Assembly: GCF_988242995.1 (NCBI RefSeq)
Contig: NZ_OZ547043.1
Strand: one strand, 5' to 3'
DNA: 64,000 bases
Shown: one piece after another, positions 1 through 64,000 of the stretch
Numbering within the stretch: the stretch's first letter is position 1
How the letters are laid out: each line of letters begins with the position of its first letter
Program-made: the position numbers and the translations under genes
Notes under the pieces: generated by a model
What the model was told of the DNA's origin: nothing
The model's input: the letters and a program-made list of their open reading frames with translations, nothing else
Database searches by the model: none

Positions 1-867
1 TCCTTTGCTGCCTGCGATATCAATCCCCTTGTTGCCCCCCTCAGAAGCGCCAAAGGTTTCGATCACTTTGCCCTCAGTCGGCCAGCGCCAGGTGGAGATA
101 GGCGTACTGGTTGATGTACTGCTGACAGTCGGCTCGGTTGTGCTTGCTGTTGGTACCGTTACAGGCGCTGTGACCGTGGTCGCAGTTGGCTTGTTGTTCG
201 GCAACATTTTGTTAGCACTCTGTTCACCCGAAGACTCAGAATACGTAATTGTCGGTTGCGAAGCAACAGCAACGGTGGAATTTTGTGCAGGCTTGATCAC
301 AACTCCTTGCTCTGCTGCATCGGCCTGGGTAATGGCATTTCCGCCAGTGATTGGCGTACCGGAAGCATTACCCACCTGTAAGGTCTGACCGACGTTCAGC
401 GCGTATGGTGCCTGAATATTGTTGCGCTGAGCAAGGTCACGGAAATCGTTGCCAGTAATCCAGGCGATATAGAAAAGTGTGTCGCCTTTTTTCACGGTAT
501 AGGTACTGCCGCTATAACTGCCTTTCGGAATGTTCCCATACTGACGGTTGTAGACGATGCGTCCGTTTTCCATCTGTACCGGCTGCTGAGCTACTGGCTG
601 CACCGGCTGGATTTGCGGTTGTTGAGTTGCCTGAATTTGTGGCTGCTGTACCGGCTGAATTTGCGGTTGCTGAGCTGTAGACGTCGTCCCCATTTTCGGC
701 GGCGGCGTAATCAACATACCAGAATTGGTATTTGCAGGCGCATTGCCATTAACGGAGCTGACCGGGGCCGGTGGATTTGAAGTGTCAGAACAGCCTGCCA
801 GCCATAGCGAAACCAGTGACAAAGCCGCAATGCGGCGAACGGTGAATTTTGGGCTTCCCGCGCTCAT
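1..867 (-). CDS. nlpD: Murein hydrolase activator lipoprotein NlpD, 5' part only (3' end lies beyond window start)
   Basis: Reverse-strand ATG at 867-865 reads [26 protein letters not shown] (signal peptide plus lipobox) and stays open to position 1, passing through Q/P-rich tandem repeats near 590-690. Absent from the ORF track because it runs off the window edge. Confidence 0.85.
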
Positions 868-1005
868 TTATCCCCCAGGAAAAATTGGTTAATAACCAGT
901 GACATAATTACCGTGCAAGGCACCATACTGAACACTGGAAAAGATGTTCCGATACGCTGACCTGCGGCAAAATAACCAGGAAAAATCCAGGTATTTCCTC
1001 ACGTT

Positions 1006-2367
<1,362 letters not shown>

Positions 2368-2387
<20 letters not shown>

Positions 2388-3417
2388 AATCACCTGTTGT
2401 GTTGATAAGTTCCCTGACAACGCTGGTTGCAAAACTTCCCGCCGGAAGCCAGAAACGGATTTCTACGGTGACGTCATCCCACCAGTTCCAGCTTAATTGT
2501 TGCGGATACAGCAGCATCGCTCTGCGCGCGGCTTCAACTTTTTCGCGCACCAGTAAGGCTTGTAATTCAGTTTCTGCGGCGACAGCTGCTTGTTCGAATG
2601 CCAACGCTTCACGCTGAGTTCCCCATTCGCCACTGCCCGGCAATGCGGCGGTTATCATCAGCTCTTTATCGTTGACGCGACGCTGTAATTCCGCCAGTTC
2701 TTCGGTGGTTGCGACAAACCAGCTACCACGTCCGGCTAATTGTAGCGCATCGCCGTCAACAACTTGATTAACGTCTGCTTTTTTGAGGCGCTCAGCAACA
2801 ATCTGATTAAACAACGCACTGCGGGCTGCCGACAACCAAAAACTCCGTTTATTGCGATCGCGCACCGGAGTATTGGTTTGCGCCCAGCGCAGCGCGCCCT
2901 GCAAGTTGCTACCGCCAATCCCAAAACGTTGGGCACCGAAGTAGTTCGGTACACCTTTTACGCAAATATCGATCAGACGTTGTTCAACGTCATCGCGATT
3001 GCTCACTTCGCGCAGAACCAGGGTAAAGGCGTTACCTTTCAGCGCGCCTAAACGCAGCTTGCGCTTGTGCCGCGCATACTCCAGCACCTGGCAGCCTTCC
3101 AGTTGAAAGGCGCTCAGATCGGGCATTTCCTTGCCCGGCACGCGAGCGCATAACCACTGTTCCGTAACAGCATGTTTGTCTTTTTGCCCAGCGAAGCTGA
3201 CTTCACGGGAATGAATTTTCAGGAATTTCGCCAGTGCATCCGCCACAAAACGGGTATTGCAGCCGTTTTTGAGGATTCTAACCAGAATATGCTCACCTTC
3301 ACCATCAGGCTCAAAGCCCAAATCTTCCACCACCACAAAGTCTTCCGGATTGGCTTTCAGCAGCCCGGTGCCTTGCGGTTTACCGTGGAGGTAAGTGAGA
3401 TTATCAAACTCAATCAT
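2368..3417 (-). CDS. truD: tRNA pseudouridine(13) synthase TruD
   Basis: ORF track 349 aa, recognised as TruD by sequence and by position in the surE-truD-ispF-ispD-ftsB block. Confidence 0.92.
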
Positions 3418-3893
3418 TTTGTTGCCTTAATGAGTAGCGCCACCGCTTCACAGGCAATCCCTTCCCCACGTCCGGTAAATCCAAGTTTTTCCGTAGTAGT
3501 GGCTTTCACGTTAACATCATCCATATGGCAGCCGAGATCTTCGGCAATAAACACGCGCATTTGTGGAATGTGCGGCAACATCTTCGGTGCCTGAGCGATG
3601 ATAGTGACATCGACGTTGCCCAGGGTATAACCCTTCGCCTGAATACGACGCCAGGCTTCGCGTAGCAGCTCGCGGCTGTCAGCACCTTTAAATGCCGGAT
3701 CGGTATCCGGGAACAGTTTGCCGATATCCCCCAGCGCCGCCGCGCCAAGCAATGCATCGGTCAACGCATGGAGCGCCACGTCGCCATCAGAATGCGCCAG
3801 CAATCCTTTTTCGTAAGGAATGCGTACGCCACCAATGATAATTGGGCCTTCACCGCCAAAGGCGTGTACGTCAAAACCGTGTCCAATTCGCAT
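3414..3893 (-). CDS. ispF: 2-C-methyl-D-erythritol 2,4-cyclodiphosphate synthase
   Basis: ORF track 159 aa, [12 protein letters not shown]... recognised as IspF; 4 nt overlap with truD. Confidence 0.95.
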
Positions 3894-4603
3894 TATGTAT
3901 TCTCCTGATGGATGGTTCGGGTGAGGTAAAACTCGGCCAGTGCCAAATCTTCCGGGCGCGTGACTTTAATGTTATCCGCGCGGCCTTCGACCAACTGCGG
4001 ATGAAATCCGCAATATTCCAGCGCCGAGGCTTCGTCGGTAATGGTAGCGCCTTCATTTAGAGCGCGCATCAGGCAGTCATGTAACAGCTCACGAGGGAAA
4101 AATTGCGGCGTCAGCGCGTGCCATAAGCCGTTGCGATCAACGGTATGAGCAATGGCATTTTTGCCCGGTTCGGCACGTTTCATCGTATCGCGCACTGGTG
4201 CGGCGAGGATCCCCCCCGTGCGGCTGGTTTCGCTCAACGCCAACAATCGCGCGAGGTCATCCTGATGCAGACAAGGACGAGCGGCGTCATGCACCAATAC
4301 CCACTGCGCGTCGCCAGCGGCTTTCAGACCTGCCAGCACCGAATCGGCACGCTCATCACCGCCATCTACAACGGTGATTTGCGGATGATTCGCCAGAGGA
4401 AGTTGTGCAAAACGGCTATCGCCAGGACTTATGGCAATGACGACATGTTTCACCCGGGGGTGCGCCAGCAGCGCATGCACCGAGTGTTCAAGAATGGTTT
4501 GATTACCGATTGAGAGATATTGCTTAGGACATTCCGTTTGCATTCGACGGCCAAATCCGGCCGCCGGAACCACGGCGCAAACATCCAAATGAGTGGTTGC
4601 CAT
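3893..4603 (-). CDS. ispD: 2-C-methyl-D-erythritol 4-phosphate cytidylyltransferase
   Basis: ORF track 236 aa, [11 protein letters not shown] motif; stop/start overlap with ispF. Confidence 0.95.
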
Positions 4604-4621
4604 GTTAATTCCTGGGCTGAT

Positions 4622-4933
4622 TTATCGATTGTTTTGCCCCGCAGACTGTGCGCGCTTCGACGCGTCAGGCACCAGACGATAAAAAGTTTCGCCCGGCCTG
4701 GTCATGCTGAGTTCATTACGCGCACGCTCTTCGAGCGCCTCCTGGCCGCCATTGAGATCGTCAATTTCGGCAAAAAGTTGATCGTTTCGCGCTTTAAGTT
4801 TCGCGTTTGTAGCTTGCTGTGCCGCCACATCATCATTGACGCGGGTATAGTCATGTATACCGTTCTTACCGAACCACAGCGAATACTGTAGCCAGACCAG
4901 AATAGCCAGCAACAGCAGCGTTAGTTTACCCAT
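4622..4933 (-). CDS. ftsB: Cell division protein FtsB
   Basis: ORF track 103 aa; N-terminal TM segment followed by a coiled-coil region, recognised as FtsB. Confidence 0.93.
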
Positions 4934-5126
4934 CCTGCCCCCTGAAAAACGGCATCTTCATCCCATGCATCCGAAGACGACTCTACATCCTCTGTTGGGG
5001 ATACCGCGACAACGCGGGCAAATGTACCACATTTGTCCATTGTTACGTATACCCAGGGCGTGCAGAACATAATCTCATTATTAGTTACGGTTTGAATTAT
5101 GAACAGAGGAGACAAGAAAGTACAAA

Positions 5127-5450
5127 TTAGCCCAGTAGCCACATAAACAGTGCGCCAAACATAATGCCTACTGTCATCAGGGTGAAAACAATACTGTAGC
5201 GTAGCTTTCCGTCCATCAATGAATGCAGCGCAATCCCCACCACTACCGCGACAGGCATCAGTGCCAGAAAGAAAGGCCAGGTGTAGATAAAGAAGAACAG
5301 CGTGTTAGAGCCATAAATCAACATCGGCATCGCCAGCGCAAATAACCAGGAGATAAAACCGACCACGGCACCAGGCAGTGACCATGTGGTTTCTTCATCC
5401 TCAGTAAGGCTGTCGTTATTTGTTAGTGTAATGTTATGGCTATTACGCAT
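5127..5450 (-). CDS. ygbE: Inner membrane protein YgbE (DUF3561)
   Basis: ORF track 107 aa with hydrophobic helices; position between ftsB and cysC. Confidence 0.85.
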   Translation of the reverse strand: MRNSHNITLTNNDSLTEDEETTWSLPGAVVGFISWLFALAMPMLIYGSNTLFFFIYTWPFFLALMPVAVVVGIALHSLMDGKLRYSIVFTLMTVGIMFGALFMWLLG

Positions 5451-5499
5451 ATTTGATCCTGTTACTTTGACGAACCGGGCATGGAAACCCGGTGGTGTC

Positions 5500-6105
5500 T
5501 CAGGATCTGATAATATCGTTCTGTCTCAACAGATCTAATAATTGCTGTACCAAATTTGTTACTAATTGTTCACCATTGAGATGAATTTCTGCCGATTCAG
5601 GCGCTTCGTAAACGGAATCTATTCCCGTAAAGTTGCGCAGTTCACCGGCACGCGCTTTCTTATATAAGCCTTTTGGATCGCGGGCTTCGCAAATCGCCAG
5701 CGGCGTATCGACAAACACTTCGATAAAGCGCCCTTCTCCTACGCGTTCACGAACCATCTGGCGTTCGGCGCGGTGTGGCGAGATAAATGCGGTCAGCACC
5801 ACCAGTCCGGCTTCAACCATCAAATTCGCCACTTCACCGACGCGACGGATATTCTCTTTACGATCGGCATCGCTAAAACCGAGATCGCTGCATAATCCGT
5901 GGCGAACATTGTCGCCATCCAGCAGATACGTACTGACGCCGAGTTTATGTAACGCCTCCTCCAGCGCCCCGGCGACCGTTGATTTACCGGACCCGGAGAG
6001 GCCGGTAAACCACAGCACTACACCACGATGACCGTGGTGTAGCTCGCGTTGTTGTACAGTGACTGGATGGCTATGCCAGACGACGTTTTCGTCATGCAGC
6101 GCCAT
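5500..6105 (-). CDS. cysC: Adenylyl-sulfate (APS) kinase
   Basis: ORF track 201 aa with P-loop GLSGSGKST; stop overlaps cysN. Confidence 0.95.
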
Positions 6106-7532
6106 TATTTATCCCCCAGTAAATCGCGCGCGCCCCAGTGTGGAAAGTGGCGGCGAACCAGGGCATTCAATTCCAGTTCGAATGCACTGAATTCAGATGG
6201 CGCAGTAGTTGCCTGGCTAACTGGCTCGTGCACCATACCGGCACCTACGGTCACATTACTCAGGCGATCGATAAAAATCAGCCCACCGGTAACCGGGTTT
6301 TGCTGATAACGATCTAACACCAGTGGCTCGTCAAAAGTGAGATCCACCAGGCCGATGCCGTTCAGCGGCAGGTTTTCAACTTCGCGTTGGGTAAGGTTAT
6401 TAATATCAACCTGATAACGAATGCCATCAACACGAGCACGCGTCTTCTTACCGGCAATTTTGATGTCGTAACTCTGGCCTGGGGAAAGCGGCTGTTCCGC
6501 CATCCATACCACATCCACCGACGCGCTCTGCACAGCCGGTAACGCTTCGTCTGCCGCCAGCAGCAGATCGCCACGGCTGATGTCGATCTCATCCGTCAGC
6601 ACCAGGGTGATCGCTTCTCCGGCAAAGGCTTCTTCGCGATCGCCATCAAAAGTCACGATCCGCGCGACGTTTGATTCCACACCAGAGGGCAGCACTTTTA
6701 CACGTTGCCCGACTTCCACGCGACCGGATGCCAGCGTTCCGGCGTAACCACGAAAATCGAGATTCGGGCGGTTAACATACTGCACCGGGAAGCGCATTGG
6801 CTGGGCATCCACCACTCGCTGCATCTCCACGGTTTCCAGCACTTCGAGCAATGTTGGACCGCTGTACCACGGCATACTTTCACTTTGCGAAGCCACGTTG
6901 TCACCTTCCAGTGCGGAGAGCGGCACAAAGCGGATATCCAGATTACCCGGCAGCTGCCCGGCAAAGGTCAAATAATCTTCACGAATACGGGTGAACGTCT
7001 CTTCACTGTAATCCACCAGATCCATTTTGTTGATCGCCACGACCAGATGTTTGATCCCCAACAGTGTGGAGATAAAACTGTGACGACGGGTTTGATCGAG
7101 CACGCCTTTACGGGCATCGATCAGTAAGATCGCCAGTTCACATGTCGATGCGCCAGTCGCCATATTGCGGGTGTACTGCTCGTGCCCTGGGGTGTCGGCG
7201 ATAATAAATTTACGCTTCTCGGTAGAGAAATAACGGTAAGCCACGTCAATGGTGATGCCCTGTTCGCGCTCAGCTTGCAGGCCGTCCACCAGCAGTGCCA
7301 GATCCAGTTTTTCGCCCTGGGTGCCGTGACGTTTACTGTCGTTATGCAGCGATGAGAGCTGATCTTCGTAGATTTGGCGGGTATCGTGCAGCAGGCGACC
7401 AATCAGGGTACTTTTGCCGTCATCGACGCTACCACAGGTCAGAAAACGCAGCAGGCTTTTATGTTGTTGCGCAATCATCCAGGCTTCGACGCCGCCTTCA
7501 TTGGCGATTTGTTGTGCAAGTGCGGTGTTCAT
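6105..7532 (-). CDS. cysN: Sulfate adenylyltransferase subunit 1 (GTPase)
   Basis: ORF track 475 aa with GTP-binding motifs GSVDDGKST and DTPGH. Confidence 0.95.
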
Positions 7533-7533
7533 C

Positions 7534-8442
7534 TTAAAAATACCCCTGACGTTTTTTCAGCTCCATAGACCCCGCCTGGTCGCGGTCAATCACGCGGCCC
7601 TGACGTTCACTGGTGGTGGAAACCAGCATCTCTTCGATGATTTCCGGCAGTGTTTGTGCATTTGACTCCACCGCACCGGTCAGCGGCCAGCAGCCCAGCG
7701 TACGGAAACGCACCATCCGTTTTTTAATCACTTCGCCCGGTTGCAGGTCGATACGGTTGTCATCAATCATCATCAACATACCGTCGCGTTCCAGAACCGG
7801 TCGTTCCGCAGCGAGATACAGCGGAACAATGTCGATATTTTCCAGCCAGATGTATTGCCAGATATCCTGCTCGGTCCAGTTAGAGAGCGGGAAGACGCGA
7901 ATGCTTTCGCCTTTGTTAATTTGCCCGTTGTAGTTGTGCCACAGCTCCGGGCGCTGATTTTTCGGATCCCAGCGATGGAAGCGGTCACGGAAAGAGTAGA
8001 TTCGCTCTTTAGCGCGGGATTTCTCTTCGTCGCGGCGTGCACCACCGAAGGCGGCATCAAAACCGTATTTATTCAGCGCCTGTTTCAGGCCTTCAGTTTT
8101 CATAATATCGGTATGTTTCGCGCTGCCATGAACGAATGGATTAATCCCCATCGCCACGCCTTCCGGGTTTTTATGCACCAGCAGCTCGCAGCCGTAGGCT
8201 TTAGCCGTACGATCGCGGAACTCATACATCTCGCGGAATTTCCAGCCGGTATCGACATGCAGCAACGGGAAAGGCAGCGTACCTGGATAAAACGCCTTGC
8301 GCGCCAGATGCAGCATGACGCTGGAATCTTTACCGATAGAGTAGAGCATCACCGGATTTGAGAATTCTGCCGCCACCTCGCGAATAATGTGGATGCTTTC
8401 CGCCTCCAGTTGCCGCAGGTGAGTAAGTCGTATTTGATCCAT
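7534..8442 (-). CDS. cysD: Sulfate adenylyltransferase subunit 2
   Basis: ORF track 302 aa, PAPS-reductase-like fold; directly upstream of cysN. Confidence 0.95.
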
Positions 8443-8693
8443 AACCGTTCCTTTGCAATACCGCTATTTTCTTGCCATCAGATGTTTCGACTATAGGGAG
8501 CGTAAGAGAACGAATGAAATTACCAATTAGAATGAGTAGTTCCTTAACGGAATAACGATTTGGCAAAGCTAATATCAAAAAGTGCTTAAGGCACCGGATT
8601 TCGGGCGTTTAGGAAGATTTGAAATTGTTTTAGCGCAGCGGCAGTTTCATACTATGGCGGTAAAAAAATTTGCATGGTATTTAAGGACTCACT

Positions 8694-9731
8694 ATGTTTT
8701 CCGCATTGCGCCACCGTACCGCTGCCCTGGCGCTCGGCGTATGCTTTATTCTCCCCGTACACGCCTCGTCACCTAAACCTGGCGATTTTGCTAATACTCA
8801 GGCACGACATATTGCTACTTTCTTTCCGGGACGCATGACCGGAACTCCTGCAGAAATGTTATCTGCCGATTATATTCGCCAACAGTTTCAGCAAATGGGT
8901 TATCGCAGTGATATTCGGACATTTAATAGTCGGTATATTTATACCGCCCGCGATAATCGCAAGAGCTGGCATAACGTGACGGGAAGTACGGTGATTGCCG
9001 CTCATGAAGGCAAAGCGCCGCAGCAGATCATCATTATGGCGCATCTGGATACATACGCCCCGCTGAGCGATGCTGACGCCGATGCCAATCTCGGCGGGCT
9101 GACGTTACAAGGAATGGATGATAACGCCGCAGGTTTAGGTGTCATGCTGGAACTGGCAGAACGCCTGAAAAATACGCCTACCGAGTATGGTATTCGATTT
9201 GTGGCGACCAGTGGTGAAGAGGAAGGGAAATTAGGTGCTGAGAATTTACTCAAGCGGATGAGTGACACCGAAAAGAAAAATACGCTGCTGGTGATTAATC
9301 TCGATAACTTAATTGTTGGCGATAAATTGTATTTCAACAGCGGTGTAAAAACCCCTGAAGCAGTAAGGAAATTAACGCGCGACAGGGCGCTGGCAATTGC
9401 GCGTAGTCATGGAATTGCCGCAACGACCAATCCGGGTTTGAATAAAAATTATCCGAAGGGTACTGGCTGTTGTAATGACGCCGAAGTTTTCGACAAAGCC
9501 GGTATTGCCGTACTTTCGGTAGAAGCAACAAATTGGAATCTTGGGAATAAGGATGGTTATCAGCAACGCGCAAAAACAGCTGCATTCCCTGCGGGAAATA
9601 GCTGGCATGACGTAAGACTGGATAATCAACAACATATTGATAAGGCACTTCCTGGAAGAATAGAACGTCGCTGCCGTGACGTTATGCGGATAATGCTACC
9701 TCTGGTGAAGGAGTTGGCGAAGGCGTCTTGA
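8694..9731 (+). CDS. iap: Alkaline phosphatase isozyme conversion aminopeptidase
   Basis: ORF track 345 aa with signal peptide; M28-type peptidase; classic neighbour of the CRISPR array. Confidence 0.92.
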   Translation: MFSALRHRTAALALGVCFILPVHASSPKPGDFANTQARHIATFFPGRMTGTPAEMLSADYIRQQFQQMGYRSDIRTFNSRYIYTARDNRKSWHNVTGSTVIAAHEGKAPQQIIIMAHLDTYAPLSDADADANLGGLTLQGMDDNAAGLGVMLELAERLKNTPTEYGIRFVATSGEEEGKLGAENLLKRMSDTEKKNTLLVINLDNLIVGDKLYFNSGVKTPEAVRKLTRDRALAIARSHGIAATTNPGLNKNYPKGTGCCNDAEVFDKAGIAVLSVEATNWNLGNKDGYQQRAKTAAFPAGNSWHDVRLDNQQHIDKALPGRIERRCRDVMRIMLPLVKELAKAS

Positions 9732-9751
9732 TGGGTTTGAAAATGAGAGCT

Positions 9752-11000
9752 GGGAGTTCTACCGCAGGGGCGGGGAATTCTAAGTGATATCCATCATCGC
9801 ATCCAGTGCGTCCGGTTTATCCCCGCTGACGCGGGGAACACGCTTTTCCCCACGCGTCCAGATCTTCGACTGGCGGTTTATCCCCGCTGGCGCGGGGAAC
9901 ACTCATTAAATTGTTTTTCCCGATCCCAGCTCTGCGGTTTATCCCCGCTGGCGCGGGGAACACCTGGAGCGCAGAAAGTTTGATATCGAAAATGCCGGTT
10001 TATCCCCGCTGGCGCGGGGAACACAGTTAACAACCCGCGCCGAACAAGCCCGACAACGGTTTATCCCCGCTGGCGCGGGGAACACCAGGTTCGTAAAGGT
10101 GAACACGGCACGACGGCCGGTTTATCCCCGCTGGCGCGGGGAACACGCGTCGCCATTCTATTAGCTTTTCCTCATCACCGGTTTATCCCCGCTGGCGCGG
10201 GGAACACCCGACAATCTCCGCCTCCAGTCGGTCGACCTGCGGTTTATCCCCGCTGGCGCGGGGAACACTGTGCCCGACTGCGTGCCGCGTCGAGCGCCTG
10301 CGGTTTATCCCCGCTGGCGCGGGGAACACTTCGCCGCCATCATCCTGTGGTGCCAGTTGACCGGTTTATCCCCGCTGGCGCGGGGAACACATACCGCAGC
10401 AAATTACGGTTCCAGAAACGCGCGGTTTATCCCCGCTGGCGCGGGGAACACTGACACGTTAAACGGTGCGTTGTCGTCGCTGTCGGTTTATCCCCGCTGG
10501 CGCGGGGAACACCCTGCCGCCCCCTTTAGCCCATATGGGGGCGGCGGTTTATCCCCGCTGGCGCGGGGAACACTTCAACATTACGAAACGGGATCACGCC
10601 GCTGACGGTTTATCCCCGCTGGCGCGGGGAACACCGGCTCCGCGTCGACATAAAAGTCCTCGGGATCGGTTTATCCCCGCTGGCGCGGGGAACACATATT
10701 TCGCCCCGTCACGCTGAATCAGCCAGCCGGTTTATCCCCGCTGGCGCGGGGAACACTCGCTTTTAAAGCGCCGGAGGAAAGTAAGCTCCGGTTTATCCCC
10801 GCTGGCGCGGGGAACACTAGCATAAATTACCCGATCAGATCGCGGACATCGGTTTATCCCCGCTGGCGCGGGGAACACTCGATCAAAAATTTACAACCAA
10901 AGGCTTCAACCGGTTTATCCCCGCTGGCGCGGGGAACACTCCCCGGTATCAGAAATAATTCCCTGCTCGATCGGTTTATCCCCGCTGGCGCGGGGAACAC
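9752..11000 (-). CRISPR. CRISPR array, type I-E repeats, 21 repeats and 20 spacers
   Basis: 29 bp repeat CGGTTTATCCCCGCTGGCGCGGGGAACAC with exact 61 bp period, starts at 9813, 9874, ... 10972; all spacers 32 bp. Repeat at 9813 has one mismatch (CTGACGCG). A degenerate terminal repeat sits at 9752-9780 (about 19/29 matches). Leader is on the right, so crRNA is read on the minus strand. Confidence 0.98.
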
Positions 11001-11096
11001 ACTAAGCATACATAACTGTTTTTAAACAAATTTATTCCGCATCAACAATCTACCAACTAAATTAAAACATTTCCTTATTTTTAAAGAACAGATAAC
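11001..11096 (-). promoter_or_regulatory. CRISPR leader (AT-rich) between last repeat and cas2 stop
   Basis: AT-rich 96 bp abutting the newest repeat; contains CAATCTACCAACTAA at 11046-11060, also present at the same offset in the second array's leader. Confidence 0.8.
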
Positions 11097-12306
<1,210 letters not shown>

Positions 12307-12310
<4 letters not shown>

Positions 12311-12957
12311 GCCTCTGCTCCGGGTTTGATCAGCATCAGACCACAGCCGAACGCGCGGCTTTTGCCATACCCCTGACTGAGACGTTGCAGAAATAACCCG
12401 GGATCGGTGACCGTAAGCATCCCCGTATAATCCACGCTACTGAACTGGATCAGTTGCCGGGAGTTTTCCCGCCACAGTTGCTGTTGTCGGTAGGCATCAA
12501 CCGAGGTATCCAGCAGTGTAAAACCGCTTCTCTCCCCCTGCGCTGCCAGCCAGTCCAGCGCCGCCTGTTGTTGATGCAACCAGACATCACTTCCTTCCGC
12601 CTGCCCCCTCACCTGCCGTTTCGCCTCCATCAGCAGATCGTGGCGCTTGCCCGCTTTACAGATTGTTGGATTCGCCCGCAGGTTGAAACAAAGTTGTTGT
12701 CCGGTACGCAGCTCGGGCACAAATGACCGGCATTCGATGGTGAACGTTTCACTTTCCGCCGGGCGTTCCTGCGACAGGACAAAAAAGCGAAACGCCCCCT
12801 GGAGTTCTTCCCGACGATAAAGAAATTGCCTTTCTTTGCCGCCAGGAAAAAGATCCCACAGCCACTGATGCATTACATATTCACCGCGATCCACCAAATG
12901 CAGCAACTGCGCAGGCGAAAGCTGGCCGGTATGTAAGGTTATTCTTGAGAGGTACAT
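12307..12957 (-). CDS. casE: Cas6e/CasE crRNA endoribonuclease
   Basis: ORF track 12307..13095; start moved to the internal Met (MYLSRITLHTGQ...) so it does not run through casD; 216 aa; ends GCGLMLIKP. Start is a judgement call. Confidence 0.8.
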
Positions 12958-13685
12958 GGTTCCTCCTTGCTGAGCCACGGCCCCTGATTGATGGTGCGTT
13001 CCCCAAACAGCCACTGCTGACGATTTAAAGGAACATCCCGGCGACGTAATATTTTGCTCGCGACCAGGCCGTCGTGTTCCCCTTCCCACCAGCATTCATC
13101 CTGAAGTTTCGGGAGTGAGACTTTCAGTTCGCGGAAACTATCCTGATACTGTTGGTATGCGTTACGTAAGACATCAGACGCGTTGCCTTCGAGCAGTAAC
13201 GGCGCAAGTGGTAACGCCAGCGGATGACTTTTTCGCCCCAGATAAAGCGGAAAAACCGGATGACGTAAACCGTCCTGCAACTGTTCAAGCCTGTAAGGCG
13301 CATCGGGGGTTGTTGCCACCGCCACCATCCACCAGGCATCGGTGTAGTAGTCGCGCCGGGAGATAATCGCGCTCAGAAGTTCAGGGGCGCTCAACTCTTC
13401 GCGACGGCTGAAATAACGCGCTTTACGCACCTCTTTTGGCATCTGGACCGTGTGATAATCCCGTGCCCAGCGCGGGTTACGGCTGGCGCAAACCACCAGT
13501 GAATAGTGGCGGTTAAACGCGTTTAATCGTTCGGTATCATCACGCCGAATCCCTACCCCGGCAGCCAGCAGCCCCAGCAATGCTGAGCGCGAAGGCAGTT
13601 CATGGGTATGACGCACTTCGCCGGGGGCATCGACGCCCCAGGATGCCATTGGCCCATGAAGCTGAAAAATCAAATATTGGCTCAT
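12939..13685 (-). CDS. casD: Cas5e/CasD Cascade subunit
   Basis: ORF track 248 aa (MSQYLIFQLHGPMASWG...); overlaps casE start. Confidence 0.85.
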   Translation of the reverse strand: MSQYLIFQLHGPMASWGVDAPGEVRHTHELPSRSALLGLLAAGVGIRRDDTERLNAFNRHYSLVVCASRNPRWARDYHTVQMPKEVRKARYFSRREELSAPELLSAIISRRDYYTDAWWMVAVATTPDAPYRLEQLQDGLRHPVFPLYLGRKSHPLALPLAPLLLEGNASDVLRNAYQQYQDSFRELKVSLPKLQDECWWEGEHDGLVASKILRRRDVPLNRQQWLFGERTINQGPWLSKEEPCTSQE

Positions 13686-13695
13686 TAGCCGCCCC

Positions 13696-14751
13696 TTACG
13701 CGCAGATAAAGTCCAGCACGTCCTTCATGCTTCCCTGTTTGTTCATCACGTCAAAGCTTGCGCATTCGGTCTTCTGTTCATAGACCGTATTCATATTTTC
13801 GCGAAGCGTTGTAATACGCTGCACCGCCACATCTAACTGCCGGGTGCCATTAATGGGTTCATAGAAAGCCGCCGCCAGAGAGCGTGGTTGTTCAGTGCCT
13901 TTTTCTGCCAGCGCCCAGGAGGCGTAGGCACGGCTGGCAAAGCTGTTCTGTTTGCCGGTTGGGGAGACTTTAAGTGCGGCTTCTGTAAAGGCGCGCAAGG
14001 TCTGATTAGCTAACGCTTCGTCACCGCCGAGGTTTTCGACCAGCAGATCTTTATCGATGCAGATATAGGTGTAGAACAGCGCAGAACCGAATCCGGTTTC
14101 ACCAAGATGCCCGGCACCGGCATCTTCAGAAGCCTGGCGCAAATCATCAACGGCGGTGAAAAAATCATCTTCGACAATCGTTTCACTGACACCAAATGCA
14201 TGCGCGACCTGGCAGGCGGCTTCAACATTAAATTCGGGTTTATTCGCCAGCATACGACCAAACATAGCGATATCTACCGCCATGCGATCTTTACGTAACA
14301 ACGCGAGATCTTCCTCTTTTGGCGCGCGCTTTTCTTCGGCCAGTTGATGGGCCAGCGCTTTTACGGCGTCAAATTCTGCCGGGCTGATATGGACTAGCTG
14401 TTCAGTTTCGGCGTTAGTGAGCGGATCTTTTGGTTTTTTGTCGTTTTTAGCTTTCCCAAGATAATCCGCAATTTTTGCCGCCCATTCGATGGCTTTTTTC
14501 TCTTCGATGCCTTTCTCAATCAGGATAGTTGCCGCCTCACGCGCAATACGCCCACTGCGAATACCAATATGGCCCGCCAGTGCCTGTTCAAAAAGTGCAG
14601 AAGTGCGCCACGCACGTTTCAGACTTTGTGAGGAAACGCGCAGACGCGTTGCTCCACCCAGTACCACAGTTTTTGGCGCACCGGTGTCATCACGGTTAAG
14701 GTTGGCAGCAGGGTAAGCGGTTAACAAATGAAGCTGAATAAATGTCGTCAT
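13696..14751 (-). CDS. casC: Cas7e/CasC Cascade backbone subunit
   Basis: ORF track 351 aa (MTTFIQLHLLTAYPAANLNRDDTGAPK...), recognised as Cas7e. Confidence 0.92.
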   Translation of the reverse strand: MTTFIQLHLLTAYPAANLNRDDTGAPKTVVLGGATRLRVSSQSLKRAWRTSALFEQALAGHIGIRSGRIAREAATILIEKGIEEKKAIEWAAKIADYLGKAKNDKKPKDPLTNAETEQLVHISPAEFDAVKALAHQLAEEKRAPKEEDLALLRKDRMAVDIAMFGRMLANKPEFNVEAACQVAHAFGVSETIVEDDFFTAVDDLRQASEDAGAGHLGETGFGSALFYTYICIDKDLLVENLGGDEALANQTLRAFTEAALKVSPTGKQNSFASRAYASWALAEKGTEQPRSLAAAFYEPINGTRQLDVAVQRITTLRENMNTVYEQKTECASFDVMNKQGSMKDVLDFICA

Positions 14752-14765
14752 GAGATAGTCCTTTA

Positions 14766-15302
14766 TTAATTTTGTTCGTTATCGGCGTCGCCAGCCTGGT
14801 AATATTCCAGCGCCCAGCGGATACGGATAAATTCTGTTGGCCGCTGCTGGCGGCGGTGATGATTGAGCAGGTCGTCGCTCTCCTGGCACCAGCGGAAAAT
14901 ATCGTCTGCCAAAGAGATAAGATTGACGGAACCATTTAATAATTTGACCGCGCGACGTAACTGACGCAGTAAATCATCAGGCGTTTTTACTGCCGACAGG
15001 CGAGTAAAACGCCCCTCCGACATTACCGCCGCCAGCTGCGCGGCAAAAGGCTGCCGTTCATCAATAGCTTTAACATTGGCGCTAACTGCGGCGACCAGCG
15101 CCAGTGCGGTAAAACGCCACTCTTGTGCTTCAATTTTCCACAAAGTGTGGGTCTGCATCAGCAGAGAACGAAACCCTTCTGACAGACAAACATCATTAAC
15201 CGTTGTGCTACGCCGCAGACTGGCACGATTGCCGCGTTTTTCCTGCAACTCTTCGTGCCATTTACGCAGCGTGGCTTTGTGCTCCTCTTTTACAATACTC
15301 AT
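14766..15302 (-). CDS. casB: Cse2/CasB Cascade small subunit
   Basis: ORF track 178 aa between casA and casC; exact start uncertain. Confidence 0.8.
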   Translation of the reverse strand: MSIVKEEHKATLRKWHEELQEKRGNRASLRRSTTVNDVCLSEGFRSLLMQTHTLWKIEAQEWRFTALALVAAVSANVKAIDERQPFAAQLAAVMSEGRFTRLSAVKTPDDLLRQLRRAVKLLNGSVNLISLADDIFRWCQESDDLLNHHRRQQRPTEFIRIRWALEYYQAGDADNEQN

Positions 15303-16867
15303 TCAGCAGCCTCCTGCTTTTTCTCCCTGGCGGCTTTAGCATTTTGCTTCTCCGCCGATGTTGTAAAATATTTCTTGCGCGCGGTCATGACGCGTTTCAA
15401 ATCAACGGGCTCATATGGATTGGTGAAGACACGCTCGTCAAAATCCTGACGCGCGAATAACCAAATTTCCTTTTGCCATTTGCTGAGTAATTCATCCGCA
15501 TCCTGACCTTCTTCAATGTGGCGCACTAACCTCAGGAAGCGATGCTGAGTTTTGTTCCAGAAGTCGATATCCACAAAACTGAAATCACCCCGTGCACCTT
15601 TTGGATCGGAGAACCACGCTTCTTTCAATGCACTCCGTAACAGACTCAGAATCCGTGAAGCCGTTTGCGCAGCCAGCCGCAGCTTCGGTATCTGGCCTTC
15701 TTTTTTATCGAGCAGCAGCGGAAAATGGTGTTCGTACCAACAGCGCGCTTTCATGTTGTCAAAATCATAACCAAATCCCCACAGGCCCACTTTTGCCTGC
15801 TTGAGACTGCTGGCATTAAAGAGTTTCACCACCAGCGCGGGAAGTTCCGTATTGTTTTCTGATTTACCCGTTTCGATAAGGCCTAACCAGTCGCGCCAGA
15901 TTAAACCGCCTGGTTGTGGTTTGACCGAGTAAAACTCGCCGCCCTCTTTAAGGGGTACACGGTAAGGCGTTAAGGGATGCTGCCACATGGCATAATTCGC
16001 GCCGTAATTTTTGGTCGTCATCAGGCTCAGGAGCGCGTCGTTCTGCTCGCCGCAAATATCGCAGTTGCCGACTGTCGTGGTATTAAAATCAATACGAATA
16101 CGCCGCGGCATTCCCCAGTACGCCTGGAGTTTATTAACCTGATCATCGGTTACCACCGCACCGGCCAGTTCGCTGGTACGCGTCGGGCCAAGCCAGGGGA
16201 AAACCAGATCGTCAAATTTTTTGGGTAGCGGTAAGTCGGCTTCGTCCTGCGGCATCACATTGAGCCACAGTTTGCGCCACAAGGGCGTTTGTTGATTGCC
16301 CTGATATTCCTGTAATTCAATCAGAGTGGTCATCGGCCCACCGCCGCGTAAACCGGTGCGGTAGCCTTTACCACCTGACGGCGCATTTAACTGTAGGGAG
16401 AACAGAGCTAACGCAGAACAATGTGGGCAAAGGTATTCCGTTACACCACGCTTGATAAAGTGGTCTTTATTAAACTTCGTTGTTTGAGCGCCGGGAATCT
16501 CAGGCAGTAGCGAAGCGACCTGAACTTTATCTCCTGTGAGCGCCTCGAAATCCTGCATAAATGAAGGGGAATCTGGCCCAAACTGGAAAGCGTGTTCTAA
16601 GGACAGCAATGCTTCCCGTAGCTTTTCAGATTCCAGTCCGTCTTCCCAGATATCATCCCAACGACGATGATCTTTTGGCGCAAAGCTGGTTTGTAGTAGC
16701 CCCAGCAAAAACTGCCATGCCGCTCCCTGGAGATCTGCCCGTGGCGCAGCAATATCGACAACATTTTCATCCGCCAGATCGACAGGCGCCAGTTTGCCTG
16801 TCGTTCCGTCTTTATAACGAACGGGCAACCACGGGGTTGTCAGAAGTGAAAACGAGTTCATACGCAT
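15299..16867 (-). CDS. casA: Cse1/CasA Cascade large subunit
   Basis: ORF track 522 aa; 4 nt overlap with casB. Confidence 0.9.
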   Translation of the reverse strand: MRMNSFSLLTTPWLPVRYKDGTTGKLAPVDLADENVVDIAAPRADLQGAAWQFLLGLLQTSFAPKDHRRWDDIWEDGLESEKLREALLSLEHAFQFGPDSPSFMQDFEALTGDKVQVASLLPEIPGAQTTKFNKDHFIKRGVTEYLCPHCSALALFSLQLNAPSGGKGYRTGLRGGGPMTTLIELQEYQGNQQTPLWRKLWLNVMPQDEADLPLPKKFDDLVFPWLGPTRTSELAGAVVTDDQVNKLQAYWGMPRRIRIDFNTTTVGNCDICGEQNDALLSLMTTKNYGANYAMWQHPLTPYRVPLKEGGEFYSVKPQPGGLIWRDWLGLIETGKSENNTELPALVVKLFNASSLKQAKVGLWGFGYDFDNMKARCWYEHHFPLLLDKKEGQIPKLRLAAQTASRILSLLRSALKEAWFSDPKGARGDFSFVDIDFWNKTQHRFLRLVRHIEEGQDADELLSKWQKEIWLFARQDFDERVFTNPYEPVDLKRVMTARKKYFTTSAEKQNAKAAREKKQEAAE

Positions 16868-16958
16868 CCTCTCGTAAAAAAGACCATCCTAGGTCGGTTG
16901 TCCATCATTCCATCCTTTTCGGTGTATCAACTATTCAGAGAGCCCTGTCGCAGGCATC

Positions 16959-19658
16959 TCAACCAACCTTGCCAGTCAATCCTTCCATAGCCGAATACCC
17001 GCAACTTTCGTCATCGGTAACTAAAATCACGTTTGCCATCTCCGGATCTTTCCGCTGTTCAATGCACCACTGCCTGAACGCTTCCCCTTCCAGTAAAGAA
17101 AACTCATCCCGATGTTTTTTCCACCAGCTTCGACGCACTCTGACAACGCTCATTTCCCATGCGTGAGCACCGTTGGCATAAGGCTTCACCACACTGGCAA
17201 TACAGGTAGCCAGCCACAGGGAAACAGACTCCTCCGCCAGACGTGTCGACAGCTTTTCCGGAAGGTAATCGTTGATATTGGCGGCATAGCCAGGCCTGAA
17301 GTTCAGCACAAACTTTTTAGCCATTGCGCGATCGCAGTAATATTTGCCCACTTGCTCCTGCTCGCTGCGGGCAAATCCTTCCGGCATTACCACGTCCTCA
17401 CCGTAGACTGATTCAATAAGAAGGCGGGCTGCGTGTGGCATTTGAATAGCGCCTTGCTCACGCAGTACACGCTGCGTCAGCCAGATTCGTCCATGATCGG
17501 GATAGACATATGCACTGTTACGCATGGCACTGCCGAACCATTCGTCACCTGGAGCGTCGTCCCAGACGGGGGCCAGAATCAGCAATTCAGGAGGGGAACG
17601 CTCGTCTTTTCCGTCACGCTTTAACTGACCATTAATATCGCGGATATGCCGCTGTAATCGCCCCGCTCGCTGGATCAGCAAATCAACAGGGGCCAGGTCG
17701 GAAATCATTTCGTCCATATCGCAATCAACGCTCGACTCTAAGACCTGAGTACAAATGAGGACTTTTCCGGCACGCTGTGAGCTATCTTCTTTACCGAAGC
17801 GTGCCAGCGTTTCCGTTTCAATTCGCTGGCGATCGCTAAAAGCAAAGCGGCTATGAAACAGAGAAAGGCTGGAAGCAGGAATGACGCCGCGGGCAAGCAA
17901 CTGACGATAAACCTTAATAGCGTCATCGACAGAATTCCGGATCCAGGCGATGCATTTCCCCTGACTTACTGCCGATTCGATACGCGCAATACATTCTTGT
18001 TCGCTATGAAGCCAACCCACGCTCACGCTACGCTCAACGTCTTTGCGCGTCGCTACCCGGTGTGAATGCACATCGGATTTCGTAACGTGCGTCAGCCAGG
18101 GGTAATCATCCTTTTCCAGGAACGGAGCTTCTTGCTGGCCCTCTGTACCACGCGCAAAGGCAGCAACGAGTTTGTCGCACTGCTGTTGAGATAACGTGGC
18201 AGAAAGCAAAATGACGCTGTTTCCGCCACGCGCCTGCCGCTCGATCAGCCCTTCAAGAATGCATGACATGTAAGCGTCACAGGCATGGATCTCATCAGCC
18301 AGCAGGATTTTGTTACTCAGTCCCAGAAGCCGCAGATTATTATGTTTGAACGGCATCACAGCCATCATCGCCTGATCCAGCGTGCCGACGCCAATTTCAG
18401 CCAGTAGCGCCTTCTTGTTACTGTCGGCAAACCAGGCCGCACATCCCTGACTGAACGTTTGTTCATCCGGTTCTTCTGACCCGACTAAATCACCGGACCA
18501 GAGTGATTCATTAAAGCGGTCCATTAATGTTCGGGCACTGTGTGCCAGCACCAGGCTGGGGCGGGACTCTGGCGAATAGAAAGCAAGCCAGGTTTTGACC
18601 AGTCGATCGTACATGGCATTGGCCGTTGCCATTGTTGGCAGGCCAAAAAACAAACCCTGCGCTTTACCCGCAGCCATCAACCTGTGCGCCAGGATAAGCG
18701 CCGCTTCCGTTTTACCTGCGCCAGTCACATCTTCCAGAATAAATAACTGTGGCCCTGGCTGGCTGATATCCAGATCCAGCACCTTTTGCTGTAACGGTGT
18801 CGGATTCTCAATAAAAGGAAACAGCGTATTAATTCCGGTGAAAGGCGCGACTTTTGCTTTTAGAGGAAAGACGGTTAAGGCGTTTTGAGCCTGAACTAAA
18901 GTTTTCTGCCAGTAACCTTTATTATCCATTGGGTGTGCGACGCGTGGAAAAAATCGCGTTGACGAACCCGTCCAGTCTGCGAGCACGACGGTTGCAGAGA
19001 TATACCAGGAAAGGTGTTTTATAAGTTCAATGCCCTCATCATCATCCCAGAATGCGGGGATCTCTATGAGCGGAAACAGTGGTTTGATTTCAAGAAGAAA
19101 ATCTCGCGCGGCAGCTTTGTCTTCAGGCAGAAAATTATCCAGTTCATCAATACGGTCAGGCGGGCGACCATGATGCCCGGTAGTTATGGGCATCCACATC
19201 GCTATTACACGTGTAAGTTTGCGGGGAGAGAGTGAAGAGGAAGGAAGTAACTCCTGACATTCACTTAAATAATGATGCCACAACCAGTAGCCCAGCGTTG
19301 AATGAGAGATTTTTTCGTAATTTTTTCTAGCACCTTCCGGAACCCTGAGTTTCGGGTGCAGGTAAAGTTGCTGAAATGAGCGGGCAAATTTACCAGTATC
19401 GTGCCAGCACAACAACCAGGCGAAAAATTGAGCCGCCTGTTCCTTGTCAGAAATCTCTAATTGACGAAAATAGTCAGCCAGTCCGAAGCAATTGCTTTTA
19501 ACCATTAAATAGCCCATCGCGGCTACATCCAGCGAATGCCAGCAAAGAAGGTGATAGTCGTCGCCCCCGTCTTTCTCGCCGCGTCGGGTTTTTCCCCAGA
19601 AATCAAAAAAAGTCACAATATTTTTATCCTTCAGTAAACTTAAAGGATATTTACGCAT
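16959..19658 (-). CDS. cas3: Cas3 HD-nuclease/helicase
   Basis: ORF track 899 aa with N-terminal HD region and DEAD/DEAH helicase motifs; only 91 bp upstream of casA. Confidence 0.93.
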   Translation of the reverse strand: MRKYPLSLLKDKNIVTFFDFWGKTRRGEKDGGDDYHLLCWHSLDVAAMGYLMVKSNCFGLADYFRQLEISDKEQAAQFFAWLLCWHDTGKFARSFQQLYLHPKLRVPEGARKNYEKISHSTLGYWLWHHYLSECQELLPSSSLSPRKLTRVIAMWMPITTGHHGRPPDRIDELDNFLPEDKAAARDFLLEIKPLFPLIEIPAFWDDDEGIELIKHLSWYISATVVLADWTGSSTRFFPRVAHPMDNKGYWQKTLVQAQNALTVFPLKAKVAPFTGINTLFPFIENPTPLQQKVLDLDISQPGPQLFILEDVTGAGKTEAALILAHRLMAAGKAQGLFFGLPTMATANAMYDRLVKTWLAFYSPESRPSLVLAHSARTLMDRFNESLWSGDLVGSEEPDEQTFSQGCAAWFADSNKKALLAEIGVGTLDQAMMAVMPFKHNNLRLLGLSNKILLADEIHACDAYMSCILEGLIERQARGGNSVILLSATLSQQQCDKLVAAFARGTEGQQEAPFLEKDDYPWLTHVTKSDVHSHRVATRKDVERSVSVGWLHSEQECIARIESAVSQGKCIAWIRNSVDDAIKVYRQLLARGVIPASSLSLFHSRFAFSDRQRIETETLARFGKEDSSQRAGKVLICTQVLESSVDCDMDEMISDLAPVDLLIQRAGRLQRHIRDINGQLKRDGKDERSPPELLILAPVWDDAPGDEWFGSAMRNSAYVYPDHGRIWLTQRVLREQGAIQMPHAARLLIESVYGEDVVMPEGFARSEQEQVGKYYCDRAMAKKFVLNFRPGYAANINDYLPEKLSTRLAEESVSLWLATCIASVVKPYANGAHAWEMSVVRVRRSWWKKHRDEFSLLEGEAFRQWCIEQRKDPEMANVILVTDDESCGYSAMEGLTGKVG

Positions 19659-19852
19659 ATATTAAAAATTATCTGTGATATATATCGTTCAATAAAATAT
19701 TTACATTATGAATAATCAAATAATTTTCATCAGTAATATATATGAATAATAAACATAGGCATAATATTCACATAAACAATATAAATTAAAAAAGGGTGCA
19801 GGAGACCAAACCATCACAATTCAATACGCGGGGTTTTACCCCCGCGTGGTGG

Positions 19853-20005
19853 CTACTTCTTCGATTCGTAAGCGAGAACTGCCTTAAACTCCATACCACG
19901 TTCTCTGATACTCAACTCACACAACGAGTCGCCTACCATCAGCGTGAATCCCAGTACTGTACAACACAGTACGATGATTGCCACAAGGGCATATTTTGTC
20001 AGCAT
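19853..20005 (-). CDS. Hok/Gef-family type I toxin (HokE-like), 50 aa
   Basis: Hand-translated minus-strand [53 protein letters not shown]: one TM helix then the Hok signature (SLCE...IR...AYES). GGGAGG Shine-Dalgarno 6 nt upstream. Not in the ORF track (below size cut-off); the 84 aa plus-strand ORF 19796..20050 is its antisense. Confidence 0.7.
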
Positions 20006-20270
20006 GTCTTGCCTCCCTGCAAAGAAGAGACTAACATTCGAATTGCTTAGGTTCGAACGCTGGCCTCAGGTTGATAGAAATATCGCCTGGGGCTTTTGTC
20101 CATCTGGAACCTCGCGAATGCTTAACGCCAGACAGCCTCAAGCACCCAACGCCATTCTATACTTGATAATTCTTCCAGCGGCGTTCACGTTTAAAATCAG
20201 GAATGCTGCTCGCAAAATAAAAACGCCCCCATCTTTTCAGACAGAGACGTTTATTAAGCGGTACGATATT

Positions 20271-21005
20271 TTACCCTTCGTGCAGCCCACATTCCCTTTT
20301 TAAGCCAAAGAAACGCGTTTCTTCTTCCGCCATGCCGGGTTCCCATTTACGGGTTGTATGGGTATCACCGACGGATAAATATCCTTCGTCCCATAATGGA
20401 TGATATTTCAGGCCATGTTTTTGCAGATACTGATATATCGTTCGGTTATCCCAGTCGATAATCGGCAGCACTTTAAATACGCCACGCTGAATTGCCAGCA
20501 CCGGTAAATTGGCGCGACTGCCGGATTGTTCGCGGCGCAGGCCAGCAAACCACGTTTGCGCATTCAGTTCTTTCAGCGCCCGGTTCATCGGTTCGACTTT
20601 GTTGATGTCATTGTACTTTTCAATGCCTTCAACACCCTGCTCCCACAGTTTGCCGTAGCGCGCTTCCTGCCAGGCGGCGCTTTCGGTAGCGCGGTACACT
20701 TTCAGGTTGAGCTTGAGTTTGTCCGTTAACTCGTCAATAAAGCGGTAGGTTTCCGGGAACAGATAACCCGTATCGGTCAGGATCACCGGGATATCCGGGT
20801 GAATCTGATTCACCAGATGCAGGCTCACCGCCGCCTGAATGCCGAAACTGGAAGAAAGTACATATTCACCGGGCAGATTATCCAGCGCCCAGGCAACGCG
20901 GCCTTCAGCATCCAGTTTTTCCAGTTCGGCGTTAGTTTCTGCCAGCGCCAGAATGCGATCTACCTTCGGCAGTTCGTTCAGGGCGTTTAGATCGAGTTTG
21001 GACAT
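20271..21005 (-). CDS. cysH: Phosphoadenosine phosphosulfate reductase
   Basis: ORF track 20271..21158; start trimmed to [14 protein letters not shown] (244 aa) because the upstream extension runs through the REP element and cysI stop. Confidence 0.92.
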
Positions 21006-21026
21006 AGATTCCTCACTGTTTGCCTT

Positions 21027-21063
21027 GCCTGATGCGACGCTCACGCGTCTTATCAGGCCTACA
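21027..21063. repeat. REP (repetitive extragenic palindromic) element between cysI and cysH
   Basis: GCCTGATGCGACGCTCACGCGTCTTATCAGGCCTACA, the classic REP palindrome. Confidence 0.85.
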
Positions 21064-21078
21064 AGACCGGGCTGATGG

Positions 21079-22791
21079 TTAATCCCACAAATCGCGCGCC
21101 GGATCGAGCACCGGGCGAATGATGCCCGCACGCACCGTAAAGTCGCCGAAGCCTTCACCCGCTTCGCGCTCTTTCGCCCAGCGCCCTATCAGTTCATCAA
21201 GCGACGCCAGGATTTCCGGCTCGGTGATGTTTTCTTTATACATCCGTGGGATACGTGTCCCAATGCGGTTGCCGCCAAGATGCAGGTTGTAGCGACCCGG
21301 CGCTTTACCCACCAGGCCCACTTCCGCCAGCATCGCGCGACCACAACCGTTCGGGCAGCCTGTTACACGCATCACGATATGCTCATCGCTGACACCATGT
21401 TTCGCCATTAAATTATCGATGTTGTCGATAAAAGACGGCAGGAAACGCTCGGCTTCGGCCATCGCCAGCGGGCAAGTCGGGAATGACACGCAGGCCATTG
21501 AGTTTTCACGCTGCGGCGTGACGGCATTCATTAACCCGCTCTCTTTGGCGATCTTCTCGATCTTCGCTTTCTCGCTTTCCGGCACACCGGCGATGATCAG
21601 ATTCTGGTTCGCCGTAATGCGGAAATCACCTTTGTGGATCTTCGCGATCTCCAGCAGGCCAGTTTTCAGCGGACGCCCCGGATAATCAAGGATGCGACCA
21701 TTTTCGATAAACAGCGTCAGGTGCCAGTTATCATCAATGCCCTTAACCCAACCAATACGATCGCCGCGTCCGGTAAACTCATACGGACGGATCGGTTCAA
21801 ATTTGATCCCCGCGCGACGCTCCACTTCCGCTTTAAACGTCTCAACCCCCACGCGCTCCAGCGTGTATTTGGTTTTGGCATTTTTACGATCGGTACGGTT
21901 ACCCCAGTCGCGCTGAGTCGTCACGACGGCTTCTGCCACCGCCAGCGTATGCTCCAGCGGCAGATAACCAAACTCACTCGCCGTGCGGGCGTAGGTTTTC
22001 TTGTTGCCGTGCTCGATGGAAAGCCCACCGCCCACCAGCAGGTTAAAGCCCACCAGCTTGCCGTTTTCGGCGATCGCCACGAAGTTCATGTCGTTGGCGT
22101 GCAGATCGATATCGTTCTGCGGCGGGATCACTACCGTGGTTTTGAATTTACGCGGCAAATAAGTCTGACCGAGGATCGGTTCTTCATCGGTGGTGGCGAC
22201 TTTTTCCTGATCGAGCCAGATCTCCGCATACGCGCGGGTACGCGGCAGCAGATGTTCAGATATTTTCTTCGCCCATTCATAGGATTCCGCGTGCAGCTGC
22301 GACTCGTAAGGGTTCGAGGTACAGAGTACGTTACGGTTCATGTCGTTGGCGGTAGCCAGCGCATCAAGACCGACTGAGTGCAGCATCTGGTGCACCGGTT
22401 TGACGTTCTTTTTCAGAATGCCATGGAACTGGAACGTCTGGCGGTTGGTCAGGCGAATGCTGCCATAAATGGTGTTTTCACCGGCAAATTTATCGATCGC
22501 CTGCCACTGTTTGGTGGTAATCACCCCACCCGGCAGACGACAGCGCAACAGCATTGCATGACGTGGCTCCAGCTTCTGTTCAGCACGTTCAGCGCGGATG
22601 TCGCGGTCATCCTGCTGATACATGCCGTGGAAGCGGATCAGCAGGAAGTTGTCGCCCTTAAAACCACCGGTCAGACCGTCGTTTAAATCTTCCGCAATGG
22701 TGCCGCGCAGGTAGTTGCTTTCAAGCTTCATGCGCTCGGCGTCTGTCAGTTTTCCTTCGACCACTAAAGGCCCTGGATGTTTTTCGCTCAT
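21079..22791 (-). CDS. cysI: Sulfite reductase hemoprotein beta subunit
   Basis: ORF track 570 aa with siroheme/Fe-S cysteine cluster region. Confidence 0.95.
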
Positions 22792-24590
22792 TAGTAGACA
22801 TCTCGCTGATAACGGCGCTCTACGCGCAGCTCACTTAAAAATTCATCCGCCGCTTCGGTGTCCATGCCACCAAATTCGGCAATCACTTCCAGAAGTGCCT
22901 GCTCAACGTCTTTCGCCATGCGATTAGCGTCGCCGCAGACATAAATGTGGGCACCGTCATTGATCCAGCGCCACAGCTCCGCGCCCTGTTCGCGCAGTTT
23001 GTCTTGTACATAAACTTTTTCTTTTTGGTCGCGCGACCAGGCAAGATCGATGCGGCTCAATACGCCTTCTTTCACGTAGCGCTGCCACTCCACCTGGTAG
23101 AGGAAATCTTCCGTAAAGTGTGGGTTGCCAAAGAATAGCCAGTTTTTACCCGGCGCTTCGTCGGCAGCACGCTGCTGCATAAAGGCACGGAACGGCGCGA
23201 TGCCGGTGCCAGGGCCAATCATGATCACCGGGGTTTCCGGGTTAGCGGGCAGGCGGAAGTTGTCGTTATGTTCGATAAAGACGCGGACTTCACCCTCTTC
23301 TTCCACACGATCCGCGAGGAAGCTGGAGGCACCACCGGCACGGGCGCGGCCTTCCACGTCGTAACGCACCACACCAACGGTAACGTGCACTTCGTTCTCG
23401 ACTTCCGCCTGCGAGGAGGCGATGGAATACAGGCGCGGGGTCAGCGGGCGCAACAGATTAATCAGCGCTTCGGCATCCAGTTGCGCCGGAGAGAAACGCA
23501 CCATGTCGACAATCGGCGTGGTCGCGGCGTAATGCTGTAACTTCGCTTTATCGCCCACCAGCGGCAGCAGCGTTTCGCTGCGGGTAAGCGTGGCATAGTT
23601 CTCAACAATGTTGGCGGTGTTGACGGTCAGTTCGAAGTGCCACTGTAGCGCTTCGTTCAGCGGCAGGGTTTTGCCGTCAACGGTGACAGTTTCATCGCCT
23701 TTCAGCCACAGCAGTTCGACAAGTTCTTTCACCAGTGCCGGATCGTTCTGATACCAGACGCCCAGCGCGTCACCCGGCTGGTAACGCAGGCCCGAGTCAC
23801 CTAAGTCAATTTCGATATGGCGAACGTCTTTTTCAGAGTTACGCCCGGTAATTTTCTGGTTAACAGAGAGGCTCGCCACCAGCGGCGCGTCTTTGCTGTA
23901 CGGGCTGGTGTGGATTTCATTTACCGCGCCAGTAGCGACGGATTGCGAAGGTGCCGCGACAGGCGCACGCGATTTAAGCGCATCAACCACGCGGGCGCGC
24001 CACTCGCTGGCAGCGGCCTGATATTCAACATCGGCATCGACACGGTCGAGCAGGCGTTCACCGCCCAGTTCCGCCAGCTTACTGTCAAAATCTTTCCCGG
24101 ACTGGCAGAAAAATTCATAAGAGCTATCGCCGAGGCTAAACACGGCAAACGCGGTGTTTTCCAGCTTTGGCGCTTTTTTGGAGAACAGGAACTTATGCAG
24201 CGCGACGGCTTCTTCCGGCGGTTCCCCTTCCCCTTGCGTTGACGTCACCACGATGAGCAGTTTTTCGCTGGCGATTTGTTTGAATTTATAGTCGCCCGCG
24301 TTCACCAGCTTAACGTTCAGTTTTGCCGCTAATAAATCATCGCGTAATGCTTCAGCAACCCGGCGCGCATTGCCGGTTTGCGAAGCGGAGATAATAGTTA
24401 TACCCGGCATTTCTGCGGCGGGCGCTGGCGTCGCTGCAAGCGCAGCAGGCTGCTGGTTGAGCACGCCCCAGAAATAGCCAGAAACCCAGGCAAGCTGGGT
24501 GGGAGTTAAATCGGTCGTGGCCGCCTGAAGGCGTGCCAGTTGCTCCGGGTTCAACGGAAGCAACGCGGAAGGTGGGACCTGTGTCGTCAT
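22791..24590 (-). CDS. cysJ: Sulfite reductase flavoprotein alpha subunit
   Basis: ORF track 599 aa, flavodoxin plus FAD/NADPH reductase domains. Confidence 0.95.
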
Positions 24591-24905
24591 GCGTCGTTAT
24601 GTTCCAGTAAGCAAAGCTGTTTCTGCGCCCTGTCAGCGCCCATAAAACAGAAGAGAAGGTAAGGTTAACGGGGTGAACGGTGTGGATTAAAGACGGGATA
24701 GCGATAACTAATAACCAAATCGACTAACCTGTTTTAGCAATAGTCTTTAACAACAAAATAGATTAACCAACCCAATGAAAAACAAATGAATTTAGCCAAT
24801 CATTAAGATAAATCAGCGATTTTGCGCAACAAAGTCGTTTTAGATAATGCGAAAAAACAGCCTTTCCGGTACTCTACGGCGGTTTTATCGTCCTGTAGAG
24901 AAATT

Positions 24906-25271
24906 ATGATGTCCACCACGTTATTTAAAGATTTCACCTTCGAAGCCGCTCACCGCTTACCACACGTCCCGGAAGGGCATAAATGTGGTCGCCTGCACGG
25001 ACATTCCTTTATGGTGCGACTGGAAATTACCGGGGAAGTCGATCCGCATACGGGCTGGATTATCGATTTCGCTGAACTGAAAGCGGCATTTAAACCAACC
25101 TATGATCGCCTCGATCACTATTATCTCAATGATATTCCTGGCCTGGAAAACCCGACCAGCGAGGTTTTAGCAAAATGGATTTGGGATCAGGTTAAACCGG
25201 TTGTTCCGCTGTTAAGTGCGGTTATGGTGAAAGAAACCTGCACCGCAGGTTGCATCTATCGCGGCGAATGA
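24906..25271 (+). CDS. queD: 6-carboxy-5,6,7,8-tetrahydropterin synthase
   Basis: ORF track 24822..25271; start set at [35 protein letters not shown] (121 aa); codon-by-codon check confirms stop at 25269-25271. Confidence 0.92.
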
Positions 25272-25348
25272 TAAGAGTGTGTCGGCGGTCAATTTCCCTT
25301 AAGTAACGCCATGTTAGGGTGTTGTGTTCTGGATATCTGGGGCATGAC

Positions 25349-26620
25349 ATGGAAGACGACTGCGACATTATTATTATTGGTGCGGGTATAGCAGGCACCG
25401 CTTGTGCTTTACGCTGCGCGCGGGCAGGTTTGTCCGTTCTGTTACTGGAACGCGCTGAAATCCCCGGCAGCAAAAATCTTTCCGGCGGGCGTTTATACAC
25501 CCATGCGCTCGCGGAACTCCTCCCGCAATTTCATCTGACCGCGCCTCTTGAACGACGCATCACTCACGAAAGCCTTTCTCTGCTAACGCCGGATGGCGCA
25601 ACGACGTTTTCCAGCTTACAGCCCGGCGGTGAATCCTGGAGTGTATTACGTGCACGGTTCGATCCGTGGCTGGTTGCCGAAGCCGAAAAAGAAGGTGTCG
25701 AATGCATCCCTGGTGCGACGGTGGATGCGCTGTATGAAGAAAACGGCAGGGTGTGTGGTGTCATTTGTGGTGACGATATTCTCCGCGCCCGTTATGTGGT
25801 GCTGGCAGAAGGTGCCAACAGCGTCCTGGCTGAACGTCACGGGTTAGTGACTCGTCCTGCTGGCGAAGCGATGGCGTTGGGGATCAAAGAAGTGCTGTCG
25901 CTGGAAACATCCGCTATTGAAGAACGTTTTCATCTGGAGAATAACGAAGGCGCAGCGTTGCTGTTCAGCGGCGGGATCTGTGATGACTTACCCGGCGGCG
26001 CATTTCTTTATACTAATCAACAAACGCTCTCGTTAGGGATTGTTTGCCCGCTCTCTTCCCTTACGCAAAGTCGTGTTCCGGCAAGCGAGCTGCTGGCTCG
26101 CTTTAAAACGCATCCGGCAGTGCGCCCGCTTATCAAAAACACGGAATCACTGGAGTATGGTGCGCATCTGGTGCCAGAAGGTGGCTTGCACAGTATGCCG
26201 GTGCAATACGCCGGTAACGGCTGGCTGCTGCTGGGCGATGCGTTGCGCAGTTGCGTCAATACCGGAATTTCCGTGCGCGGCATGGATATGGCGCTAACTG
26301 GCGCGCAGGCGGCGGCACAAACGCTGATAAGCGCCTGCCAGCACCGCGAGCCGCAAAATCTGTTTCCGCTTTATCATCACAACGTCGAGCGCAGCCTGCT
26401 ATGGGATGTTCTACAACGTTATCAGCATGTTCCGGCGCTTTTGCAACGCCCTGGATGGTACCGTGCGTGGCCTGCGTTAATGCAGGATATTTCCCGCGAT
26501 TTATGGGATCAGGGTGATAAACCTGTTCCACCGCTGCGCCAGTTATTCTGGCGTCATTTACGTCGTCACGGCCTGTGGCATCTGGCGGGCGATGTTATCA
26601 GGAGTCTGCGATGTCTGTAG
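25349..26620 (+). CDS. ygcN: FAD-dependent ETF-quinone oxidoreductase-like protein (FixC family)
   Basis: ORF track 25319..26620; internal start MEDDCDIIIIGAGIAGTACAL gives a Rossmann GxGxxG N-terminus (423 aa). The upstream alternative start is possible. Confidence 0.85.
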   Translation: MEDDCDIIIIGAGIAGTACALRCARAGLSVLLLERAEIPGSKNLSGGRLYTHALAELLPQFHLTAPLERRITHESLSLLTPDGATTFSSLQPGGESWSVLRARFDPWLVAEAEKEGVECIPGATVDALYEENGRVCGVICGDDILRARYVVLAEGANSVLAERHGLVTRPAGEAMALGIKEVLSLETSAIEERFHLENNEGAALLFSGGICDDLPGGAFLYTNQQTLSLGIVCPLSSLTQSRVPASELLARFKTHPAVRPLIKNTESLEYGAHLVPEGGLHSMPVQYAGNGWLLLGDALRSCVNTGISVRGMDMALTGAQAAAQTLISACQHREPQNLFPLYHHNVERSLLWDVLQRYQHVPALLQRPGWYRAWPALMQDISRDLWDQGDKPVPPLRQLFWRHLRRHGLWHLAGDVIRSLRCL

Positions 26621-26871
26621 CCCGTAATCTCTGGCGCGTTGCCGATGCGCCGCACATTGTTCCGGCTGACTCCGTTGAGCGCCAGACGGTACAACGGTTG
26701 ATTAACGCTTGTCCGGCTGGTCTTTTTTCGCTCACACCGGAAGGTGACTTACGCGTTGATTATCGCGGCTGCCTGGAGTGTGGCACCTGCCGTTTGCTGT
26801 GCGACGAATCAACACTACAACAGTGGCGCTATCCGCCTTCCGGATTCGGCATCACCTACCGTTTTGGATAA
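26611..26871 (+). CDS. ygcO: Ferredoxin-like protein (FixX family)
   Basis: ORF track 26575..26871; start set at MSVARNLW (86 aa); overlaps ygcN end. Confidence 0.85.
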   Translation: MSVARNLWRVADAPHIVPADSVERQTVQRLINACPAGLFSLTPEGDLRVDYRGCLECGTCRLLCDESTLQQWRYPPSGFGITYRFG

Positions 26872-26887
26872 ATAATAAGGATAATTT

Positions 26888-27463
26888 ATGCCCCTCTTAC
26901 ACCTGCTCCGCCAGAATCCGGTGATTGCTGCCGTTAAAGATAATGCCAGCCTGCAACTGGCAATCGACTCTGAATGCCAGTTTATTTCCGTGTTGTACGG
27001 CAATATCTGCACCATTAGTCAAATCGTTAAAAAGATTAAAAATGCCGGAAAATATGCTTTTATTCATGTTGATTTGCTGGAAGGCGCGTCAAATAAAGAA
27101 GTGGTGATTCAGTTTTTGAAACTGGTGACTGAGGCGGACGGCATTATCAGTACCAAAGCCTCAATGTTGAAAGCGGCAAGAGCGGAAGGTTTTTTCTGTA
27201 TTCATCGCCTGTTTATTGTTGATTCAATTTCGTTTCACAACATTGATAAGCAAGTTGCGCAATCGAATCCGGATTGTATTGAGATCCTGCCAGGCTGTAT
27301 GCCTAAAGTGCTGGGCTGGGTGACGGAGAAAATCCGCCAACCGCTGATTGCCGGCGGGCTGGTGTGCGATGAAGAAGATGCGCGTAATGCGATTAACGCA
27401 GGTGTCGTGGCGCTTTCCACCACAAATACCGGGGTCTGGACGCTAGCGAAAAAATTGCTTTGA
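26888..27463 (+). CDS. ygcP: GlpP-family putative transcription antiterminator
   Basis: ORF track 191 aa, recognised as the GlpP-like (glycerol-3-phosphate responsive antiterminator family) protein YgcP. Confidence 0.85.
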   Translation: MPLLHLLRQNPVIAAVKDNASLQLAIDSECQFISVLYGNICTISQIVKKIKNAGKYAFIHVDLLEGASNKEVVIQFLKLVTEADGIISTKASMLKAARAEGFFCIHRLFIVDSISFHNIDKQVAQSNPDCIEILPGCMPKVLGWVTEKIRQPLIAGGLVCDEEDARNAINAGVVALSTTNTGVWTLAKKLL

Positions 27464-27499
27464 CGGGATAATCGTAACGAATTGAATTTGTGTGATTTG

Positions 27500-27609
27500 T
27501 AGGCTGCACGCCACATCCGACATTCAGCGCCTGATGCGACGCTTGACGCGTCTTATCAGGCTTACAAGTCCCCAAGCCAGAACCGTAGGCAGGATCATCC
27601 GGCAGCACG
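27500..27609. repeat. Cluster of REP-type palindromes (BIME-like) between ygcP and ygcQ
   Basis: Central unit GCCTGATGCGACGCTTGACGCGTCTTATCAGGCTTACA (about 27529-27566) flanked by two weaker REP-like units. Confidence 0.7.
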
Positions 27610-28470
27610 TTATTGGCAATCTGCGTGAATGGTTGTCACCAGTGCCTCCAGCACCGCTTTCCAGTCATCAACCACGCCAACATCTGCCTGTGAAAATACC
27701 GCTGCACTGGCGTCATGATTAATCGCCACCACAAACTTGCTATTGCGTACGCCCGCCATTAACGCTGCTGCGCCGGAAGCGCCAACGACAATACACACCT
27801 CAGGTGCCAGCAGATGTCCAGAAATACCAATCACTTTTTCGGCATCAACGCCACCATTCATCACTCGTGCCCGACTGTAGCCCACTTCGGCTCCCAGCTT
27901 TTCTGCCAGCATAGCGATTTCCTGGTTATCTGCCTCTCCGCCCTGCCCCACCACCAGCACCCGTCTGGCCTCAGCTAATGGGTCACGGGTAACATTTTTC
28001 AGATCCTCTGTGCTAACCAGCCAGTCGGGAAGCGCGCCGGGGACAATGTTCAGTTGCTGCATACCAGAGGGCAATGTGGCGTTTTTCACTGCTCCCGCCT
28101 GGCGGGCAAGGGAAAGGCATAGCGGGCGTTTTTCTGTTTGCAGCGTCGCCGTTAGCGCATTTCCCCAGTGGGATTTGCGCACGCTTACGGTTGAAATATC
28201 TAACGAAGTCACCTGGCAGATGCTTGCACCATGTAAACGCCAGGCCAGCCGGGTCGACAGTTCATCACCAAACGTTCCCGGCGGAAAGAGAACAACGTCC
28301 GCTGGCGTTCGCTGCCACTGTTCCACCAGCGCATCCAGCACCTGTTCCGCCACTACGGGCTGAGGTTCAATCTGCCAGTGTGCCAGGGTACAACCGCTGA
28401 AATCCTGTTCTGCCAGCCAGCTCGCTATTGCGGCATTCTCCTGATTTATTGTCACAATTGCGATATTCAT
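27610..28470 (-). CDS. ygcQ: Electron transfer flavoprotein alpha-subunit-like protein (FixB family)
   Basis: ORF track 27610..28503; start set at MNIAIVTINQ (286 aa) to give the usual 4 nt overlap with ygcR. Confidence 0.85.
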   Translation of the reverse strand: MNIAIVTINQENAAIASWLAEQDFSGCTLAHWQIEPQPVVAEQVLDALVEQWQRTPADVVLFPPGTFGDELSTRLAWRLHGASICQVTSLDISTVSVRKSHWGNALTATLQTEKRPLCLSLARQAGAVKNATLPSGMQQLNIVPGALPDWLVSTEDLKNVTRDPLAEARRVLVVGQGGEADNQEIAMLAEKLGAEVGYSRARVMNGGVDAEKVIGISGHLLAPEVCIVVGASGAAALMAGVRNSKFVVAINHDASAAVFSQADVGVVDDWKAVLEALVTTIHADCQ

Positions 28471-29246
28471 GGCTGCATCCTTTGGCGTAAATAGTCCTGC
28501 CATAGCTTTTGCGCTTTTTCTGCTACCGTTTGCCCATCAATCAGCGTCGCTCCGCGTTGTTGCTCTGCTCTTGCCAGTTGCAGACACTGCATCGCTGGCG
28601 ATTCGGCAGCAACAGTTTTACGGATAATTGCTGCTTTCCCCGCCGCCATTCGCTGACGCATTCCCGGTACTGGCAAGGCCACTTCACCGCACTGACGCAC
28701 GGCAATCACCGCAGGCAAGCGAACCCGGCAACAGCGCAGCCCGTTTTCAGTACGCTGTTCGAGGGTGATAAACAGCGCGTCGAGAGTGAAACGCTCCACC
28801 TGGGTGAAGCAGGGCCAGCCCAGCATTTCCGCCAGCAAAAATGGCGTTTGCCCATTCTGCCCTTCGCTGCTTTGGCAGCCGGTAATTATCAGATCCAGCG
28901 GATTCTGACGCTGCCATTCGGCAATATGGCGAGCGACAAATTCCGGCGCAAAGCGCAGATCTGCCGCCGTCTCCAGTAATACAGCTTCCTCAAACCCAAG
29001 AGCCATGAGATAGCGCAGCCAGTGCAACGCCCGTTCATCCCCCATGCTCAACGCGGTTAAAGACATCGACGTACCGTTTTTTCTCTGCGTCAACAGCAGC
29101 GCGGCGGCAGCCTGTTCATCAGCACCGAGTAAACTTCGCAGAAGCGAAACATCCGGTCCGCTATTACCCTGAGCCGCCGCCTGCCACTCTTTTTCCGCCA
29201 GCATTCCGGCATCCGGTTCGGCTTTAAACGCTAACAGAATGTTCAT
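28467..29246 (-). CDS. ygcR: Electron transfer flavoprotein beta-subunit-like protein (FixA family)
   Basis: ORF track 28467..29252 (261 aa); start at first or third Met. Confidence 0.85.
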   Translation of the reverse strand: MNILLAFKAEPDAGMLAEKEWQAAAQGNSGPDVSLLRSLLGADEQAAAALLLTQRKNGTSMSLTALSMGDERALHWLRYLMALGFEEAVLLETAADLRFAPEFVARHIAEWQRQNPLDLIITGCQSSEGQNGQTPFLLAEMLGWPCFTQVERFTLDALFITLEQRTENGLRCCRVRLPAVIAVRQCGEVALPVPGMRQRMAAGKAAIIRKTVAAESPAMQCLQLARAEQQRGATLIDGQTVAEKAQKLWQDYLRQRMQP

Positions 29247-30561
29247 TCGCACCTCCTACATTTCCCGCCGCCACCAGCGGGAGTGCTTTGGTTTCTGGTG
29301 CCCATAGCCAGGTCACGACAAAACCAACCAACAACACTGCCGCCAGGAGCAATAAGGTGACTTGCATTCCCCACTGCGCCAGCACCCACGGCAGCAGGCC
29401 AGTACTTACCGCCGCCCCCAACCGACTCATGGCGGTGGCAAAACCGACGCCCAGCGAGCGAATGTCAGTAGGAAAACTTTCCGCAGGCAAAATGCCCACC
29501 AGATTACTGACTGCCGAAATGGTGGTGCTGAAGAGAACAAAAAGCAGCAGCGTTAATGAACTGCCGGAAGGCAAACAGGCCATCACTACCAGCGTTGCCG
29601 CCAGCAGCAAAAAACTTCCCAGCAAAAATTTGCGATGTGCCAGCAGGTGCGTCAGAACTAATCCCAGCAGCGCGCCAACAATTAACAACGCATTAAGCAT
29701 CAGGCTGGCGGTCAGCGCATCTTCCAGACCAATAGTTTGGGCAATGGTAGGCAGCCAGGTATAAATCACAAACCATGGGATTACGAGGCAGACAAAGAAG
29801 ACGCTGTTAAACGCCGTGCGCCGCCAGTAGCGCGAAGAGAACAAGGTTTTGATGTGTTTATGGGTCGCCGTTGCCACTTCATCGCCCAGTAAAACATGGG
29901 GACCAAAATAGCGATGCACGATAGCGTGAGCTTCTGCAAAACGCCCCTGGCGCAGTAGCCAGCGTGGCGATTCTGGCGTTCCCCAGCGTAATAACGTAAT
30001 CAACAACGCGGGCAGAGCTGCCGATGCCAGCAGCCAGCGCCAGGCCTCCGGGCTTTCGCTAATAAAGTGATGTCCGGCAATACTTGCCAGCACATAGCCT
30101 ACGGTCCACACCACACTGAATGCGCCCAGCAAAATACCGCGATGGCGGCGCGGGGAAAATTCAGCCAGCAAGGTGTGACCGACTGAGTAATCGCCTCCCA
30201 GACCAATGCCGATCAAAATGCGTAGTCCAATAAGATGCTCTGGCGTGGTGGCAAAAAATTGCAAGAACGAAGCGAGCGTAATCAGCAAAAAGCTGAAGGT
30301 GAAGATTTTTTGCCGACCAATATAGTCGGAGATCCACCCCAAAACCAGGCTACCGATAAACAGGCCAAGTAGCGCCGAGCCGCCAATCATTCCCGCCATA
30401 AACGGCGTCAGTTGCATGGCGGGCGTAAGCTGAATAATGGCGTAACCAATGACGCCGAGAACATAACCGTCGGTCAGGTGCGCGCCGAAAGTGAGCGCAG
30501 CAATTCGACAGTGAAAACGGTTAAGCGGTAAATCATCCATTCGCACCGGTGAAGTGTTCAT
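29224..30561 (-). CDS. ygcS: MFS transporter (sugar-porter type)
   Basis: ORF track 29224..30633; start set at MNTSPVRMDDLPLNRFH (445 aa); multiple TM helices. Confidence 0.85.
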   Translation of the reverse strand: MNTSPVRMDDLPLNRFHCRIAALTFGAHLTDGYVLGVIGYAIIQLTPAMQLTPFMAGMIGGSALLGLFIGSLVLGWISDYIGRQKIFTFSFLLITLASFLQFFATTPEHLIGLRILIGIGLGGDYSVGHTLLAEFSPRRHRGILLGAFSVVWTVGYVLASIAGHHFISESPEAWRWLLASAALPALLITLLRWGTPESPRWLLRQGRFAEAHAIVHRYFGPHVLLGDEVATATHKHIKTLFSSRYWRRTAFNSVFFVCLVIPWFVIYTWLPTIAQTIGLEDALTASLMLNALLIVGALLGLVLTHLLAHRKFLLGSFLLLAATLVVMACLPSGSSLTLLLFVLFSTTISAVSNLVGILPAESFPTDIRSLGVGFATAMSRLGAAVSTGLLPWVLAQWGMQVTLLLLAAVLLVGFVVTWLWAPETKALPLVAAGNVGGANEHSVSV

Positions 30562-30591
30562 CTTTACCCCTTCATTGTCCGGTAATAAGAA

Positions 30592-30613
30592 CGGCTTCTC
30601 GCCTGAGAAGCCG
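30592..30613 (-). terminator. Intrinsic-terminator-like hairpin between ygcU stop and ygcS start
   Basis: Perfect 9 bp stem CGGCTTCTC / GAGAAGCCG with 4 nt loop; on the minus-strand RNA it is followed by UUCUUAUU. Confidence 0.5.
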
Positions 30614-30654
30614 AAAAGGCAACGCTCCGTCATCGCGGAACGCTGCCTGACACA

Positions 30655-32109
30655 TTATTTTTCAATCGGATAGATAGTACCCGTATTCATAATGCCGTTA
30701 GGATCGAACTGCTTTTTCAGCCCTTCCAGCAACGCCCACGCGCTGCCGTGTTCCAGCTTGCTCCAGTGAACGCGATGTTTACCAATGCCGTGGTGGTGCA
30801 CCATCGAACCACCGAGGCGAATGGTTTCTTCGCAGATGATTTTGTTGAGCGGATTGTGGTACTTGTCGATTTCCTCTTCCGGCTTACAGTCAACGACGTT
30901 GTAGTCGTAGACGAAGTACATGTTGGTGCCGTTCTGGTAGCTATGAGAGGAGTGACCGCCCAGCATGGTGATGTCGTCGGCGTGCGGGAACTCGGTACGA
31001 ATACGGTTAATAACGCTTTCGTAGATTTCGTGGATGCAGCTCCAGCAGCCGGACACTTCGGTGGTAAAGCCCATGTTGCCGGTTTTGAGGATCTGCACAC
31101 GTTCAGCGGCCACTTTATCCGGCCCCCAGTTCAGGTGATTAAACCAGGTTTCGATCAGCTTGCTGTCCACTCGCTGGCATTGCGGGTAACGTGCCACGAT
31201 TTCCGCAATCCCTTCGCCTGTCGCCTTCGCAATGCGAGGGTTGCCTTCAGCCATAAAGATCAGCACACATTTACCATCGGCAAAATGGGTGAAGTGTTGG
31301 GTGCCATCTTCAGCGTCATACAAACGAGCGATCGACGGACGATACCCTTCCACCATGATTTCACGCAGGATGTTGAAGCCGGTTTTCATGTCTTCCAGGA
31401 TATAGCCGTAGAAGAGGTTGTTTTCCGGGGTGAACTTAAAGATTTTCACAGTTACTTCAGTGATATAGCACAATGCACCTTCGTTGCCGATGATGATGTG
31501 ACGAATGTCCGGGCCTGCCGCGCGGCGTGGTACGTTTTTAATGCGTGTTACGGTGCCATCAGCCAATACTGCTTCCAGACCAACGACCATATCTTCGATT
31601 GCGCCGTAGAGTGTGGAGAACTGCCCGATACTGCGGGTTGCTACCAGGCCGCCCATCTGCGCCAGCGGCTTTGACTGCGGAGAATGCCCCGTGGTGTAAC
31701 CTTTTTCACGCAACGCGTTTTCCAGCACTTCCAGCAGAACTCCGCATTGCGCCGTGGCCTGCATATTCTCAATATCAATATTAATGATTTGATTCATGGC
31801 AGAGCCGTCGAGCACCACCGAGTTTTCCACAACGGTTTCCAGCCCACCTTCGGTAGCGGAAGCACCGGTACGCGGCACACCGTTAATTTTGTGCGCATTC
31901 ATAAAATTCAGCACACGGGATACTTGTTCTGTGGAACCGAGTTTTACGACCGCTGCCGGAATCGGCAAAGTATAAATGCCATGAATATCCGGAAATTTGC
32001 GAAAACGGTCAATACTGTTCTTCTTTAATACTGTTTCATCGGTAATTACGCGATCTGCACCAACAATTTCCTTTAGCTGGTCGACAATCGCTGCGCGAGA
32101 TAAAGACAT
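30655..32109 (-). CDS. ygcU: FAD-linked oxidoreductase (alkyl-DHAP-synthase / D-lactate dehydrogenase-like)
   Basis: ORF track 484 aa with FAD-binding PCMH-type N-terminal half. Confidence 0.88.
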   Translation of the reverse strand: MSLSRAAIVDQLKEIVGADRVITDETVLKKNSIDRFRKFPDIHGIYTLPIPAAVVKLGSTEQVSRVLNFMNAHKINGVPRTGASATEGGLETVVENSVVLDGSAMNQIINIDIENMQATAQCGVLLEVLENALREKGYTTGHSPQSKPLAQMGGLVATRSIGQFSTLYGAIEDMVVGLEAVLADGTVTRIKNVPRRAAGPDIRHIIIGNEGALCYITEVTVKIFKFTPENNLFYGYILEDMKTGFNILREIMVEGYRPSIARLYDAEDGTQHFTHFADGKCVLIFMAEGNPRIAKATGEGIAEIVARYPQCQRVDSKLIETWFNHLNWGPDKVAAERVQILKTGNMGFTTEVSGCWSCIHEIYESVINRIRTEFPHADDITMLGGHSSHSYQNGTNMYFVYDYNVVDCKPEEEIDKYHNPLNKIICEETIRLGGSMVHHHGIGKHRVHWSKLEHGSAWALLEGLKKQFDPNGIMNTGTIYPIEK

Positions 32110-32178
32110 AGTAATTCCTTCCTGATAATAAAAATGGAATAATCATTAATAAGAGAAAACAGAAACCACCGTTATGGA

Positions 32179-32964
32179 TTAGCGCACTAAATAACCGCCA
32201 TCAACCACTAATAAATGTCCGTTGACATAATTCGATGCCGGACTTGCGAGGAATACGGCTGCGCCCATTAAATCCTGAGTATCGCCCCAACGGTTTGCCG
32301 GAATATGATCAAGAACGCGCTGGTTAGTTTCTGGATTACTACGGGTCGCCAGAGTGATATCGGTAGCGTAATATCCCGGAGCAATACCATTTACCTGAAT
32401 ATTATATTGACCTAGTTCATCACAATAAGCTTTGGTGAACCCGGCAAGAGCATGTTTAGTGGCAGAATATGCAGGTGACCATTGTCCACCTAAGTAAGAG
32501 AATAATGAACAGATATTAATGATTTTACCGCTTTTCTGCGGGATCATAATTTTTGCAGCTTCATAGCTTAACTCGAATGCGGCGGTCAGGTTCACATCAA
32601 TCATCGGGTCCCAGTCGGCACGACCGAAGTCCAGCACCTTATTCAGCTTACAAATACCGGCATTGTTAATCAGAATATCGACGGTACCGAAACGTTCGCA
32701 ACAGGCGGCGATTATCTTCTGCGGCGCGCCTTCTGCGGTGATATCCACCTGCATGAAGTCCACCTCAACACCCTGTTTTTCAATCATTTCCTTTGTTTCG
32801 CCGTTATCTTTAACGAAGCTTGGAATAAAGATATTTGCGCCTGCTTTGGCCAGCGCCATGGCAAATGCCTGGCCTAAACCGCTATTCCCGCCGGTAACAA
32901 TTGCGGTTTTACCTTTCAGGGAGAAAAAATCCATTGAGAACGCATTGAGAGATTCGATTGACAT
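32179..32964 (-). CDS. ygcW: Short-chain dehydrogenase/reductase
   Basis: ORF track 32179..33039; start set at MSIESLNAFSMDFFSLKGKTAIVTGGNSGLG (261 aa). The longer ORF would translate straight through an obvious terminator hairpin and A9 tract. Confidence 0.88.
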   Translation of the reverse strand: MSIESLNAFSMDFFSLKGKTAIVTGGNSGLGQAFAMALAKAGANIFIPSFVKDNGETKEMIEKQGVEVDFMQVDITAEGAPQKIIAACCERFGTVDILINNAGICKLNKVLDFGRADWDPMIDVNLTAAFELSYEAAKIMIPQKSGKIINICSLFSYLGGQWSPAYSATKHALAGFTKAYCDELGQYNIQVNGIAPGYYATDITLATRSNPETNQRVLDHIPANRWGDTQDLMGAAVFLASPASNYVNGHLLVVDGGYLVR

Positions 32965-32988
32965 AGTTAGCTCCAATTTCCGTAAGGC

Positions 32989-33036
32989 AAAAAAAAAGAA
33001 AGGTAACTTCCCCCGCGAGAGGGAAGTTACCTTTCT
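32989..33036 (-). terminator. Strong intrinsic-terminator-like hairpin plus U8 in the ygcW 5' leader
   Basis: Perfect 16 bp stem (32997-33012 pairs with 33021-33036), 8 nt loop CCGCGAGA, then on the minus-strand RNA eight U (plus A-run 32989-32996); ends 24 nt upstream of ygcW ATG. Confidence 0.7.
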
Positions 33037-33088
33037 CATTATCTCTGGTAACTGGAGATAATTTTTATCATAAGGGCATAATCGCTAA

Positions 33089-33104
33089 TGTGATCGTAAT
33101 CACA
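33089..33104. promoter_or_regulatory. Candidate CRP binding site in ygcW/yqcE divergent region
   Basis: TGTGATCGTAATCACA, a perfect TGTGA-N6-TCACA palindrome. Confidence 0.6.
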
Positions 33105-33210
33105 GTGTGATATTCGAATTGTCAAATAATTTTAAAAAGCAGAAGCGTGATTACTCTCACACAACACCACTACTTTCCATGTTATTTCTTATTGCAATTA
33201 CTAGAGACCT

Positions 33211-33258
33211 GAGAAAAGTAATCCACCTGAAAGGGCGGCTTACTTTTCTCTTTTTTTT
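33211..33258 (+). terminator. Intrinsic-terminator-like hairpin plus T8 in the yqcE 5' leader
   Basis: Perfect 11 bp stem GAGAAAAGTAA / TTACTTTTCTC with 18 nt loop, followed by TTTTTTTT (33251-33258); ends 24 nt upstream of yqcE ATG (33283). Confidence 0.65.
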
Positions 33259-33282
33259 GTCTATTACAAATGGGAATACGAT

Positions 33283-34560
33283 ATGCAACACAACTCATAT
33301 CGCCGTTGGATAACCCTCGCGATAATTAGTTTTAGCGGCGGCGTTAGTTTCGACCTGGCTTATTTACGTTATATTTATCAAATTCCCATGGCGAAATTTA
33401 TGGGATTCAGCAATACCGAGATAGGTTTAATAATGAGTACCTTTGGTATTGCGGCTATTATTCTTTATGCCCCCAGCGGCGTTATTGCCGATAAATTTTC
33501 ACACCGCAAAATGATTACTTCCGCGATGATCATTACCGGATTACTGGGTCTGTTAATGGCAACATATCCACCGCTGTGGGTAATGCTCTGTATTCAGGTC
33601 GCCTTTGCGATAACGACGATTTTAATGCTGTGGTCGGTGTCGATTAAAGCCGCCTCGTTGCTGGGCGATCATAGCGAGCAAGGGAAAATTATGGGCTGGA
33701 TGGAAGGGCTGCGCGGCGTCGGTGTAATGTCGCTGGCGGTGTTTACCATGTGGGTCTTTTCTCGCTTTGCACCGGATGACAGCGCCAGCCTGAAAACGGT
33801 CATTATTATCTATAGTGTGGTTTACATTCTGCTGGGCATTTTGTGTTGGTTTTTTGTTAGCAATAACAACAACCTGCGCAATACCAATAACGAAGAAAAA
33901 CAGTCATTCCAGCTTAGCGACATCCTGGCCGTTTTGCGCATCAGCACCACCTGGTATTGCAGCATGGTGATTTTTGGTGTCTTCACCATCTACGCCATTC
34001 TGAGTTACTCCACCAACTATCTGACCGAAATGTACGGCATGTCGCTGGTGGCGGCGAGCTACATGGGGATTGTGATCAACAAAATCTTCCGCGCACTGTG
34101 CGGACCACTTGGTGGCATTATCACCACCTACAGCAAAGTGAAATCCCCTACCCGCGTGATCCAAATCCTTTCCGTACTCGGCTTACTGGCGTTAACTGCC
34201 CTGCTCGTCACGAACTCTAACCCGCAATCGGTCGCGATGGGGATTGGCCTGATTTTACTGCTGGGATTCACCTGTTACGCCTCACGCGGGCTGTACTGGG
34301 CCTGCCCTGGCGAAGCGAGAACACCGTCTTACATTATGGGCACCACGGTAGGTATTTGTTCGGTGATTGGATTCCTGCCGGATGTCTTCGTTTACCCGAT
34401 TATCGGCTACTGGCAAGACACCCTGCCCGCTGCAGAAGCCTACCGCAATATGTGGCTGATGGGCATGGCGGCGCTTGCCATGGTGATCGTCTTTACCTTT
34501 TTGCTGTTCCAAAAAATTCGTACTGCTGATAGCGCCCCTGCTATGGCTAGCAGCAAGTAA
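33283..34560 (+). CDS. yqcE: MFS transporter
   Basis: ORF track 425 aa, 12-TM-like hydrophobic profile. Confidence 0.88.
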   Translation: MQHNSYRRWITLAIISFSGGVSFDLAYLRYIYQIPMAKFMGFSNTEIGLIMSTFGIAAIILYAPSGVIADKFSHRKMITSAMIITGLLGLLMATYPPLWVMLCIQVAFAITTILMLWSVSIKAASLLGDHSEQGKIMGWMEGLRGVGVMSLAVFTMWVFSRFAPDDSASLKTVIIIYSVVYILLGILCWFFVSNNNNLRNTNNEEKQSFQLSDILAVLRISTTWYCSMVIFGVFTIYAILSYSTNYLTEMYGMSLVAASYMGIVINKIFRALCGPLGGIITTYSKVKSPTRVIQILSVLGLLALTALLVTNSNPQSVAMGIGLILLLGFTCYASRGLYWACPGEARTPSYIMGTTVGICSVIGFLPDVFVYPIIGYWQDTLPAAEAYRNMWLMGMAALAMVIVFTFLLFQKIRTADSAPAMASSK

Positions 34561-34586
34561 GTCCAGAAAATTACAGGAGAAAAATC

Positions 34587-36065
34587 ATGTCGAAAAAATA
34601 CATCATAGGGATTGATGGTGGAAGTCAGAGCACAAAAGTGGTGATGTACGATCTGGAAGGTAATGTGGTTTGCGAAGGCAAAGGCTTATTGCAGCCGATG
34701 CACACGCCAGATGCCGATACCGCAGAACATCCTGACGACGATTTATGGGCATCATTATGCTTTGCCGGTCACGATTTGATGAGTCAGTTTGCCGGAAATA
34801 AAGAAGATATTGTCGGTATTGGTCTGGGATCCATCCGTTGCTGCCGTGCGTTATTGAAAGCCGATGGCACGCCAGCTGCGCCGTTGATTAGCTGGCAGGA
34901 TGCACGCGTTACACGCCCTTACGAACATACGAATCCTGACGTGGCATATGTCACCTCTTTTTCAGGTTATCTGACGCATCGCTTAACCGGCGAGTTTAAA
35001 GACAATATCGCCAACTATTTTGGTCAGTGGCCGGTGGATTATAAGACCTGGGCATGGAGTGAAGATGCCGCAGTCATGGAGAAGTTTAATATCCCCCGTC
35101 ATATGCTGTTTGATGTGCAAATGCCGGGCACTGTTCTTGGGCATATCACTCCTCAAGCCGCGCTGGCGACACATTTCCCGGCTGGGCTGCCGGTTGTTTG
35201 TACCACCAGTGATAAACCGGTTGAAGCACTGGGAGCTGGGTTACTGGATGATGAAACGGCGGTAATTTCTCTTGGCACTTACATCGCGCTGATGATGAAC
35301 GGCAAAGCACTGCCGAAAGATCCGCTGGCGTACTGGCCGATTATGTCTTCTATTCCGCAAACATTGCTGTATGAAGGTTACGGTATCCGCAAAGGCATGT
35401 GGACGGTGAGCTGGCTACGCGACATGCTAGGCGAGTCGTTAATTCAGGATGCCAAAGCACAGGATCTTTCACCGGAAGATTTACTCAACAAAAAAGCGTC
35501 TTGTGTGCCGCCAGGCTGTAATGGTCTGATGACGGTGCTGGACTGGCTGACCAATCCGTGGGAACCGTACAAACGCGGGATTATGATCGGCTTTGATTCC
35601 AGCATGGATTACGCATGGATATATCGTTCGATACTGGAAAGCGTGGCGCTGACGCTGAAGAACAATTTCGACAATATGTGTAATGAAATGAATCACTTTG
35701 CAAAGCATGTGATCATTACTGGCGGCGGTTCGAACAGCGATCTGTTTATGCAGATTTTTGCCGACGTGTTCAACCTTCCGGCACGCCGTAACGCCATTAA
35801 TGGTTGTGCAAGCCTGGGGGCAGCGATTAATACGGCGGTAGGTCTGGGGCTATACCCGGATTACGCAACGGCTGTCGACAAAATGGTTCGCGTGAAAGAT
35901 ATCTTTATGCCTGTTGAGAACAATGCCAAACGCTACGACGCGATGAATAAAGGCATTTTCAAGGAGTTAACCAAACATACTGATGTAATCCTGAAAAAAT
36001 CGTATGAAGTGATGCATGGGGAATTGGGGAATGCGGATTCGATCCAGAGCTGGTCGAATGCGTAA
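34587..36065 (+). CDS. ygcE: FGGY-family carbohydrate kinase
   Basis: ORF track 492 aa, N-terminal IGIDGGSQSTKVV (FGGY kinase signature). Confidence 0.88.
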   Translation: MSKKYIIGIDGGSQSTKVVMYDLEGNVVCEGKGLLQPMHTPDADTAEHPDDDLWASLCFAGHDLMSQFAGNKEDIVGIGLGSIRCCRALLKADGTPAAPLISWQDARVTRPYEHTNPDVAYVTSFSGYLTHRLTGEFKDNIANYFGQWPVDYKTWAWSEDAAVMEKFNIPRHMLFDVQMPGTVLGHITPQAALATHFPAGLPVVCTTSDKPVEALGAGLLDDETAVISLGTYIALMMNGKALPKDPLAYWPIMSSIPQTLLYEGYGIRKGMWTVSWLRDMLGESLIQDAKAQDLSPEDLLNKKASCVPPGCNGLMTVLDWLTNPWEPYKRGIMIGFDSSMDYAWIYRSILESVALTLKNNFDNMCNEMNHFAKHVIITGGGSNSDLFMQIFADVFNLPARRNAINGCASLGAAINTAVGLGLYPDYATAVDKMVRVKDIFMPVENNAKRYDAMNKGIFKELTKHTDVILKKSYEVMHGELGNADSIQSWSNA

Positions 36066-36111
36066 GTGAGGAAGACCGGGCGGGAAACTGCCCGGCCTGA
36101 ACATACCTGAA

Positions 36112-36249
36112 TGGTTATCCCCGCTGGCGCGGGGAACATAAGTTCGACAACTTAAAAAATGATAACAAGTCCGGTTTATCCCCGCTGATGCAGGGAACAT
36201 AATAAAAACTTTAACTAGTTCGGTTTATCCCTGTTTTTACAAGGAATAT
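36112..36249 (-). CRISPR. Degenerate CRISPR remnant (3 decayed repeats)
   Basis: TGGTTATCCCCGCTGGCGCGGGGAACAT, CGGTTTATCCCCGCTGATGCAGGGAACAT and CGGTTTATCCCTGTTTTTACAAGGAATAT, separated by 32 bp and 20 bp. Confidence 0.75.
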
Positions 36250-36702
36250 TAACTACACTCGATGTATTTAGAATAAAAGACAATACGAATCGCACTTTAT
36301 CAATTTTCACTTAAAGTATGAACTGGATATCTTTATTCATAAGAACTATTCATCAACAGCGTATAGAGGCGATTATGTAAAACCACTCATTAGCCTCAAA
36401 ACAAAGACAAATTTCCAGATTTATTACTTAATCAATGAATAACAAGCTTAAAAAATACACTGTTATTCTAAAGAAAAAATTAACAGGCATTAATTAATAT
36501 TAAAAAAATAATATGTTAAAATTTCTTAACGGTTTAAGGATTATACAAATAACACTTTGATTAAATTTTATTTTTTGTATCGATAATTGTGAACTTGTCA
36601 TATATGGAGAGCTATTTTGAACATGAGGTGTTACGTGGATATGTTGCTTAATACGAGTACTGCTAATATAAAAACTTGAGAAAGAGATAACGGGTTATAT
36701 GG

Positions 36703-37219
36703 TGGTTTATTCCCGCTGGTGCGGGGAACTCATCAGTGATATCCAACATTGCGGAGCTAAACGCGGTTTATCCCCGCTGGCGCGGGGAACTCAATTAGCC
36801 CGCCTCGCGCGGGTTTTTTTGTGCCGGTTTATCCCCGCTGGCGCGGGGAACTCTTTACTTATCTGCAAATATTTTTTGTCAGCTGCGGTTTATCCCCGCT
36901 GGCGCGGGGAACTCACGAACGCGGCACACCAGGGCGTCTCATCGTCCGGTTTATCCCCGCTGGCGCGGGGAACTCGAACACGACAGGAGTGATAAATGTA
37001 CGCACATCGGTTTATCCCCGCTGGCGCGGGGAACTCGGCTGATAGTGCTTCTGATTATTCGGCGCAAGCGGTTTATCCCCGCTGGCGCGGGGAACTCTAG
37101 GACCCAATATAAAACCGACTGGTTATTTTCGGTTTATCCCCGCTGGCGCGGGGAACTCTTTCAGTCTGGAACACAACGGCGTTAAATAACCGGTTTATCC
37201 CCGCTGGCGCGGGGAACTC
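36703..37219 (-). CRISPR. Orphan CRISPR array, type I-E repeats, 9 repeats and 8 spacers
   Basis: Repeat CGGTTTATCCCCGCTGGCGCGGGGAACTC, period 61 bp, starts 36703 (degenerate distal repeat, 3 mismatches), 36764 ... 37191; 32 bp spacers; leader on the right; no adjacent cas genes. Confidence 0.97.
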
Positions 37220-37300
37220 ACTAAACATAACCTATTATTAATTATTGATTTTTTAAGTCAGTCACAATCTACCAACTTAACAGAAACACACAAACAACAC
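37220..37300 (-). promoter_or_regulatory. Leader of the second CRISPR array
   Basis: AT-rich; contains CACAATCTACCAACTTA at 37264-37279, matching the first array's leader motif at the same distance from the last repeat. Confidence 0.7.
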
Positions 37301-37558
37301 ATCCATTATGTTAAAGAGCACTTAATTCATTGATTGAAAAGCCAAATATTTAAAGTAATTCTATACCGACTAAAATCCACCAAACTCCGACGTAATAATT
37401 TTCACTCCAACGAAAAATTAACGCCACAGAATTTGTAGATAATGACAATGATTAGTCCGGAATGGGCAAAATGGATGAGTTTTCAGAGGCGACAAAAAAT
37501 ATAAATGAGTGGAAGTCTTTACAGGTTCCACCCATTTATAACGCTTATAAATGTTTAA

Positions 37559-38230
37559 TCAGGCAATATTTAAATATTTATGTGTTTGCATCGACAAACG
37601 CCAGTTGCGCGCAATGCACGTATCGATACATAAACGAGTAGCATCTTCCTTTTGGCTAATCGGCTGCAGCGCAATGACTCGCGGTTTATCATCGGTCAGT
37701 GTTGCCAGTAGTTCATCCAGTGCTTCAATATCACGCACGCGTCCCACTGGATGCTTGATTTCGTTGGCTCGCTCCAGTGCCTGTGACAACACTTCATAGC
37801 CGCCGCGCATGTTCAGCTTTGGCGATACGGTAACCCAGGTATTCGGTGTGCAGCGTACTTCATGAGTACCACTGGTTTCGATCTGGCAGCTAAAACCGTT
37901 CTTTTCGAGCAGGTCAGTCAGTGGCAGCAAATCATGAATGCAAGGCTCACCACCCGTAATCACCACATGCCGCGCGGTGTATCCCTGGCGACCAATGACA
38001 GCCAGCAAGTCTTCACTGCTCGCCGCCCCCCACTTATCACTCTCTTTGGTCTTCGCCAGAATGCTGAAAAGGGAGACTTCCCGATCCTCAAGCTTTTCCC
38101 AGGTGTGTTTGGTGTCGCACCAGGCACAGCCAACCGGGCATCCCTGTAAACGAATAAAAATGGCGGGGACGCCGGTAAAGTAACCCTCACCTTGCAGGGT
38201 CTGGAACATCTCGTTAATCGGGTACTGCAT
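37559..38230 (-). CDS. queE: 7-carboxy-7-deazaguanine synthase (radical SAM)
   Basis: ORF track 223 aa with CxxxCxxC-type cluster motif (GCPVGCAWCDT). Confidence 0.93.
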   Translation of the reverse strand: MQYPINEMFQTLQGEGYFTGVPAIFIRLQGCPVGCAWCDTKHTWEKLEDREVSLFSILAKTKESDKWGAASSEDLLAVIGRQGYTARHVVITGGEPCIHDLLPLTDLLEKNGFSCQIETSGTHEVRCTPNTWVTVSPKLNMRGGYEVLSQALERANEIKHPVGRVRDIEALDELLATLTDDKPRVIALQPISQKEDATRLCIDTCIARNWRLSMQTHKYLNIA

Positions 38231-38523
38231 AGCATTCTCTGTGAAGTGGATAATTGTTAATTATTGCAGATCCTGCCGCAACAATCATGTCTTATTAACA
38301 TTCTGTTACAGGCAGGTTTAAAGAAAAATGAGAAACAGATCGTTAATAATAAAAGGGAGTAACGTATTATGTCAGAAATAAATAAAGCAAATGGATTTAA
38401 TCATGTCAAAAACATTCACCAAAATTATACTTATTTTTTCTGTGTTCGTTTTTAATTATAACGAATCTCAAATTACCGATGTCGCCGTCAATTTATTTAT
38501 CCAGCTTTAATGGGACATTTATA

Positions 38524-39396
38524 ATGCGCTATTTCATACTAATATTCACATTCGTGAGTTCCTTTGTTGCAGCCCAACCAACTATTATCCCACAATTACA
38601 GCAACAAGTTACGGATCTTACGAGTAGCTTAAACTCACAAGAAAAGAAAGAACTGACGCGGAAGTTAGAATCTATTTTCAATAATACCCAAGTACAAATT
38701 GCTGTATTAATTATTCCCACAACCAAAGACGAGACAATTGAACAATATGCTACAAGGGTTTTTAACAATTGGCGTTTAGGAGATGCCAAACGCAATGATG
38801 GGATACTGATCATTGTTGCCTGGTCGGATCGTACTGTCCGCATCCAGGTAGGTTATGGGCTGGAAGAAAAGGTAACCGATGCTCTGGCTGGAGATATCAT
38901 CCGTAGCAACATGATACCCGCATTTAAACAACAAAAATTAGCTAAGGGATTAGAGTTAGCTATAATCGCTTTGAATAACCAACTCACTTCACAACACCAA
39001 TATTCGGCTAATCCTTCAGAAAGTGAATCAGCGTCTTCCAGCGATCATTACTACTTTGCTATTTTTTGGGTATTTGCAGTGATGTTCTTCCCTTTCTGGT
39101 TTTTTCATCAAGGCAGTAATTTTTGTCGCGCATGTAAAAGCAGTGTCTGTATTTCAGCAATCTATCTTTTAGATTTATTCCTGTTCTCCGATAAAACTTT
39201 TTCCATTGCTGTATTTTTCTTCTTTTTTACTTTCACCACCATTATGGTCTTTACCTGTTTATGTGTACTTCAGAAAAAAGCATCTGGTAGAAGTTATCAT
39301 TCAGACAACAGCGGTTCCGGTGGCGGCTCAAGTGGCGGCGGATTTAGCGGCGGGGGCGGTTCTTCTGGCGGTGGCGGCGCGTCCGGTCGCTGGTAA
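38524..39396 (+). CDS. ygcG: TPM-domain protein with C-terminal TM segment and Gly/Ser-rich tail
   Basis: ORF track 38479..39396; start set at [19 protein letters not shown] (signal-like N-terminus, 290 aa); tail [27 protein letters not shown]. Confidence 0.82.
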
Positions 39397-39455
39397 CTCA
39401 ACCATAAAAAATGCCAGCCCGAAGGCTGGCATTTTTAAATCAGATAAAGTCAGAC

Positions 39456-40769
<1,314 letters not shown>

Positions 40770-40841
40770 TCACTAGTTAAACTGAAACTCCAGACAAACA
40801 ACGCGTACCCAGGGTACGCGTTGCCGTTCTAACTTTTTTAC

Positions 40842-42494
<1,653 letters not shown>

Positions 42495-42706
42495 TTAGGT
42501 TGAAAAGACGATGGAATAACCAGGACGGGAAAGCAGTATACCCGAACATGACCTGTGCCACAAACTTTCATTATCCCTCCTCTTCGCCAGCGCACTATTG
42601 AAATCAGGAGTGAGAAAATAGCCCCTTTGGGGTAAATGTTTTTGACGCAAATCAAGCGCTTGTCATTTAAAAAATGACACAAATCGCGCTTGACCACGTA
42701 ATTCCC

Positions 42707-43498
42707 TTAGAGATCAATTTCCTGCCGTTTTACCTGTTGCCAGACTTCTTCCATTGTTTCGAGGTCAACACCTGTCATTTCCAGTCCACGCGCGGCAACA
42801 ATACGCTCCACTTCGCGAAAACGACGCTCGAATTTTTCATTGGCTTTTTGCAATGCGATTTCCGCTTTTGTCCCTAAATGACGAGCCAGATTGACCGTGG
42901 CAAACAGCAGGTCGCCCATTTCCTCCTCCAGTTTAGCCTGGTCGATAACAGCCTGCCGTGCCTCGTACATCACCTCGTCGATCTCTTCGTAGACTTTATC
43001 GACTACCGGACCAAGCGTCGTCCAGTCAAAACCAACGTTGGCGCAACGTTTCTGGATTTTTTGTGCACGCATTAATGCCGGTAAACTACGAGGAATATCG
43101 TCCAGCGCCGAATGCTGCGCTTTCTGCGCGCGCTCTTCGGTTTTGATTTGCTCCCAACGGGCAAGCACTTCACTACTGTTTTCGGCAGAACTGTCAGCAA
43201 AAACATGCGGATGGCGACGTTCTAATTTATCGCTGATCGCGGCGCAAATATCATTAAAGTCAAAGCGCCCTTCTTCCTGGGCCATTTGTGCGTAAAACAC
43301 CACCTGGAACAGCAGATCGCCCAGTTCACCGCGCAGATCGTCAAAATCTTCACGGGCGATGGCGTCCAGCACCTCGTAGGTTTCTTCAAGGGTGTAAGGC
43401 GCAATGGTGGCAAATGTCTGCTCTTTATCCCACGGGCAGCCGTTTTCCGGGTCGCGCAGGCGCTGCATGATGGTGAGCAAACGGTCGATTTGATTCAT
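42707..43498 (-). CDS. mazG: Nucleoside triphosphate pyrophosphohydrolase MazG
   Basis: ORF track 263 aa, tandem MazG domains. Confidence 0.93.
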   Translation of the reverse strand: MNQIDRLLTIMQRLRDPENGCPWDKEQTFATIAPYTLEETYEVLDAIAREDFDDLRGELGDLLFQVVFYAQMAQEEGRFDFNDICAAISDKLERRHPHVFADSSAENSSEVLARWEQIKTEERAQKAQHSALDDIPRSLPALMRAQKIQKRCANVGFDWTTLGPVVDKVYEEIDEVMYEARQAVIDQAKLEEEMGDLLFATVNLARHLGTKAEIALQKANEKFERRFREVERIVAARGLEMTGVDLETMEEVWQQVKRQEIDL

Positions 43499-43593
43499 TG
43501 AATTGTCCTGAAAATTGCGGGTCTGTCAGGTGTAATACCTTCGAGTAAAAGATATCGCTGGATACGGCTGACGCCATATCCAGCTATGTAAGA

Positions 43594-45828
43594 CTAACTC
43601 CCGTGCAACCGACGCGCGTCGATAACATCCGGCACCTGGTTGAGTTTACCCAGCACGCGGCCCAGCACTTGCAGGTTGTAAATCTCAATGGTCATGTCGA
43701 TGGTCGCCAGTTGCTGTTTGGTGTCGCTACGGCTGGCAACGCCAAGCACGTTCACCTTCTCGTTGGCGAGAATGGTCGTGATATCACGTAACAACCCACT
43801 ACGATCATTAGCCACCACGCGGACCACCAGCGAATATCCGGCGGAGTAGCTCTCGCCCCATACCGCGTCAACAATGCGTTCTGGCGCATGGGAGCGCAGT
43901 TCCGCCAGTTGCTCACAGTCTGCACGATGCACTGAAATACCGCGTCCCTGGGTAATGAAGCCGACAATCTCATCTCCAGGAATCGGCTGGCAGCAGCGCG
44001 CGATGTGGTGCATCAGGTTACCGACACCTTCAACCACCACACGACCGTTATCTTTACTGCGGTTTTGCGGCGTGTAGCTTTTTTGCTGAAGTTGCTTCAG
44101 CGCGGCGGCGTCCTGCTCTTCGGCACTCGGCTTATTAAATTGCGATTGCAGGAAGTTCACCATCTGATTGAGACGGATATCCCCGCCACCAATCGCCGCC
44201 AGCAACTCGTCGACATCATTGAAGTTGTAACGCGGCAGCAGATGTTTTTCTGCTTCTTTCAGGCTGATCCCCAGATGTTCCAGCTCGTCGTCAAGGATTT
44301 GCCGCCCAGCCAGAATGTTTTTGTCACGGTCCTGTTTACGGAACCAGGCGTGAATTTTCGAACGCCCACGGCTGGTTGTGACGTAACCGAGGTTTGGGTT
44401 TAACCAGTCACGGCTGGGGTTCGGCTGTTTCTGGGTGATAATTTCAATCTGGTCGCCCATCTGCAGCTGGTAGGTGAACGGCACAATGCGCCCGCCAATT
44501 TTTGCCCCGATGCAGCGGTGTCCGACATCACTGTGGATGTGGTAAGCGAAGTCCAGCGGTGTTGATCCCGCAGGCAAATCAACGACATCACCTTTCGGCG
44601 TAAAGACGTACACCCGGTCGTCAAAGACCTGGCTACGTACTTCGTCGAGCATTTCGCCGGAATCAGCCATCTCTTCCTGCCACGCAATCAGTTTACGCAG
44701 CCAGGCAATCCGGTCTTCATGTCCCGAACGTGCGCCGCCAGCTGCCGCGCCCTCTTTATATTTCCAGTGCGCAGCAACACCCAACTCTGCATCTTCATGC
44801 ATCTGTTTAGTGCGGATTTGGATCTCAACGGTTTTGCCACCTGGTCCCAGAACCACGGTATGAATAGACTGATAACCGTTTGGTTTCGGGTTAGCGACGT
44901 AATCGTCAAACTCATCCGGCAGGTGGCGATAGTGAGTGTGCACTATCCCCAGTGCGGCATAACAATCCTGTAAACGCTCGGCGACAATACGTACCGCACG
45001 CACATCAAACAGCTCATCGAAGGCGAGGTTCTTTTTCTGCATTTTGCGCCAGATGCTGTAGATGTGTTTCGGACGACCATACACTTCAGCTTTAACGCCT
45101 TCAGCTTTCATCTCAGCGCGCAGATGGCCGACAAACTCTTCGATATAGTGTTCGCGGTCGAGACGGCGTTCATGCAGCAGTTTTGCGATGCGTTTGTATT
45201 CGGTCGGGTGGAGATAACGGAAGCAGTAATCTTCCAGCTCCCATTTCAGTTGTCCAATCCCAAGACGGTTCGCCAACGGCGCGTAGATATTGGTGCACTC
45301 TTTTGCCGCCAGTACGCGTTCATCTTCCGGCGCGTCTTTTACTTCGCGCAGATGAGCAATACGCTCTGCCAGTTTGATGACCACGCAGCGAAAATCATCG
45401 ACCATCGCCAATAACATCCGGCGAACGTTATCGACCTGTTCGGAGGAAACAGAATCGGTATGCGTCGCTTTCAGCTGGCGGATCGCCGCCATATCACGCA
45501 CGCCGTGAATAAGGTTAACGACCGACTTACCGACGCTCTCACGCAGCACATCTTCGCTGACTACGTTGGCATCCGCCAGAGGGAACAGCAGCGCCGCCCG
45601 CAGCGTGTCAATGTCCATACTTAATGTCGAGAGGATCTCCACCATCTCAACACCACGCCACAATAACAGACTGGCATCCGGATGCCCCTGCGTCTGTTGC
45701 AGACAATACGCCCAGGTTTCGGCTAAGCACTCACACGACTTCTGGCTGGTAATACCCAGACTTGCGATCCATTTTTCCGGATCAAATTCACCAGCCTTAT
45801 TGATATGTGCACTTCTTACCGCAACCAT
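43594..45828 (-). CDS. relA: GTP pyrophosphokinase ((p)ppGpp synthetase I)
   Basis: ORF track 744 aa ending ...DARRLHGS. Confidence 0.97.
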   Translation of the reverse strand: MVAVRSAHINKAGEFDPEKWIASLGITSQKSCECLAETWAYCLQQTQGHPDASLLLWRGVEMVEILSTLSMDIDTLRAALLFPLADANVVSEDVLRESVGKSVVNLIHGVRDMAAIRQLKATHTDSVSSEQVDNVRRMLLAMVDDFRCVVIKLAERIAHLREVKDAPEDERVLAAKECTNIYAPLANRLGIGQLKWELEDYCFRYLHPTEYKRIAKLLHERRLDREHYIEEFVGHLRAEMKAEGVKAEVYGRPKHIYSIWRKMQKKNLAFDELFDVRAVRIVAERLQDCYAALGIVHTHYRHLPDEFDDYVANPKPNGYQSIHTVVLGPGGKTVEIQIRTKQMHEDAELGVAAHWKYKEGAAAGGARSGHEDRIAWLRKLIAWQEEMADSGEMLDEVRSQVFDDRVYVFTPKGDVVDLPAGSTPLDFAYHIHSDVGHRCIGAKIGGRIVPFTYQLQMGDQIEIITQKQPNPSRDWLNPNLGYVTTSRGRSKIHAWFRKQDRDKNILAGRQILDDELEHLGISLKEAEKHLLPRYNFNDVDELLAAIGGGDIRLNQMVNFLQSQFNKPSAEEQDAAALKQLQQKSYTPQNRSKDNGRVVVEGVGNLMHHIARCCQPIPGDEIVGFITQGRGISVHRADCEQLAELRSHAPERIVDAVWGESYSAGYSLVVRVVANDRSGLLRDITTILANEKVNVLGVASRSDTKQQLATIDMTIEIYNLQVLGRVLGKLNQVPDVIDARRLHGS

Positions 45829-45875
45829 CGTCCTCTCCTTTAGGGACCAGACCTGCCGAAATCGGCAAATCGTAA

Positions 45876-47177
45876 CTATTTAACGCGCGAGAAAAGTACC
45901 ATCGATTCCAGATGTCCCGTGTGTGGGAACATATCCAGCATCGCCAGTCGCGCAATGGTATATCCTGCTTTTAATAACGCTTCGCTATCCCGAGCCAGCG
46001 TTGCAGGGTTACAGGATACATAAACTATACGAATAGGTTCCAGTTTTATAATTTGCTGCATAACACCTGCGGCACCTGCTCGCGCGGGGTCCAGCAACAC
46101 TTTATCGAAGCCGTTTTTCGCCCACGGCTGCTTTGTGACATCTTCTTCAAGATTTTCGTGATAAAACGTCACATTGTGTAAGTCATTAAGACGCGCATTC
46201 TGCTGGCCTTTTTCCACCAGCGCCGGAACACCTTCTACACCCACCACACTGGCAGCTTGTGTCGCCAATGGCAGTGTAAAGTTGCCCATACCGCAGAACA
46301 GATCCAGTACGCGATCTTCAGGTTGCACATCCAGCCATTCCAACGCACACGCTACCATTTTTTGGTTCACACCCGCATTGACCTGAATAAAATCGCGCGG
46401 GCTAAAAGTTAAGCGCAACCCGTTTGAGTCATACCAGGGCATCTCACCAGCGACGGTTTCGAGTATCTCACTATCGGGGGCGAGATACAGATCCAGGCCT
46501 TCAGAATGCGAAAAGCGTTCCAGTTTTTCGCGATCAGCCGAACTTAGCGGTGCGGTATGGCGCAAAATCATCAGCGTGCCGCTGGTTGCCTGTACCAGTT
46601 CAACATGACCAAGATGGCGCATAGCTTGTAAGCTGCCCAGGCATGCCCTGACTTTGGGCAGCAATGCTTCAAGTTGGGGCACTAAAATGGGGCATTGTTT
46701 AACGTCGACAATGTCACTGGAGCCCGCTTTGCGAAAGCCCATCTGAAGTTGCTGTGTTTTCGGTAAGTAGTTCAAACTTAAACGCGCGCGACGGCGATAG
46801 CCCCAGGGAACATCGGCGATCACTTCAGAGACCTCGTGTTTCATTAATCGGGCGAGTGCCGCACTTTTGCTTCGCTGCTGTAAATCCTCGCTGGCGTGTT
46901 GTTGCTGACAGCCGCCGCATACGCCAAAATGAGGGCAGCGTGGCGTTTCGCGTTCCGGGCTATCGCTTAACCGGCGCACGACTTTAGCGCGGGCGTATTG
47001 TTTTTTATCTTCAGTAACAGTAACTTCCGCGTTTTCCTGTGGCAATAATCCAGGAATAAATAACGCTTTGCCGTTATGTCGTGCCACGCCCTGACCAAAA
47101 GAGTCGAGGTCGTTGACTGAAACAGTTATGATCTGACGCGTCGTCGTGCGTCGTTTTGCAGAGTAGAATTGCGCCAT
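45876..47177 (-). CDS. rlmD: 23S rRNA (uracil1939-C5)-methyltransferase
   Basis: ORF track 433 aa with TRAM region, Fe-S cysteines and SAM-MTase domain. Confidence 0.93.
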
Positions 47178-47233
47178 TGGCGAGACTTTCTCAATTTAAC
47201 AGTGTGACCTTAATTGTCCCATAACGGAACTCC

Positions 47234-49990
47234 ATGACCAACTACAGCCTGCGCGCACGCATGATGATTCTGATCCTGGCACCGACCGTCCTTATTGGTT
47301 TATTGCTGAGTATCTTTTTCGTTGTGCATCGCTATAACGATTTGCAGCGTCAACTGGAAGATGCCGGAGCCAGCATTATTGAGCCGCTTGCAGTTTCTAC
47401 TGAATATGGCATGAGCCTGCAAAATCGCGAATCTATCGGTCAGTTAATAAGCGTACTGCATCGTCGCCATTCCGATATTGTTCGCGCGATTTCGGTTTAT
47501 GATGAAAATAACCGACTCTTTGTCACCTCCAATTTTCATCTTGATCCCTCATCAATGCAGCTCGGCAGCAACGTGCCGTTTCCTCGCCAGCTCACTGTCA
47601 CTCGTGACGGCGATATTATGATCCTCCGCACACCGATTATTTCTGAGAGTTACTCCCCCGACGAATCGCCCAGTAGCGATGCCAAAAATAGTCAAAATAT
47701 GTTGGGATATATTGCGCTTGAGCTGGATCTTAAATCGGTTCGCTTGCAGCAATATAAAGAGATCTTTATTTCCAGCGTGATGATGCTGTTTTGTATCGGT
47801 ATTGCGCTTATTTTTGGCTGGCGCTTAATGCGCGATGTAACCGGTCCGATTCGCAATATGGTGAATACCGTCGACCGCATCCGTCGCGGGCAACTCGACA
47901 GCCGGGTGGAAGGATTTATGCTCGGCGAGCTGGATATGCTGAAAAACGGTATCAACTCGATGGCAATGTCGCTGGCTGCTTATCACGAAGAGATGCAGCA
48001 CAATATCGACCAGGCGACGTCCGATCTGCGTGAAACGCTGGAGCAGATGGAAATTCAGAACGTTGAGTTGGATCTGGCGAAAAAGCGTGCCCAGGAAGCG
48101 GCGCGTATTAAATCCGAGTTTCTGGCAAATATGTCACACGAGCTGCGTACACCACTGAATGGTGTTATTGGCTTTACTCGCCTGACGCTGAAAACAGAAT
48201 TAACACCAACGCAGCGCGATCACCTGAATACGATTGAACGTTCGGCAAATAATTTGCTGGCAATTATTAATGATGTTCTCGACTTCTCGAAACTGGAAGC
48301 AGGTAAGCTGATTCTGGAAAGTATTCCATTCCCACTACGCAGCACGCTGGATGAAGTCGTTACCCTGCTGGCACATTCTTCTCACGATAAAGGGCTGGAA
48401 CTGACGCTCAATATTAAGAGCGACGTGCCCGATAACGTAATTGGCGACCCACTGCGATTACAGCAAATCATCACTAACCTGGTAGGGAATGCAATTAAAT
48501 TCACCGAGAATGGCAACATTGATATTCTGGTAGAAAAACGTGCGCTGAGTAATACCAAAGTGCAGATTGAAGTGCAGATTCGGGATACCGGCATTGGTAT
48601 TCCTGAACGCGATCAATCGCGCTTATTCCAGGCCTTCCGACAGGCTGATGCCAGTATTTCCCGCCGTCATGGTGGCACCGGGCTGGGGCTGGTGATTACA
48701 CAAAAACTGGTTAATGAAATGGGCGGCGATATTTCGTTCCATAGCCAGCCGAATCGCGGTTCAACTTTCTGGTTCCACATTAATCTCGATCTGAACCCGA
48801 ACATTATTATCGAAGGGCCATCCACCCAGTGCCTAGCCGGCAAGCGCCTGGCCTATGTCGAACCAAACTCCGCAGCAGCGCAATGCACGCTGGATATTTT
48901 AAGTGAAACGCCGCTGGAAGTGGTTTATAGCCCAACGTTCTCCGCGCTGCCTCCCGCGCATTACGACATGATGTTGTTAGGCATCGCGGTGACCTTCCGC
49001 GAGCCGCTAACAATGCAACATGAGCGATTAGCGAAAGCGGTATCGATGACCGATTTTCTGATGCTGGCACTTCCTTGCCATGCACAAGTCAATGCTGAAA
49101 AACTTAAGCAAGATGGTATCGGCGCGTGTCTGCTGAAACCATTAACACCTACGCGCCTGTTACCTGCCCTGACGGAATTTTGTCATCACAAACAAAACAC
49201 GCTTTTGCCTGTAACCGATGAAAGTAAGCTGGCAATGACAGTCATGGCGGTTGATGACAACCCCGCTAACCTGAAACTTATCGGCGCATTGCTGGAAGAT
49301 ATGGTGCAACATGTGGAACTTTGCGATAGCGGGCATCAGGCGGTTGAACGGGCGAAACAAATGCCGTTCGATTTGATCTTAATGGATATTCAAATGCCGG
49401 ACATGGACGGCATTCGGGCCTGCGAGCTCATCCACCAGCTCCCCCATCAGCAACAAACGCCAGTTATCGCGGTAACGGCGCATGCAATGGCCGGGCAAAA
49501 AGAGAAGCTGCTTGGCGCAGGGATGAGCGATTATCTGGCGAAACCGATTGAAGAAGAGCGATTGCATAATTTGTTGTTGCGCTACAAGCCTGGCAGCGGT
49601 ATTTCCTCTCGCGTCGTGACGCCCGAAGTCAACGAAATTGTGGTGAACCCGAATGCGACCCTCGACTGGCAACTGGCACTACGCCAGGCAGCAGGAAAAA
49701 CCGATTTAGCGCGCGATATGCTGCAAATGTTACTCGATTTCCTGCCTGAAGTTCGCAACAAAGTTGAGGAACAGCTGGTTGGAGAAAACCCGGAAGGCCT
49801 GGTTGATTTGATTCATAAACTGCATGGCAGTTGCGGCTATAGCGGTGTGCCGCGTATGAAGAATCTCTGCCAACTGATCGAACAACAGCTACGTAGCGGT
49901 ACTAAAGAAGAAGATTTGGAGCCGGAGCTGCTGGAACTGTTAGACGAGATGGATAATGTAGCGCGCGAAGCCAGCAAAATTCTCGGGTAA
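47234..49990 (+). CDS. barA: Hybrid sensor histidine kinase BarA
   Basis: ORF track 918 aa: two TM segments, HAMP, HisKA (H-box SHELRTPLN), HATPase, receiver and HPt domains. Confidence 0.96.
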
Positions 49991-50122
49991 CGGACGTCTT
50001 GTCGAGTCAAAATAGGTTCCGTCCAATGCCAATGCTGGGAGCAGCACAGACAGTCCCCTCGCCCCTCCGGGGAGAGGGCGAGGGGGAAAACCGGCCCCGT
50101 AAACCACTTCGTCAGTAATCTC

Positions 50123-50157
50123 AAACCGACTTCTTATGAAGCCGGTTTTGGTTTTCT
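50123..50157 (+). terminator. Possible intrinsic terminator downstream of barA
   Basis: Hairpin AAACCGAC / GCCGGTTT (one mismatch) followed by TGGTTTTCT. Confidence 0.4.
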
Positions 50158-50160
50158 GTC

Positions 50161-51501
50161 TTAACGCACCATGCACGGGCGCTTGTTATCAAACGTCCAG
50201 CCAGGAATCAGATACTGCATTCCCATCGCATCGTCTCGCGCACCAAGCCCATGTTTCTGATACAGCTCGTGGGCTTTCATCACCTGATCCATATCGATTT
50301 CTACGCCCAATCCTGGTTTTTGCGGCACCTGTACCAGCCCGCCTTTGATCTCAAACGGTTCTTTGGTCAGACGCTGATTGCCTTCCTGCCAGATCCAGTG
50401 CGTATCAATAGCAGTAATTTTACCCGGTGCAGCAGCGGCTACATGAGTAAACATCGCCAGGGAAATATCGAAGTGGTTGTTAGAGTGTGAACCCCAGGTC
50501 AGGCCAAATTCATGGCACATTTGCGCCACACGTACCGAACCTTGCATCGTCCAGAAATGCGGATCCGCCAGCGGGATATCAACGGATTGTAACGAGAGCG
50601 TATGGCCCATCTGCCGCCAGTCGGTGGCGATCATATTGGTTGCGGTCGGCAGGCCAGTCGCGCGACGGAACTCTGCCATCACTTCACGCCCGGAGAAACC
50701 TTGCTCCGCACCACACGGATCTTCTGCATAAGCCAGCGAACCTTTCAGGTATTTACCAATTTTAATCGCTTCGTTCAGCGACCAGGCACCGTTAGGATCG
50801 AGGGTAATACGCGCCTGTGGGAAGCGTTGCGCCAGTGCCACAATAGATTCTGCTTCTTCTTCCCCGGCCAGTACACCGCCCTTCAGTTTGAAATCGTTGA
50901 AGCCATATTTTTCATATGCCGCTTCCGCCAGGCGCACCACCGCATCCGGCGTCATCGCTTCTTCGTGACGCAGGCGATACCAGTCACATTTATCATCCGG
51001 CTGGCTTTGATACGGCAGCGGTGTGGCTTTGCGATTACCGACGAAGAACAGATAACCGAGCATTTCGACTTCGCTACGCTGTTGACCATCGCCCAGCAGC
51101 GATGCCACGTTAACCCCCAGATGCTGCCCCAGCAGATCCAGCATTGCCGCTTCTATCCCGGTAACCACATGAATAGTGGTCCGCAGGTCAAATGTCTGCA
51201 AACCGCGCCCGCCGGCATCACGATCGGCAAATGTATTACGCACCAGCGTCAGAACGTTTTTGTATTCACCCAGCGTTTTACCCACCACCAGCGGAATCGC
51301 ATCTTCCAGCGTTTTACGGATTTTCTCGCCGCCGGGAATTTCCCCTACCCCGGTGTGACCAGAATTATCTTTGATAATCACAATATTACGCGTGAAGAAC
51401 GGTGCGTGTGCACCACTCAGATTCATCAGCATACTGTCATGGCCCGCCACCGGGATGACCTGCATTTCAGTAACAACAGGCGTCGAAAATTGAGAACTCA
51501 T
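50161..51501 (-). CDS. gudD: Glucarate dehydratase
   Basis: ORF track 50161..51525; start set at [22 protein letters not shown] (446 aa), parallel to the gudX N-terminus. Confidence 0.9.
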
Positions 51502-51521
51502 CTTTATGTCCTTTTTCAAAA

Positions 51522-52862
51522 TCAATGACGGCCGAAAACGGGACGTTTACAGTCAAAGGTCCAGCCGGGGATCAGGTACTGCATCGGGCCCGCGTCGTTA
51601 CGCGCACCCCCAGGCAGACGTTTATAGGCCTCATGCGCCTTTTGTACCTGCTCCCAGTCCAGTCCCACGCCCAGACCGGGCGCATCAGGAACGGCAATTT
51701 TTCCGTTTTTAATCTCCAGCGGATTTTTGGTCAGGCGACAATCGCCCTCCTGCCAAATCCAGTGGGTATCGATAGCGGTAGGATTACCCGGTGCCGCCGC
51801 ACCCACATGGGTAAACATCGCCAGAGAGATATCAAAGTGGTTATTGGAATGGCAGCCCCAGGTCAGCCCCCAGTCGTCGCAAAGTTGCGCCACGCGGACT
51901 GCACCGGAAAGCGTCCAGAAGTGCGGATCGGCAAGTGGAATATCTACCGCATTGAGCATCACCGCATGGCCCATTTCGCGCCAGTTGGTGGCGATCATGT
52001 TAGTCGCGACGGGCAAGCCGGTCGCCCGTCGAAACTCCGCCATCACTTCACGTCCGGAGAACCCCTGTTCTGCTCCGCATGGATCTTCAGCATAGGTAAG
52101 AACATCATTCAGCCCTTTGCACAGAGAAATGGCTTCATCAAGCAGCCATGCACCGTTGGGATCAACGGTAATCCGCGCATCCGGGAAGCGTTTCTTCAAT
52201 GCACGAACAGTGTCGATTTCTTGCTCGCCAGGTAACACGCCGCCCTTAAGTTTGAAATCTTTAAAGCCGTAGCGATCCTGTGAGGCTTCCGCCAGACGCA
52301 CAACGGCTTCGCTGTTCATCGCTTTCTGATGGCGCAACTGATACCACTCATGGTTGCCCGGCGTATTTTCCAGATAAGGAAGATCGGTTTTGGTCCGATC
52401 ACCGATATAAAACAGATAACCGAGGACGGTAATAGCCTCGCGTTGCTTGCCTGGCCCCAACAGTTCGCAGACCGGAACATTCAGCGCCTTACCTAGCAGG
52501 TCAAGCAAGGCGGCTTCCAGCGCCGCCACGGCATTAACGCGCAATTCAAAAGTCCAGGCACCTTTGCCGAAGGTATCAAAATCGGCTGCCTGATTACCTT
52601 TATGCACCTGCTGAACCACTTTATTCAGGCGCGCAACTTCCTGGCCCAACACCATCGGAATAGCATCGACCAGTGTCTGATAAATCACCTCTCCGCCTGG
52701 CGCTTCACCAATGCCGGTATGCCCGGCGTTATCGGTGAGTACCACAATATTGCGAGTGAAATATGCGTTATGCGCCCCACCAATATTAAGCAACATGCTA
52801 TCGTGCCCGGCGACCGGAATGACTTTCATATCAGTAATAACAGGACTGGATTGTGTCGTCAT
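51522..52862 (-). CDS. gudX: Glucarate dehydratase-related protein (paralogue of GudD)
   Basis: ORF track 446 aa, collinear with GudD over its length (visible in the two translations). Confidence 0.9.
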
Positions 52863-52863
52863 C

Positions 52864-54216
52864 TTATTGCCCCGCGACAGGTTTCAGCTCGATACGCTTG
52901 ATATCGCCCACCAGCACCAGGTAGCTCAGTACCGCGATTAAGGCATGAACACCAACATAAATCAGCGCCCCATTAAAGGAGCCAGTCGTGCCAACGATAT
53001 AACCAATTGCGATTGGCGTGACGATGCCAGAAATGTTACCGAACATGTTGAACAGGCCACCGGAAAGACCGCTGATCTCTTTTGGCGCGGTATCAGCCAT
53101 TACTGCCCAACCCAGCGCCCCGATGCCCTTACCGAAGAAGGCCAGCGCCATAAAGCCGATGATCATCCACTCAACGTTGACGTAGTTGCAGAACACCATC
53201 ACCATCGACAGCAACATGCCCATTACGATCGGTGTTTTACGCGCAATGTTCAGCGATCCCGTGCGGCGCATCAGCCAGTCGGAAATAATCCCACCCAGCA
53301 CACCGCCGATAAAACCGCAAACCGCCGGAACGGAAGCCACAAAGCCCGCTTTCAGAATCGACATCCCACGCGCCTGCACCAGATAAACCGGAAACCAGGT
53401 AATGAAAAAGTAAGTCAGGGCGTTGATACAGTACTGACCGATATAAACGCCGATCATCATCCGTGACCCGAGCAGCTGTTTGATCTGCCCCCACTTCACG
53501 CTGAACGGCACTTTAACTTTGGTATTTTGCTGATCCATATTGATCAGCGCGCCACCCGCGGCGATGTACTCCAGCTCTTTCTGATTTACACCCGGATGTT
53601 GATTTGGCTCGTGGATGACTTTCAACCAGATAAAGCTGATGACAATGCCCAGACCGCCCATAAAGAAGAAGACGTGTGACCAGCCCACTTCATGCGTCAG
53701 CCAGCCCATAATCGGCGCGAAGATCACCGTTGCGAAGTATTGAGCGGAGTTAAAAATCGACACCGCCGTTCCCCTTTCCTGCGCCGGAAACCAGGCCGCA
53801 ACAATGCGACTGTTGCCGGGGAAAGATGGCGCTTCAGCAAGCCCGACCAGGAAGCGCAGCGTAAACAGGGCAACGATAATGCCGAATCCACTAAAAATAT
53901 CGACGAAGCCTTGCAGCAAGGTAAACATCGACCAGATAAAGATCGACCAGAAGTAGACGCGTTTTGAACCAAAACGATCCAGCAACCAGCCACCAGGGAT
54001 CTGCCCGATAACATAAGCCCATGAGAAAGCAGAGAACACATAGCCCATTCCCACAGGATCAAGGCCGATATCTTTGGCCATTTCCGAACCGGCGATAGAG
54101 AGCGTAGCGCGGTCGCCGTAGTTGAAGGATGTGACGATAAACAACATCACCACTATCCAGTAACGAGCATTCGTGCGTTTTTCCACACTGCTCGCAGCCT
54201 GACTTAAAGAACTCAT
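52864..54216 (-). CDS. gudP: Glucarate/galactarate MFS transporter
   Basis: ORF track 450 aa, MFS anion:cation symporter-like. Confidence 0.92.
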
Positions 54217-54670
54217 TGTTGCACTCCTGAAAATTCGCGTTAGCCACGCTCACTCTGGACTGCGACATCGCCAGGAAATCAGAGGTGACGTAGGGTGTTT
54301 TTTGCCGTTTTTATAGGTCGTTCGCCGAATACGGCGCGTGTTTATATCTGGCAATAGCAGTATAAAAAGCGCGCCATAGCGGCTCACCGTGCAACAACAC
54401 AACATTAATGCGTTCAATGAGGCCCAATTTTGGCATTAGCCCTGGACGGTGGAATCCACTTCACGGAAATGAAAACAAGAACAAGAAAGGAAGGGTTAAA
54501 ACGAAGAAATAAAGAAGAGTATGAAATGGATCGCTTGACTCCAGGCAAACGCCAGTAAAAATCCGCGCTATGAAGCAGTTTTTACTGGCATTTGCCTGAA
54601 AAGATTCGATTCAGCACCGCTAAAACGGCATTTACACCGCTAAAACGGCATTTACCGCTCGCTGAACGTA

Positions 54671-55120
54671 TCAGGACAACAGCGTGCCCCAATGTTCGAC
54701 CCACGGATTTGATTCCGTTTCCGGTTCCGGGTTCTCACTGGCGTCAATCAACAGCATTTCGCCAACCCGCTGAGCGCTCTGTTCCTGCAACAAGGCATCG
54801 AACTGTTTGCCACCATTGCAGAAATTCACATAACTACTGTCGCCGAGCGCAATCACGCCATAACGCAGATTCGGCTGGAAGCCCAGGGTATCTTTAATTC
54901 CCTGAAAGAGCGGCACAATGCTATCAGGAAGGTCGCCCTGCCCGGTCGTGGACGTAACCACCAGAACATACTTATCCTGATAGGGCAGCCAGTCGCTTAA
55001 TTCAGGATCTTCAAATACCGTTGCTTTGTGGCCCTGCGCGGTCAGAATTGCTTCCGCTTCTTCCGCCACTAACAGCGAATTTCCGTACATAGTGCCGACA
55101 AAAATACCAATTTCCGCCAT
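54671..55120 (-). CDS. yqcA: Flavodoxin-like protein
   Basis: ORF track 149 aa ([15 protein letters not shown]...). Confidence 0.88.
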
Positions 55121-55137
55121 ACCATTTTCTCCCTGGA

Positions 55138-55920
55138 TTAGGAACTTATCTCTCCATCCTGACCCGATGGCGCACTGAACTCAACCCTTTCATTTTCAGG
55201 AAGCAGACCCCGCCAGCCAAATTGTGATAACGCCTGCATCCAGGTGTCGTCCAGGCCCGCGTGAATAGTCAGCGGCTCGCCAGTAAAAGGATGCGTCAAT
55301 GACAACTGACTGGCATGCAGCATTAACCGCTGAAGGCCAAAATGTTCAGCACCGCTGCGATTCTGGCGTAAATCACCATGTTTGCTGTCGCCAATAATCG
55401 GGTGGCGCAAATGGGCAAGATGGCGACGGAGCTGGTGCTTGCGTCCGGTTTTCGGCTCCAGTTCCACCAGGCCGTAGCGCGTGGTCGGGTAACGTCCGGT
55501 CGCTACCGGCATTTCTACGGTCGCCAGACCGCGATAATGCGTCACTGCTGGCTGTGGGCCTTTATCTTCGCGGGCAAATTTATCAGCGATTTTGTCCAGT
55601 TCTTCCACCAGTGGATAATCCAGAACTGCTTCTTCCATCAACCAGCCGCGCACAATCGCATGGTAACGTTTCTGGATTTGGTGCTGTTCAAACTGTTGTG
55701 CCAGCAGCCGTCCGGCCTCGCTGGATAATCCCATCAACAACACACCAGAAGTTGGTCGGTCCAGACGATGAGCAGTAAACACATGCTGGCCTATCTGGTC
55801 ACGCACGGTTTGCATGACCACTACTTTCTCGTCGCGATCCAGCCAGCTACGGTGAACCAGCCAGCCGGAGGGTTTATTTACCGCAACCAGCCATTCATCC
55901 TGATAGAGTATTTCCAGCAT
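55138..55920 (-). CDS. truC: tRNA pseudouridine(65) synthase
   Basis: ORF track 260 aa, RluA-family motif [12 protein letters not shown]. Confidence 0.92.
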
Positions 55921-56249
55921 TAGCTCGCATCATCCGCAAAAAGAGCATCCAGTTTTTCCAGCTCAGCCAGAATAAGCGCGCGTTGCGGGTGGTCCGTCGC
56001 CAGCGCCATTTCATAATAGGGAGCAACGGCAAAAGCGCCCGGTAACGGCTGGTTGTTTTCTAACAAATCGTGCATTCGCGGGATCAGCACCCACTGCAAC
56101 CACTCCAGTGGTTCCATGGTGTCCATAAAGAACGGTTGGGTACTATTAAATTGATGCGGCTGGGGTTCATCGTTTCGCCAGTGCTGATGTTCACGCAGTA
56201 ACGCTTCAAGCGCCTGCAACTGGAAACGAACGCGGTCATGAGTGGTCAT
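55920..56249 (-). CDS. yqcC: DUF446-family protein
   Basis: ORF track 109 aa, stop/start overlap with truC. Confidence 0.85.
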   Translation of the reverse strand: MTTHDRVRFQLQALEALLREHQHWRNDEPQPHQFNSTQPFFMDTMEPLEWLQWVLIPRMHDLLENNQPLPGAFAVAPYYEMALATDHPQRALILAELEKLDALFADDAS

Positions 56250-56292
56250 AAAGCAACCTCAATAAGAAAAACTGCCGCGAAGGATAGCAGGA

Positions 56293-56660
56293 ATAAAAAA
56301 AGGGAGCACTGTATTCACAGTGCTCCCGGTTCGTTTCGCAGCATTCCAGCTACTTTTGTTGCTCCCTGCTCATCCTTGACAACTTTTCCTCTGGCCTTGC
56401 GGCCAATCGTTCATCCTGAACTATTGCTTCCTGCTCACACCACCCCGATGTGATACTTCATCCTGAAGTGTCCCTGGCCTTCCTGACCCACCGAATCATC
56501 CTGACCGGTTCTCATTCTCCATCCTGGAGGTGTCCTTTAACGCGTCCTGCGTCATCCTCTTCGCTTCATCCAGAAGCCTTTCCCTGAAACACCATCCTGG
56601 TGTGTCCTTCAGAAGTGTCATCATCCTGATGTTCACTTCGTTGTCTGACTCCCTGTCGAC
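56293..56660 (-). ncRNA. csrB: CsrB small RNA (CsrA-sequestering)
   Basis: Minus strand carries at least 8 CAGGATG-type and about 18 GGA motifs (plus-strand CATCCTG repeats), begins GTCGACAGGGAGTCAGACAACGAAG, and ends with hairpin GGGAGCACTG / CAGTGCTCCC (56302-56327) plus U7. Length about 368 nt, matching csrB. Confidence 0.9.
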
Positions 56661-56833
56661 GAAGATAGAATCGTCTTTTTCGCGAAGTCTTACAAGGCGC
56701 TTACAGACAATGCCTTAAGGAAAATTTCATATGAAAGTTAAGGATTAACAAGCAATATATTGATTTTAAATGAAAATAACGATTCTTATCTTTTTAAGTA
56801 TTCGCTTATTTCCTGGCGATCTCCTACAGAGTC

Positions 56834-56851
56834 TGTAAGAGATCTCTCACA
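56834..56851. promoter_or_regulatory. UvrY/SirA-type 18 bp palindrome upstream of csrB
   Basis: TGTAAGAGATCTCTCACA (reverse complement TGTGAGAGATCTCTTACA), about 175 bp upstream of the csrB 5' end. Confidence 0.75.
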
Positions 56852-56870
56852 ACCAGATGGGGTATTTGGA

Positions 56871-57416
56871 TTACAGAAGAGGCTTAAGTTGATTAAGGAA
56901 TTCCGCAAGATTTGAGGCTAAATGCGCCCGTTTACGTGTTCCCAGCGTCTCTTTACACACTTCACCGGAGAGATTACACACCGAGATCACCTCTAACTCT
57001 TCTTCCAGCGTCGCGATAAATAGCGTGGGCGGCAATTTTAGCCTTTTCTGAGTCACCAGATGACCAATCAGATTTTCCTGCACCCGACGGAAGTCGTCTT
57101 CACTCCAGGTTTGCAGCAATGTCAGTTTAATATCGCCAAACTGCGCGTGCATATCCCCGGCAAACTGAGTCGTATAAAAGGTATGAATTGTGGGTTGTAT
57201 CACAATATCAAAAGCGCGTTCAACCGCGTTTACATTTTGTTCCCCGGTAAACGGCTGGGGTTGCCAGTATACGGCGTCTTCGGTGGTTGAAATAATGCAC
57301 GGTGAAGGAACGCCGTACAGTTCCTCACTCAACGGCCAGCTTTTATGCTCTTCATGCCACGCATCGCAGTAGCGTGCAGTAAAATCTTTCAGGGCTTGTG
57401 CGGTCAAATCGTCCAC
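56871..57416 (-). CDS. syd: SecY-interacting protein Syd
   Basis: ORF track 181 aa. Confidence 0.92.
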
Positions 57417-57483
57417 TAATTTCTCTCTTCACTTAAACCAGATACACTTGTCGTTTAGTTTATCTGGTTTATGACGGTGAAAC

Positions 57484-58332
57484 ATGTCTTCTTATGCAAA
57501 CCATCAGGCACTTGCGGGCCTGACTCTTGGAAAATCAACCGATTACCGGGATACCTATGACGCCAGCCTACTGCAAGGCGTTCCGCGTAGTCTGAATCGC
57601 GATCCGCTGGGTCTGAAAGCGGATAACCTGCCTTTTCACGGTACGGATATCTGGACGCTATATGAACTTTCCTGGCTGAATGCGAAAGGTTTGCCGCAGG
57701 TCGCCGTCGGTCATGTTGAACTTGATTACACCAGCGCAAATCTGATTGAGTCGAAGAGTTTTAAGCTCTATCTCAACAGTTTTAACCAGACGCGTTTTAA
57801 TAACTGGGATGAGGTGCGCCAGACGCTGGAGCGCGACTTAAGCACTTGCGCTCAGGGTAAGGTTAGCGTGGCGTTATATCGTCTTGATGAACTGGAAGGC
57901 CAACCGATAGGTCATTTCAATGGCACTTGCATTGATGACCAGGATATCACTATCGATAACTATGAATTCACTACTGACTATCTGGAGAATGCCACCAGTG
58001 GAGAAAAAGTAGTAGAAGAGACGCTCGTCAGCCACCTGCTGAAATCAAATTGCCTGATCACCCATCAACCAGATTGGGGATCGATCCAAATTCAGTATCG
58101 TGGACGCCAAATTGACAGAGAAAAACTGCTGCGTTACCTGGTTTCTTTCCGTCATCACAACGAGTTCCACGAACAGTGCGTGGAACGCATCTTTAATGAC
58201 CTGTTACGCTTCTGCCAGCCAGAGAAATTGAGCGTTTACGCACGTTATACCCGTCGTGGCGGTCTGGACATTAACCCGTGGCGCAGTAATAGCGATTTTG
58301 TCCCATCGACCACAAGACTGGTTCGGCAATAA
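57484..58332 (+). CDS. queF: NADPH-dependent 7-cyano-7-deazaguanine reductase
   Basis: ORF track 282 aa. Confidence 0.93.
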
Positions 58333-58443
58333 ATTTTTTCTCAATTTTGCGTGCTGGATTCACGCAGAAGGTTGTGAAAGGTCATCAGGCAGGGCTATTG
58401 TAATCAAAGGGAATGACGATATTCGTCCCATAAGGAGTTTTTC

Positions 58444-59808
58444 TTGATTACACATATTAGCCCGCTTGGCTCCATGGATATGTTGTCGCAGCTGGAAGTG
58501 GATATGCTTAAACGCACCGCCAGCAGCGACCTCTATCAACTGTTTCGCAACTGTTCACTTGCCGTACTGAACTCCGGTAGTTTGACCGATAACAGCAAAG
58601 AATTGCTGTCTCGTTTTGAAAATTTCGATATTAACGTCCTGCGCCGTGAACGCGGCGTAAAGCTGGAACTGATTAATCCCCCGGAAGAGGCTTTTGTCGA
58701 TGGGCGAATTATTCGCGCTTTGCAGGCCAACTTGTTCGCGGTTCTGCGTGACATTCTCTTCGTTTACGGGCAAATCCATAACACCGTTCGTTTTCCCAAC
58801 CTGAATCTCGACAACTCCGTCCACATCACTAACCTGGTCTTTTCCATCTTGCGTAACGCTCGCGCGCTGCATGTTGGTGAAGCGCCAAATATGGTGGTCT
58901 GCTGGGGCGGGCACTCAATTAACGAAAACGAGTATTTGTATGCCCGTCGCGTAGGGAATCAGCTGGGCCTGCGTGAGCTGAATATCTGCACCGGCTGTGG
59001 TCCGGGAGCGATGGAAGCGCCGATGAAAGGCGCTGCGGTCGGACACGCACAGCAGCGTTACAAAGACAGTCGTTTTATTGGTATGACAGAGCCGTCGATT
59101 ATCGCCGCTGAACCGCCTAACCCGCTGGTCAACGAATTGATCATCATGCCGGATATCGAAAAACGTCTGGAAGCGTTTGTCCGTATCGCTCACGGTATCA
59201 TTATCTTCCCTGGCGGTGTGGGTACGGCAGAAGAGTTGCTGTATTTGCTGGGAATTTTAATGAACCCGGCCAACAAAGATCAGGTTTTACCATTGATCCT
59301 CACCGGCCCGAAAGAGAGCGCCGACTACTTCCGCGTACTGGACGAGTTTGTCGTGCATACGTTGGGTGAAAACGCGCGCCGCCATTACCGCATCATCATT
59401 GATGACGCCGCTGAAGTCGCTCGTCAGATGAAAAAATCGATGCCGCTGGTGAAAGAAAATCGCCGCGACACAGGCGATGCCTACAGCTTTAACTGGTCAA
59501 TGCGCATTGCGCCAGATTTGCAAATGCCGTTTGAGCCGTCTCACGAGAATATGGCTAATCTGAAGCTTTACCCGGATCAACCCGTTGAAGTGCTGGCTGC
59601 CGACCTGCGCCGTGCGTTCTCCGGTATTGTGGCGGGTAACGTAAAAGAAGTCGGTATTCGCGCCATTGAAGAGTTTGGTCCTTATAAAATCAACGGCGAT
59701 AAAGAGATTATGCGTCGTATGGATGACCTGCTACAGGGTTTTGTTGCCCAGCATCGTATGAAGTTGCCAGGCTCAGCCTACATCCCTTGCTACGAAATCT
59801 GCACGTAA
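58444..59808 (+). CDS. ppnN: Pyrimidine/purine nucleotide 5'-monophosphate nucleosidase (LOG-family)
   Basis: ORF track 454 aa ([23 protein letters not shown]...); non-ATG (TTG) start implied by the track. Confidence 0.88.
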
Positions 59809-60364
59809 TCTCCCCTCCCCCGGTGACGTTTGTTGCCGGGTTTTCTCGTTTTTGGTCACTTACTCATCAACTCATTTCATTTGTTATATGAATGTTTCTT
59901 ACCACCCTCACGCAACAAATATCATCACAGTTAATATGTCATACAATTTATATTGCAACGCAAACGTTTCCCTATTTTCATAAACCACATTTTATCGCTA
60001 TGAAAAAGAAATTATCGCCATGATTAACTAAAAGTATTGATTTTTTCAGTTCAACCTACATATATTGCGCGCCCCGGAAGAAGTCAGATGTCGTTTAATG
60101 GGCAAATATTGCCCTTAAATTCTCTTTTACTTTTGATTTACAGAGTAAAGCGTTGGGATAATCTATCTTCCAAGTAGATTATTGTATTTGGGATCAAGAT
60201 CACTGATAGATACATAACTTGTGTGTATCTTTCCGCCCTCAAATTATTACGGCGGTAAATGATTAAGCCATCGCCGATAGACAGATTTCATTTTTACGGT
60301 CAGGCACCTTCCCGGGCTGAACTGGCTAAAAGCTGAATTATTTGCATTCCTCCAGGAGAAATAG

Positions 60365-61654
60365 ATGGAAACGACTCAAACCAGCACGATTGCGTCGAAA
60401 GACTCTCGTAGTGCCTGGCGCAAGACAGACACCATGTGGATGCTGGGCCTTTACGGCACGGCAATCGGCGCGGGCGTGCTGTTCCTGCCAATCAACGCCG
60501 GTGTTGGCGGTATGATCCCGCTGATCATCATGGCTATCCTTGCGTTCCCGATGACATTTTTTGCTCACCGCGGTCTGACTCGCTTCGTACTGTCTGGTAA
60601 AAACCCGGGCGAAGACATCACCGAGGTTGTAGAAGAACACTTTGGTATTGGCGCAGGTAAACTGATTACCCTGCTCTACTTCTTCGCTATCTACCCGATC
60701 CTGCTGGTTTATAGCGTGGCAATCACCAATACAGTTGAAAGCTTCATGTCTCACCAGCTGGGTATGACACCACCGCCGCGTGCGATTCTGTCGCTGATCC
60801 TGATCGTGGGTATGATGACCATCGTTCGCTTCGGTGAGCAGATGATCGTTAAAGCGATGAGTATTCTGGTATTCCCGTTTGTTGGCGTACTGATGCTGCT
60901 GGCTCTGTACCTGATCCCGCAGTGGAACGGCGCAGCACTGGAAACGCTGTCTCTGGACACTGCATCGGCAACCGGAAACGGTCTGTGGATGACCCTGTGG
61001 CTGGCAATTCCGGTAATGGTGTTCTCGTTCAACCACTCTCCGATCATCTCTTCTTTCGCTGTTGCGAAGCGTGAAGAGTACGGCGATATGGCAGAACAGA
61101 AATGCTCGAAGATCCTGGCATTCGCACACATCATGATGGTGTTGACCGTAATGTTCTTCGTATTCAGCTGCGTACTGAGCCTGACTCCAGCAGACCTGGC
61201 TGCGGCTAAAGAGCAGAACATCTCAATTCTGTCTTACCTGGCTAACCACTTTAACGCACCGGTTATCGCGTGGATGGCTCCGATTATCGCGATTATCGCT
61301 ATCACCAAATCCTTCCTCGGCCACTACCTGGGCGCACGTGAAGGCTTCAACGGTATGGTGATTAAATCTCTGCGTGGTAAAGGTAAGTCTATCGAAATCA
61401 ACAAGCTGAACCGTATCACTGCGCTGTTCATGCTGGTAACGACCTGGATTGTTGCCACCCTGAACCCGAGCATCCTGGGTATGATTGAAACCCTGGGCGG
61501 CCCAATCATCGCGATGATCCTGTTCCTGATGCCGATGTACGCAATTCAGAAAGTACCGGCAATGCGTAAGTACAGCGGTCACATCAGCAACGTATTCGTT
61601 GTCGTGATGGGTCTGATTGCAATCTCCGCAATCTTCTACTCTCTGTTCAGCTAA
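60365..61654 (+). CDS. sdaC: Serine:H+ symporter
   Basis: ORF track 429 aa, HAAAP-family transporter profile. Confidence 0.95.
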
Positions 61655-61711
61655 GTCCTTTCGCGCCGCTTTCGGGCGGCGCTTCCTCCGTTTTAACGCG
61701 ATGTATTTCCT

Positions 61712-63945
<2,234 letters not shown>

Positions 63946-64000
63946 CGGCGTGCCGGATGCAAACGATTATCAACACATTGAATTTAATGAACTTATACGC

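Follow-up and report, generated by a model that had tools for sequence, protein, structure and literature searches.

The first 867 nucleotides of the DNA analyzed here (the window, a 64,000-nucleotide stretch of NZ_OZ547043.1, assembly GCF_988242995.1) are almost certainly the 5' three-quarters of Escherichia coli nlpD, in which the DNA for the second linker of the protein doubles as the major sigma-70 promoter (rpoSp) of rpoS, which encodes the stress sigma factor, and the first linker contains a Q/P-rich spacer. The K-12 version of this promoter, the major sigma-70 rpoS promoter inside nlpD, was reportedly described by Lange, Fischer and Hengge-Aronis in 1995. The nlpD-rpoS arrangement in the window is the textbook one and was already known; its sole departure is a common synonymous allele of the -35 hexamer.

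Translation of the minus strand from position 867 to position 1 gives a stop-free frame of 289 NlpD residues, which are 100% identical to E. coli K-12 NlpD across the shared 289 amino acids. Window 1-1100 aligns collinearly with K-12 MG1655 at 98.8% DNA identity, and the alignment places window position 1 at NC_000913.3 2,867,887. The sole indel relative to K-12 in this segment is 1 nt in the nlpD-pcm spacer, and all 11 differences within 1-867 are synonymous. Window 1-1100 had a megablast match in 5421 of 5426 complete E. coli genomes; every match is chromosomal, and the annotation under these matches is nlpD and pcm. The closest genome is that of an O169:H41 pig isolate (99.9% identity). Next after nlpD in the window come the same-strand genes pcm, surE/umpG, truD, ispF, ispD and ftsB.

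The gene and protein features of the fragment are as follows.

1-867, minus strand: nlpD coding sequence, codons 1-289 of 379; the ATG is at 867->865, and the left window edge cuts the gene.
790-867, minus strand: lipoprotein signal peptide, read from the translation (LWLAGC, Cys26), with lipobox L-A-G-C at codons 23-26 (window 801->790).
373-501, minus strand: LysM peptidoglycan-binding domain, aa 123-165 (Pfam PF01476, E = 1.6e-12).
34-372, minus strand: second disordered linker, aa 166-278, from LysM to dLytM/M23 by Pfam boundaries; it hosts the rpoS promoter.

The order of elements in NlpD, a cell-division protein and amidase activator, is lipid anchor (lipobox Cys26), linker 1, LysM, linker 2 and dLytM. 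In full-length K-12 NlpD, Peptidase_M23 (PF01551) occupies aa 279-372 (E = 4.6e-33); since the window stops at residue 289, it includes only 11 residues of dLytM/M23. The Pfam placement of LysM and M23 agrees with the published architecture of NlpD, an outer-membrane lipoprotein whose two linkers are both predicted to be disordered and whose gene contains the rpoS promoter (PMC5533458).

Several observations concern the nlpD gene itself. Some E. coli RefSeq/PGAP records annotate nlpD as 1095 nt, as compared with 1140 nt for the curated K-12 gene. The shorter call takes the TTG codon of Leu16, 45 nt into the gene (window 822 instead of 867, minus strand), as its start. This is probably a mis-call, because the lipoprotein signal peptide would lose its positively charged n-region. 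The translation-initiation patch of nlpD, GGGGGAtaaATGAGC(G/A)CGGGAAGCCC (window 850-883, minus strand), is near-invariant in Enterobacteriaceae, Erwiniaceae and Yersiniaceae, including the synonymous sites of codons 2-5. Its two GGA motifs lie in the Shine-Dalgarno sequence and at +10, and its RNA fold is not more stable than that of shuffled sequences (z = 0.34). This patch might be a post-transcriptional control site, e.g., of the CsrA type. A terminator-like hairpin followed by a T-run lies antisense to nlpD within the LysM-coding region (window 462-487, plus strand); terminator-like sites in 1-1100 number 3 against 1.0 +/- 0.9 expected, which is not clearly above chance. Plus-strand open reading frames antisense to nlpD (e.g., 5-388) were considered and set aside as mechanical by-products of the opposite-strand gene.

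A search of the whole window with Rfam at the gathering threshold gave no match within 1-867. Elsewhere in the window, two RNAs scored above this threshold: the sok antitoxin RNA (RF01794; 19990-20147, minus strand, 111.7 bits) and CsrB (RF00018; 56292-56651, minus strand, 382.9 bits). As the position of CsrB shows, the window and K-12 are essentially collinear across 56 kb. A CRISPR array at 10179-10941 has a 61-nt period and the repeat CGGTTTATCCCCGCTGGCGCGGGGAACAC, which we take to be the E. coli type I-E repeat. A perfect two-copy tandem of a 20-nt unit, CACCGCTAAAACGGCATTTA, is found at 54615-54655.

The promoter was located by transfer of mapped start sites. The start site of PrpoS has been placed 567 nt upstream of the rpoS ATG (PMC10948607). 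With the MG1655 rpoS ATG at 2,867,551, position -567 is 2,868,118, and coordinate transfer puts it at window 232 on the minus strand. A 454-sequenced rpoS start was reported at -565, two nucleotides away from the known site, under the label 'Known sigma 70 ... rpoSp' and with the -10 box attaCGTATTCTgagt (Mendoza-Vargas 2009, Table S1); this start corresponds to window 230. The 16-mer attaCGTATTCTgagt has a single exact match in the 64-kb window, at 249->234 on the minus strand, whereas 0.00 matches are expected by chance. The promoter, its predicted regulator sites and the part of the leader present in the window are listed below.

261-266 (266->261), minus strand: rpoSp -35 hexamer TTGCTT; K-12 has TTGCGT, through a synonymous SNP at window 262.
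17 nt, minus strand: rpoSp spacer between the -35 and -10 hexamers.
238-243 (243->238), minus strand: rpoSp -10 hexamer TATTCT, in nlpD codons Tyr209-Ser210.
230-232, minus strand: rpoS transcription start site by coordinate transfer from MG1655; 232 is -567 from the ATG and 230 is -565.
286-301 (301->286), minus strand: upstream CRP-like box TGTGATCAAGCCTGCA, predicted from sequence, 7/10 match, centre at about -61.5.
169-184 (184->169), minus strand: downstream CRP-like box TGCGACCACGGTCACA, likewise predicted, 9/10 match, centre at about +56.5.
1-232, minus strand: first ~232 nt of the 567-nt rpoS 5' leader, simultaneously nlpD coding sequence; window 1 is 2,867,887.

An earlier note on this DNA had stated that the window carries only the 5' 867 nt of nlpD and had suggested that the main rpoS promoter should lie inside this fragment, a point that depended on an estimate which the note could not verify. 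Both hold: translation and the K-12 alignment assign codons 1-289 of 379 to the window, and the start site is transferred to window 232-230 with the published -10 16-mer unique at 249->234. The same note had named an rpoS start site outside the window as the finding that would speak against it; rpoSp lies about 230 nt inside the left edge.

The promoter matches the sigma-70 consensus at 7 of the 12 positions of its -35 and -10 hexamers. A consensus scan of window 1-1100 returned 0 sites, a result that says nothing about rpoSp, because the known promoter itself scores just 7/12. Fifteen other minus-strand sites within the 867 nt score at least 7/12, and rpoSp is therefore not singled out by its sequence alone. 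A literature text search with the promoter sequence and genome coordinates found no relevant paper, the number matches being unrelated, and the rpoSp coordinates had no match in the portion of the Cappable-seq supplementary data available to us (PMC4782308).

The rpoS ATG is 336 nt past the left edge of the window, so that the window lacks rpoS as well as the remaining ~336 nt of leader, in which small-RNA pairing and the hairpin are located. For this reason, the operon context in the window's strain would be that seen in the closest genome (99.9% identical, with rpoS 62 nt after nlpD) and in K-12. Presumably, rpoSp would also be active in this strain.

The nucleotides of rpoSp are conserved across the order. 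Loci were gathered from one-genome-per-species assemblies of Enterobacterales and Orbaceae with a back-translated LysM motif as a DNA pattern. This gave 120 loci; nlpD was complete in 92, and rpoS lay 42-126 nt downstream in 77, which were compared in a codon alignment. The spacer of rpoSp is 17 nt in 77/77 species. The -10 hexamer is TATTCT in 64 species, TATCCT in 9 and TATGCT in 3 (together 76/77), and the -35 hexamer starts with TTG in every one of the 77 sequences scored (K-12 and 76 species, one species' sequence being left out as unalignable in that region). Sigma-70 recognition depends most on these fixed positions (TTG; TA...T). Leader lengths deduced across species range from 515 to 635 nt.

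The same alignment can be read at the codon level. Amino-acid conservation of linker 2 is low in the 77 species, and around rpoSp it is only 0.3-0.6, yet the hexamer nucleotides are fixed. The codons beneath the hexamers are 100% codon-fixed (V201 GTT, Y209 TAT and S210 TCT), whereas mean codon fixation over the 179 conserved degenerate columns is 0.65 (sd 0.19). Of 326 third positions, just 12 are invariant, and these 12 include all 4 that belong to the promoter (hypergeometric p ~1e-6). The rpoSp hexamers are under purifying selection at the nucleotide level. A second codon-fixed cluster across the 77 species, codons 361-379 of K-12 nlpD, is off the window, in DNA shared with the distal part of the rpoS leader. 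Constraint at the RNA level, from the structure of the leader and its small-RNA/Hfq sites, would fit this cluster, which serves as an internal positive control.

Could the invariance at codons 201 and 208-210 instead reflect constraint on the NlpD protein, codon usage or the nlpD mRNA, with the promoter assignment a coincidence of coordinates? Tyr209 and Val201 are indeed conserved as amino acids (100% and 97%, respectively), and codon fixation is also high elsewhere in nlpD (codons 2-5, 317-322 and 361-379). However, the nucleotides stay constant where the residues vary: codon 210 encodes S, P or A and is always xCT, and codon 208 encodes T, A, E or K and is xxG in every sequence. The flanking linker is poorly conserved as protein, the fixed positions coincide with the key positions of sigma-70 at a constant spacing, and the start site has been mapped 6-8 nt past the -10 in E. 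coli and to the corresponding position in Y. pestis. Constraint on the leader RNA cannot explain the hexamers either, because they lie upstream of the rpoS start site. We regard a coding explanation as extremely improbable. A different question is whether the element in the window is only a minor contributor, most rpoS transcription in this strain coming from nlpD-promoter read-through or from starts near the rpoS ATG. Published observations include a low-level bicistronic nlpD-rpoS transcript and extra starts close to the rpoS start codon (PMC10948607), a further promoter, rpoSp4, is listed at -173 (Mendoza-Vargas 2009, Table S1), and the -35 hexamer differs by one base from that of K-12. On the other hand, the intragenic promoter has been called the principal one and credited with stress induction (PMC10948607), deletion of the equivalent region reduces RpoS in Y. 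pestis (PMC2736372), and nlpD deletion is polar on rpoS in E. coli (PMC5533458). The -35 form of the window also occurs in other species, with as many consensus matches as the K-12 form (see below). A minor role is thus very unlikely, and we retain the assignment of the linker-2 element as the major rpoS promoter.

Within E. coli, a 71-nt promoter segment is at least 95% identical, with no indels, in all 5419 genomes with a match (blastn). Megablast with this 71-nt query missed ~1650 genomes, a word-size artefact; blastn recovered all 5419. The exact 71-nt allele of the window is present in 325 of 5426 complete E. coli genomes. Four allele classes, from the window, K-12 and three sampled genomes, were examined, and the only hexamer SNP among them is at -35 position 5 (window 262), which is T in the window and G in K-12; the remaining SNPs, at 273, 235, 216 and 186, fall outside the hexamers. 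The -35 SNP is synonymous (Ala202, GCT in the window versus GCG in K-12), and TTGCTT and TTGCGT have an equal number of consensus matches. TTGCTT is found in 15 other Enterobacterales species and is therefore a normal allele rather than a lesion.

The two CRP-like boxes differ in their conservation. Only Escherichia and Citrobacter retain the TGTGA half-site of the upstream box, while GTCACA and GCGAC of the downstream box are conserved in most Enterobacteriaceae. CRP sites at -62.5 and +55.5 are said to have been described by Hengge-Aronis in 2002; the box centres in the window are within 1 nt of these. The boxes may be occupied by CRP in the window's strain. Two CRP sites with possibly antagonistic roles have been reported for the rpoS promoter (PMC5711951), and the inputs listed for rpoSp are CRP, ArcA-P, ppGpp and TorR (PMC10948607). 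Next to the upstream box, a block CCTGCACAAAAT (window 291->280, minus strand, about -59 to -48 from the rpoS start) is conserved as DNA in most Enterobacteriaceae; the TGTGA half of the adjacent box is not conserved alike. This block may be an UP-like element or a regulator site.

In the mechanism established for this locus (PMC10948607; PMC5533458), which should apply here too, sigma-70 RNA polymerase would start at 230-232 within linker-2 DNA (nlpD codons 201-213), flanked by the CRP-like boxes at about -61.5 and +56.5. The transcript would carry a 565-567-nt leader composed of the 3' third of nlpD, left untranslated, and the 62-nt intergenic gap. Its distal, off-window part would contain an inhibitory hairpin and the pairing hub for DsrA, RprA and ArcZ, at which small RNAs and Hfq would control translation. 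Read-through from the nlpD promoters would provide basal rpoS expression.

Comparison with known systems places this promoter close to its K-12 counterpart, which lies in the same gene, likewise 565-567 nt upstream of the rpoS ATG, with an identical -10 and flanks, a 17-nt spacer and the same CRP-like boxes. The two differ by a single base in 71 nt, the one that makes the -35 TTGCTT in the window and TTGCGT in K-12. In Y. pestis, primer extension placed the rpoS start Txn4 inside nlpD; the promoter elements were put 547 bp upstream of the ATG, and deletion of the promoter region lowers RpoS (PMC2736372). For two Yersinia species in our alignment, the distance from the end of the -10 to the rpoS ATG is 548-549 nt, as compared with the published 547 bp. 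The Y. pestis promoter occupies the homologous LysM-dLytM linker site, with -10 TATTCT, a 17-nt spacer and a leader of ~545 nt. In contrast, the -35 in the aligned Yersinia species is TTGATT, the Q/P repeat is missing from a much shorter N-terminal linker, and the promoters of nlpD itself differ.

The rpoS promoter of Pseudomonas fluorescens SBW25 also lies inside nlpD and contains a mutational hotspot, C565T; the nesting of the rpoS promoter in nlpD has been described as conserved across Gammaproteobacteria (PMC11838912). The nesting within coding sequence is the same as in E. coli, but the Pseudomonas promoter requires the activator PsrA, and a C -> T change at its -12 position makes the promoter better while truncating NlpD. 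No equivalent hotspot mutation is available to E. coli and relatives, because their -10 hexamer already begins with T (at -11 to -13, according to the mapped start chosen as +1), which is part of a Tyr codon.

The second feature of the fragment is the Q/P-rich repeat in linker 1, whose parts are as follows.

574-675, minus strand: Q/P-rich tract of linker 1 (N-terminal, disordered), made up of three imperfect 24-nt units and a degenerate tail.
672->649, minus strand: repeat unit 1, QQPQIQPV, 8 codons in coding orientation.
648->625, minus strand: repeat unit 2, QQPQIQAT, 8 codons in coding orientation.
624->601, minus strand: repeat unit 3, QQPQIQPV, 8 codons in coding orientation.
Ending at 574, minus strand: degenerate repeat tail QPVAQQPVQ, after unit 3.
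574-585 and 646-657, unstranded: perfect 12-nt direct repeats CTGTACCGGCTG, 72 nt apart, a repeat family.
598-609: third direct-repeat copy, CTGCACCGGCTG, with one mismatch.

An 18-nt core pattern, CARCARCCRCAAATYCAG, has 3 matches at an exact spacing of 24 nt, against 0.01 expected in the entire 64-kb window, and a repeat search of the tract gave families spaced 24, 48 and 72 nt. DNA identity among the three units is 62-88%. Tandem Repeats Finder (TRF) reported no array for the tract, even at a minimum score of 30, because the repeat is too short and too divergent. The earlier note had described this segment as repeat-rich, with Q/P-rich DNA repeats at about 590-690. The repeat is real, and the note's coordinates come close to its actual extent, 574-675; 'repeat-rich' was an overstatement, given the unit identity and the negative TRF result. 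The 42-nt string that the note offered as a repeat unit is present exactly once, at 607-648, and is not a unit, since it covers ~1.75 units of 24 nt.

Tract length is nearly fixed within E. coli and differs between genera; from species to species, the tract evolves fast. At least 80% of a 181-nt tract query is covered in 5417 of 5420 E. coli genomes, and among 40 genomes sampled evenly across the match ranking, the matched segment spans exactly 181 nt in 39. The exception, E. coli Z142-6, has a natural in-frame 72-nt (24-codon) deletion, corresponding to window 586-657 and lying exactly between the perfect 12-nt direct repeats at 574-585 and 646-657 (CAGCCGGTACAG), that takes out two and a half Q/P units and the tail and leaves a single QQPQIQPVQ. 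The 386-aa NlpD of the sister species Escherichia albertii has four QQPQIQxx units, as compared with three in E. coli, and other Enterobacteriaceae have degenerate PQIQPVQ-type tracts in linker 1. Yersinia, Serratia, Edwardsiella and Pectobacterium have no Q/P tract, and their linker is 51-66 aa, versus 97 aa in E. coli. The tract is likewise missing in many Enterobacterales with otherwise conserved NlpD.

These data bear on whether the repeat is a passive element or a hypervariable, contingency-type tandem repeat that tunes NlpD length or function in populations. The difference in unit number between E. albertii and E. coli, the clean deletion between direct repeats in one E. coli genome and the presence of 4 of the 11 synonymous SNPs versus K-12 within this ~100-nt tract would fit the latter. 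Against it, length is constant in nearly all sampled genomes, the divergent units go unscored by TRF, and many Enterobacterales lack the tract although their NlpD is otherwise conserved. Phase switching is also impossible at this repeat, because the 24-nt unit is a multiple of three. Neither high unit identity nor frequent copy-number polymorphism was found in E. coli; we rejected a hypervariable contingency locus and consider this role of the repeat quite unlikely. The tract is most likely a flexible low-complexity spacer, and its role would be a passive one. Its DNA repeats may occasionally recombine or slip, so that the tract changes length in frame from species to species and, on rare occasions, within E. 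coli. In the linker study of Tsang, Yakhnina and Bernhardt (2017; PMC5533458), as here, the Q/P repeat falls in the N-terminal linker and the promoter in the second, both linkers being predicted to be unstructured; that study did not address repeat structure or species variation, and the present length comparison is descriptive only.

Overall, the finding leaves current understanding unchanged. With rpoSp and the first 232 nt of the leader, the window includes the point at which the general stress response is controlled transcriptionally. Because nlpD deletion is polar on rpoS, codons 201-213 should be treated as a promoter in the analysis or engineering of nlpD in this strain. The failure of the consensus scan to detect rpoSp, with its 7/12 matches, illustrates that such scans cannot exclude promoters and calls for caution in genome scans. 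A promoter nested in a gene leaves a footprint at synonymous sites, seen here as hexamers and a spacer that are frozen order-wide inside a drifting linker. The invariance extends to non-consensus bases, namely G at about -13 and C as the fifth base of TATTCT. These bases, together with the exact 17-nt spacer and the conserved CCTGCACAAAAT block, suggest a conceivable, if rather doubtful, reading in which rpoSp is held at a sub-optimal, regulator-dependent setting, the codon-tolerant disordered linker permitting a rigid DNA code within a coding frame. If this were true, possible purposes of such a setting would be responsiveness to ppGpp/DksA, or exclusion of the sigma-S holoenzyme so that autoactivation is avoided.

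Follow-up and report, generated by a model that had tools for sequence, protein, structure and literature searches.

The motif shared by two type I-E CRISPR leaders of an Escherichia coli locus is very probably the upstream docking element of Cas1-Cas2

The two CRISPR leaders in the 64 kb stretch of Escherichia coli DNA analysed here (the window) carry the same short motif at the same distance from the first repeat of their arrays, and this motif is in all probability (roughly 0.9) the upstream Cas1-Cas2 docking element of the type I-E leader, variously called the integrase anchoring site (IAS), CBS2, or the upstream binding or recognition motif. The original prediction was correct in its observation of such a motif, which was however already known, and its interpretation is supported, being in line with a decade of E. 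coli adaptation work. The value of the finding lies in confirmation, and no new biology comes with it.

Two arrays and the motif common to their leaders

The window corresponds to the iap-cas-cysH ... ygcE-CRISPR-queE-eno region of E. coli, with a gene order syntenic with that of K-12. Its eno-pyrG segment is 100% identical to that of strain ST2747, the nearest there among 5,426 complete E. coli genomes. Two arrays are present, both made up of 29-nt CRISPR2-type repeats (CGGTTTATCCCCGCTGGCGCGGGGAACWC), with a degenerate repeat at the end opposite the leader and either cas2 or queE on the leader side. The cas-adjacent CRISPR2.1 array (9813-11000, minus strand) adjoins cas2 and consists of 20 copies of the repeat CGGTTTATCCCCGCTGGCGCGGGGAACAC, of the ...GAACAC ('CRISPR-A') type, with 19 spacers. 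The orphan CRISPR2.3 (CRISPR-II) array (36703-37219, minus strand) lies between ygcE and queE and has 9 repeats of the ...GAACTC ('CRISPR-T') type with 8 spacers; a leaderless CRISPR remnant is found at 36111-36200. In the usual orientation the repeat of both arrays reads G(T/A)GTTCCCCGCGCCAGCGGGGATAAACCG, which places the transcription of both on the minus strand, and the 'last' repeat in plus-strand coordinates is consequently the first, leader-proximal one.

All eight type I-E cas genes of the window are full length. Both adaptation genes are intact and on the minus strand: cas2e (11097-11390) encodes a protein of 97 aa with a full-length match to TIGR01873 (128 bits) and 83% identity to K-12 Cas2, and cas1e (11387-12310) one of 307 aa with a full-length match to TIGR03638 (381 bits) and 85% identity to K-12 Cas1. 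The orphan leader is some 25-26 kb away from this cas1-cas2 pair (11097-12310). The genes ihfA and ihfB are carried by E. coli outside the window. By the nomenclature of PMC3737337 and PMC3903273 the system is E1 (cas-EO) with leader-A, the major E. coli variant, K-12 being E2 with leader-T. The locus of the orphan array, between ygcE and queE (ygcF) with leader2.3 on the queE side, is syntenic with K-12, BL21 and nine other E. coli genomes.

The final plus-strand repeats end at 11000 in the cas-adjacent array and at 37219 in the orphan array, and the motif CAATCTACCAACT[A/T]A stands at +46 to +60 beyond the leader-proximal repeat in both, that is at 11046-11060 and 37265-37279, with identical offset. 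A search with CAATCTACCAACTWA allowing up to two mismatches returned exactly two matches in the window, at these same two places, against 0.10 expected by chance, so that the claim of one motif at one offset in both leaders stands. Toward the repeat (minus strand) the motif reads TTGGTAGATTG, occupying leader positions -46 to -60: the transcribed strand is TTAGTTGGTAGATTG in the cas-adjacent leader, where its position matches that of CBS2 (-46 to -57, PMC5224486), and TAAGTTGGTAGATTG in the orphan (CRISPR2.3 / CRISPR-II) leader, where it is identical to the motif of K-12 and BL21 leader2.3 at the same offset. The perfect block common to both leaders is 14 nt long, ACAATCTACCAACT, at 11045-11058 and 37264-37277, positions 11045 and 37264 both being A; toward the repeat, on the transcribed strand, it reads AGTTGGTAGATTGT (leader -58 to -45). 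The orphan copy had been placed at 37264-37279, and the first of these bases falls one base outside the 15-mer, although within the 14-nt shared block. At the centre of the motif is a GTAG core (-53 to -50), found on the minus strand at 11050-11053 in the cas-adjacent leader, where it corresponds to the GTGG (IAS) that is essential in the K-12 leader, and at 37269-37272 in the orphan leader.

The remainder of the two leaders is far less alike. The cas-adjacent leader (11001-11096, minus strand), of type leader-A / L1, fills the 96 nt that separate the cas2 stop codon from the first repeat, and the orphan leader (leader2.3), including the distal module described below, over 37220-37381 on the same strand. 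In an ungapped comparison of 110 nt anchored at the leader-repeat junction, the two are 40% identical outside the 14-nt block, and an in-register run of at least 14 nt was reached in a single one of 200,000 shuffles. Both do begin with ACTAA(G/A)CATA, as had been stated, this being read at 11001-11010 (ACTAAGCATA) and 37220-37229 (ACTAAACATA). The leader-repeat junction is TTAGT (-5 to -1) on the minus strand of each (11001-11005 and 37220-37224), position -1 of the orphan leader being polymorphic (A/T) among E. coli strains. Between junction and motif, the minus-strand segments positionally equivalent to the proximal IHF site (-9 to -35) are 11009-11035 in the cas-adjacent leader, which is AT-rich, has the C-18 and A-17 that are conserved across species and matches 7 of 9 consensus positions, and 37228-37254 in the orphan leader, which differs from the BL21 leader2.3 segment by one base (-26). 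The IHF site is assigned here by position, as the consensus is matched at just 7-8 of 9 positions and in several registers of AT-rich sequence, a weak and ambiguous match.

To place the motif in a wider setting, one genome per species was scanned with a Cas1e alignment, which yielded 80 loci with Cas1 proteins 75-99% identical. In most of these the first repeat follows about 1,300 nt after the start of Cas1, a regularity that allows leaders to be stacked at the junction without alignment. The original prediction had held that loss of the motif from other genomes would speak against it; GGTRG is in place, exactly at -54 to -50, in 54 of the 69 distinct cas-adjacent I-E leaders of other species (Gammaproteobacteria), and within 1 nt of that position in 4 more, which leaves the prediction unrefuted on this point. 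Peaks of weighted information content fall on G-54, G-53 and G-50, on C-18/A-17 and on T-5/G-2; at the junction itself, 88% of weighted leaders have T at -5 and 97% have G at -2. Within the species, the orphan motif with its GTAG core is invariant in all 11 E. coli leaders examined, including that of strain 2012C-4221, which has lost all its cas genes. Because the motif is intact in this cas-less strain, within-species conservation is uninformative about current use, and the informative comparisons are those between paralogous leaders and those across species.

Probable docking of the integrase and competing explanations

The identity of the motif follows from its correspondence with an element dissected experimentally in E. 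coli. In Yoganand et al. 2017 (PMC5224486), block mutagenesis of the leader identified CBS2 (-46 to -57) as needed for acquisition. Of its base pairs just the four in the centre, GTGG (-50 to -53), proved essential, both for acquisition in vivo and for IHF-dependent integration in vitro, and these were named the integrase anchoring site; mutation of this core abolished acquisition and integration although IHF was still bound (PMC5224486). In the leader anatomy given by a 2023 review, Cas1-Cas2 occupies -1 to -4, IHF -9 to -35, and an upstream element ('UBS') at -50 to -55 is brought to Cas1-Cas2 by the IHF bend (PMC10011333). In K-12, the sequence at +46 to +57 is CAACCCACCAAC in CRISPR-I and CAATCTACCAAC in CRISPR-II, at the same offset in both leaders, and positions -53 to -50 are GTGG in array I and GTAG in array II, compared with GTAG in both leaders of the window. 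The same element is reportedly the 'upstream motif' of the Cas1-Cas2-IHF integration complex of Wright et al. 2017. K-12 Cas1 has been solved in complex with leader DNA and IHF (PDB 5WFE, 5VVJ-L).

The likeness of the window leaders to the system of PMC5224486 extends to CRISPR subtype, 29-nt repeat, offset, orientation and the sequence TTGGTRG, as well as to the TTAG(A/T) junction and the AT-rich segment at -9 to -35, and the Cas1 of the window is 85% identical to the protein studied. There are differences, however: the core that was mutated is the GTGG of the K-12 leader-T and not GTAG as in the window, and the cas-adjacent leader is a leader-A / L1 of the E1 (cas-EO) variant, not the published substrate. 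The protein contacts and the IHF dependence would accordingly apply to the window by analogy with published experiments on K-12 and BL21 leaders, beside what is observed here of sequence, offset, conservation, intact cas genes and the leader-end gain in strain MEW (see below).

By this analogy, IHF bound to the AT-rich segment at about -9 to -35 would bend the leader into a U-turn. The bend would fold the segment at -46 to -58 (AGTTGGTAGATTGT, core GTAG at -53 to -50) onto a Cas1 lobe of the spacer-loaded Cas1-Cas2 seated at the leader-repeat junction (TTAGT|G), and this folded contact would restrict the first strand transfer to the first repeat. Since the contact point would be fixed by geometry, the motif would have to keep a fixed distance from the repeat. 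The motif had been described as an integrase/IHF docking region; its position, that of CBS2 (PMC5224486), agrees with an integrase contact, but it is not the IHF site, which would lie between motif and repeat. A looser parallel can be drawn with the lambda attP intasome and other IHF-bent recombination sites, in which an architectural protein bends the DNA and a distant arm-type site reaches the recombinase at the crossover; that recombinase belongs to another family and its arm-site sequences are unrelated, so the comparison is offered as an analogy only. Selected insertions were still obtained in a plasmid cassette with just the first 43 bp of leader-A, from which the motif is absent (PMC3737337). 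It follows that acquisition can proceed without the motif on multicopy supercoiled DNA when insertions are selected, and that the motif raises efficiency or specificity.

A block of this kind could also be conserved mainly as an element of the pre-crRNA promoter, either as the start region or as a -10-like hexamer (TAGATT / TAGAAT within GGTAGAWT), and not as an integrase contact. Transcription of K-12 CRISPR-1 begins some 50 nt before the first repeat (PMC10011333), a -10 box has been located between -43 and -69 of leader-T (PMC3737337), and the form that the motif takes in many species, GGTAGAAT, includes a hexamer agreeing with TATAAT at 5 of 6 bases. We nevertheless consider this improbable. 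The likely start of K-12 CRISPR-2 is about 95 nt upstream (PMC10011333), yet the offset of the motif follows the repeat and not the start, and the core is needed in vitro by purified Cas1-Cas2 and IHF, where there is no transcription (PMC5224486). Taken together, these two points argue against transcription as the chief cause of the fixed offset. Moreover, scans of both leaders for consensus promoters found no more sites than in shuffled sequence, and the most conserved bases, the Gs at -54/-53 and the G at -50, are not at promoter-hexamer positions. Transcription may all the same contribute to the conservation of the motif.

A functionless block, shared only because the two paralogous leaders descend from one ancestor or underwent gene conversion, is more doubtful still, and we regard it as very unlikely. 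The leaders are evidently related, with several colinear blocks over about 170 nt, and leader duplication does occur, as second arrays in Pectobacterium carry near-exact copies of the cas2 3' end and leader. In the window, however, the flanks have diverged down to about 40% in-register identity around a block that is 14/14 identical, the core is found at the exact offset in the 54 of 69 leaders across Gammaproteobacteria, and it was required in the published mutagenesis (PMC5224486). Least credible of all is a site for some other regulator of CRISPR expression, be it a nucleation site for H-NS or LeuO or the target of an unknown factor. E. coli CRISPR-Cas is indeed silenced by H-NS, and transcription of CRISPR-2 is H-NS dependent (PMC10011333); but the motif is less AT-rich than any other part of the leader and has a conserved GG and G, which sets it apart from H-NS sites, its conservation extends to taxa well outside the enterobacterial H-NS/LeuO circuit, and nothing points to a further factor.

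The orphan array as a probable acquisition target

The orphan array had been proposed to be still a valid integration target for the Cas1-Cas2 encoded beside the other array, and this is supported on several counts. Each array has a junction motif, an AT-rich putative IHF segment and an upstream motif; with this full set of elements in both, the single Cas1-Cas2 beside array 1 could load spacers into either. The array cited for BL21-AI in PMC5224486 (NC_012947.1:1002908-1003730) lies between queE and ygcE and has a leader with the same GTAG-core block; its location makes it the homologue of the orphan array of the window. It is at this queE-ygcE array that expansion was scored in standard acquisition assays in BL21-AI, with Cas1-Cas2 supplied in trans (PMC5224486; Yosef et al. 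2012 as described in PMC3737337), and the first 40-60 bp of leader2.3 were required for expansion, a finding of Yosef et al. reported by Díez-Villaseñor et al. (PMC3737337). Resident E. coli systems likewise insert spacers at both leader2.1 and leader2.3 (PMC3737337, PMC3903273), and leader2.3 is similar in E1, E2 and cas-less strains (Almendros et al., PMC3903273).

The window leader shares with the K-12 / BL21-AI leader2.3 (CRISPR-II, ygcE-ygcF/queE) its locus and synteny, an identical block at -45 to -58 and a Cas1-Cas2 that acts, or in the window would act, in trans. It differs from it at three positions in the first 60 nt (-1, -26 and -39): position -1 is T in the window and A in K-12 and BL21, and the proximal IHF-like site is AATCAATAATT in the window as opposed to AATCATTAATT. 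The orphan repeats are furthermore of the T variant in the window and of the A variant in K-12 and BL21, and the resident Cas1-Cas2 is of the E1 variant in the window and of the E2 variant in K-12. This comparison of K-12 with the window suggested that position -1 of the orphan leader (A/T) and position 2 of the repeat (A/T) might covary with the cas variant 26 kb away. Such covariation is rejected, since O157:H7 F7508 and ECC-1470 have cas genes of the window type (E1) but an orphan leader ending in TTAGA, and both orphan repeat variants are found with both cas types among E. coli genomes.

Spacer content offers a view of past activity at this leader. A match to queE was obtained in 5,422 genomes and the leader region is kept in 4,562 of them, while the orphan spacers of the window were found in strain MEW only. 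MEW is the nearest genome for the orphan locus, and over 1040 bp of leader and flank (queE) the two are 100% identical. The eight orphan spacers of the window (1-8) recur in MEW with one additional leader-proximal spacer, in the order new spacer, 1, 1, 2-8, whereas the orphan array of ST2747 has just the oldest, trailer-end spacer in common with the window. Between the window and MEW, the cas-adjacent arrays have internal spacers in common and differ at their leader ends. The MEW pattern is supported as the expected signature of polarised gain at this leader variant, a reading that comes from the spacer order and to which loss of the unit in the window lineage would be the alternative. Together with the BL21 homologue scored in assays, insertion at leader2.3 and the intact Cas1-Cas2, the additional leader-end spacer of MEW argues for the orphan array as a functional target. 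Judged from its sequence, the E1-variant system of this strain would have two acquisition-competent arrays, which matters for CRISPR typing and for spacer chronology.

For orphan spacer 6 a near-complete match (31 of 32 positions) was found in a tail-fibre gene of Escherichia phages; the one mismatch is at spacer position 1, and the flank, compared with an AWG PAM, is a non-consensus AGG. A plasmid search with the orphan spacers returned just a mislabelled chromosome and a weak Aeromonas match.

A distal module in both leaders

Further from the repeat, both leaders share a distal module composed of GGTGGATTT, 46 nt, a perfect IHF consensus and TCTTTAA, all read on the minus strand. In the cas-adjacent leader it spans 11081-11151, with GGTGGATTT (11143-11151) inside cas2, the IHF consensus AATCAATAAGTTA (11093-11105) spanning the cas2 stop codon, and TCTTTAA at 11081-11087. 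In the orphan leader it spans 37311-37381, with GGTGGATTT at 37373-37381, the IHF consensus AATCAATGAATTA at 37323-37335 and TCTTTAA at 37311-37317. The three blocks are at -151 / -105 / -87 in the former and at -162 / -116 / -98 in the latter, 11 nt further from the repeat. Across species the module occurs in two main registers, -151/-105/-87 and -139/-93/-76, and the distance from TCTTTAA to the proximal GGTRG is 33 or 22 nt, compared with 44 nt in the orphan leader. When the distal parts of both leaders are aligned locally, the score exceeds that of 99% of dinucleotide shuffles. The K-12 CRISPR-I leader is without the distal IHF consensus.

The distal GGTRGAT of cas-adjacent leaders is written in the Pro-Val-Asp codons of Cas2, and codon choice at these positions suggests constraint at synonymous sites. 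In 49 of 52 distinct cas2 genes the third base of the Val codon is a purine, against 45% of the other Val codons of the same genes (Fisher p ~4e-13, uncorrected for phylogeny), and the Pro codon is CCG in 46/55, against 34% of the other Pro codons of the same genes (Fisher p ~8e-11, likewise uncorrected for phylogeny). A cas2 pseudogene upstream of the orphan leader was considered as well and rejected: tblastn with Cas2 and Cas1 gave no match there (E above 0.6), and just short colinear DNA blocks are present.

It is conceivable, although we hold it to be rather unlikely, that the distal module (an IAS-like GGTRGATTT, 46 nt, the IHF consensus and TCTTTAA) is a second docking module, giving rise to a doubly folded integration complex with two IHF in most enterobacterial I-E systems. 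Such a module would be written into the 3' end of cas2 (CCG-GTR-GAT), would persist in the orphan leader, which has no cas2 ORF, at quantised distances of 22, 33 or 44 nt, and would be partly lost in the K-12 model leader, whose distal IHF consensus is broken. Were the module to have a function and to be new to the literature, I-E integration with a single IHF, as pictured for K-12, would be the exception, and leader architecture would constrain the coding sequence of cas2, a gene constrained at synonymous sites by the integrase of its own operon. As a leader cut to about 60 bp supports acquisition under Cas1-Cas2 overexpression (PMC3737337), any role of the distal module would be quantitative.

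The general concept has precedents. According to a preprint that cites Santiago-Frangos et al. 2021, several IHF sites, and motifs lying as far as 100-200 bp upstream, are found in 'some I-E' leaders. Leaders with multiple IHF sites and motifs are therefore already a published concept, and the distal module would be the sole lead here with some chance of novelty. Compared with the phased multi-motif leaders of I-F, I-C and some I-E systems (Santiago-Frangos et al. 2021; bioRxiv 10.1101/2023.05.26.542337), the module resembles them in supplying a second IHF consensus and a second GGTRGATTT, and its registers step by 11 nt, which would fit several IHF sites together with phase-sensitive subtype motifs. 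It differs from them in that the motif sequences of the window are unlike the I-F inverted repeats, that Cas2 in the window is not fused to Cas3, and that there is just one IHF in the published model of E. coli I-E integration. Where the distal blocks vary among E. coli orphan leaders, the variable positions are the R of GGTRG and the N4 of the IHF consensus.

Shared distal module and the 3' end of cas2

Beyond the proximal GGTRG, the known docking motif of Cas1-Cas2, the two leaders share the blocks of a distal module, located at 11081-11151 in the cas-adjacent leader and at 37311-37381 in the orphan leader of the ygcE-queE interval. The order is common to both: GGTGGATTT, then 46 nt, a perfect IHF consensus (WATCARNNNNTTR) and TCTTTAA. 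The orphan copy of the module lies 11 nt farther from the repeat than its cas-adjacent counterpart, and comparison across species shows that the spacing between TCTTTAA and the proximal GGTRG is 22, 33 or 44 nt according to the register of the distal module.

On the cas-adjacent side, a sequence resembling the integrase anchoring site, CCGGTRGAT (11143-11151), lies inside cas2, where it encodes Pro-Val-Asp. Among 80 Cas1e loci of other species (L003-L082), the Val codon has a purine at its third base in 49 of 52 genes, as opposed to 45% of other Val codons, and the Pro codon is CCG in 46/55 cases compared with 34% elsewhere, both figures being uncorrected for phylogeny. Judging by this codon test, itself uncorrected for phylogeny, the Pro-Val-Asp codons of cas2 appear to be under synonymous-site constraint. 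The cas2 stop codon is in turn overlapped by the distal IHF consensus (AATCAATAAGTTA, 11093-11105). A C-terminal Cas2 tail of the form (D/E)NQ-stop is kept in many species; the Cas2 of K-12 does not have it, and the K-12 leader likewise does not have the distal IHF consensus found at the stop codon. This joint absence suggests that the tail is conserved on account of the DNA site.

Leader length and leader duplication in other species

In most of the same 80 loci the start of Cas1 precedes the first repeat by about 1,294-1,312 nt. The distance from the cas2 stop codon to the repeat falls into two classes, of about 85-87 and 98-99 nt, and leader length is therefore quantised. Two Pectobacterium loci, L021 (10442) and L022 (10818), carry second arrays a few kb downstream in which both the 3' end of cas2 and the complete leader recur almost exactly, with the motif again at -54. 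These two cases show that duplication of a leader together with its array does occur.

Variation of the CRISPR loci among E. coli strains

Strain 2012C-4221 (L088) has neither cas genes nor the cas-adjacent CRISPR2.1 array, hok/cysH directly adjoining iap, and it retains a five-repeat orphan array with leader and motif intact. In strain S1 (L087) the orphan array is interrupted by an IS421 transposase and the cas3-to-cas7 region is replaced by IS1. GN02270 (L089) has a cas1 gene with an internal stop, yet its cas-adjacent array holds 18 repeats. In WP9-S17-ESBL-11 (NZ_AP022287.1) some 54 kb separate the cas2-leader match from the queE match, and the two are on different strands, which points to an inversion or insertion lying between its CRISPR loci. 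Of the 5,422 E. coli genomes matched by a leader-plus-queE query, about 860 gave a match confined to queE (query positions 367-1040) and have neither the orphan leader nor its array.

The interval between cas3 and cysH contains a putative Hok/Gef toxin gene at about 19850-20010, placed by its position in the annotated genomes of ST2747 and MEW; hok/sok has been reported in every strain except those with the E2 cas variant (PMC3903273).

Repeats and spacers

The second base of the repeat distinguishes the two arrays of the window: cas-adjacent repeats begin GTG... and orphan repeats GAG.... This arrangement is reversed in K-12, and among the E. coli genomes sampled either repeat variant is found with either cas type. 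The orphan array of MEW (L083, 2531-3169) carries the newest spacer of the window twice in tandem, beneath one extra new spacer, and has undergone both unit duplication and acquisition.

Orphan spacer 6 (36854-36885) agrees at 31/32 positions with a tail-fibre gene found in the Escherichia phages vB_EcoM-569R10, -720R5, -705R4 and -783R5, in which the target is flanked by AGG, not AWG. Orphan spacer 7 (36793-36824; AATTAGCCCGCCTCGCGCGGGTTTTTTTGTGC on the plus strand) resembles, in its GC stem and run of seven Ts, an intrinsic terminator captured as a spacer. The CRISPR2.2 remnant (36111-36250), which has neither a leader nor a copy of the motif, comprises two to three degenerate repeats and one spacer, also present in MEW and O157:H7.

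Follow-up and report, generated by a model that had tools for sequence, protein, structure and literature searches.

The AT-rich region between the hok mRNA end and cas3 in the cas-E1 locus of Escherichia coli: a candidate CRP/FNR-dependent promoter

When and how Escherichia coli transcribes its CRISPR-Cas genes is a question for which, to our knowledge, nearly all that has been learned comes from K-12. The cas-E1 variant of the locus is at least as common as the K-12 variant; roughly half of complete E. coli genomes carry it, O157:H7 and O104:H4 among them. A literature search on the E1 cas3 promoter, on H-NS ChIP and on transcription start sites in E1 strains returned only work on K-12, Salmonella and Citrobacter, and the EHEC modulon supplements do not list cas genes. 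Here we ask what drives cas3 at one E1 locus. The window, by which we mean the whole stretch of 64,000 nucleotides that was analysed, is 100% identical to E. coli strain MEW, whose RefSeq records served as the source of annotation. A preliminary description had pointed to positions 19659-19852, upstream of cas3, as an AT-rich, curved and H-NS-prone promoter region that might also serve a neighboring toxin gene.

On the minus strand, the RefSeq gene order is cysH, a Hok/Gef gene, cas3, casA (15299-16861), casB-cas7-cas5-cas6e-cas1-cas2, the CRISPR array and iap. The Cas3 protein of the window is only 28% identical to that of K-12, which identifies the locus as the cas-E1 (O157-like) variant. 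The complete run from cas3 to the CRISPR array lies between cysH and iap with hok/sok present, as in the cas-E1 layout. The available text of Almendros et al. 2014 (PMC3903273) describes the same layout and reports that the E1 variant is accompanied by hok/sok and a specific intergenic segment. Between cysH and cysI, at 21018-21059, we also noted a REP-like palindrome with a sub-threshold Rfam match to naRNA4 (33.6 bits).

An exceptionally AT-rich block is present upstream of cas3, and the AT run quoted in the preliminary description was found at 19679-19728. The A+T content of about 80% given there for 19659-19852 is too high: the whole is 72% A+T because two different elements are joined in it, and 19659-19786 alone reaches 84%. 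The latter value ties for the maximum among the 128-bp windows of the 64 kb, where the mean is 49% and 0.019% of such windows are as AT-rich. The remainder, 19787-19852, is 48.5% A+T and corresponds to the hok 3'UTR. At the other end, AT-richness continues into the annotated 5' end of cas3, and 19600-19793 is 82.5% A+T. With GTG 19616 as the cas3 start codon (argued below), the non-coding AT-rich region becomes 19617-19786, a core of 170 bp with 82.4% A+T. The cas locus as a whole has two AT-rich islands, this block and the CRISPR leader, and its coding sequence has an A+T content of at most 59% throughout. Most relatives also carry a block of 70-88% AT upstream of cas3. Elsewhere in the window, AT-rich islands occur at 36186-36564 (84% AT), 37211-37322 and 38274-38428; the first, between the second CRISPR array and ygcE, presumably represents the leader region of that array. 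An Rfam search found no known RNA family inside the block, with the hok/sok match as the only one nearby.

The elements on the hok side of the interval are as follows.

19990-20147, minus strand: 5' part of the hok mRNA, target of the Sok antisense RNA, with the 5' tac element GGGUGC (Rfam RF01794)
19853-20005, minus strand: hok-like toxin gene, 50 aa (Pfam HOK_GEF PF01848, E=5.7e-10; RefSeq WP_000956458.1, Hok/Gef family protein)
19787-19852, minus strand: hok 3'UTR, delimited by fold, composition and retention in cas-less strains
19847-19826, minus strand: G+C hairpin of the hok 3'UTR, from folding
19807-19794, minus strand: fold-back (fbi) element, paired with the 5' end of the hok mRNA in the fold
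19793-19788, minus strand: U6 run directly after the fold-back element, the end of the hok transcript

The Rfam model ('sok') matches over its full length with 111.7 bits (E=1.5e-25; gathering threshold 59), and in the homologous DNA of K-12 sokX is annotated on the opposite strand. In the minimum free energy fold of 20147-19788, the 5' GGGUGC (20147-20142) pairs with GCACCC (19799-19794), and the fold as a whole has a z-score of -3.6, with none of 100 shuffled sequences equally stable. Such 5'-3' (tac-fbi) fold-back closure is typical of hok mRNAs. The Hok peptide, the Rfam sok 5' region and the tac-fbi pairing are all features held in common with hok/sok of plasmid R1 and with chromosomal hok loci; unlike the R1 copy, the one described here is chromosomal and stands beside cas3. 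The hok-like toxin gene named in the preliminary description is thus real, but hok precedes cas3 and shares its strand and direction, so the block abuts the 3' end of hok and not its promoter. The hok mRNA ends at the U-run 19793-19788, and cas3 therefore needs a promoter of its own in the following 170 bp; cysH, further upstream, has its own terminator. This context, together with the comparison with relatives described below, backs the proposal that the block is the promoter region of cas3. Two variants touch the hok end itself: E. albertii retains a remnant of the hok 3'UTR (hairpin and fold-back) upstream of cas3, with hok swapped for other sequence, and strain Ecol_545 carries an IS4-like IS421 at 19842/19843, within the G+C hairpin.

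Comparison with other strains assigns the AT-rich core to one side of this boundary. Homology to the cas-less strain CFT073 stops at 19788, with hok and its 3'UTR kept and iap-side sequence directly after. Across cas-less strains hok and the 3'UTR are 98.7% identical over the aligned segment and the AT core is absent, and against O157, 19787-19852 is 98.5% identical. The core is therefore part of the cas-E1 cassette, not of hok. Its proximal part was found in 2696 of 5426 complete E. coli genomes. From the available text of PMC3903273 we infer that 19617-19786 corresponds to the intergenic segment IG4: the cas3-cysH interval there shows the same order of hok/sok, a segment common with cas-less strains and an E1-only segment. 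In that available text, IG4 is treated in terms of arrangement and evolution, and no promoter, regulator site or start codon is assigned. Homology to K-12 stops exactly at the hok ATG (window 20003, about 11315 of the K-12 locus), so that K-12 keeps the hok 5' region and sokX and has lost the toxin gene; the K-12 cas3 promoter begins at this junction.

Within the core, two parts differ in how they evolve.

19721-19786, minus strand: distal, hypervariable part of the core, 74% identical between the window and O157
19617-19720, minus strand: proximal core, putative core promoter and 5' leader of cas3, from conservation and genome count

The 74% identity of the distal part compares with 90.6% at third codon positions of cas3; this part evolves faster than neutral, carries indels, and in Escherichia sp. 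MOD1 is largely deleted. Among E. coli E1 sequences, hardly any variation occurs between 19690 and the GTG. A test for purifying selection on the proximal core gave no significant result (4 differences in 74 bp against 9.4% expected from cas3 third codon positions, p=0.16). In strain EC6622, an IS1 replaces everything upstream of 19716 and the proximal core is intact. Short direct-repeat pairs in the core (19671-19685 / 19729-19743 and 19707-19719 / 19741-19753) suggest partial internal duplication. As a functional feature of the block these repeats (D1, D2) were rejected, the distal copies not being conserved in other E1 strains. We also observed that cas3 is annotated as a pseudogene, with an internal stop or frameshift, in the E1 strains ATCC 43896, APEC O78 and XJ5.2. 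Records of Pseudocitrobacter vendiensis and of a Collinsella MAG contain an E. coli-type cas3 (92-96% identity), in the former along with hok and the AT block, which suggests recent transfer or assembly contamination.

The start codon of cas3 sets the reference point for any promoter. RefSeq places it at ATG 19658 (16959-19658, 899 aa), yet alignments with orthologues of about 70% identity do not begin until residue 15 of this product. Six other genera have GTG, ATG or TTG at the position of GTG 19616, closely preceded by stop codons in the same frame. The frame from ATG 19658 is itself disrupted in Escherichia sp. MOD1, the Pseudocitrobacter record and E. coli XJ5.2, where one additional T lies between that ATG and the GTG. 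The Cas3_HD profile begins at residue 7. A Shine-Dalgarno sequence stands in front of the GTG, and none in front of the annotated ATG. Judged from these sequence comparisons, cas3 probably starts at GTG 19616 and the RefSeq start is 14 codons too long, a correction that matters for the design of reporter fusions and expression constructs.

16959-19616, minus strand: cas3 (E1 variant), 885 aa from GTG 19616, by orthologue alignment, indels and Shine-Dalgarno
19627-19631, minus strand: Shine-Dalgarno AAGGA, 10 nt upstream of GTG 19616, read from the sequence

A leader hairpin that would hide the Shine-Dalgarno (19649-19625) seemed to recur across genera and was considered as a control element; we discarded it, as its z-score is -1.8 and, over eight genera, the Shine-Dalgarno and start region pairs no more than it does in dinucleotide shuffles (Fisher p=0.14).

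Measured from GTG 19616, the proximal core contains an inverted repeat at a position familiar from related bacteria.

19675-19688, minus strand: CRP/FNR-type inverted repeat, ACGATATATATCAC in the window, centred 65.5 bp upstream of GTG 19616

In Citrobacter rodentium, as Campbell et al. 2025 (PMC12669028) showed, Fnr activates type I-E immunity from a site whose centre lies 69.5 bp upstream of cas3; the same study found that Fnr sites in Enterobacteriaceae cluster at -70.5 to -64.5 from cas3. The repeat described here, with its centre at -65.5, falls inside this cluster. That study does not list E. coli among the Enterobacteriaceae with an Fnr site, though EDL933 was analysed. The window allele ACGATATATATCAC matches TTGAT-N4-ATCAA at 7/10 positions, and the major E1 allele CTGATATATATCAC, found in O157, O104:H4 and APEC O78, matches both TTGAT-N4-ATCAA and TGTGA-N6-TCACA at 8/10. 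The two differ in the left half-site, which is ACGAT in 927 genomes of the window-like haplotype (>=99% identity) and CTGAT in O157, O104:H4, APEC O78 and others (about 1769 genomes, inferred from representatives). Matches of at least 7/10 are common in the AT-rich DNA of the block, with 5 observed against 3.1 in shuffles (p=0.19). Similar sites occur at the same position in other lineages: at -67.5 in I. alba, -64.5 in S. diarizonae, -66.5 in Phytobacter and -72.5 in Klebsiella; relative to a conserved Trp codon, the sites of all these lineages lie at -82.5 to -85.5. The I. alba coordinate equals the published one (PMC12669028), which confirms that the numbering convention is the same. With the published position range as the search range set in advance, and seven lineages outside the PMC12669028 list, a positional test gave a combined Fisher p of 0.009. 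Citrobacter youngae has a different, perfect palindrome, TGCAAATA-TT-TATTTGCA, at about -76 to -59 from the cas3 start; its centre, -67.5, is the position of the CRP/FNR-type sites in other genera.

A stricter scan found no strong sigma-70 promoter in the block, and a PWM search returned many weak candidates on both strands. One hexamer is placed as a class II promoter would have it.

19647-19652, minus strand: candidate class II -10 hexamer AAATAT, 22 bp downstream of the site, predicted start near 19640

AAATAT agrees with the consensus at 3/6 positions, and its placement puts the centre of the inverted repeat at -41.5 from the predicted start. In an alignment anchored on the site, E. coli E1 and I. 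alba both carry GTAAATAT with the same offset; the E. albertii sequence at this point is TAAAAT. We favour, with modest confidence, the reading that the interval consists of the 3' end of the hok mRNA (19787-19852) and an AT-rich cas3 promoter and leader (19617-19786) with a CRP/FNR-dependent class II start near 19640. In this model, an activator of the CRP/FNR family would bind the inverted repeat (19688-19675), whose centre at about -41.5 corresponds to class II geometry, and transcription would begin near 19640 from the weak -10 AAATAT (19652-19647). The predicted cas3 mRNA would have a leader of ~24 nt with the Shine-Dalgarno AAGGA ahead of GTG 19616. Probably, the default state would be off through coating of the surrounding TpA-rich, 82-84% A+T DNA by an H-NS-type silencer, and part of the transcription would run over the 91-97 bp gap into casA.

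Two characterized cas3 promoters resemble this arrangement. C. rodentium also has a type I-E system of the Enterobacteriaceae with a TTGAT-N4-ATCAA-type repeat 65-70 bp upstream of the cas3 start, and its cas3 belongs to the same family as that of the window, in which cas3 and cse1 stand close together. Its Fnr site has been validated and its other cas genes respond in parallel, whereas the E. coli E1 site is a sequence candidate. The E1 site is also weaker (7/10 in the window, 8/10 in the major allele), its right half is of the CRP type (TCACA), the EDL933 copy was not reported by the motif scan of PMC12669028, and an extra 91-97 bp separates cas3 from casA. In K-12 (cas-E2), binding and activation of the cas3 promoter by CRP were demonstrated by EMSA, footprinting and reporter assays (Yang et al. 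2020, PMC7019758). There, the CRP site is centred at -59.5 with GATAAT at -30 to -25, the same class II geometry. The sequences of the two variants are unrelated, however: the K-12 cas3 upstream region is about 95 bp long, 65% AT and stands in place of hok, and K-12 has a large AT-rich H-NS/LeuO region between cas3 and casA (414 bp, 70.5% AT).

One other reading of the proximal core is an H-NS-silenced sigma-70 promoter with GATAAT (19673-19668) as its -10, a start near 19661 and a leader of ~44 nt, in which the inverted repeat would be an AT-rich coincidence or a repressing operator overlapping the spacer.

19668-19673, minus strand: alternative -10 GATAAT, the best conserved sigma-70 PWM candidate, score 8.2

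The hexamer agrees with the consensus at 5/6 positions, is invariant in E. coli E1 and directly abuts the inverted repeat. The longer leader would hold the small hairpin that pairs with the Shine-Dalgarno (19649-19625, -8.2 kcal/mol), and the extra T of Escherichia sp. MOD1, the Pseudocitrobacter record and XJ5.2 sits in its loop. Its -35, however, is poor (TTTATT), its score is equalled by 85 sites on the same strand of the window, and E. albertii has GAATAT at this position. Such a promoter also leaves unexplained why the distance from the repeat to the start codon is constant across genera, and we consider it unlikely.

The block could also be a passive AT-rich spacer or junction scar, with cas3 transcribed mainly by read-through from hok or cysH. 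In favour of this are its position precisely on the cassette boundary, the hypervariability of its distal half, a rate of evolution for the whole block no slower than that of neutral sites, and the case of K. indica, which has only about 75 bp between cysH and cas3. Read-through would nonetheless have to pass the closed structure and U6 of the hok mRNA directly upstream, as well as the cysH terminator, and a mere spacer fits poorly with a proximal 70 bp that is nearly invariant across E1 genomes, with relatives that retain both the AT-rich block and a positioned CRP/FNR-type site, or with the IS1 of EC6622 at 19716, which spares the proximal part. We regard this account as very unlikely. The overlapping control of hok and cas3 that the preliminary description had suggested, for example by a divergent promoter in the AT core giving an RNA antisense to the hok 3' end, appears highly improbable. 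Plus-strand matches such as TTATCT-18-TAAAAT (predicted start near 19705, score 8.6) can be found, and the hok fold-back element is at most 20 bp from the core, but AT-rich DNA is expected to yield plus-strand matches of this quality by chance. The hok promoter and the Sok region are found ~200-350 bp further off, around 20010-20150; inside the interval there are only the hok fold-back and terminator, in the part that is not AT-rich and that cas-less strains keep. As hok and its 3'UTR are unchanged in those strains, hok does not need the core.

The class II promoter that we favour would operate in DNA whose composition bears on H-NS. The proposal that the region is curved found no support: in a wedge model, the core has a mean of 5.05 degrees per turn against a window mean of 6.41, and shuffled cores were more curved in 96% of trials. 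Its curvature maximum, 11.2, is at the 91st percentile, as estimated with approximate wedge parameters. The core has four A/T-tracts of at least 4 nt and shows neither the phasing of A-tracts nor the curvature looked for in an H-NS target; it is TpA-rich (31 of 169 steps), not A-tract-rich. Its A+T content is that of an H-NS target, reaching 84% in a 128-bp stretch and 82% in the full 170 bp where the window averages 49%. Six matches of at least 7/10 to the TCGATAAATT-like H-NS motif were found (best 8/10), compared with a window average of 1.6 per 170 bp, a number expected from the composition. TpA-rich DNA of 82-84% A+T is the kind coated by H-NS-type silencers, and the default state of cas3 is for this reason probably off. 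Composition, TpA richness, the exchangeable nature of the cassette and the analogy to S. Typhi cas3 make H-NS binding to the core plausible. According to the available part of PMC8039139, S. Typhi cas3 is silenced by H-NS (Medina-Aparicio 2011, 2017). The S. Typhi locus is E1-like and also has an AT-rich region upstream of cas3, yet the upstream sequences cannot be aligned with those of the window, and its cse1 promoter is reported in the same part to be LeuO-dependent.

The short gap between cas3 and casA bears on whether Cascade shares the cas3 promoter.

16862-16958, minus strand: cas3-casA intergenic gap, 51.5% AT, fold z=-0.6

The gap had been described as 91 bp long and not AT-rich, and we find the same: it is 91 bp by the longest ORF and 97 bp by RefSeq, with 51.5% A+T. 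The best PWM promoter score within it is only 7.5, and no terminator in it passes the scan. Two small hairpins are present, one of 8 bp that follows the stop codon and one of 4 bp with a U6 run behind it. In Citrobacter, Salmonella, K. grimontii and Phytobacter, cas3 and cse1 are 12-14 nt apart, with the ribosome-binding site inside cas3. Expression data from relatives are mixed. In C. rodentium, the genes from cas3 to cas2 are induced together by anoxia (log2FC from 2.84 to 1.90; PMC12669028 source data), and in mice cas3 rises far more than casA (4.9 vs 1.6; PMC12669028). The available part of PMC8039139 reports cas3 and cse1-cas2 of S. Typhi as separate units. By analogy, co-transcription of cas3 and casA in E1 is plausible.

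The cas-E1 control region is an unstudied member of an ordinary class, a cas3 promoter and leader beside the end of a toxin mRNA. It is possible, and we put this forward tentatively, that cas-E1 is switched on by anoxia (FNR) or by cAMP-CRP via the class II site at -65.5, with activation spreading to Cascade by read-through. If so, E1 strains would depart from the K-12 paradigm of H-NS and LeuO acting on a separate casA promoter, and the natural left half-site alleles, CTGAT and ACGAT, would set the inducibility of immunity. A working CRP/FNR-type site would extend gut-anoxia activation of type I-E immunity from Citrobacter to E. coli pathogens, and would give the question of when CRISPR-Cas is active in E. 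coli a concrete, testable answer.

Follow-up and report, generated by a model that had tools for sequence, protein, structure and literature searches.

An intact hokX/sokX locus lies between cysH and cas3

We found that the interval between cysH and the type I-E cas3 gene in the window, by which we mean the whole 64,000-nucleotide stretch of DNA analyzed here, holds an intact chromosomal hokX/sokX locus of a kind that is already known, annotated, and widespread. The locus very probably constitutes an intact type I toxin-antitoxin module, most likely one with the mechanism of the R1 hok/mok/sok system. The hokX (HokG) toxin open reading frame (ORF) occupies positions 19853 to 20005 on the minus strand and encodes 50 amino acids; it was assigned from the ORF list, a Pfam match, and identity to HokE. 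Its neighbors, cysH (stop at 20271) and cas3 (start at 19658), are on the minus strand like hok. The initial annotation had reported this 50-codon ORF, and we found it with exactly the translation quoted there. The GGGAGG ribosome-binding site reported with it is likewise present, as a Shine-Dalgarno (SD) sequence at 20017 to 20012 on the minus strand, 6 nt upstream of the ATG. The region around it, GGAGGCAA, is almost invariant across 51 homologous loci.

The window peptide has a single N-terminal hydrophobic helix followed by the conserved SLCE...AYES tail. It had been assigned to the Hok/Gef family and described as closest to HokE, and both statements were borne out. A profile search matched Pfam PF01848 (HOK_GEF) with an i-Evalue of 6.3e-10 and 38.9 bits, aligning residues 5 to 46 with positions 1 to 42 of the 42-position model. 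Among the K-12 paralogues, identity is highest for HokE (78%), followed by HokA (48%), HokC (39%), and HokB (33%). Residues M1, C14, T16, L28, E30, E39, and A45 are invariant in an alignment of K-12 HokA, HokB, HokC, and HokE, and the window peptide has all of them. We considered HokA as the identity of the peptide and dropped it on the NCBIfam scores: the HokA equivalog model NF007290 gave 53 bits, under its curated cutoff of 89, and the Hok subfamily model NF007279 gave 39.5 bits, under its curated cutoff of 73. Because the HokA model score is below the curated cutoff, we regard the peptide as a Hok but not as HokA. No HokX- or HokE-specific NCBIfam model was returned at an E value of 1 or less, and the PADLOC defense models gave no match to the window peptide.

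Among cysH-linked orthologues, dN/dS of the peptide is 0.04 to 0.2 at dS values of up to 0.96. Therefore, the constraint is on the protein and not on the RNA alone. By this measure, the HokX peptide is under purifying selection. The window copy is also complete, with no IS element, frameshift, or premature stop, in agreement with the initial description of an intact toxin frame. By analogy with the R1 system, the peptide would be toxic.

ORFs of 50 codons are common by chance, and the NCBIfam scores fall under their curated cutoffs. We therefore weighed whether hokX is an open frame that arose by chance in an intergenic region and bears a superficial resemblance to Hok. This is countered by the Pfam E value of 6.3e-10, by 78% identity to HokE over the full length, and by the Rfam match of the leader described below. 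It is countered also by a dN/dS well below 1 and by conservation in 4,220 genomes and in many genera. We consider a chance ORF extremely improbable.

The locus is known and widespread and is truncated in K-12

The initial annotation had presented the gene as unlisted, which proved incorrect. The identical protein already has the RefSeq entry WP_000956458.1 ("Hok/Gef family protein") and is found in UniProt/UniRef as HOKG_ECO57 ("Putative protein HokG"), with "protein HokE" as another source name. The identical peptide sequence occurs on at least 1,000 contigs. In E. coli strain MEW, whose sequence matches the window segment at 100% identity, the ORF carries the annotation WP_000956458.1, as it also does in O157:H7 and further strains. 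A search with hok and its 3' flank (19794 to 20005) at 95% identity or more found the segment in 4,220 of 5,426 complete E. coli genomes, and it was chromosomal every time. When one genome per species was scanned, close relatives were encoded at 56 loci, in Escherichia, Pseudocitrobacter, Kluyvera, Klebsiella, Citrobacter, Enterobacter, and other genera.

In the literature, the locus next to cysH is named hokX/sokX (PMC12736100, PMC7232551, PMC3903273). hokX was first identified in E. coli B and has been placed in the cysH-iap intergenic region (PMC7232551). Another paper treats hok/sok as a building block of the CRISPR-I region and reports it from every E. coli strain analyzed other than carriers of the K-12-type cas variant (PMC3903273). 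In O157:H7 EDL933, both RNA-seq and Ribo-seq reads were reported at the "sok_15/sokX" region (PMC5331693). Compared with E. coli hokX/sokX as known from other strains, the window locus has the same position downstream of cysH, an identical peptide, and a near-identical leader and sokX.

In K-12 MG1655, the sole annotated element of the cas3-cysH interval is the ncRNA sokX (b4701). K-12 and the window are near identical from 20003 to about 20250, and the homology stops at 20003, just past the hok ATG. Thus, K-12 retains the leader and the antitoxin gene but has lost the toxin: all of the locus 3' of the hok ATG is gone there, whereas the window copy is complete.

The hok leader and the ends of the hok transcript

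We examined the leader by comparison with Rfam. Model RF01794 ("sok") matched 20147 to 19990 on the hok-sense strand with 111.7 bits against a gathering score of 59 (E = 4.4e-26; model positions 1 to 157). Over its 157 nt, the match begins at the conserved mRNA 5' end GGGUGCUUGAGG and reaches a short way into the hok ORF. RF01794 in effect recognizes the hok leader, which holds the Sok complement. The 5' end of the hok mRNA was placed at 20147, where position 1 of the model aligns. The predicted full-length hok mRNA is 354 nt long (19794 to 20147, minus strand) and runs from GGGUGCUUGAGGC at its 5' end to GCACCC at its 3' end. In 50 other loci, the distance from GGGUGC to GCACC(C/U) is 350 to 361 nt. 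These loci are distinct in sequence and have both end motifs; with the window, they make up the 51-sequence alignment.

Directly 3' of the terminal element, fbi, there is a run of six Ts (19788 to 19793, minus strand) at which the transcript likely ends, and homology with cas-less strains stops at 19787, just past this run. R1 presumably has a separate terminator hairpin after fbi, whereas in the window fbi is directly followed by the T-run. A consensus promoter/terminator scan detected no hok promoter, no Sok promoter, and no local terminator hairpin after hok at the T-run; the sole terminator that it found is that of cysH. The candidate hok promoter has a -10 element, TATAGAAT, at 20154 to 20161 on the minus strand, 6 nt before the G at 20147, and no good -35 element upstream of it. 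By analogy with the R1 system, the transcript would have the ends given here and would be processed at its 3' end.

Two other matches in this region were rejected. A promoter-like match at 20002 to 19974 on the minus strand falls within the ORF and is no more than chance would give (1 found versus 2.1 expected). An Rfam match to ctRNA_p42d at 20212 to 20254, which is the cysH terminator, scored 26 bits, short of the gathering score of 50.

SokX is predicted to be encoded opposite the leader

The initial annotation had expected an antisense Sok RNA on the plus strand over the leader, at about 20030 to 20110. K-12 sokX maps to 20045 to 20103 on the plus strand, as expected. The gene was placed by transferring the K-12 annotation (ncRNA sokX, b4701, NC_000913.3 2887353 to 2887411) through the near-identical alignment. 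The predicted SokX fold (-22.7 kcal/mol) has an unpaired 5' tail, a long terminator-like stem-loop, and a UUUUGU end. SokB of K-12 and SokX start at homologous positions (GCUAGGUUCAU... versus GCUUAGGUUCGAA...).

A candidate Sok promoter lies at 20009 to 20037 on the plus strand, with TTGCCT at 20009 to 20014, a spacer of 17 nt, and TAACAT at 20032 to 20037, which would put +1 at 20045. In the 51 loci, positions T1, A2, A5, and T6 of the -10 box are invariant, as are the first five bases (TTGCC) of the -35 hexamer. The consensus scan missed this promoter because only 8 of 12 consensus positions match. Homology and fold are the grounds on which we predict a cis-encoded Sok over the leader. By sequence comparison, both the membership of the peptide in the Hok family and the homology of the leader and sokX are established.

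The window RNA preserves the alternative helices of R1 hok mRNA

We found that the pairing scheme of the window RNA is the one described for R1 (PMC9841398). The tac element at the mRNA 5' end (20135 to 20147, minus strand) is predicted to have two partners, fbi while the mRNA is full length and ucb once it has been processed. The fbi element, GGUCUCCUGCACCC (19807 to 19794, minus strand), is the partner of the 5' end at 20147 to 20135: in the minimum free energy (MFE) structure of the full-length RNA, nt 1 to 6 and 9 to 13 are paired with 19794 to 19806. The ucb or anti-SD box, AAGCCCCAGG (20086 to 20095, minus strand), has the CCUGAGGC box as its partner in the full-length form and tac in the processed form. 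In the full-length MFE structure, the ucb segment GCCCCAGG (20093 to 20086) is paired with CCUGAGGC, which contains the GAGG at 20067 to 20064. When the last 28 to 39 nt were removed, the predicted fold shifted: the 5' end folded locally and GAGGC paired with the dcb element, GUCUC. The resulting Sok-target hairpin (20027 to 20067, minus strand), in which the mok-type GAGG at 20067 to 20064 is closed by dcb at 20031 to 20027, is present both in the MFE structure of the truncated RNA and in the Rfam consensus structure.

These helices are pairable in most cells of the 51-sequence alignment. For tac/fbi, helix 1 (1 to 6 with 349 to 354) is paired in 100% of cells and helix 2 in 79%, versus 35 to 57% in slid controls, and GCACC(C/U) occurs 49 to 65 nt past the stop in 51 of 51 loci. 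The tac/ucb helix, which is also part of the Rfam consensus structure, is pairable in 95.0% of cells, ucb/GAGG in 98.2%, and GAGG/dcb in 98.8%, the last with 7 compensatory AU-to-GC cells. Over all helices, controls in which the partners were slid by 1 to 3 columns left 29 to 68% of cells pairable. Compensatory changes were seen in the inner stem of the Sok-target hairpin (8 to 22 cells) and also in the first leader hairpin, while the long-range helices are supported mainly by invariance and show little covariation. On this comparative evidence, all four alternative helices are preserved in the window locus. RNAalifold proposed an alternative pairing of ucb with hok codons 6 to 9. We kept it as an alternative and did not adopt it because the single-sequence MFE structure and the R1 model concur on ucb/GAGG.

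The 3' end of the processed mRNA is predicted to be a conserved GC-rich stem-loop at 19827 to 19846 on the minus strand, formed by CGCGGGGG (19846 to 19839) and CCCCGCG (19833 to 19827). RNAalifold paired positions 319 to 326 with 334 to 341 here, with 15 and 4 compensatory changes. The initial annotation had noted this hairpin at about 19824 to 19845 and likened it to the fold-back element of hok mRNA. The hairpin is present at 19827 to 19846, but it is not the fold-back element, which is fbi at 19807 to 19794. In R1, mutation of the last 3' stem-loop of the truncated mRNA abolished toxicity (PMC9841398).

A proposed mechanism for hokX/sokX

Like R1 hok/mok/sok, the window locus has a peptide of the Hok family and an antisense Sok opposite the leader, together with the tac/fbi-ucb-dcb scheme, the 3' stem-loop, and a leader ORF extending to the hok start. 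We propose the following course of events by analogy. A weak promoter near 20154 to 20161 would give rise to a stable mRNA of about 354 nt, running from 20147 to about 19794 on the minus strand. In the full-length mRNA, tac would pair with fbi and ucb with the GAGG box, so that the mRNA would be neither translated nor bound by Sok. Slow 3' trimming to the GC stem-loop (19846 to 19827) would remove fbi. The 5' end would then pair with ucb, and pairing of GAGG with dcb would form the Sok-target hairpin. Ribosomes on the leader ORF (20037 to 19999) would cross the hok SD and finish at the hok start, and the 50-amino-acid membrane peptide would be made. The unstable SokX (20045 to 20103, plus strand), made from a presumably stronger promoter, would pair with the leader, which would block expression and set off cleavage of the duplex. 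RNase III cleavage and translational coupling are both taken over from the R1 system and are put forward here as probable by analogy. Post-segregational killing of plasmid-free cells, as in R1, does not apply to the window locus because it is chromosomal.

The leader ORF as a candidate mok equivalent

The 12-codon upstream ORF of the initial annotation is present at 20037 to 19999 on the minus strand, and its TGA stop overlaps hok codons 2 and 3. This ORF is the only mok candidate in the window leader, and mok-like translational coupling through it is plausible by analogy. It differs from R1 mok, which has 70 codons and starts 8 nt after the GAGG SD, within the Sok-complementary region (PMC9841398). 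With its 12 codons, the window ORF begins 26 nt past GAGG with no clear SD and lies outside the SokX complementarity, its ATG being 8 nt beyond the end of that region and base paired in the predicted Sok-target hairpin. There is no ATG, GTG, or TTG 4 to 11 nt past the SokX-covered GAGG in the window, and only 8 of 51 relatives have a start codon at that distance. K-12 hokB/mokB/sokB and hokC/mokC/sokC share the family and the leader elements with the window, although their peptides are only 33 to 39% identical to HokX. In mokB and mokC, an ATG overlapped by Sok follows GAGG by 7 nt; the window has UCG there.

An upstream ATG is found at -32, -33, or -36 in 45 of the 51 homologous loci. At -32, the ATG is out of frame and opens a 12-codon ORF with a stop that overlaps the hok start. 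An ATG at -33 or -36 instead extends hok in frame by 10 to 12 N-terminal residues, as in K-12 hokE. Ribosomes starting at the upstream ATG would cross the hok SD, with the sole exception of one relative (L056), where a stop follows after five codons. K-12 hokE/sokE (b4415/b4835) is the closest paralogue of the window locus, with 78% peptide identity, the same leader architecture, and a homologous upstream ATG, and SokE, like SokX, ends 8 nt before this ATG. The hokE SD-to-ATG spacer is 4 nt longer than that of hokX, and the upstream ATG of hokE is in frame, giving a 12-residue N-terminal extension. In contrast, the upstream ATG of hokX is out of frame, with its stop on the hok start.

The leader ATG is the reverse complement of positions 4 to 6 of the Sok -10 box. 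The remaining 6 of 51 relatives have no upstream ATG but have ATA instead and keep a -10-like TACTAT. Because the ATG coincides with the Sok -10 box, its conservation is no proof of a coding role.

These observations bear on whether hokX is a silent relic, in which the SD-proximal mok start was lost, hok was uncoupled from translation, and the toxin is never made, like the K-12 hok loci. In favor of this reading, the window GAGG lacks the following start codon that 8 of 51 relatives and K-12 mokB and mokC have, and the -32 ATG has no obvious SD and is base paired in the predicted hairpin. Furthermore, K-12 deleted the toxin part without apparent harm, and other strains carry an IS in the 3' hairpin. 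However, purifying selection on the peptide (dN/dS of 0.04 to 0.2, dS to 0.96) implies a translated and relevant peptide. The leader layout of the window is the majority state of the HokX/HokE subgroup (45 of 51) and is therefore not a recent lesion. Moreover, R1 requires no more than that translation proceeds as far as the hok start region; the Mok product itself does not matter (PMC9841398). Thus, we judge a silent relic unlikely and favor the intact module.

It is possible, though we hold it doubtful, that the HokX/HokE subgroup gave up the SD-proximal mok start and replaced it with a 10- to 12-codon leader ORF that ends on hok or is fused with it.

The 3' hairpin is a recurrent insertion site

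Degenerate copies, with which the initial annotation had suggested comparing the locus, do exist: K-12 keeps only the leader and sokX, and strain ECE228 has IS421 in the 3' hairpin. In ECE228, hok and cas3 are separated by the transposase of IS421 (IS186 family), and homology with the window picks up again at 19831, within the 3' arm of the GC hairpin. The search with hok and its 3' flank returned 521 more places than genomes over the 5,426 complete E. coli genomes, a surplus consistent with an IS splitting the segment in roughly a tenth of genomes. In K-12, hokC and hokE have IS186 at the corresponding hairpin, which in hokE puts the insertion 3' of the gene. The 3' GC hairpin is a recurrent IS186/IS421 insertion site. 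An IS at this hairpin cuts fbi off from the mRNA. In contrast to such hokX loci of other strains, the window copy has no IS421/IS186-family element in the hairpin. All five K-12 hok loci are reported to be inactive (PMC7232551, citing Pedersen and Gerdes 1999); thus, chromosomal hok loci often decay.

hokX/sokX belongs to the cysH side of the junction

The initial annotation had considered a toxin-antitoxin addiction module plausible at the boundary of the CRISPR-Cas locus. We asked whether hokX/sokX could serve the neighboring type I-E CRISPR-Cas system as an addiction or safeguard element, such that loss of cas would remove Sok and kill the cell. The window has hok and cas3 on one strand, with hok 135 nt upstream, and the same order of hok followed by cas3 was seen in Escherichia sp. 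MOD1-EC7003, E. coli SCPM-O-B-8794, E. albertii, and one Pseudocitrobacter assembly. However, strain MRY15-117 has the identical gene between iap and cysH without cas genes, and hok/sok is also present in E. coli strains without cas-E genes (PMC3903273). cysH-hok synteny is kept in Kluyvera, Lelliottia, and strain RIT691, in which the 2.5-kb flank yielded no cas3. Conversely, K-12 kept its cas genes and lost hok. Because the toxin and antitoxin genes overlap, deleting cas would not separate one from the other and would leave both intact.

Across Escherichia species, Kluyvera, Lelliottia, and RIT691, cysH is about 270 bp upstream of hok, while cas3 follows in only four loci. By synteny, the hokX/sokX module is part of the cysH side of the junction and not of the CRISPR-Cas cassette, and judged by gene content it shows no genetic linkage to or dependence on the cas genes of the kind that a CreTA-like idea would call for. 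The occurrence in a cas-less strain and in other genera, together with the cysH synteny, therefore gives no support to a CRISPR-Cas addiction role, which we consider very unlikely.

Significance of the window locus

Beyond correct annotation, the finding itself has little significance, since the locus is a known and widespread chromosomal copy of hok/sok. The biological role of chromosomal hok loci is still debated. The window copy, unlike that of K-12, is complete and free of IS elements and thus lends itself to functional work on chromosomal hok loci. What is unusual is the arrangement of the leader ORF in the HokX/HokE subgroup, most of which has no mok start close to the SD. If the leader ORF is indeed the coupling device, then SokX cannot occlude the leader ORF initiation site. 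Its action would be limited to cleavage set off by the duplex or to the blocking of a structured standby site, and the GAGG box would be retained for nothing but its structural pairing with ucb and dcb. This would be a variant regulatory logic inside a textbook system.

Pairing and signals in the hokX leader

The consensus structure from RNAalifold places the ucb box of the hokX mRNA, GCCCCAGG (window 20093-20086), in a helix with CCUUGUGGC (19988-19980), which lies inside the toxin reading frame at hok codons 6-9. In A3, our alignment of 51 homologous sequences, this helix joins columns 59-67 with columns 173-181, and it can form in nearly all of the sequences. Hok codons 6-9 are a possible third partner for ucb, beside tac (the mRNA 5' end, 20135-20147) and the GAGG box (20067-20064). 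The predicted helix may help to inhibit the full-length mRNA as an extra pairing; alternatively, its conservation may be a by-product of conservation at the protein level.

The 12-codon leader ORF begins with an ATG whose reverse complement is part of TAACAT (20032-20037), the candidate -10 box of Sok. Because of this overlap, a single hexamer may have a role on each strand, and neither feature's conservation can be read independently of the other's.

Disruption and possible transfer of the locus

In other E. coli strains, the GC hairpin that closely follows hok is interrupted in its 3' arm by an element of the IS421/IS186 family (locus L009, a homologous locus from another assembly, 2834-3946; equivalent window position, about 19831). 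The insertion cuts the fold-back inhibitory element (fbi) off from the hok gene. In K-12, hokC and hokE likewise carry IS186 at the hairpin equivalent to that of hokX. Searching 5,426 complete E. coli genomes at ≥95% identity for hok with its 3' segment gave 4,741 places in 4,220 genomes, and the difference between these counts suggests about 500 IS-split alleles. K-12 MG1655 has lost hokX by a deletion with its boundary directly after the hok ATG (window 20003): the leader, sokX, and the hok start codon are retained, and unrelated sequence replaces everything 3' of them.

The cysH-hok locus was also present in assemblies labelled Pseudocitrobacter (loci L014-L016, L020, L022, L026, L062, and L065). 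There, CysH is 97-99% and Hok 98% identical to the E. coli proteins, Cas3 is 92% identical in one assembly, and several additional HokX/E-type copies occur. Such identity is unusually high between genera; recent transfer, close relatedness, and contamination are all possible explanations.

Neighboring features and the antitoxin strand

Directly after the fbi box is a run of six T residues (19788-19807 for the two together). A promoter/terminator scan found no local terminator hairpin there, and the U-run is preceded only by the long-range tac/fbi helix. Another 135 nt along, and on the strand that carries hok, is the start codon of cas3; the stretch in between (19659-19790) has a G+C content of 16-20%. 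Transcription of hok could conceivably read through into cas3 or interact with the cas3 promoter. A type I-E CRISPR array lies downstream of the cas genes (10179-10941; period, 61 bp; repeat, CGGTTTATCCCCGCTGGCGCGGGGAACAC).

On the cysH side, we rejected a weak ctRNA_p42d match (20212-20254, minus strand; Rfam, 26 bits; gathering score, 50). It coincides with the cysH intrinsic terminator (stem 20252-20221 plus T-run, minus strand) and is a chance likeness of that hairpin. Elsewhere in the window, Rfam identified a full-length CsrB sRNA gene (56292-56651, minus strand; RF00018, 382.9 bits).

The match to Rfam family RF01794 ("sok antitoxin," a model of 157 positions) is on the hok-sense strand; it begins at the 5' end of the mRNA and extends into the ORF (19990-20147, minus strand). 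What the family matches in the window is not the antisense gene of about 59 nt on the plus strand, and the antitoxin would be mislabelled if its strand were copied from this match.

Follow-up and report, generated by a model that had tools for sequence, protein, structure and literature searches.

The window analysed here (the whole 64-kb stretch of DNA, from a non-K-12 E. coli) almost certainly carries two true REP elements of E. coli, both of the z2 class to judge from their sequence: a solitary unit in the spacer between cysI and cysH (site 1) and the intact unit of a decayed cluster between ygcP and ygcQ (site 2). We place the probability of the full explanation, that is, the REP identity together with the roles proposed below for sites 1 and 2, at about 0.8; a specific regulatory role at these two loci, taken on its own, is given somewhat less than even odds. 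REPs of this type are already known and catalogued in K-12 and these are ordinary elements, as was held when they were called routine: they belong to a common class, and site 2 is listed as REP201 (MG1655 2894809-2894875, corresponding to 27500-27566 of the window), an entry that covers the first two pieces of the site and not the third, a remnant.

Two z2-class REP elements

A degenerate REP consensus search, of the kind that an earlier note on this DNA had suggested, matched both sites and gave no match in 100 shuffles. The sites lie 2-3 edits from the z2 consensus, share 92-93% identity with the z2 units that the K-12 REPtron carries, and are almost the same as their K-12 copies. Each has 14-nt arms that are 86% complementary, enclosing a loop of 4 or 5 nt. 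Folded as RNA, the two intact REPs reach -21.8 to -24.8 kcal/mol (z about -4); the stem bubble is a 2-nt symmetric internal loop on the minus strand in both hairpins, and a 1-nt one on the plus strand of site 2. These two sites are the only significant REP matches within the 64-kb window. Both are extragenic, the cysI-cysH spacer separating tandem genes and the ygcP-ygcQ spacer convergent ones. The gene names cysH, cysI, ygcP and ygcQ were checked and are correct.

A REP is a small palindromic repeat that is not autonomous; a REP-associated tyrosine transposase (RAYT/TnpA-REP) is thought to spread the copies, which would then decay in place. In E. coli they number about 600 and are defined by an imperfect palindrome with a stem mismatch and a GTAG head (PMC3333891). 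At megablast stringency, the median number of places matched per genome by REP-containing queries from the window was 2-12. Both sites are like the z2 REP of E. coli (in the nomenclature of Bachellier and Gilson; Ton-Hoang et al. 2012, PMC3333891) in being 36-37 nt long and imperfectly palindromic, with 2 mismatched nt in the stem, and in their extragenic position. The GTAG head is shared by site 1 here and by site 2 in K-12, whereas site 2 here has GTAA. The two sites are two further examples of known REP traits, namely abundance, decay in place, lineage variation in copy number and attraction of IS1397. The features are listed in Table 1.

Table 1. Positions in the window of the two REP sites and of neighbouring features.
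Feature	Position	Strand	Remarks
Intrinsic terminator, 14-bp stem then TTATTTT	20221..20252	-	Terminator scan
cysI-cysH intercistronic spacer, 73 nt	21006..21078	-	Within the cysJIH operon
False N-terminal extension of the cysH ORF, 51 codons from a GTG start	21006..21158	-	ORF comparison
Extended RNA hairpin, REP stem plus 5-bp GUCUU/AAGGC	21022..21067	-	Folding, -24.8 kcal/mol, z = -4.05
Solitary z2-class REP (palindromic unit)	21027..21062	-	Consensus, similarity, folding
y-REP remnant GTAGGCTGCACGCCACATCCGACA	27499..27522	+	Head and 3' arm kept, 11 nt of 5' arm deleted; non-palindromic
Intact z2 REP between convergent ygcP and ygcQ	27529..27565	-	Inverted (iREP) on the plus strand
z2 REP loop TTGAC, IS1397 insertion point	27543..27547		
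Head-to-head linker AAGTCCCCAAGCCAGAACC	27566..27584	+	Counterpart, by alignment, of the S linker in the K-12 REPtron BIME-2 (..GCCTGAACG)
y-REP remnant GTAGGCAGGATCATCCGGCA	27585..27604	+	Head and tail kept, about 15 central nt deleted

A solitary REP inside the cysJIH operon

A REP had been noted between cysI and cysH at 21027-21063, and consensus, similarity and folding bear this out, with a z2 REP of the sequence GCCTGATGCGACGCTCACGCGTCTTATCAGGCCTAC at 21027-21062. Its sequence on the minus strand, which is that of the cysJIH mRNA, is GTAGGCCTGATAAGACGCGTGAGCGTCGCATCAGGC, and the 5' end there is formed by the GTAG head (21062-21059). Its arms (21027-21040 and 21045-21058) enclose a loop of 4 nt and contain an internal mismatch bubble of 2 nt. 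It differs from the z2 consensus by 2 substitutions, and is 92% identical over 37 nt (E = 1.5e-9) to the z2 REP of the K-12 REPtron, an experimentally studied copy. In E. coli, site 1 is without any REP partner unit; such singletons are a minority arrangement in K-12, where they make up 84 of 584 REPs (PMC3333891). This single-unit form, with its palindrome intact, is found in 5423 of 5426 complete E. coli genomes.

Both REPs had been described as lying at operon boundaries, which suits the ygcP/ygcQ site and not site 1, since the latter lies in a 73-nt spacer inside cysJIH. The real 3' boundary of this operon is the intrinsic terminator found directly past the cysH stop codon. Site 1 thus corrects the notion of a REP as a mark of the operon end. 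No promoter-like site was found upstream of cysH, and cysH expression would require RNA polymerase to read through the REP. The element would be transcribed within the cysJIH mRNA and fold into a hairpin of about -25 kcal/mol without a U tract. The extended hairpin begins 11 nt past the cysI stop codon (20 nt for the core REP stem), and the cysH Shine-Dalgarno sequence (GAGG, 21014-21011) lies 7 nt beyond its foot. We infer that site 1 most likely hinders 3'-to-5' exonucleases in part, acts as a mild attenuator, or does both, and either effect would favour the cysJI message over that of cysH.

As a hairpin without a U tract between cistrons and just past the upstream stop codon, site 1 is like the intra-operon REPs of malE-malF and hisJ-hisQ (Newbury et al. 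1987) and REP325 of yjdM-yjdN (bioRxiv 10.64898/2026.03.23.713779), which are stabilisers or attenuators. It differs from REP325, a multi-hairpin array, in being a single unit, and from the intra-operon stabilisers in having no Term-seq 3' end where its hairpin ends.

A decayed BIME-2 between ygcP and ygcQ

At site 2, a three-unit REP cluster had been described at 27500-27609. Three REP-derived pieces are indeed present, but one alone is a palindrome, the other two being remnants, and the last of these ends at 27604, 5 nt from the ygcQ stop codon. The intact z2 REP matches the z2 unit of the REPtron with E = 2.2e-5 and folds on both strands, the plus strand reaching -21.9 kcal/mol and the minus strand -21.8 kcal/mol (z about -4). 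Where K-12 has GTAG as the head tetranucleotide, the window and strain 2012C-4221 have GTAA; mutations of GTAG abolish TnpA-REP binding in vitro (PMC3333891). Both y remnants retain the head and tail of a y REP (GTAGGC...CATCCGRCA) and are the sole two matches to this pattern in 64 kb, against 0.01 expected. Each has lost 11-15 nt internally, and neither folds (z = 0.22 and 0.01).

In alignment, the pieces follow the same order as y-z2-y in the K-12 REPtron, and the match extends to GCC[A/T]GAAC of the S linker. By its sequence, site 2 is a decayed BIME-2 made up of a y remnant, a z2 unit and a second y remnant. Like a BIME-2, in which y and z2 REPs alternate and are joined by S and s/l/r linkers, it runs from y (tail-to-tail) through z2 to y (head-to-head, with an S-like linker). 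It differs from one in that both y units are internally deleted and do not fold, so that it amounts to one and a half units and not a tandem array. With the transcription units ygcNOP and ygcQ... converging on it, site 2 would offer one intact hairpin to transcripts of either strand, most likely as a two-way protector of the 3' ends of transcripts ended nearby by Rho.

The same REP is also a natural target of IS1397, an IS3-family element specific for the palindromic units of E. coli that has been shown experimentally to insert specifically into REPs (PMC1525189). In strain 103, and in 285 of 5426 complete E. coli genomes (about 5%), the site-2 REP has this element inserted in its loop with a TTGA duplication; insertion in the loop and a duplication of 3-4 bp are both as at known IS1397 target sites. 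The allele in the window itself is uninterrupted, without IS1397. Decay of both y units, mutation of GTAG in this strain and tolerance of the insertion in 5% of strains all point to weak or absent selection at site 2.

The cysI-cysH spacer across Enterobacteriaceae

Among 80 species of Enterobacteriaceae, cysI and cysH lie close together in 11, nine having an empty spacer of 15 nt and two one of 33-35 nt, which indicates that the element at this position is dispensable for the operon. The short-spacer species include three Enterobacter representatives, congeners of which carry REPs. Most of the other species have a strong hairpin at the same position, and it is formed by differing repeat families. 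At least four palindrome families occupy the spacer among the 80 species, namely y/z REPs of the E. coli type, GCCCGG REPs of the Klebsiella/Enterobacter type, CCCTCTC..GAGAGGG palindromes and, in Pluralibacter, a solitary hairpin like the repeat of type I-E CRISPRs. The single unit of E. coli corresponds to the three-unit form of E. albertii minus about 100 bp. That the spacer is a selected "hairpin slot", and not merely a tolerant landing site, strikes us as quite improbable. If it were so, unrelated repeats would have been recruited repeatedly and independently, setting the CysJI:CysH expression ratio. Differing repeats at one intercistronic position are a comparative lead, offering a test of whether selection favours REP-like hairpins for tuning expression within an operon.

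Transcript ends and alternative explanations

A terminator scan that recovered the cysH terminator found no U tract after either REP hairpin on either strand; the tails past the hairpins are AAGGCAAACAG at site 1 and TTACAAGTCC and GCTGAATGTC at site 2. The REPs share with an intrinsic terminator a GC-rich stem-loop at a gene's 3' end and lack its U tract, so that intrinsic (Rho-independent) termination is ruled out at both, contrary to one of the two roles that the earlier note thought likely, mRNA stabilisation or termination. The same scan found no intrinsic terminator at the ygcP/ygcQ boundary. The comparison with transcript 3' ends that had been proposed alongside gave no support either. 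In the curated list of E. coli Term-seq ends (PMC7815308), none falls in MG1655 2888200-2888399 (site 1) or in 2894700-2894999 (site 2), where the absence says little given the weak expression of the ygc genes. The nearest 3' end, and the sole one close by, is at MG1655 2888409(-), within cysI and 5' of the site-1 REP. In vitro, Rho binds (NusG+) at MG1655 2894960-2895053(-), which is on the ygcQ strand and 85 bp upstream of REP201; among the rows of the Rho-binding table that were searched, site 1 has no entry.

Genome-wide, tandem gene pairs that bear a REP have a higher upstream/downstream expression ratio and convergent pairs that bear one show raised expression; terminal REPs do not lengthen mRNA half-life, and the effects depend strongly on context (bioRxiv 10.64898/2026.03.23.713779). 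On transcripts that Rho has terminated, REPs also serve as a barrier to exonucleases (PMC6061677). A role as stabiliser or attenuator is plausible for the two REPs examined here solely by analogy with such cases.

Against any such role, the repeats might be neutral relics, that is, selfish or hitch-hiking insertions without measurable regulatory effect, kept because the spacers tolerate them. The short spacers of the 11 species (the three Enterobacter representatives included), the decay, GTAA head and IS1397 insertions at site 2, the lack of a Term-seq 3' end at either hairpin and the missing half-life effect of terminal REPs all speak for this reading. We nevertheless hold it to be somewhat unlikely, since the single-unit form of site 1 is fixed with its palindrome intact, a strong hairpin is kept at the cysI-cysH position in most species even as the repeat family differs, and REPs are associated with expression biases genome-wide. 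A second possibility is that the REPs work through Rho, site 1 as an attenuator that partly uncouples cysH from cysJI and site 2 as a terminator of transcripts from both the ygcQ and the ygcP side. REPs can act directly in Rho-dependent termination, REP325 being a partially Rho-dependent terminator, and both the Rho-binding site on the ygcQ transcript and the lack of an intrinsic terminator at the ygcP/ygcQ boundary speak for it. However, in vivo 3' ends map to neither site and termination at site 1 must be weak because cysH has no promoter-like site of its own, which leaves this reading improbable.

Control might instead be linked to the translation of cysI. Liang, Rudd and Deutscher (2015) reportedly proposed a model in which a REP close to a stop codon stalls the ribosome, leading to mRNA cleavage and rescue by tmRNA, with a limit said to be 15 nt between REP and stop; at site 1, the outcome would be less CysI. 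The extended hairpin starts within that distance, and the 3' end mapped 20 nt upstream of the cysI stop would fall roughly at the trailing edge of a ribosome on the stop codon, a link that we infer. The core REP stem, on the other hand, lies outside that limit, and processing or an intermediate of degradation would account for the 3' end at 2888409 just as well; we regard this account as very improbable. Even less probable, in our estimate, is a role at the level of DNA and not RNA, in which the repeats bind DNA gyrase (as BIME-2), DNA polymerase I or IHF. REPs and BIMEs have been reported as binding sites of all three (PMC1525189; PMC3333891), whereas site 1 is a single unit and not a y+z2 BIME-2, both y partners at site 2 are truncated, neither a BIME-1-type L linker nor an IHF motif is present, and a recent study found no role in chromosome compaction for a model REP.

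Consequences for annotation

The extension of the cysH ORF had been said to run through the first REP, and it does. The ORF at 20271-21158(-) encodes 295 aa from a GTG start, and the real cysH encodes 244 aa from an ATG at 21005; the 51 surplus codons are stop-free across the REP and the tail of cysI. For annotation, the REPs account for this false extension of cysH as well as for several small spurious ORFs across the ygcP-ygcQ spacer.

Identity of the two REP elements

The window holds two elements of the REP family, which has been described since the 1980s: a z2-class unit in the cysI-cysH spacer (site 1) and a cluster between ygcP and ygcQ (site 2). We put the probability that they are REPs at about 0.97. 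Both have the properties expected of such elements and are real and routine, as the earlier note had held; the consensus scan, blastn-short, the predicted folds and, for site 2, an insertion sequence (see below) agree on their identity. Three corrections to that account are needed, namely: site 1 is intra-operonic, site 2 has one live unit rather than three, and the termination or stabilisation role is not supported by the 3'-end map.

The site 1 element, GCCTGATGCGACGCTCACGCGTCTTATCAGGCCTAC, lies in a spacer of 73 nt and is an imperfect inverted repeat of 14+14 nt with a loop of 4 nt. An edit-distance scan places it 2 substitutions away from the consensus of z2 REPs. In blastn-short it aligns over 37 nt at 92% identity (E = 1.5e-9) with the z2 unit of the K-12 REPtron, a locus with y-z2-y REPs whose z2 unit is the biochemically studied copy (PMC3333891). 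On the mRNA (minus) strand it reads GTAG-GCCUGAU-AA-GACGC-GUGA-GCGUC-GC-AUCAGGC and shows two defining traits of E. coli REPs (PMC3333891), a GTAG head and a mismatch of two bases in the stem. The RNA of this strand folds at -24.8 kcal/mol (z = -4.05). The K-12 copy is the same element with one base more. A degenerate consensus pattern of fixed spacing, which gave no match in any shuffled window, matched site 2 alone, since the loop at site 1 has 4 rather than 5 nt; site 1 was recovered by the edit-distance scan and blastn-short. No REP match was found in the Rfam scan of the window, where CsrB and sok are the sole matches. The RefSeq feature table of NC_000913.3 has no repeat_region features in this region, and a literature search on a REP between cysI and cysH gave no match.

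Features of the window, in window coordinates; gene order is from the annotation of K-12 and strain 2012C-4221, converted
Feature	Position	Strand	Sequence or source
sok antitoxin RNA	19990-20147	-	Rfam, 111.7 bits
Intrinsic terminator	20252-20221	-	14-bp stem, then TTATTTT
cysH	20271-21005	-	K-12 and 2012C-4221 annotation
Mechanical ORF over cysH	20271-21158	-	GTG start, 295 aa
Site 1 z2 REP	21027-21062	
cysI	21079-22791	-	K-12 and 2012C-4221 annotation
cysJ	22791-24590	-	K-12 and 2012C-4221 annotation
queD, ygcN, ygcO	between cysJ and ygcP	+	
ygcP	end at 27463	+	K-12 and 2012C-4221 annotation
Site 2 outer y piece 1	27499-27522		GTAGGCTGCACGCCACATCCGACA
Site 2 z2 REP	27529-27565		GCCTGATGCGACGCTTGACGCGTCTTATCAGGCTTAC
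Site 2 outer y piece 2	27585-27604		GTAGGCAGGATCATCCGGCA
ygcQ	stop codon 27610-27612	-	K-12 and 2012C-4221 annotation
CsrB small RNA, full length	56292-56651	-	Rfam RF00018, 382.9 bits

Site 1 lies within the cysJIH operon

The names cysH, cysI, ygcP and ygcQ used previously agree with the K-12 and 2012C-4221 annotation. Including a 5-bp extension, the site 1 hairpin spans 21022-21067 (about 2888330-2888375 in MG1655); it starts 11 nt past the cysI stop codon and ends 7 nt ahead of the cysH Shine-Dalgarno sequence. A scan of the minus strand found no promoter-like site upstream of cysH, there is no U tract 3' of the hairpin, and an intrinsic terminator is located past the cysH stop codon. Thus, the REP is intercistronic within cysJIH rather than at an operon boundary as had been proposed, and polymerase must pass through it for cysH to be expressed. 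Reading either REP as an intrinsic terminator was rejected, as neither has a U tract.

The mechanical ORF over cysH (244 aa) does run through the REP, as previously stated: its 51 extra codons are stop-free across the element and the last 80 bases of cysI. This GTG-started extension is spurious.

Site 2 is a decayed BIME-2

Between the convergent genes ygcP and ygcQ, a spacer of 146 nt holds three REP-derived pieces. The intact central z2 REP has 1 mismatch to the degenerate pattern and is 3 edits from the consensus; it folds equally on both strands (-21.9 and -21.8 kcal/mol, z about -4). The outer two still have a y-class head and tail. The pattern GTAGGC...CATCCGRCA, which was picked after the sequence was seen and follows the REPtron y units, occurs in the 64 kb only in these two pieces (0.01 expected). 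In the alignment, the cluster is colinear with the y-z2-y array of the REPtron, including part of the short S linker, with 11 internal bases missing from the first y piece and about 15 from the second. The predicted folds of the outer pieces are no more stable than those of shuffled sequence (z = 0.22 and 0.01), and a reading as three classic REP units was rejected on this ground. Of the three-unit cluster described before, the count of REP-derived pieces stands, with a single live palindrome among them. Site 2 is a decayed BIME-2 (an alternating y/z2 REP array) of one live palindrome and two relics.

This site, at least, is already catalogued in K-12: a preprint supplement (bioRxiv 10.64898/2026.03.23.713779) places REP201 of MG1655 at 2894809-2894875, between ygcP and ygcQ, which corresponds to window positions 27500-27566 and spans only the first y relic and the z2 unit. 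In this strain and in 2012C-4221, the head of the z2 unit (window 27562-27565) is GTAA, which is TTAC on the plus strand, as against GTAG in K-12. Since GTAG mutations abolish in vitro binding by TnpA-REP, the REP-associated transposase (PMC3333891), the copy in this strain is probably immobile.

In part of the E. coli genomes, the site 2 query matched only from 27543 on, i.e. from the z2 loop. Strain 103 carries IS1397 exactly in this loop, flanked on either side by a copy of the duplicated loop bases TTGA. A junction-specific query found the insertion in 285 of 5426 complete genomes; the uninterrupted locus is present in 4813. Experiments have shown that E. coli REPs are the specific target of IS1397 insertion (PMC1525189), and hence the cell's own machinery treats the site 2 sequence as a REP, an independent confirmation of its identity.

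Three small mechanical ORFs overlapping the cluster, 27235-27516(-), 27393-27608(-) and 27492-27722(+) (27235-27722 overall), are almost certainly spurious. The ygcQ ORF (27610-28503) exceeds the annotated protein of 286 aa by 11 codons, for a reason unrelated to the REP.

Transcript ends and possible function

The earlier note had ascribed a likely role in termination or mRNA stabilisation to the elements and pointed to transcript 3' ends as a check. The curated Term-seq list for MG1655 in three growth conditions (PMC7815308) has no 3' end at either REP, and the ascribed role, with a U tract lacking at both, is not supported by this map. The sole end nearby, 2888409(-) (window ~21101), is inside cysI, 20 nt ahead of the stop codon, with the site 1 stem about 35-40 nt downstream of this end. 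No unusual structure is found directly upstream of it (z = +0.64). Processing or ribosome-linked cleavage could have produced it, or it could mark a decay intermediate.

REPs elsewhere are exonuclease-resistant hairpins that set the steady-state 3' ends of Rho-terminated transcripts, and some themselves take part in Rho-dependent termination (PMC6061677). At REP325, read-through is attenuated and the upstream yjdM message stabilised; across the genome, a REP goes with a higher upstream/downstream expression ratio in tandem pairs, of which 146 among about 2600 in E. coli have one, and with higher expression in convergent pairs, both with large scatter (bioRxiv 10.64898/2026.03.23.713779). By analogy, the site 1 hairpin would most likely bias expression toward cysJI over cysH, and that of site 2 would most likely serve both convergent transcripts. 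Indirect support for site 2 comes from Rho binding in vitro (NusG+) at a site 85 bp upstream of REP201 on the ygcQ strand. A stabiliser or attenuator role of the two elements is a tentative possibility. That they have no measurable role at these loci is somewhat less probable still; a strong role is disfavoured by the lack of Term-seq ends at both REPs, by half-lives that terminal REPs do not lengthen genome-wide (bioRxiv 10.64898/2026.03.23.713779), by species without any element at site 1 in the 80-species set, and by the decay and interruption permitted at site 2.

A REP hairpin near a stop codon is also said to stall ribosomes, in the model of Liang, Rudd and Deutscher. As a speculative and minor alternative, the site 1 hairpin might do so at the nearby cysI stop codon, which would fit the odd 3' end at 2888409(-).

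The cysI-cysH spacer across species

Spacers were extracted from the cysH loci of 80 Enterobacteriaceae species representatives. Eleven are short, nine having 15 nt (e.g. CCACGAGAGGTAATT), essentially the ribosome-binding site alone, and two 33-35 nt. Among the nine, three come from Enterobacter representatives with REP-bearing congeners: the spacer is empty in L012, L014 and L016, and in L013, L015 and L019 it has one or two REPs and a length of 58-98 nt. Within this genus, spacer REPs have thus been gained or lost over short evolutionary distances. Most remaining spacers have genus-typical REPs, or pairs of them, with a GTAG head, and about ten have a different palindrome, CCCTCTC..GAGAGGG.

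In E. albertii, and in the divergent lineage with the label E. coli SCPM-O-B-8794, the spacer has a three-unit form (z, y, z2), which is found in none of the 5426 complete E. coli genomes. Relative to this form, E. coli proper has a 101-nt gap whose two ends lie in GTAGGCCTGATAAG, a direct repeat shared by units 1 and 3; deletion, or expansion, via recombination between direct REP copies would leave such a pattern. Such variation across species and lineages is known BIME behaviour, as BIMEs vary between strains in copy number and linker (PMC3333891).

In two Pluralibacter representatives, the spacer has a solitary hairpin, GTTCCCCGCG(TA/CT)AGCGGGGATAA(A/G)C (L048, ~1450-1490; L049, 1460-1490), that is almost the same as the type I-E CRISPR repeat. 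Its 7-bp stem, TCCCCGC/GCGGGGA, is that of the CRISPR repeats of the window, and the element is apparently an orphan CRISPR repeat or a member of a repeat family with such an origin.

Genomic neighbourhood

By sequence comparison, the region is E. coli chromosome: a stretch of 701 bp around site 1 matches four complete genomes, 2012C-4221 among them, at 100% identity and is present in 5423 of the 5426. The sok match, directly downstream of the cysH terminator, corresponds to the hok/sok-like locus, which is sokX in K-12 and is represented in other strains by a Hok/Gef family protein. At ~9880-11000 and ~36120-37215 are two CRISPR arrays that have a period of 61 bp and the repeat CGGTTTATCCCCGCTGGCGCGGGGAACAC. 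An 899-aa ORF, 16959-19658(-), occupies the position of K-12 cas3; in 2012C-4221, which matches the window exactly around cysH, the annotation from iap to cysH lists no cas genes, and thus the neighbourhood differs between strains.

Follow-up and report, generated by a model that had tools for sequence, protein, structure and literature searches.

The ygc cluster of Escherichia coli is predicted to be switched by a pair of CRP sites and a pair of conserved leader RNAs, in each of which a strong terminator would compete with a weak, covarying antiterminator. The whole may be read as an inducible island with a core and an optional redox module, placed under the control of CRP and YgcP antitermination and devoted to a pathway for a 1-substituted glycerol, whose substituent X would be of the trimethylammonium type. 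This reading is tentative, at somewhat less than an even chance; for its regulatory part there is support from sequence, structure and covariation, and the steps of the pathway are those that we infer.

Positions 25349-36065 of the window, which is the whole 64-kb stretch of DNA that was analysed, hold the ygc locus of E. coli type according to RefSeq annotation and genome alignment. The region aligned end to end, with at least 80% of it kept, in 5060 of the 5426 complete E. coli genomes, at up to 98.8% identity, and the best-match identity was 95-99% in 5405 of the 5431 matching records. The RefSeq positions of ygcN, ygcO, ygcP, ygcQ, ygcR, ygcS, ygcU, ygcW, yqcE and ygcE match exactly, and these ten genes are arranged as ygcN-O-P (plus strand), ygcW-U-S-R-Q (minus strand) and yqcE-ygcE (plus strand) (Table 1). 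An earlier sequence-only reading had counted eleven genes while naming the same ten; its gene names and families were borne out by RefSeq annotation and by NCBIfam and Pfam matches, the compact gene overlaps that it described are present, and its notion of a coherent system of uptake, kinase and oxidoreductases is supported by the gene families. It had also called the substrate undefined, and the literature search for ygc genes turned up no published substrate, no compound experimentally linked to them and no published phenotype. Within Enterobacterales the core proteins share 80-97% identity, and in the 318-bp regulatory spacer the length, the two CRP sites and the two leaders have been retained from genus to genus.

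Table 1. Genes and regulatory features of the ygc locus, with positions in the window.
Feature	Position	Strand	Description
ygcN	25349..26620	+	FixC-like FAD-dependent oxidoreductase, putative ETF:quinone oxidoreductase; accessory module; RefSeq
ygcO	26611..26871	+	FixX-like ferredoxin; 10-nt overlap with ygcN; accessory module
ygcP	26888..27463	+	GlpP-family antiterminator; predicted regulator of both leaders
REP-type palindrome	27529..27561	.	Convergent ygcP/ygcQ gap; GCCTGATGCGACGCTTGACGCGTCTTATCAGGC
ygcQ	27610..28470	-	Divergent ETF alpha-like subunit; accessory module; RefSeq; ATGA overlap with ygcR
ygcR	28467..29246	-	Divergent ETF beta-like subunit; accessory module; RefSeq; 23-nt overlap with ygcS
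ygcS	29224..30561	-	MFS transporter; start revised to 30561, 445 aa
Tandem hairpins	30648-30617 and 30613-30592	-	Between ygcU and ygcS (30592..30648)
ygcU	30655..32109	-	AGPS-family flavoenzyme, core enzyme; domains FAD_binding_4 and FAD-oxidase_C
ygcW	32179..32964	-	KduD/gluconate-5-dehydrogenase-like SDR, core enzyme
ygcW leader RNA	32989..33061	-	Antiterminator arms 33053-33047 and 33031-33025; terminator stem 33037-33019 with 33014-32996, then U9
CRP site 1	33089..33104	.	TGTGATCGTAATCACA; perfect consensus; ~41.5 bp upstream of predicted ygcW start (~33055)
CRP site 2	33146..33161	.	CGTGATTACTCTCACA; one mismatch to consensus; ~41.5 bp upstream of predicted yqcE start (~33195)
yqcE leader RNA	33188..33258	+	Antiterminator arms 33197-33202 and 33217-33222; terminator 33211-33250, then U8
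yqcE	33283..34560	+	MFS transporter; RefSeq; distantly related to anion:cation and organophosphate transporter types
ygcE	34587..36065	+	FGGY-family kinase, core enzyme

A scan of the 64 kb for the CRP consensus with at most one mismatch gave 5 matches against 1.76 expected. Site 1 was predicted earlier by PhyloScan (PMC1794230), and the half-site TCTCACAC of site 2 is kept in Citrobacter, Klebsiella and others. The CRP control suggested in the sequence-only reading is supported by two predicted sites and by the published activation of yqcE-ygcE by CRP (PMC8085971). Two back-to-back CRP-dependent promoters would drive ygcW-ygcU(-ygcS-ygcR-ygcQ) and yqcE-ygcE.

The ygcW and yqcE leaders score 84 and 74 bits, respectively, with the covariance model, and they are the only copies of the motif in the window; exactly two leaders were found in every complete Enterobacterales locus, and no family in Rfam matched the leader RNA. 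In a terminator scan, the terminators sit directly upstream of the ATG in both leaders. The predicted terminator reaches -34.2 kcal/mol (z-score -6.3) in the ygcW leader and -22.3 kcal/mol (z-score -4.1) in the yqcE leader, and the antiterminator -6.7 and -1.4 kcal/mol, respectively. In the leader alignment, pairing in the terminator helix stands at 88.8%, and 9 of its pairs have changed in both partners. The 7-bp antiterminator helix has 95.6% pairing over 58 sequences and 93.1% when 110 distinct sequences are taken, and two of its pairs switch, GC/AU and UA/CG; slid controls gave 15-54%.

YgcP matches PF04309 (G3P_antiterm) over its full length (Pfam, 1.6e-62) and Listeria GlpP 3kts at 8.5e-28; with matching cis-elements in both target operons, this supports the GlpP-like regulator proposed earlier. 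YgcP and the leader motif co-occur in every phylum sampled, the same leader being found with YgcP in Photobacterium, Sporomusa, Clostridia, Enterococcus, metagenomic Firmicutes and Enterobacterales. In B. subtilis the promoters of GlpP targets are accompanied by a GlpP site and a terminator in the 5' UTR (PMC9604022), and YgcP may bring about read-through as GlpP does at glpD, glpFK and glpTQ. By default, a strong intrinsic terminator would form in the leader, some 25 nt ahead of the start codon. Alternatively, the short 5'-terminal segment A[G/A]UUAC[Y] would pair with [R]GUAA[Y]U, the 5' arm of this terminator, in a helix too weak to form by itself, and YgcP loaded with a phosphorylated pathway intermediate would stabilise this antiterminator helix or otherwise sequester the terminator arm, leading to read-through.

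The genes had been placed in three transcription units with a hairpin in every inter-unit gap. The hairpins hold for the convergent ygcP/ygcQ gap, where the REP palindrome gives a sub-threshold Rfam match to REP-derived naRNA4, and for the divergent gap with its leader terminators, but the one at 30592-30613 lies inside the minus-strand unit. The tandem hairpins between ygcU and ygcS fold at -39 kcal/mol (z-score -6.3) and were also picked up by the terminator scan. Hairpin 30613-30592 is a conserved stem of putative terminator or attenuating function, which covaries in Citrobacter, Pluralibacter, Yokenella and others and has a T-run behind it there. Since such a stem precedes ygcS, the minus-strand unit is probably composed of ygcW-ygcU, an attenuating terminator and ygcS-ygcR-ygcQ, and three units would be an undercount. 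In some strains the RefSeq start of ygcS is at 30633 (469 aa). This start was rejected as an over-extension, the upstream frame being closed by stop codons in many genera; at 30561 a conserved MNTSPVRMDD is preceded by the Shine-Dalgarno sequence GAAGGGG.

YgcU had been described as a FAD-linked oxidase, with which its domains agree, but it is not a generic one: judged by its alignments, it is an enzyme of the family of AGPS (alkyl-DHAP synthase, known from ether lipids) with the AGPS catalytic residues intact. Mammalian AGPS was the best match both in the profile search (7.5e-61; D-lactate dehydrogenase, LctD and related dehydrogenases reached no better than 1e-38) and in the fold search (TM-score 0.82, E 1e-30), the top of which was made up of 29 AGPS chains, R419H and Y578F mutant entries among them. 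R262, Y398 and H438-440 are invariant in the YgcU family and align with R419, Y578 and H615-617 of AGPS. YgcU has HHHG where GlcD-type enzymes have EHG, and the co-located GlcD-type paralogue in Sporomusa reads SEHGVGK. The fold search also showed a resemblance to ETF-coupled D-lactate dehydrogenases (E about 1e-25). At the HHH loop the pLDDT of the AF2 model falls below 50, too low for any conclusion on the pocket. YgcU is 72-73% identical in Sporomusa and Photobacterium. Truncated variants are seen in some E. coli. The reaction of AGPS involves no net redox change, which counts against the substituted-glycerol pathway as it leaves the link between YgcU and ETF unexplained; a plain dehydrogenase role of YgcU would account for the ETF genes more simply.

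YgcW scores 350 bits against NCBIfam KduD (cutoff 369), its nearest families being KduD and gluconate 5-dehydrogenase, and is 76-79% identical in Photobacterium and Sporomusa. Both of these families oxidise the penultimate CHOH adjoining a terminal CH2OH. In Enterococcus canis, the leader is followed by a GldA glycerol dehydrogenase (444 bits, cutoff 336) instead of the SDR. For YgcE, the NCBIfam search gave no equivalog, and among solved structures it comes closest to LsrK (2e-55) and to glycerol kinases (5e-41). Its catalytic Asp D209 and the Arg corresponding to R83 of GlpK are invariant; however, the glycerol-binding Glu84 of GlpK is Cys in YgcE, which counts against the substituted-glycerol model. 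The transporter-kinase pairing of yqcE and ygcE is kept behind the same leader in Photobacterium. YqcE matches TIGR00893 and TIGR00881, both weakly. YgcS matches aromatic-acid, sugar-porter and organic-cation transporter families, the organic-cation match being no better than the other two, and its overexpression led to more NMN production from nicotinamide (PMC8601175).

From cross-genus comparison, the conserved core is made up of the SDR, the FGGY kinase, YgcU and YgcP, with the ETF and FixCX-like genes as accessory, fast-evolving members. The ygcQ, ygcR, ygcN and ygcO genes are absent from several Enterobacterales clusters and the divergence rate of their products is two to three times that of the core proteins; the dedicated electron-transfer chain proposed earlier is no part of this core. 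For example, YgcN is 50-78% and YgcQ 34-60% identical within Enterobacterales. YgcN scores 379 and 364 bits against the NCBIfam PRK10015/FixC subfamily, under the curated cutoffs; YgcO scores 84 bits against FixX (cutoff 166) and carries the cysteine motif CxxCxxCxxxC (CPAG...CLECGTCRLLC). Likewise, the EtfA-family matches of YgcQ (64-79 bits) and the EtfB-family matches of YgcR are weak. In all anaerobe loci the ETF genes lie directly 3' of ygcU, and some strict anaerobes have a second ETF pair bearing a ferredoxin domain.

BCCT genes are found in or beside the cluster in Sporomusa, Alkalihalobacillus, Photobacterium, SAR324, Hornefia and Firmicutes bacterium HGW-Firmicutes-7, and directly behind the leader in Sporomusa and the last of these. 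In metagenomic contigs the leader precedes OpuC/ProV-type ABC operons and non-pyrrolysine MttB-family methyltransferases; an MttB-family gene stands in the operon 3' of the ETF genes in locus L080, and a ProV/OsmF-like transporter 3' of the kinase in locus L063. This comparative context points to a glycerol-like diol with a quaternary-ammonium-type group over the plain polyols and sugar acids named as candidates earlier, from which the linked quaternary-amine transporters, MttB and GldA lead away. It is because of this gene context in other phyla that X is taken to be of the trimethylammonium type, and its extension to the E. coli substrate, for which such a group is probable, relies on YgcU and YgcW being 72-79% identical between phyla. 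The E. coli cluster, however, has MFS transporters only, without BCCT, Opu or MttB genes, which counts against an onium substrate. Cluster proteins were not listed, under the names searched, in the choline/carnitine proteomics of Citrobacter amalonaticus, which speaks, weakly, against choline and carnitine as such.

The polyol or sugar-acid pathway of the sequence-only reading is unlikely. The substrate would be taken up and phosphorylated by YgcE, and YgcU would be an ordinary ETF-linked dehydrogenase, analogous in function to GlpD or LctD, with electrons passing through YgcQ/YgcR and YgcN/YgcO to quinone and YgcW performing a second redox step. The layout resembles the B. subtilis GlpP regulon, with transporter and kinase in one operon and the flavin dehydrogenase in another (PMC9604022), YgcU belongs to the superfamily of GlcD, LDHD and LctD (its fold matches include the Ldh-EtfAB complex 7qh2), and the position of the ETF genes in anaerobes, the KduD-like nature of YgcW and the distant kinship of YqcE to the galactonate transporter type would all fit. 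However, the HHHG motif and the invariant Arg, Tyr and His-His-His speak for AGPS and not GlcD, many functional-looking clusters have no ETF module, the loci examined hold no conserved aldolase, isomerase or epimerase to complete a C4-C6 sugar pathway, and the transporters linked elsewhere are quaternary-amine types, accompanied by MttB.

A reductive anaerobic electron sink of the cai/fix kind, serving redox balance and not carbon supply, is quite doubtful. Quinol would deliver electrons through YgcN/YgcO and YgcQ/YgcR to YgcU, which would cleave the phosphorylated intermediate reductively or reduce it, for example by reductive removal of an onium group. Activation by CRP and phosphorylation by a kinase are what one expects of carbon catabolism, and several lineages dispense with the ETF module. 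In favour of the sink, other FixABCX-type sets of E. coli feed reductases, FixABCX being co-induced with CaiA on carnitine (PMC12482172), and YgcN and YgcO are FixC- and FixX-like. Most carriers of the cluster are facultative or strict anaerobes, some of the latter with the second ETF pair, and CaiT is an example of a BCCT transporter that works as a substrate:product antiporter. Sequence does not tell which way the electrons would flow, and a reductive product such as acetol phosphate would not be a central metabolite. That the E. coli cluster is only a remnant, silenced or in decay and with no physiological role at present, is very improbable, given the retention of the region, the core proteins and the spacer described above, even though the ygcW/yqcE spacer is H-NS-associated in genomic SELEX tables (PMC3946193), ygcS, ygcQ and ygcN are in fragments in one Citrobacter koseri assembly, and the truncated YgcU variants and the lack of a phenotype in the literature searched would suit such a remnant.

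In the favoured pathway, the substrate would be a 1-substituted glycerol, X-CH2-CHOH-CH2OH, imported via YqcE and/or YgcS, with glycerophosphocholine or 3-trimethylammonio-1,2-propanediol as candidates. E. coli hydrolyses glycerophosphocholine via GlpQ and UgpQ, which counts against this model. The KduD-like YgcW would convert the 2-hydroxyl to a hydroxyketone, and the FGGY kinase YgcE would place a phosphate onto the primary hydroxyl. The AGPS-like YgcU would then act at C1 of the substituted dihydroxyacetone phosphate, either expelling X to leave DHAP or yielding an oxidised C3 phosphate with electrons to ETF. Where present, YgcQ/YgcR and YgcN/YgcO would connect the flavin of YgcU to the quinone pool.

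E. coli chromosomes match the region 25349-36065, the ygc cluster, along its entire length, and 5060 of 5426 complete genomes hold at least 80% of it. The best DNA identity of the region against the 5426 complete RefSeq E. coli genomes is 98.8%, with the best matches at 98-98.8%; over the wider locus (22000-40000) the window is likewise at most 98.8% identical to any of these genomes. The YgcU protein of Escherichia whittamii is 100% identical to that of the window, yet the locus DNA of this species is only ~92% identical. RefSeq places the cluster between queD and a CRISPR array and annotates ten genes in it (see the table), not the eleven that had been claimed from the sequence alone. The family labels assigned in the sequence-only reading agree with the family scans, in which all the cluster proteins fall below the curated cutoff of any named equivalog, and the gene overlaps taken there as signs of translational coupling are real (ygcN/ygcO, 10 nt; ygcS/ygcR, 23 nt; ygcR/ygcQ, ATGA). 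The observation was sound apart from the gene count and the subdivision of the operons. It had also held the substrate to be undefined, and the full-text literature searched by gene names and family-name combinations indeed gave no substrate or regulatory study of the ygc genes. YgcS overexpression led to higher NMN production from nicotinamide (PMC8601175), and in EHEC ygcU is weakly induced by D-serine and its deletion has no phenotype (PMC13012123).

Features of the ygc cluster and its neighborhood, in window positions
Feature	Position	Strand	Basis or remark
Type I-E CRISPR array, 20 repeats (GTTTATCCCCGCTGGCGCGGGGAAC)	9815-10998		pattern search
ygcN, ygcO, ygcP		+	RefSeq annotation
ygcW, ygcU, ygcS, ygcR, ygcQ (order of transcription)		-	RefSeq annotation
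ygcW leader RNA	32989-33061	-	
CRP-type palindrome 1	33089-33104		perfect consensus match
CRP-type palindrome 2	33146-33161		one mismatch
yqcE leader RNA	33188-33258	+	
yqcE, ygcE		+	RefSeq annotation
Degenerate type I-E CRISPR remnant, 2 repeats, right after ygcE	36113-36198		pattern search
Type I-E CRISPR array, 9 repeats, before queE	36705-37217		pattern search

The direct pattern search found 31 CRISPR repeat copies in the window; Tandem Repeats Finder reported nothing downstream of ygcE and missed the CRISPR repeats there. The closest reference genome, E. coli AST215, has on its left flank (L001, 506-658) an annotated toxin gene of the Hok/Gef family, which lies between iap and cysH.

The control of the cluster is centered on the 318-bp divergent spacer between ygcW and yqcE. 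Extended -10 elements conserved in the cross-genus comparison point to transcription starts near 33055 (ygcW) and near 33195 (yqcE), which would place each predicted CRP site at about -41.5. CRP-type matches with at most one mismatch number 5 in the whole 64-kb window, against 1.76 expected. A top-ranked CRP site has been predicted between ygcW and yqcE (PMC1794230), yqcE-ygcE is listed as CRP-activated (PMC8085971), and the spacer is bound by RNA polymerase and flagged as H-NS-associated (genomic SELEX tables of PMC3946193; PMC5493296). Both transcripts share one 5' element, in which a 5'-terminal A(G/A)UUAC(Y) is followed by a purine-rich AGAGA...GAGAAA and then by a long hairpin with U8-9 that ends ~25 nt upstream of the ATG. 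Both hairpins form strong terminators (-34.2 and -22.3 kcal/mol; z-scores -6.3 and -4.1); the competing helix, in which the 5' segment pairs with the terminator's 5' arm, is weak (-6.7 and -1.4 kcal/mol). Both putative target operons of YgcP carry in this way a predicted conditional intrinsic terminator in a short 5' leader. Upstream of ygcN no leader motif was found, and neither leader matches a curated family of Rfam 15 (32989-33258, E up to 1).

The two alternative structures are conserved far beyond E. coli. A hand-anchored alignment covers 58 leaders of over 40 genera. Pairing in it reaches 88.8% for the terminator helix, where nine pairs have both partners altered, and 95.6% for the 7-bp antiterminator helix. 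For example, one antiterminator pair is GC in 43 leaders, AU in 15 and unpaired in none, and another is UA in 38 and CG in 16. As a control, an antiterminator slid by one to three columns pairs only 15-52%. The covariance model of the leader matches only two sites in the window, the ygcW and yqcE leaders, and finds exactly two leaders per complete Enterobacterales locus. In a model-based alignment of 110 distinct leaders the antiterminator is 93.1% paired, though it lies outside the structure of the model, and the Firmicute leaders bring further compensatory changes (UUGC with GCAA or GCGA). Limnobaculum eriocheiris (L037, 3085-3162) has a divergent spacer of only 130 bp, in which both leaders lack the upstream AGUUACY segments and overlap to form a single bidirectional terminator; such an arrangement may be a degenerate or differently regulated variant.

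The regulator itself, YgcP, matches the glycerol-3-phosphate-responsive antiterminator profile PF04309 over its full length (residues 1-173 of 173, E 1.6e-62) and is homologous to solved GlpP structures (Listeria GlpP 3kts, 8.5e-28; 1vkf, 8e-15). The targets of B. subtilis GlpP consist of a promoter, a GlpP site and a 5' UTR terminator (PMC9604022). Since the leaders match this architecture and are supported by the comparison across genera, both are very likely antitermination targets of YgcP, as sequence and analogy suggest, and the GlpP-like regulator proposed earlier now has a clear and conserved predicted RNA target. The parallel with the B. subtilis glp regulon (GlpP with the glpD, glpFK and glpTQ leaders) extends to the regulator family, to the order of promoter, short leader with intrinsic terminator and genes, to the split of targets into transporter plus FGGY kinase versus a flavoenzyme operon, and to a global catabolite signal layered on top. 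However, the host of the ygc system is Gram-negative and its catabolite signal is CRP, not CcpA; its flavoenzyme is AGPS-like instead of GlpD, the gene set also includes an SDR and optional ETF genes, and plain glycerol-3-phosphate is unlikely as the ligand of YgcP. The ygc leader consensus, which has no Rfam entry, is likened to the glp leaders by architecture. BglG/SacY antitermination (RAT hairpin versus terminator) also relies on a protein and on a weak antiterminator overlapping the 5' arm of a strong terminator, but YgcP belongs to an unrelated family without CAT or PRD domain and is presumably controlled by a small phosphorylated ligand rather than by PTS phosphorylation.

Three transcription units had been proposed for the cluster. 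This is probably an undercount, as the minus-strand unit seems to be split by a terminator-like hairpin before ygcS. The gap between the ygcU stop and ygcS contains two tandem hairpins (-39 kcal/mol, z-score -6.3), and the second of these (30613-30592) is conserved from genus to genus, its stems covarying and a T-run usually present; it is probably an intra-operon attenuator dividing ygcW-ygcU from ygcS-ygcR-ygcQ. The conserved ygcS start, MNTSPVRMDD at 30561, has a good Shine-Dalgarno upstream and gives a protein of 445 aa. The 469-aa form annotated by RefSeq in some strains (extension 30561-30633) crosses two intergenic hairpins, and its frame is closed by stops in many species; given this closed upstream frame and the conserved start at 30561, the longer form is an over-extension. 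The longest ygcW ORF (286 aa, 32179-33039) was also rejected, its extension (32965-33039) passing through the leader terminator, and the annotated start at 32964 (261 aa) is plausible. The ygcP/ygcQ gap contains a REP palindrome. The yqcE-ygcE unit may end at a GC-rich hairpin without T-run, CCGGGCGGGAAACTGCCCGG (36076-36095), located 10 nt past the stop codon of ygcE.

A scan for YgcU in one genome per species gave 63 loci, which were annotated with the E. coli proteins. In these loci YgcW, YgcU and YgcE always occur together, nearly always along with YgcP. Erwinia typographi, Pantoea, Izhakiella, Ewingella and Serratia proteamaculans/quinivorans lack both the ETF pair (ygcQ/ygcR) and the FixCX-like pair (ygcN/ygcO), and among the 63 loci the latter pair occurs in Enterobacterales only. 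From E. coli to Sporomusa/Photobacterium, YgcU and YgcW keep 72-79% identity; YgcN, YgcO, YgcQ and YgcR drop to 34-60% within Enterobacterales. The genes of the dedicated electron-transfer chain postulated earlier are hence present but accessory, being absent from several clusters. Scores of at most 79 bits (YgcQ) and 43 bits (YgcR) against EtfAB/FixAB cutoffs of 200-600 leave both below equivalog level, as divergent members of the recognized ETF fold families. YgcN reaches 379 and 364 bits against FixC-type subfamilies, below cutoff, and YgcO matches FixX residues 21-95 with a CxxCxxCxxxC motif (4Fe-4S-type); ygcN-ygcO has the predicted layout of FixC/FixX, in which a FixC-like flavoprotein precedes a small ferredoxin-like protein of the 4Fe-4S kind. 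In Citrobacter koseri NCTC10786 (L011) ygcS, ygcQ and ygcN each fall into two or three ORF fragments and the core genes are intact, which reflects either decay of the accessory module or assembly indels. A contig labelled Planctomycetota MAG (L006), with a YgcU 99% identical to that of E. coli, and a contig labelled Chryseobacterium sp. (L029), with a complete Enterobacteriaceae-type cluster adjoining queD, look like contamination or mis-binning.

YgcU, labelled a FAD-linked oxidase in the sequence-only reading, has a PCMH-type FAD-binding domain with a FAD-oxidase_C cap (PF01565 + PF02913), and by sequence and fold the protein is closest to the ether-lipid enzyme AGPS (PDB 4bby, 2uuu), with which it shares the two-domain FAD-binding fold. 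Its best solved relatives are the alkyl-DHAP synthases: the family profile reaches 7.5e-61 against guinea-pig AGPS versus 1e-38 to 1e-24 against D-lactate/glycolate/2-hydroxyglutarate dehydrogenases. The catalytic AGPS residues Arg419 (ASIRLMD), Tyr578 (ACIYFYF) and His615-617 (SHHHGVGK) correspond to YgcU R262 (PSVARLYD), Y398 (GTNMYFVY) and H438-440 (VHHHGIGK), which do not vary among 15 diverse members of the YgcU family; the AGPS numbering is confirmed by the PDB entries 4bc7 (Arg419His) and 4bca (Tyr578Phe) among the matches. An AF2 model of YgcU (pLDDT 78, pTM 0.80; unreliable at the HHH loop) retrieved AGPS chains at all of ranks 1-29 in Foldseek, with a TM-score of 0.82. YgcU has 484 aa versus 658 aa in AGPS; it aligns from AGPS residue 184 onward, with a shorter stretch in place of 432-523. 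YgcU thus lacks the N-terminal part of AGPS (~180 residues) and about 20 residues of the cap region, and it may lack the long hydrophobic tunnel for acyl and alkyl chains. Unlike AGPS, it is encoded in a catabolic operon with kinase, SDR and ETF genes, and a net redox role is possible. This operon context, together with the polar transporters, argues by analogy for a substrate different from the acyl-DHAP/fatty alcohol exchange of AGPS, likely small and polar or cationic and not long-chain acyl/alkyl.

YgcU falls outside the GlcD/LDHD/LctD family of D-2-hydroxyacid dehydrogenases by score and motif, with 145 bits against a GlcD cutoff of 568 and VHHHGIGK instead of the E-H-G motif. The second FAD oxidase of the anaerobe loci, for example the co-located Sporomusa paralogue, is itself GlcD-type (SEHGVGK) and was set aside as an unrelated clue to the E. 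coli cluster. Ldh-EtfAB (LctBCD) of Acetobacterium woodii (PDB 7qh2), which is among the YgcU fold matches, has a flavoenzyme of the same superfamily encoded beside etfB and etfA and is a precedent for a complex of YgcU with YgcQ/YgcR; its LctD, however, has a GlcD-type active-site motif and matches much more weakly (1.5e-27 vs 7.5e-61). The ETF genes may be read in three ways: they could reoxidize a flavin reduced during oxidative cleavage, YgcU could be a true dehydrogenase, or they could supply electrons for a reductive step.

YgcE conserves the FGGY N and C domains and the catalytic D209. Its R84 and W103 align with R83 and W103 of GlpK, and GlpK E84 is Cys in YgcE; it reaches no equivalog cutoff, the best being XylB (143 bits) and LsrK (141 bits). 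There are two types of this kinase, the E. coli type being 73% identical to a Clostridiales kinase versus 47-49% to those of Serratia, Rahnella and Pantoea (34587-36065 compared with the loci L063, L044 and L051), which suggests replacement of the kinase by horizontal transfer within an otherwise vertically conserved cluster. YgcW was rejected as KduD, the 2-dehydro-3-deoxy-D-gluconate 5-dehydrogenase (350.1 bits vs a cutoff of 369), and is a close relative only. In Enterococcus canis a GldA-type glycerol dehydrogenase (444 bits vs a cutoff of 336) stands behind the leader in the place of the SDR. KduD, gluconate 5-dehydrogenase and GldA all oxidize a CHOH adjacent to a terminal CH2OH.

The clues to the substrate come from the neighbors of the cluster in other bacteria. 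A BCCT gene lies in or beside it in Sporomusa, Alkalihalobacillus, Photobacterium, SAR324, Hornefia and Firmicutes bacterium HGW-Firmicutes-7 (L064). The leader is directly upstream of the BCCT gene in Sporomusa and L064, and upstream of a yqcE-like MFS gene in Photobacterium. The BCCT tryptophan box is partly altered in Sporomusa (WCNW), and its pattern gave no match in Photobacterium. In a Clostridiales locus the kinase is followed by a ProV-family ATPase (344 bits vs a cutoff of 327) and an OsmF-like fused permease/binding protein. Scanning metagenomes with the leader in its Firmicute form yielded 78 stretches, ~21 of them confirmed by the covariance model. The confirmed contigs carry one leader upstream of SDR-kinase-YgcU-EtfB-EtfA and a second upstream of an OpuC/ProVWX-type operon or a non-pyrrolysine MttB-family methyltransferase (~403 bits), the nearest structure of which is glycine betaine methyltransferase. 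In the locus L080 an MttB-family gene follows the ETF genes in one operon. A PanB-family hydroxymethyltransferase homologue (335 bits vs a cutoff of 272) lies downstream of the leader-controlled MttB-family gene in L094 (7854-8705), and in L073 (3233-4279), from the same sampling series, a proline-racemase/hydroxyproline-epimerase-like gene adjoins an ABC transporter.

AGPS acts on DHAP with a leaving group on C1. By analogy, we infer a pathway of oxidation, phosphorylation and release by YgcU of X, the substituent on C1 of a glycerol. YgcW (or GldA) would oxidize X-CH2-CHOH-CH2OH to X-CH2-CO-CH2OH, YgcE would phosphorylate this to X-CH2-CO-CH2-OP, and YgcU would convert the product by AGPS-like chemistry into a C3 phosphate and released X. 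The neighboring genes point to an X with a trimethylammonium-type group, at least in the non-enterobacterial systems. Glycerophosphocholine fits all the constraints as a substrate, the alternatives being 3-trimethylammonio-1,2-propanediol and ether-linked betaines. The strong conservation of YgcU and YgcW makes it probable, by extrapolation, that this phosphorylated intermediate is also handled in E. coli, where YgcS and/or YqcE would be the importers. The interpretation made from the sequence alone was right in outline, but the polyols and sugar acids named there are less likely substrates than a glycerol substituted with such an onium group.

The E. coli caiTABCDE/fixABCX system similarly couples a FixABCX-type electron chain to a quaternary-amine pathway, and relatives of the ygc cluster share the BCCT. 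Yet YgcN, YgcO, YgcQ and YgcR are all below the Fix equivalog cutoffs, the ygc cluster lacks the CoA-transferase, CoA-ligase and acyl-CoA dehydrogenase chemistry, and cai/fix lacks a kinase, SDR, AGPS-like enzyme and antiterminator. The absence of quaternary-amine transporter types from the E. coli cluster counts against the onium model, and the proteomics supplements of choline- and carnitine-grown Citrobacter amalonaticus contain no ygc-type proteins under the names searched. A further weakness of the model is that E. coli already has GlpQ and UgpQ for glycerophosphocholine. Taken as a whole, it is a tentative and rather doubtful proposal that the ygc cluster is an undescribed route for glycerol-linked quaternary amines (e.g., glycerophosphocholine, 3-trimethylammonio-1,2-propanediol), in which AGPS-type covalent-flavin chemistry at C1 of a substituted DHAP would yield a glycolytic C3 phosphate and set free the onium part (as phosphocholine, choline or trimethylamine), and which would be switched on by a new phylum-spanning, protein-dependent antiterminator RNA recognized by a GlpP-family protein.

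The regulatory part, judged by comparative sequence analysis, is close to proven in silico. If true, GlpP-type antitermination would here have its first worked example in a Gram-negative bacterium, and at ~70 nt the leader would serve as a compact and portable RNA switch. An AGPS homologue that is bacterial and catabolic and keeps all the catalytic residues would widen the chemistry of a flavoenzyme so far tied to eukaryotic ether-lipid synthesis. Nearly all E. coli carry the cluster, which is also widespread among bacteria of the gut, insects, the sea and sediments, and a testable role would follow for ten E. coli genes of so far undescribed function. Should the substrate be a choline- or trimethylammonium-bearing glycerol derivative, the finding would bear on osmolyte turnover in marine bacteria and on what gut Enterobacteriaceae and anaerobes do with quaternary amines from diet and host, from which trimethylamine and TMAO arise.
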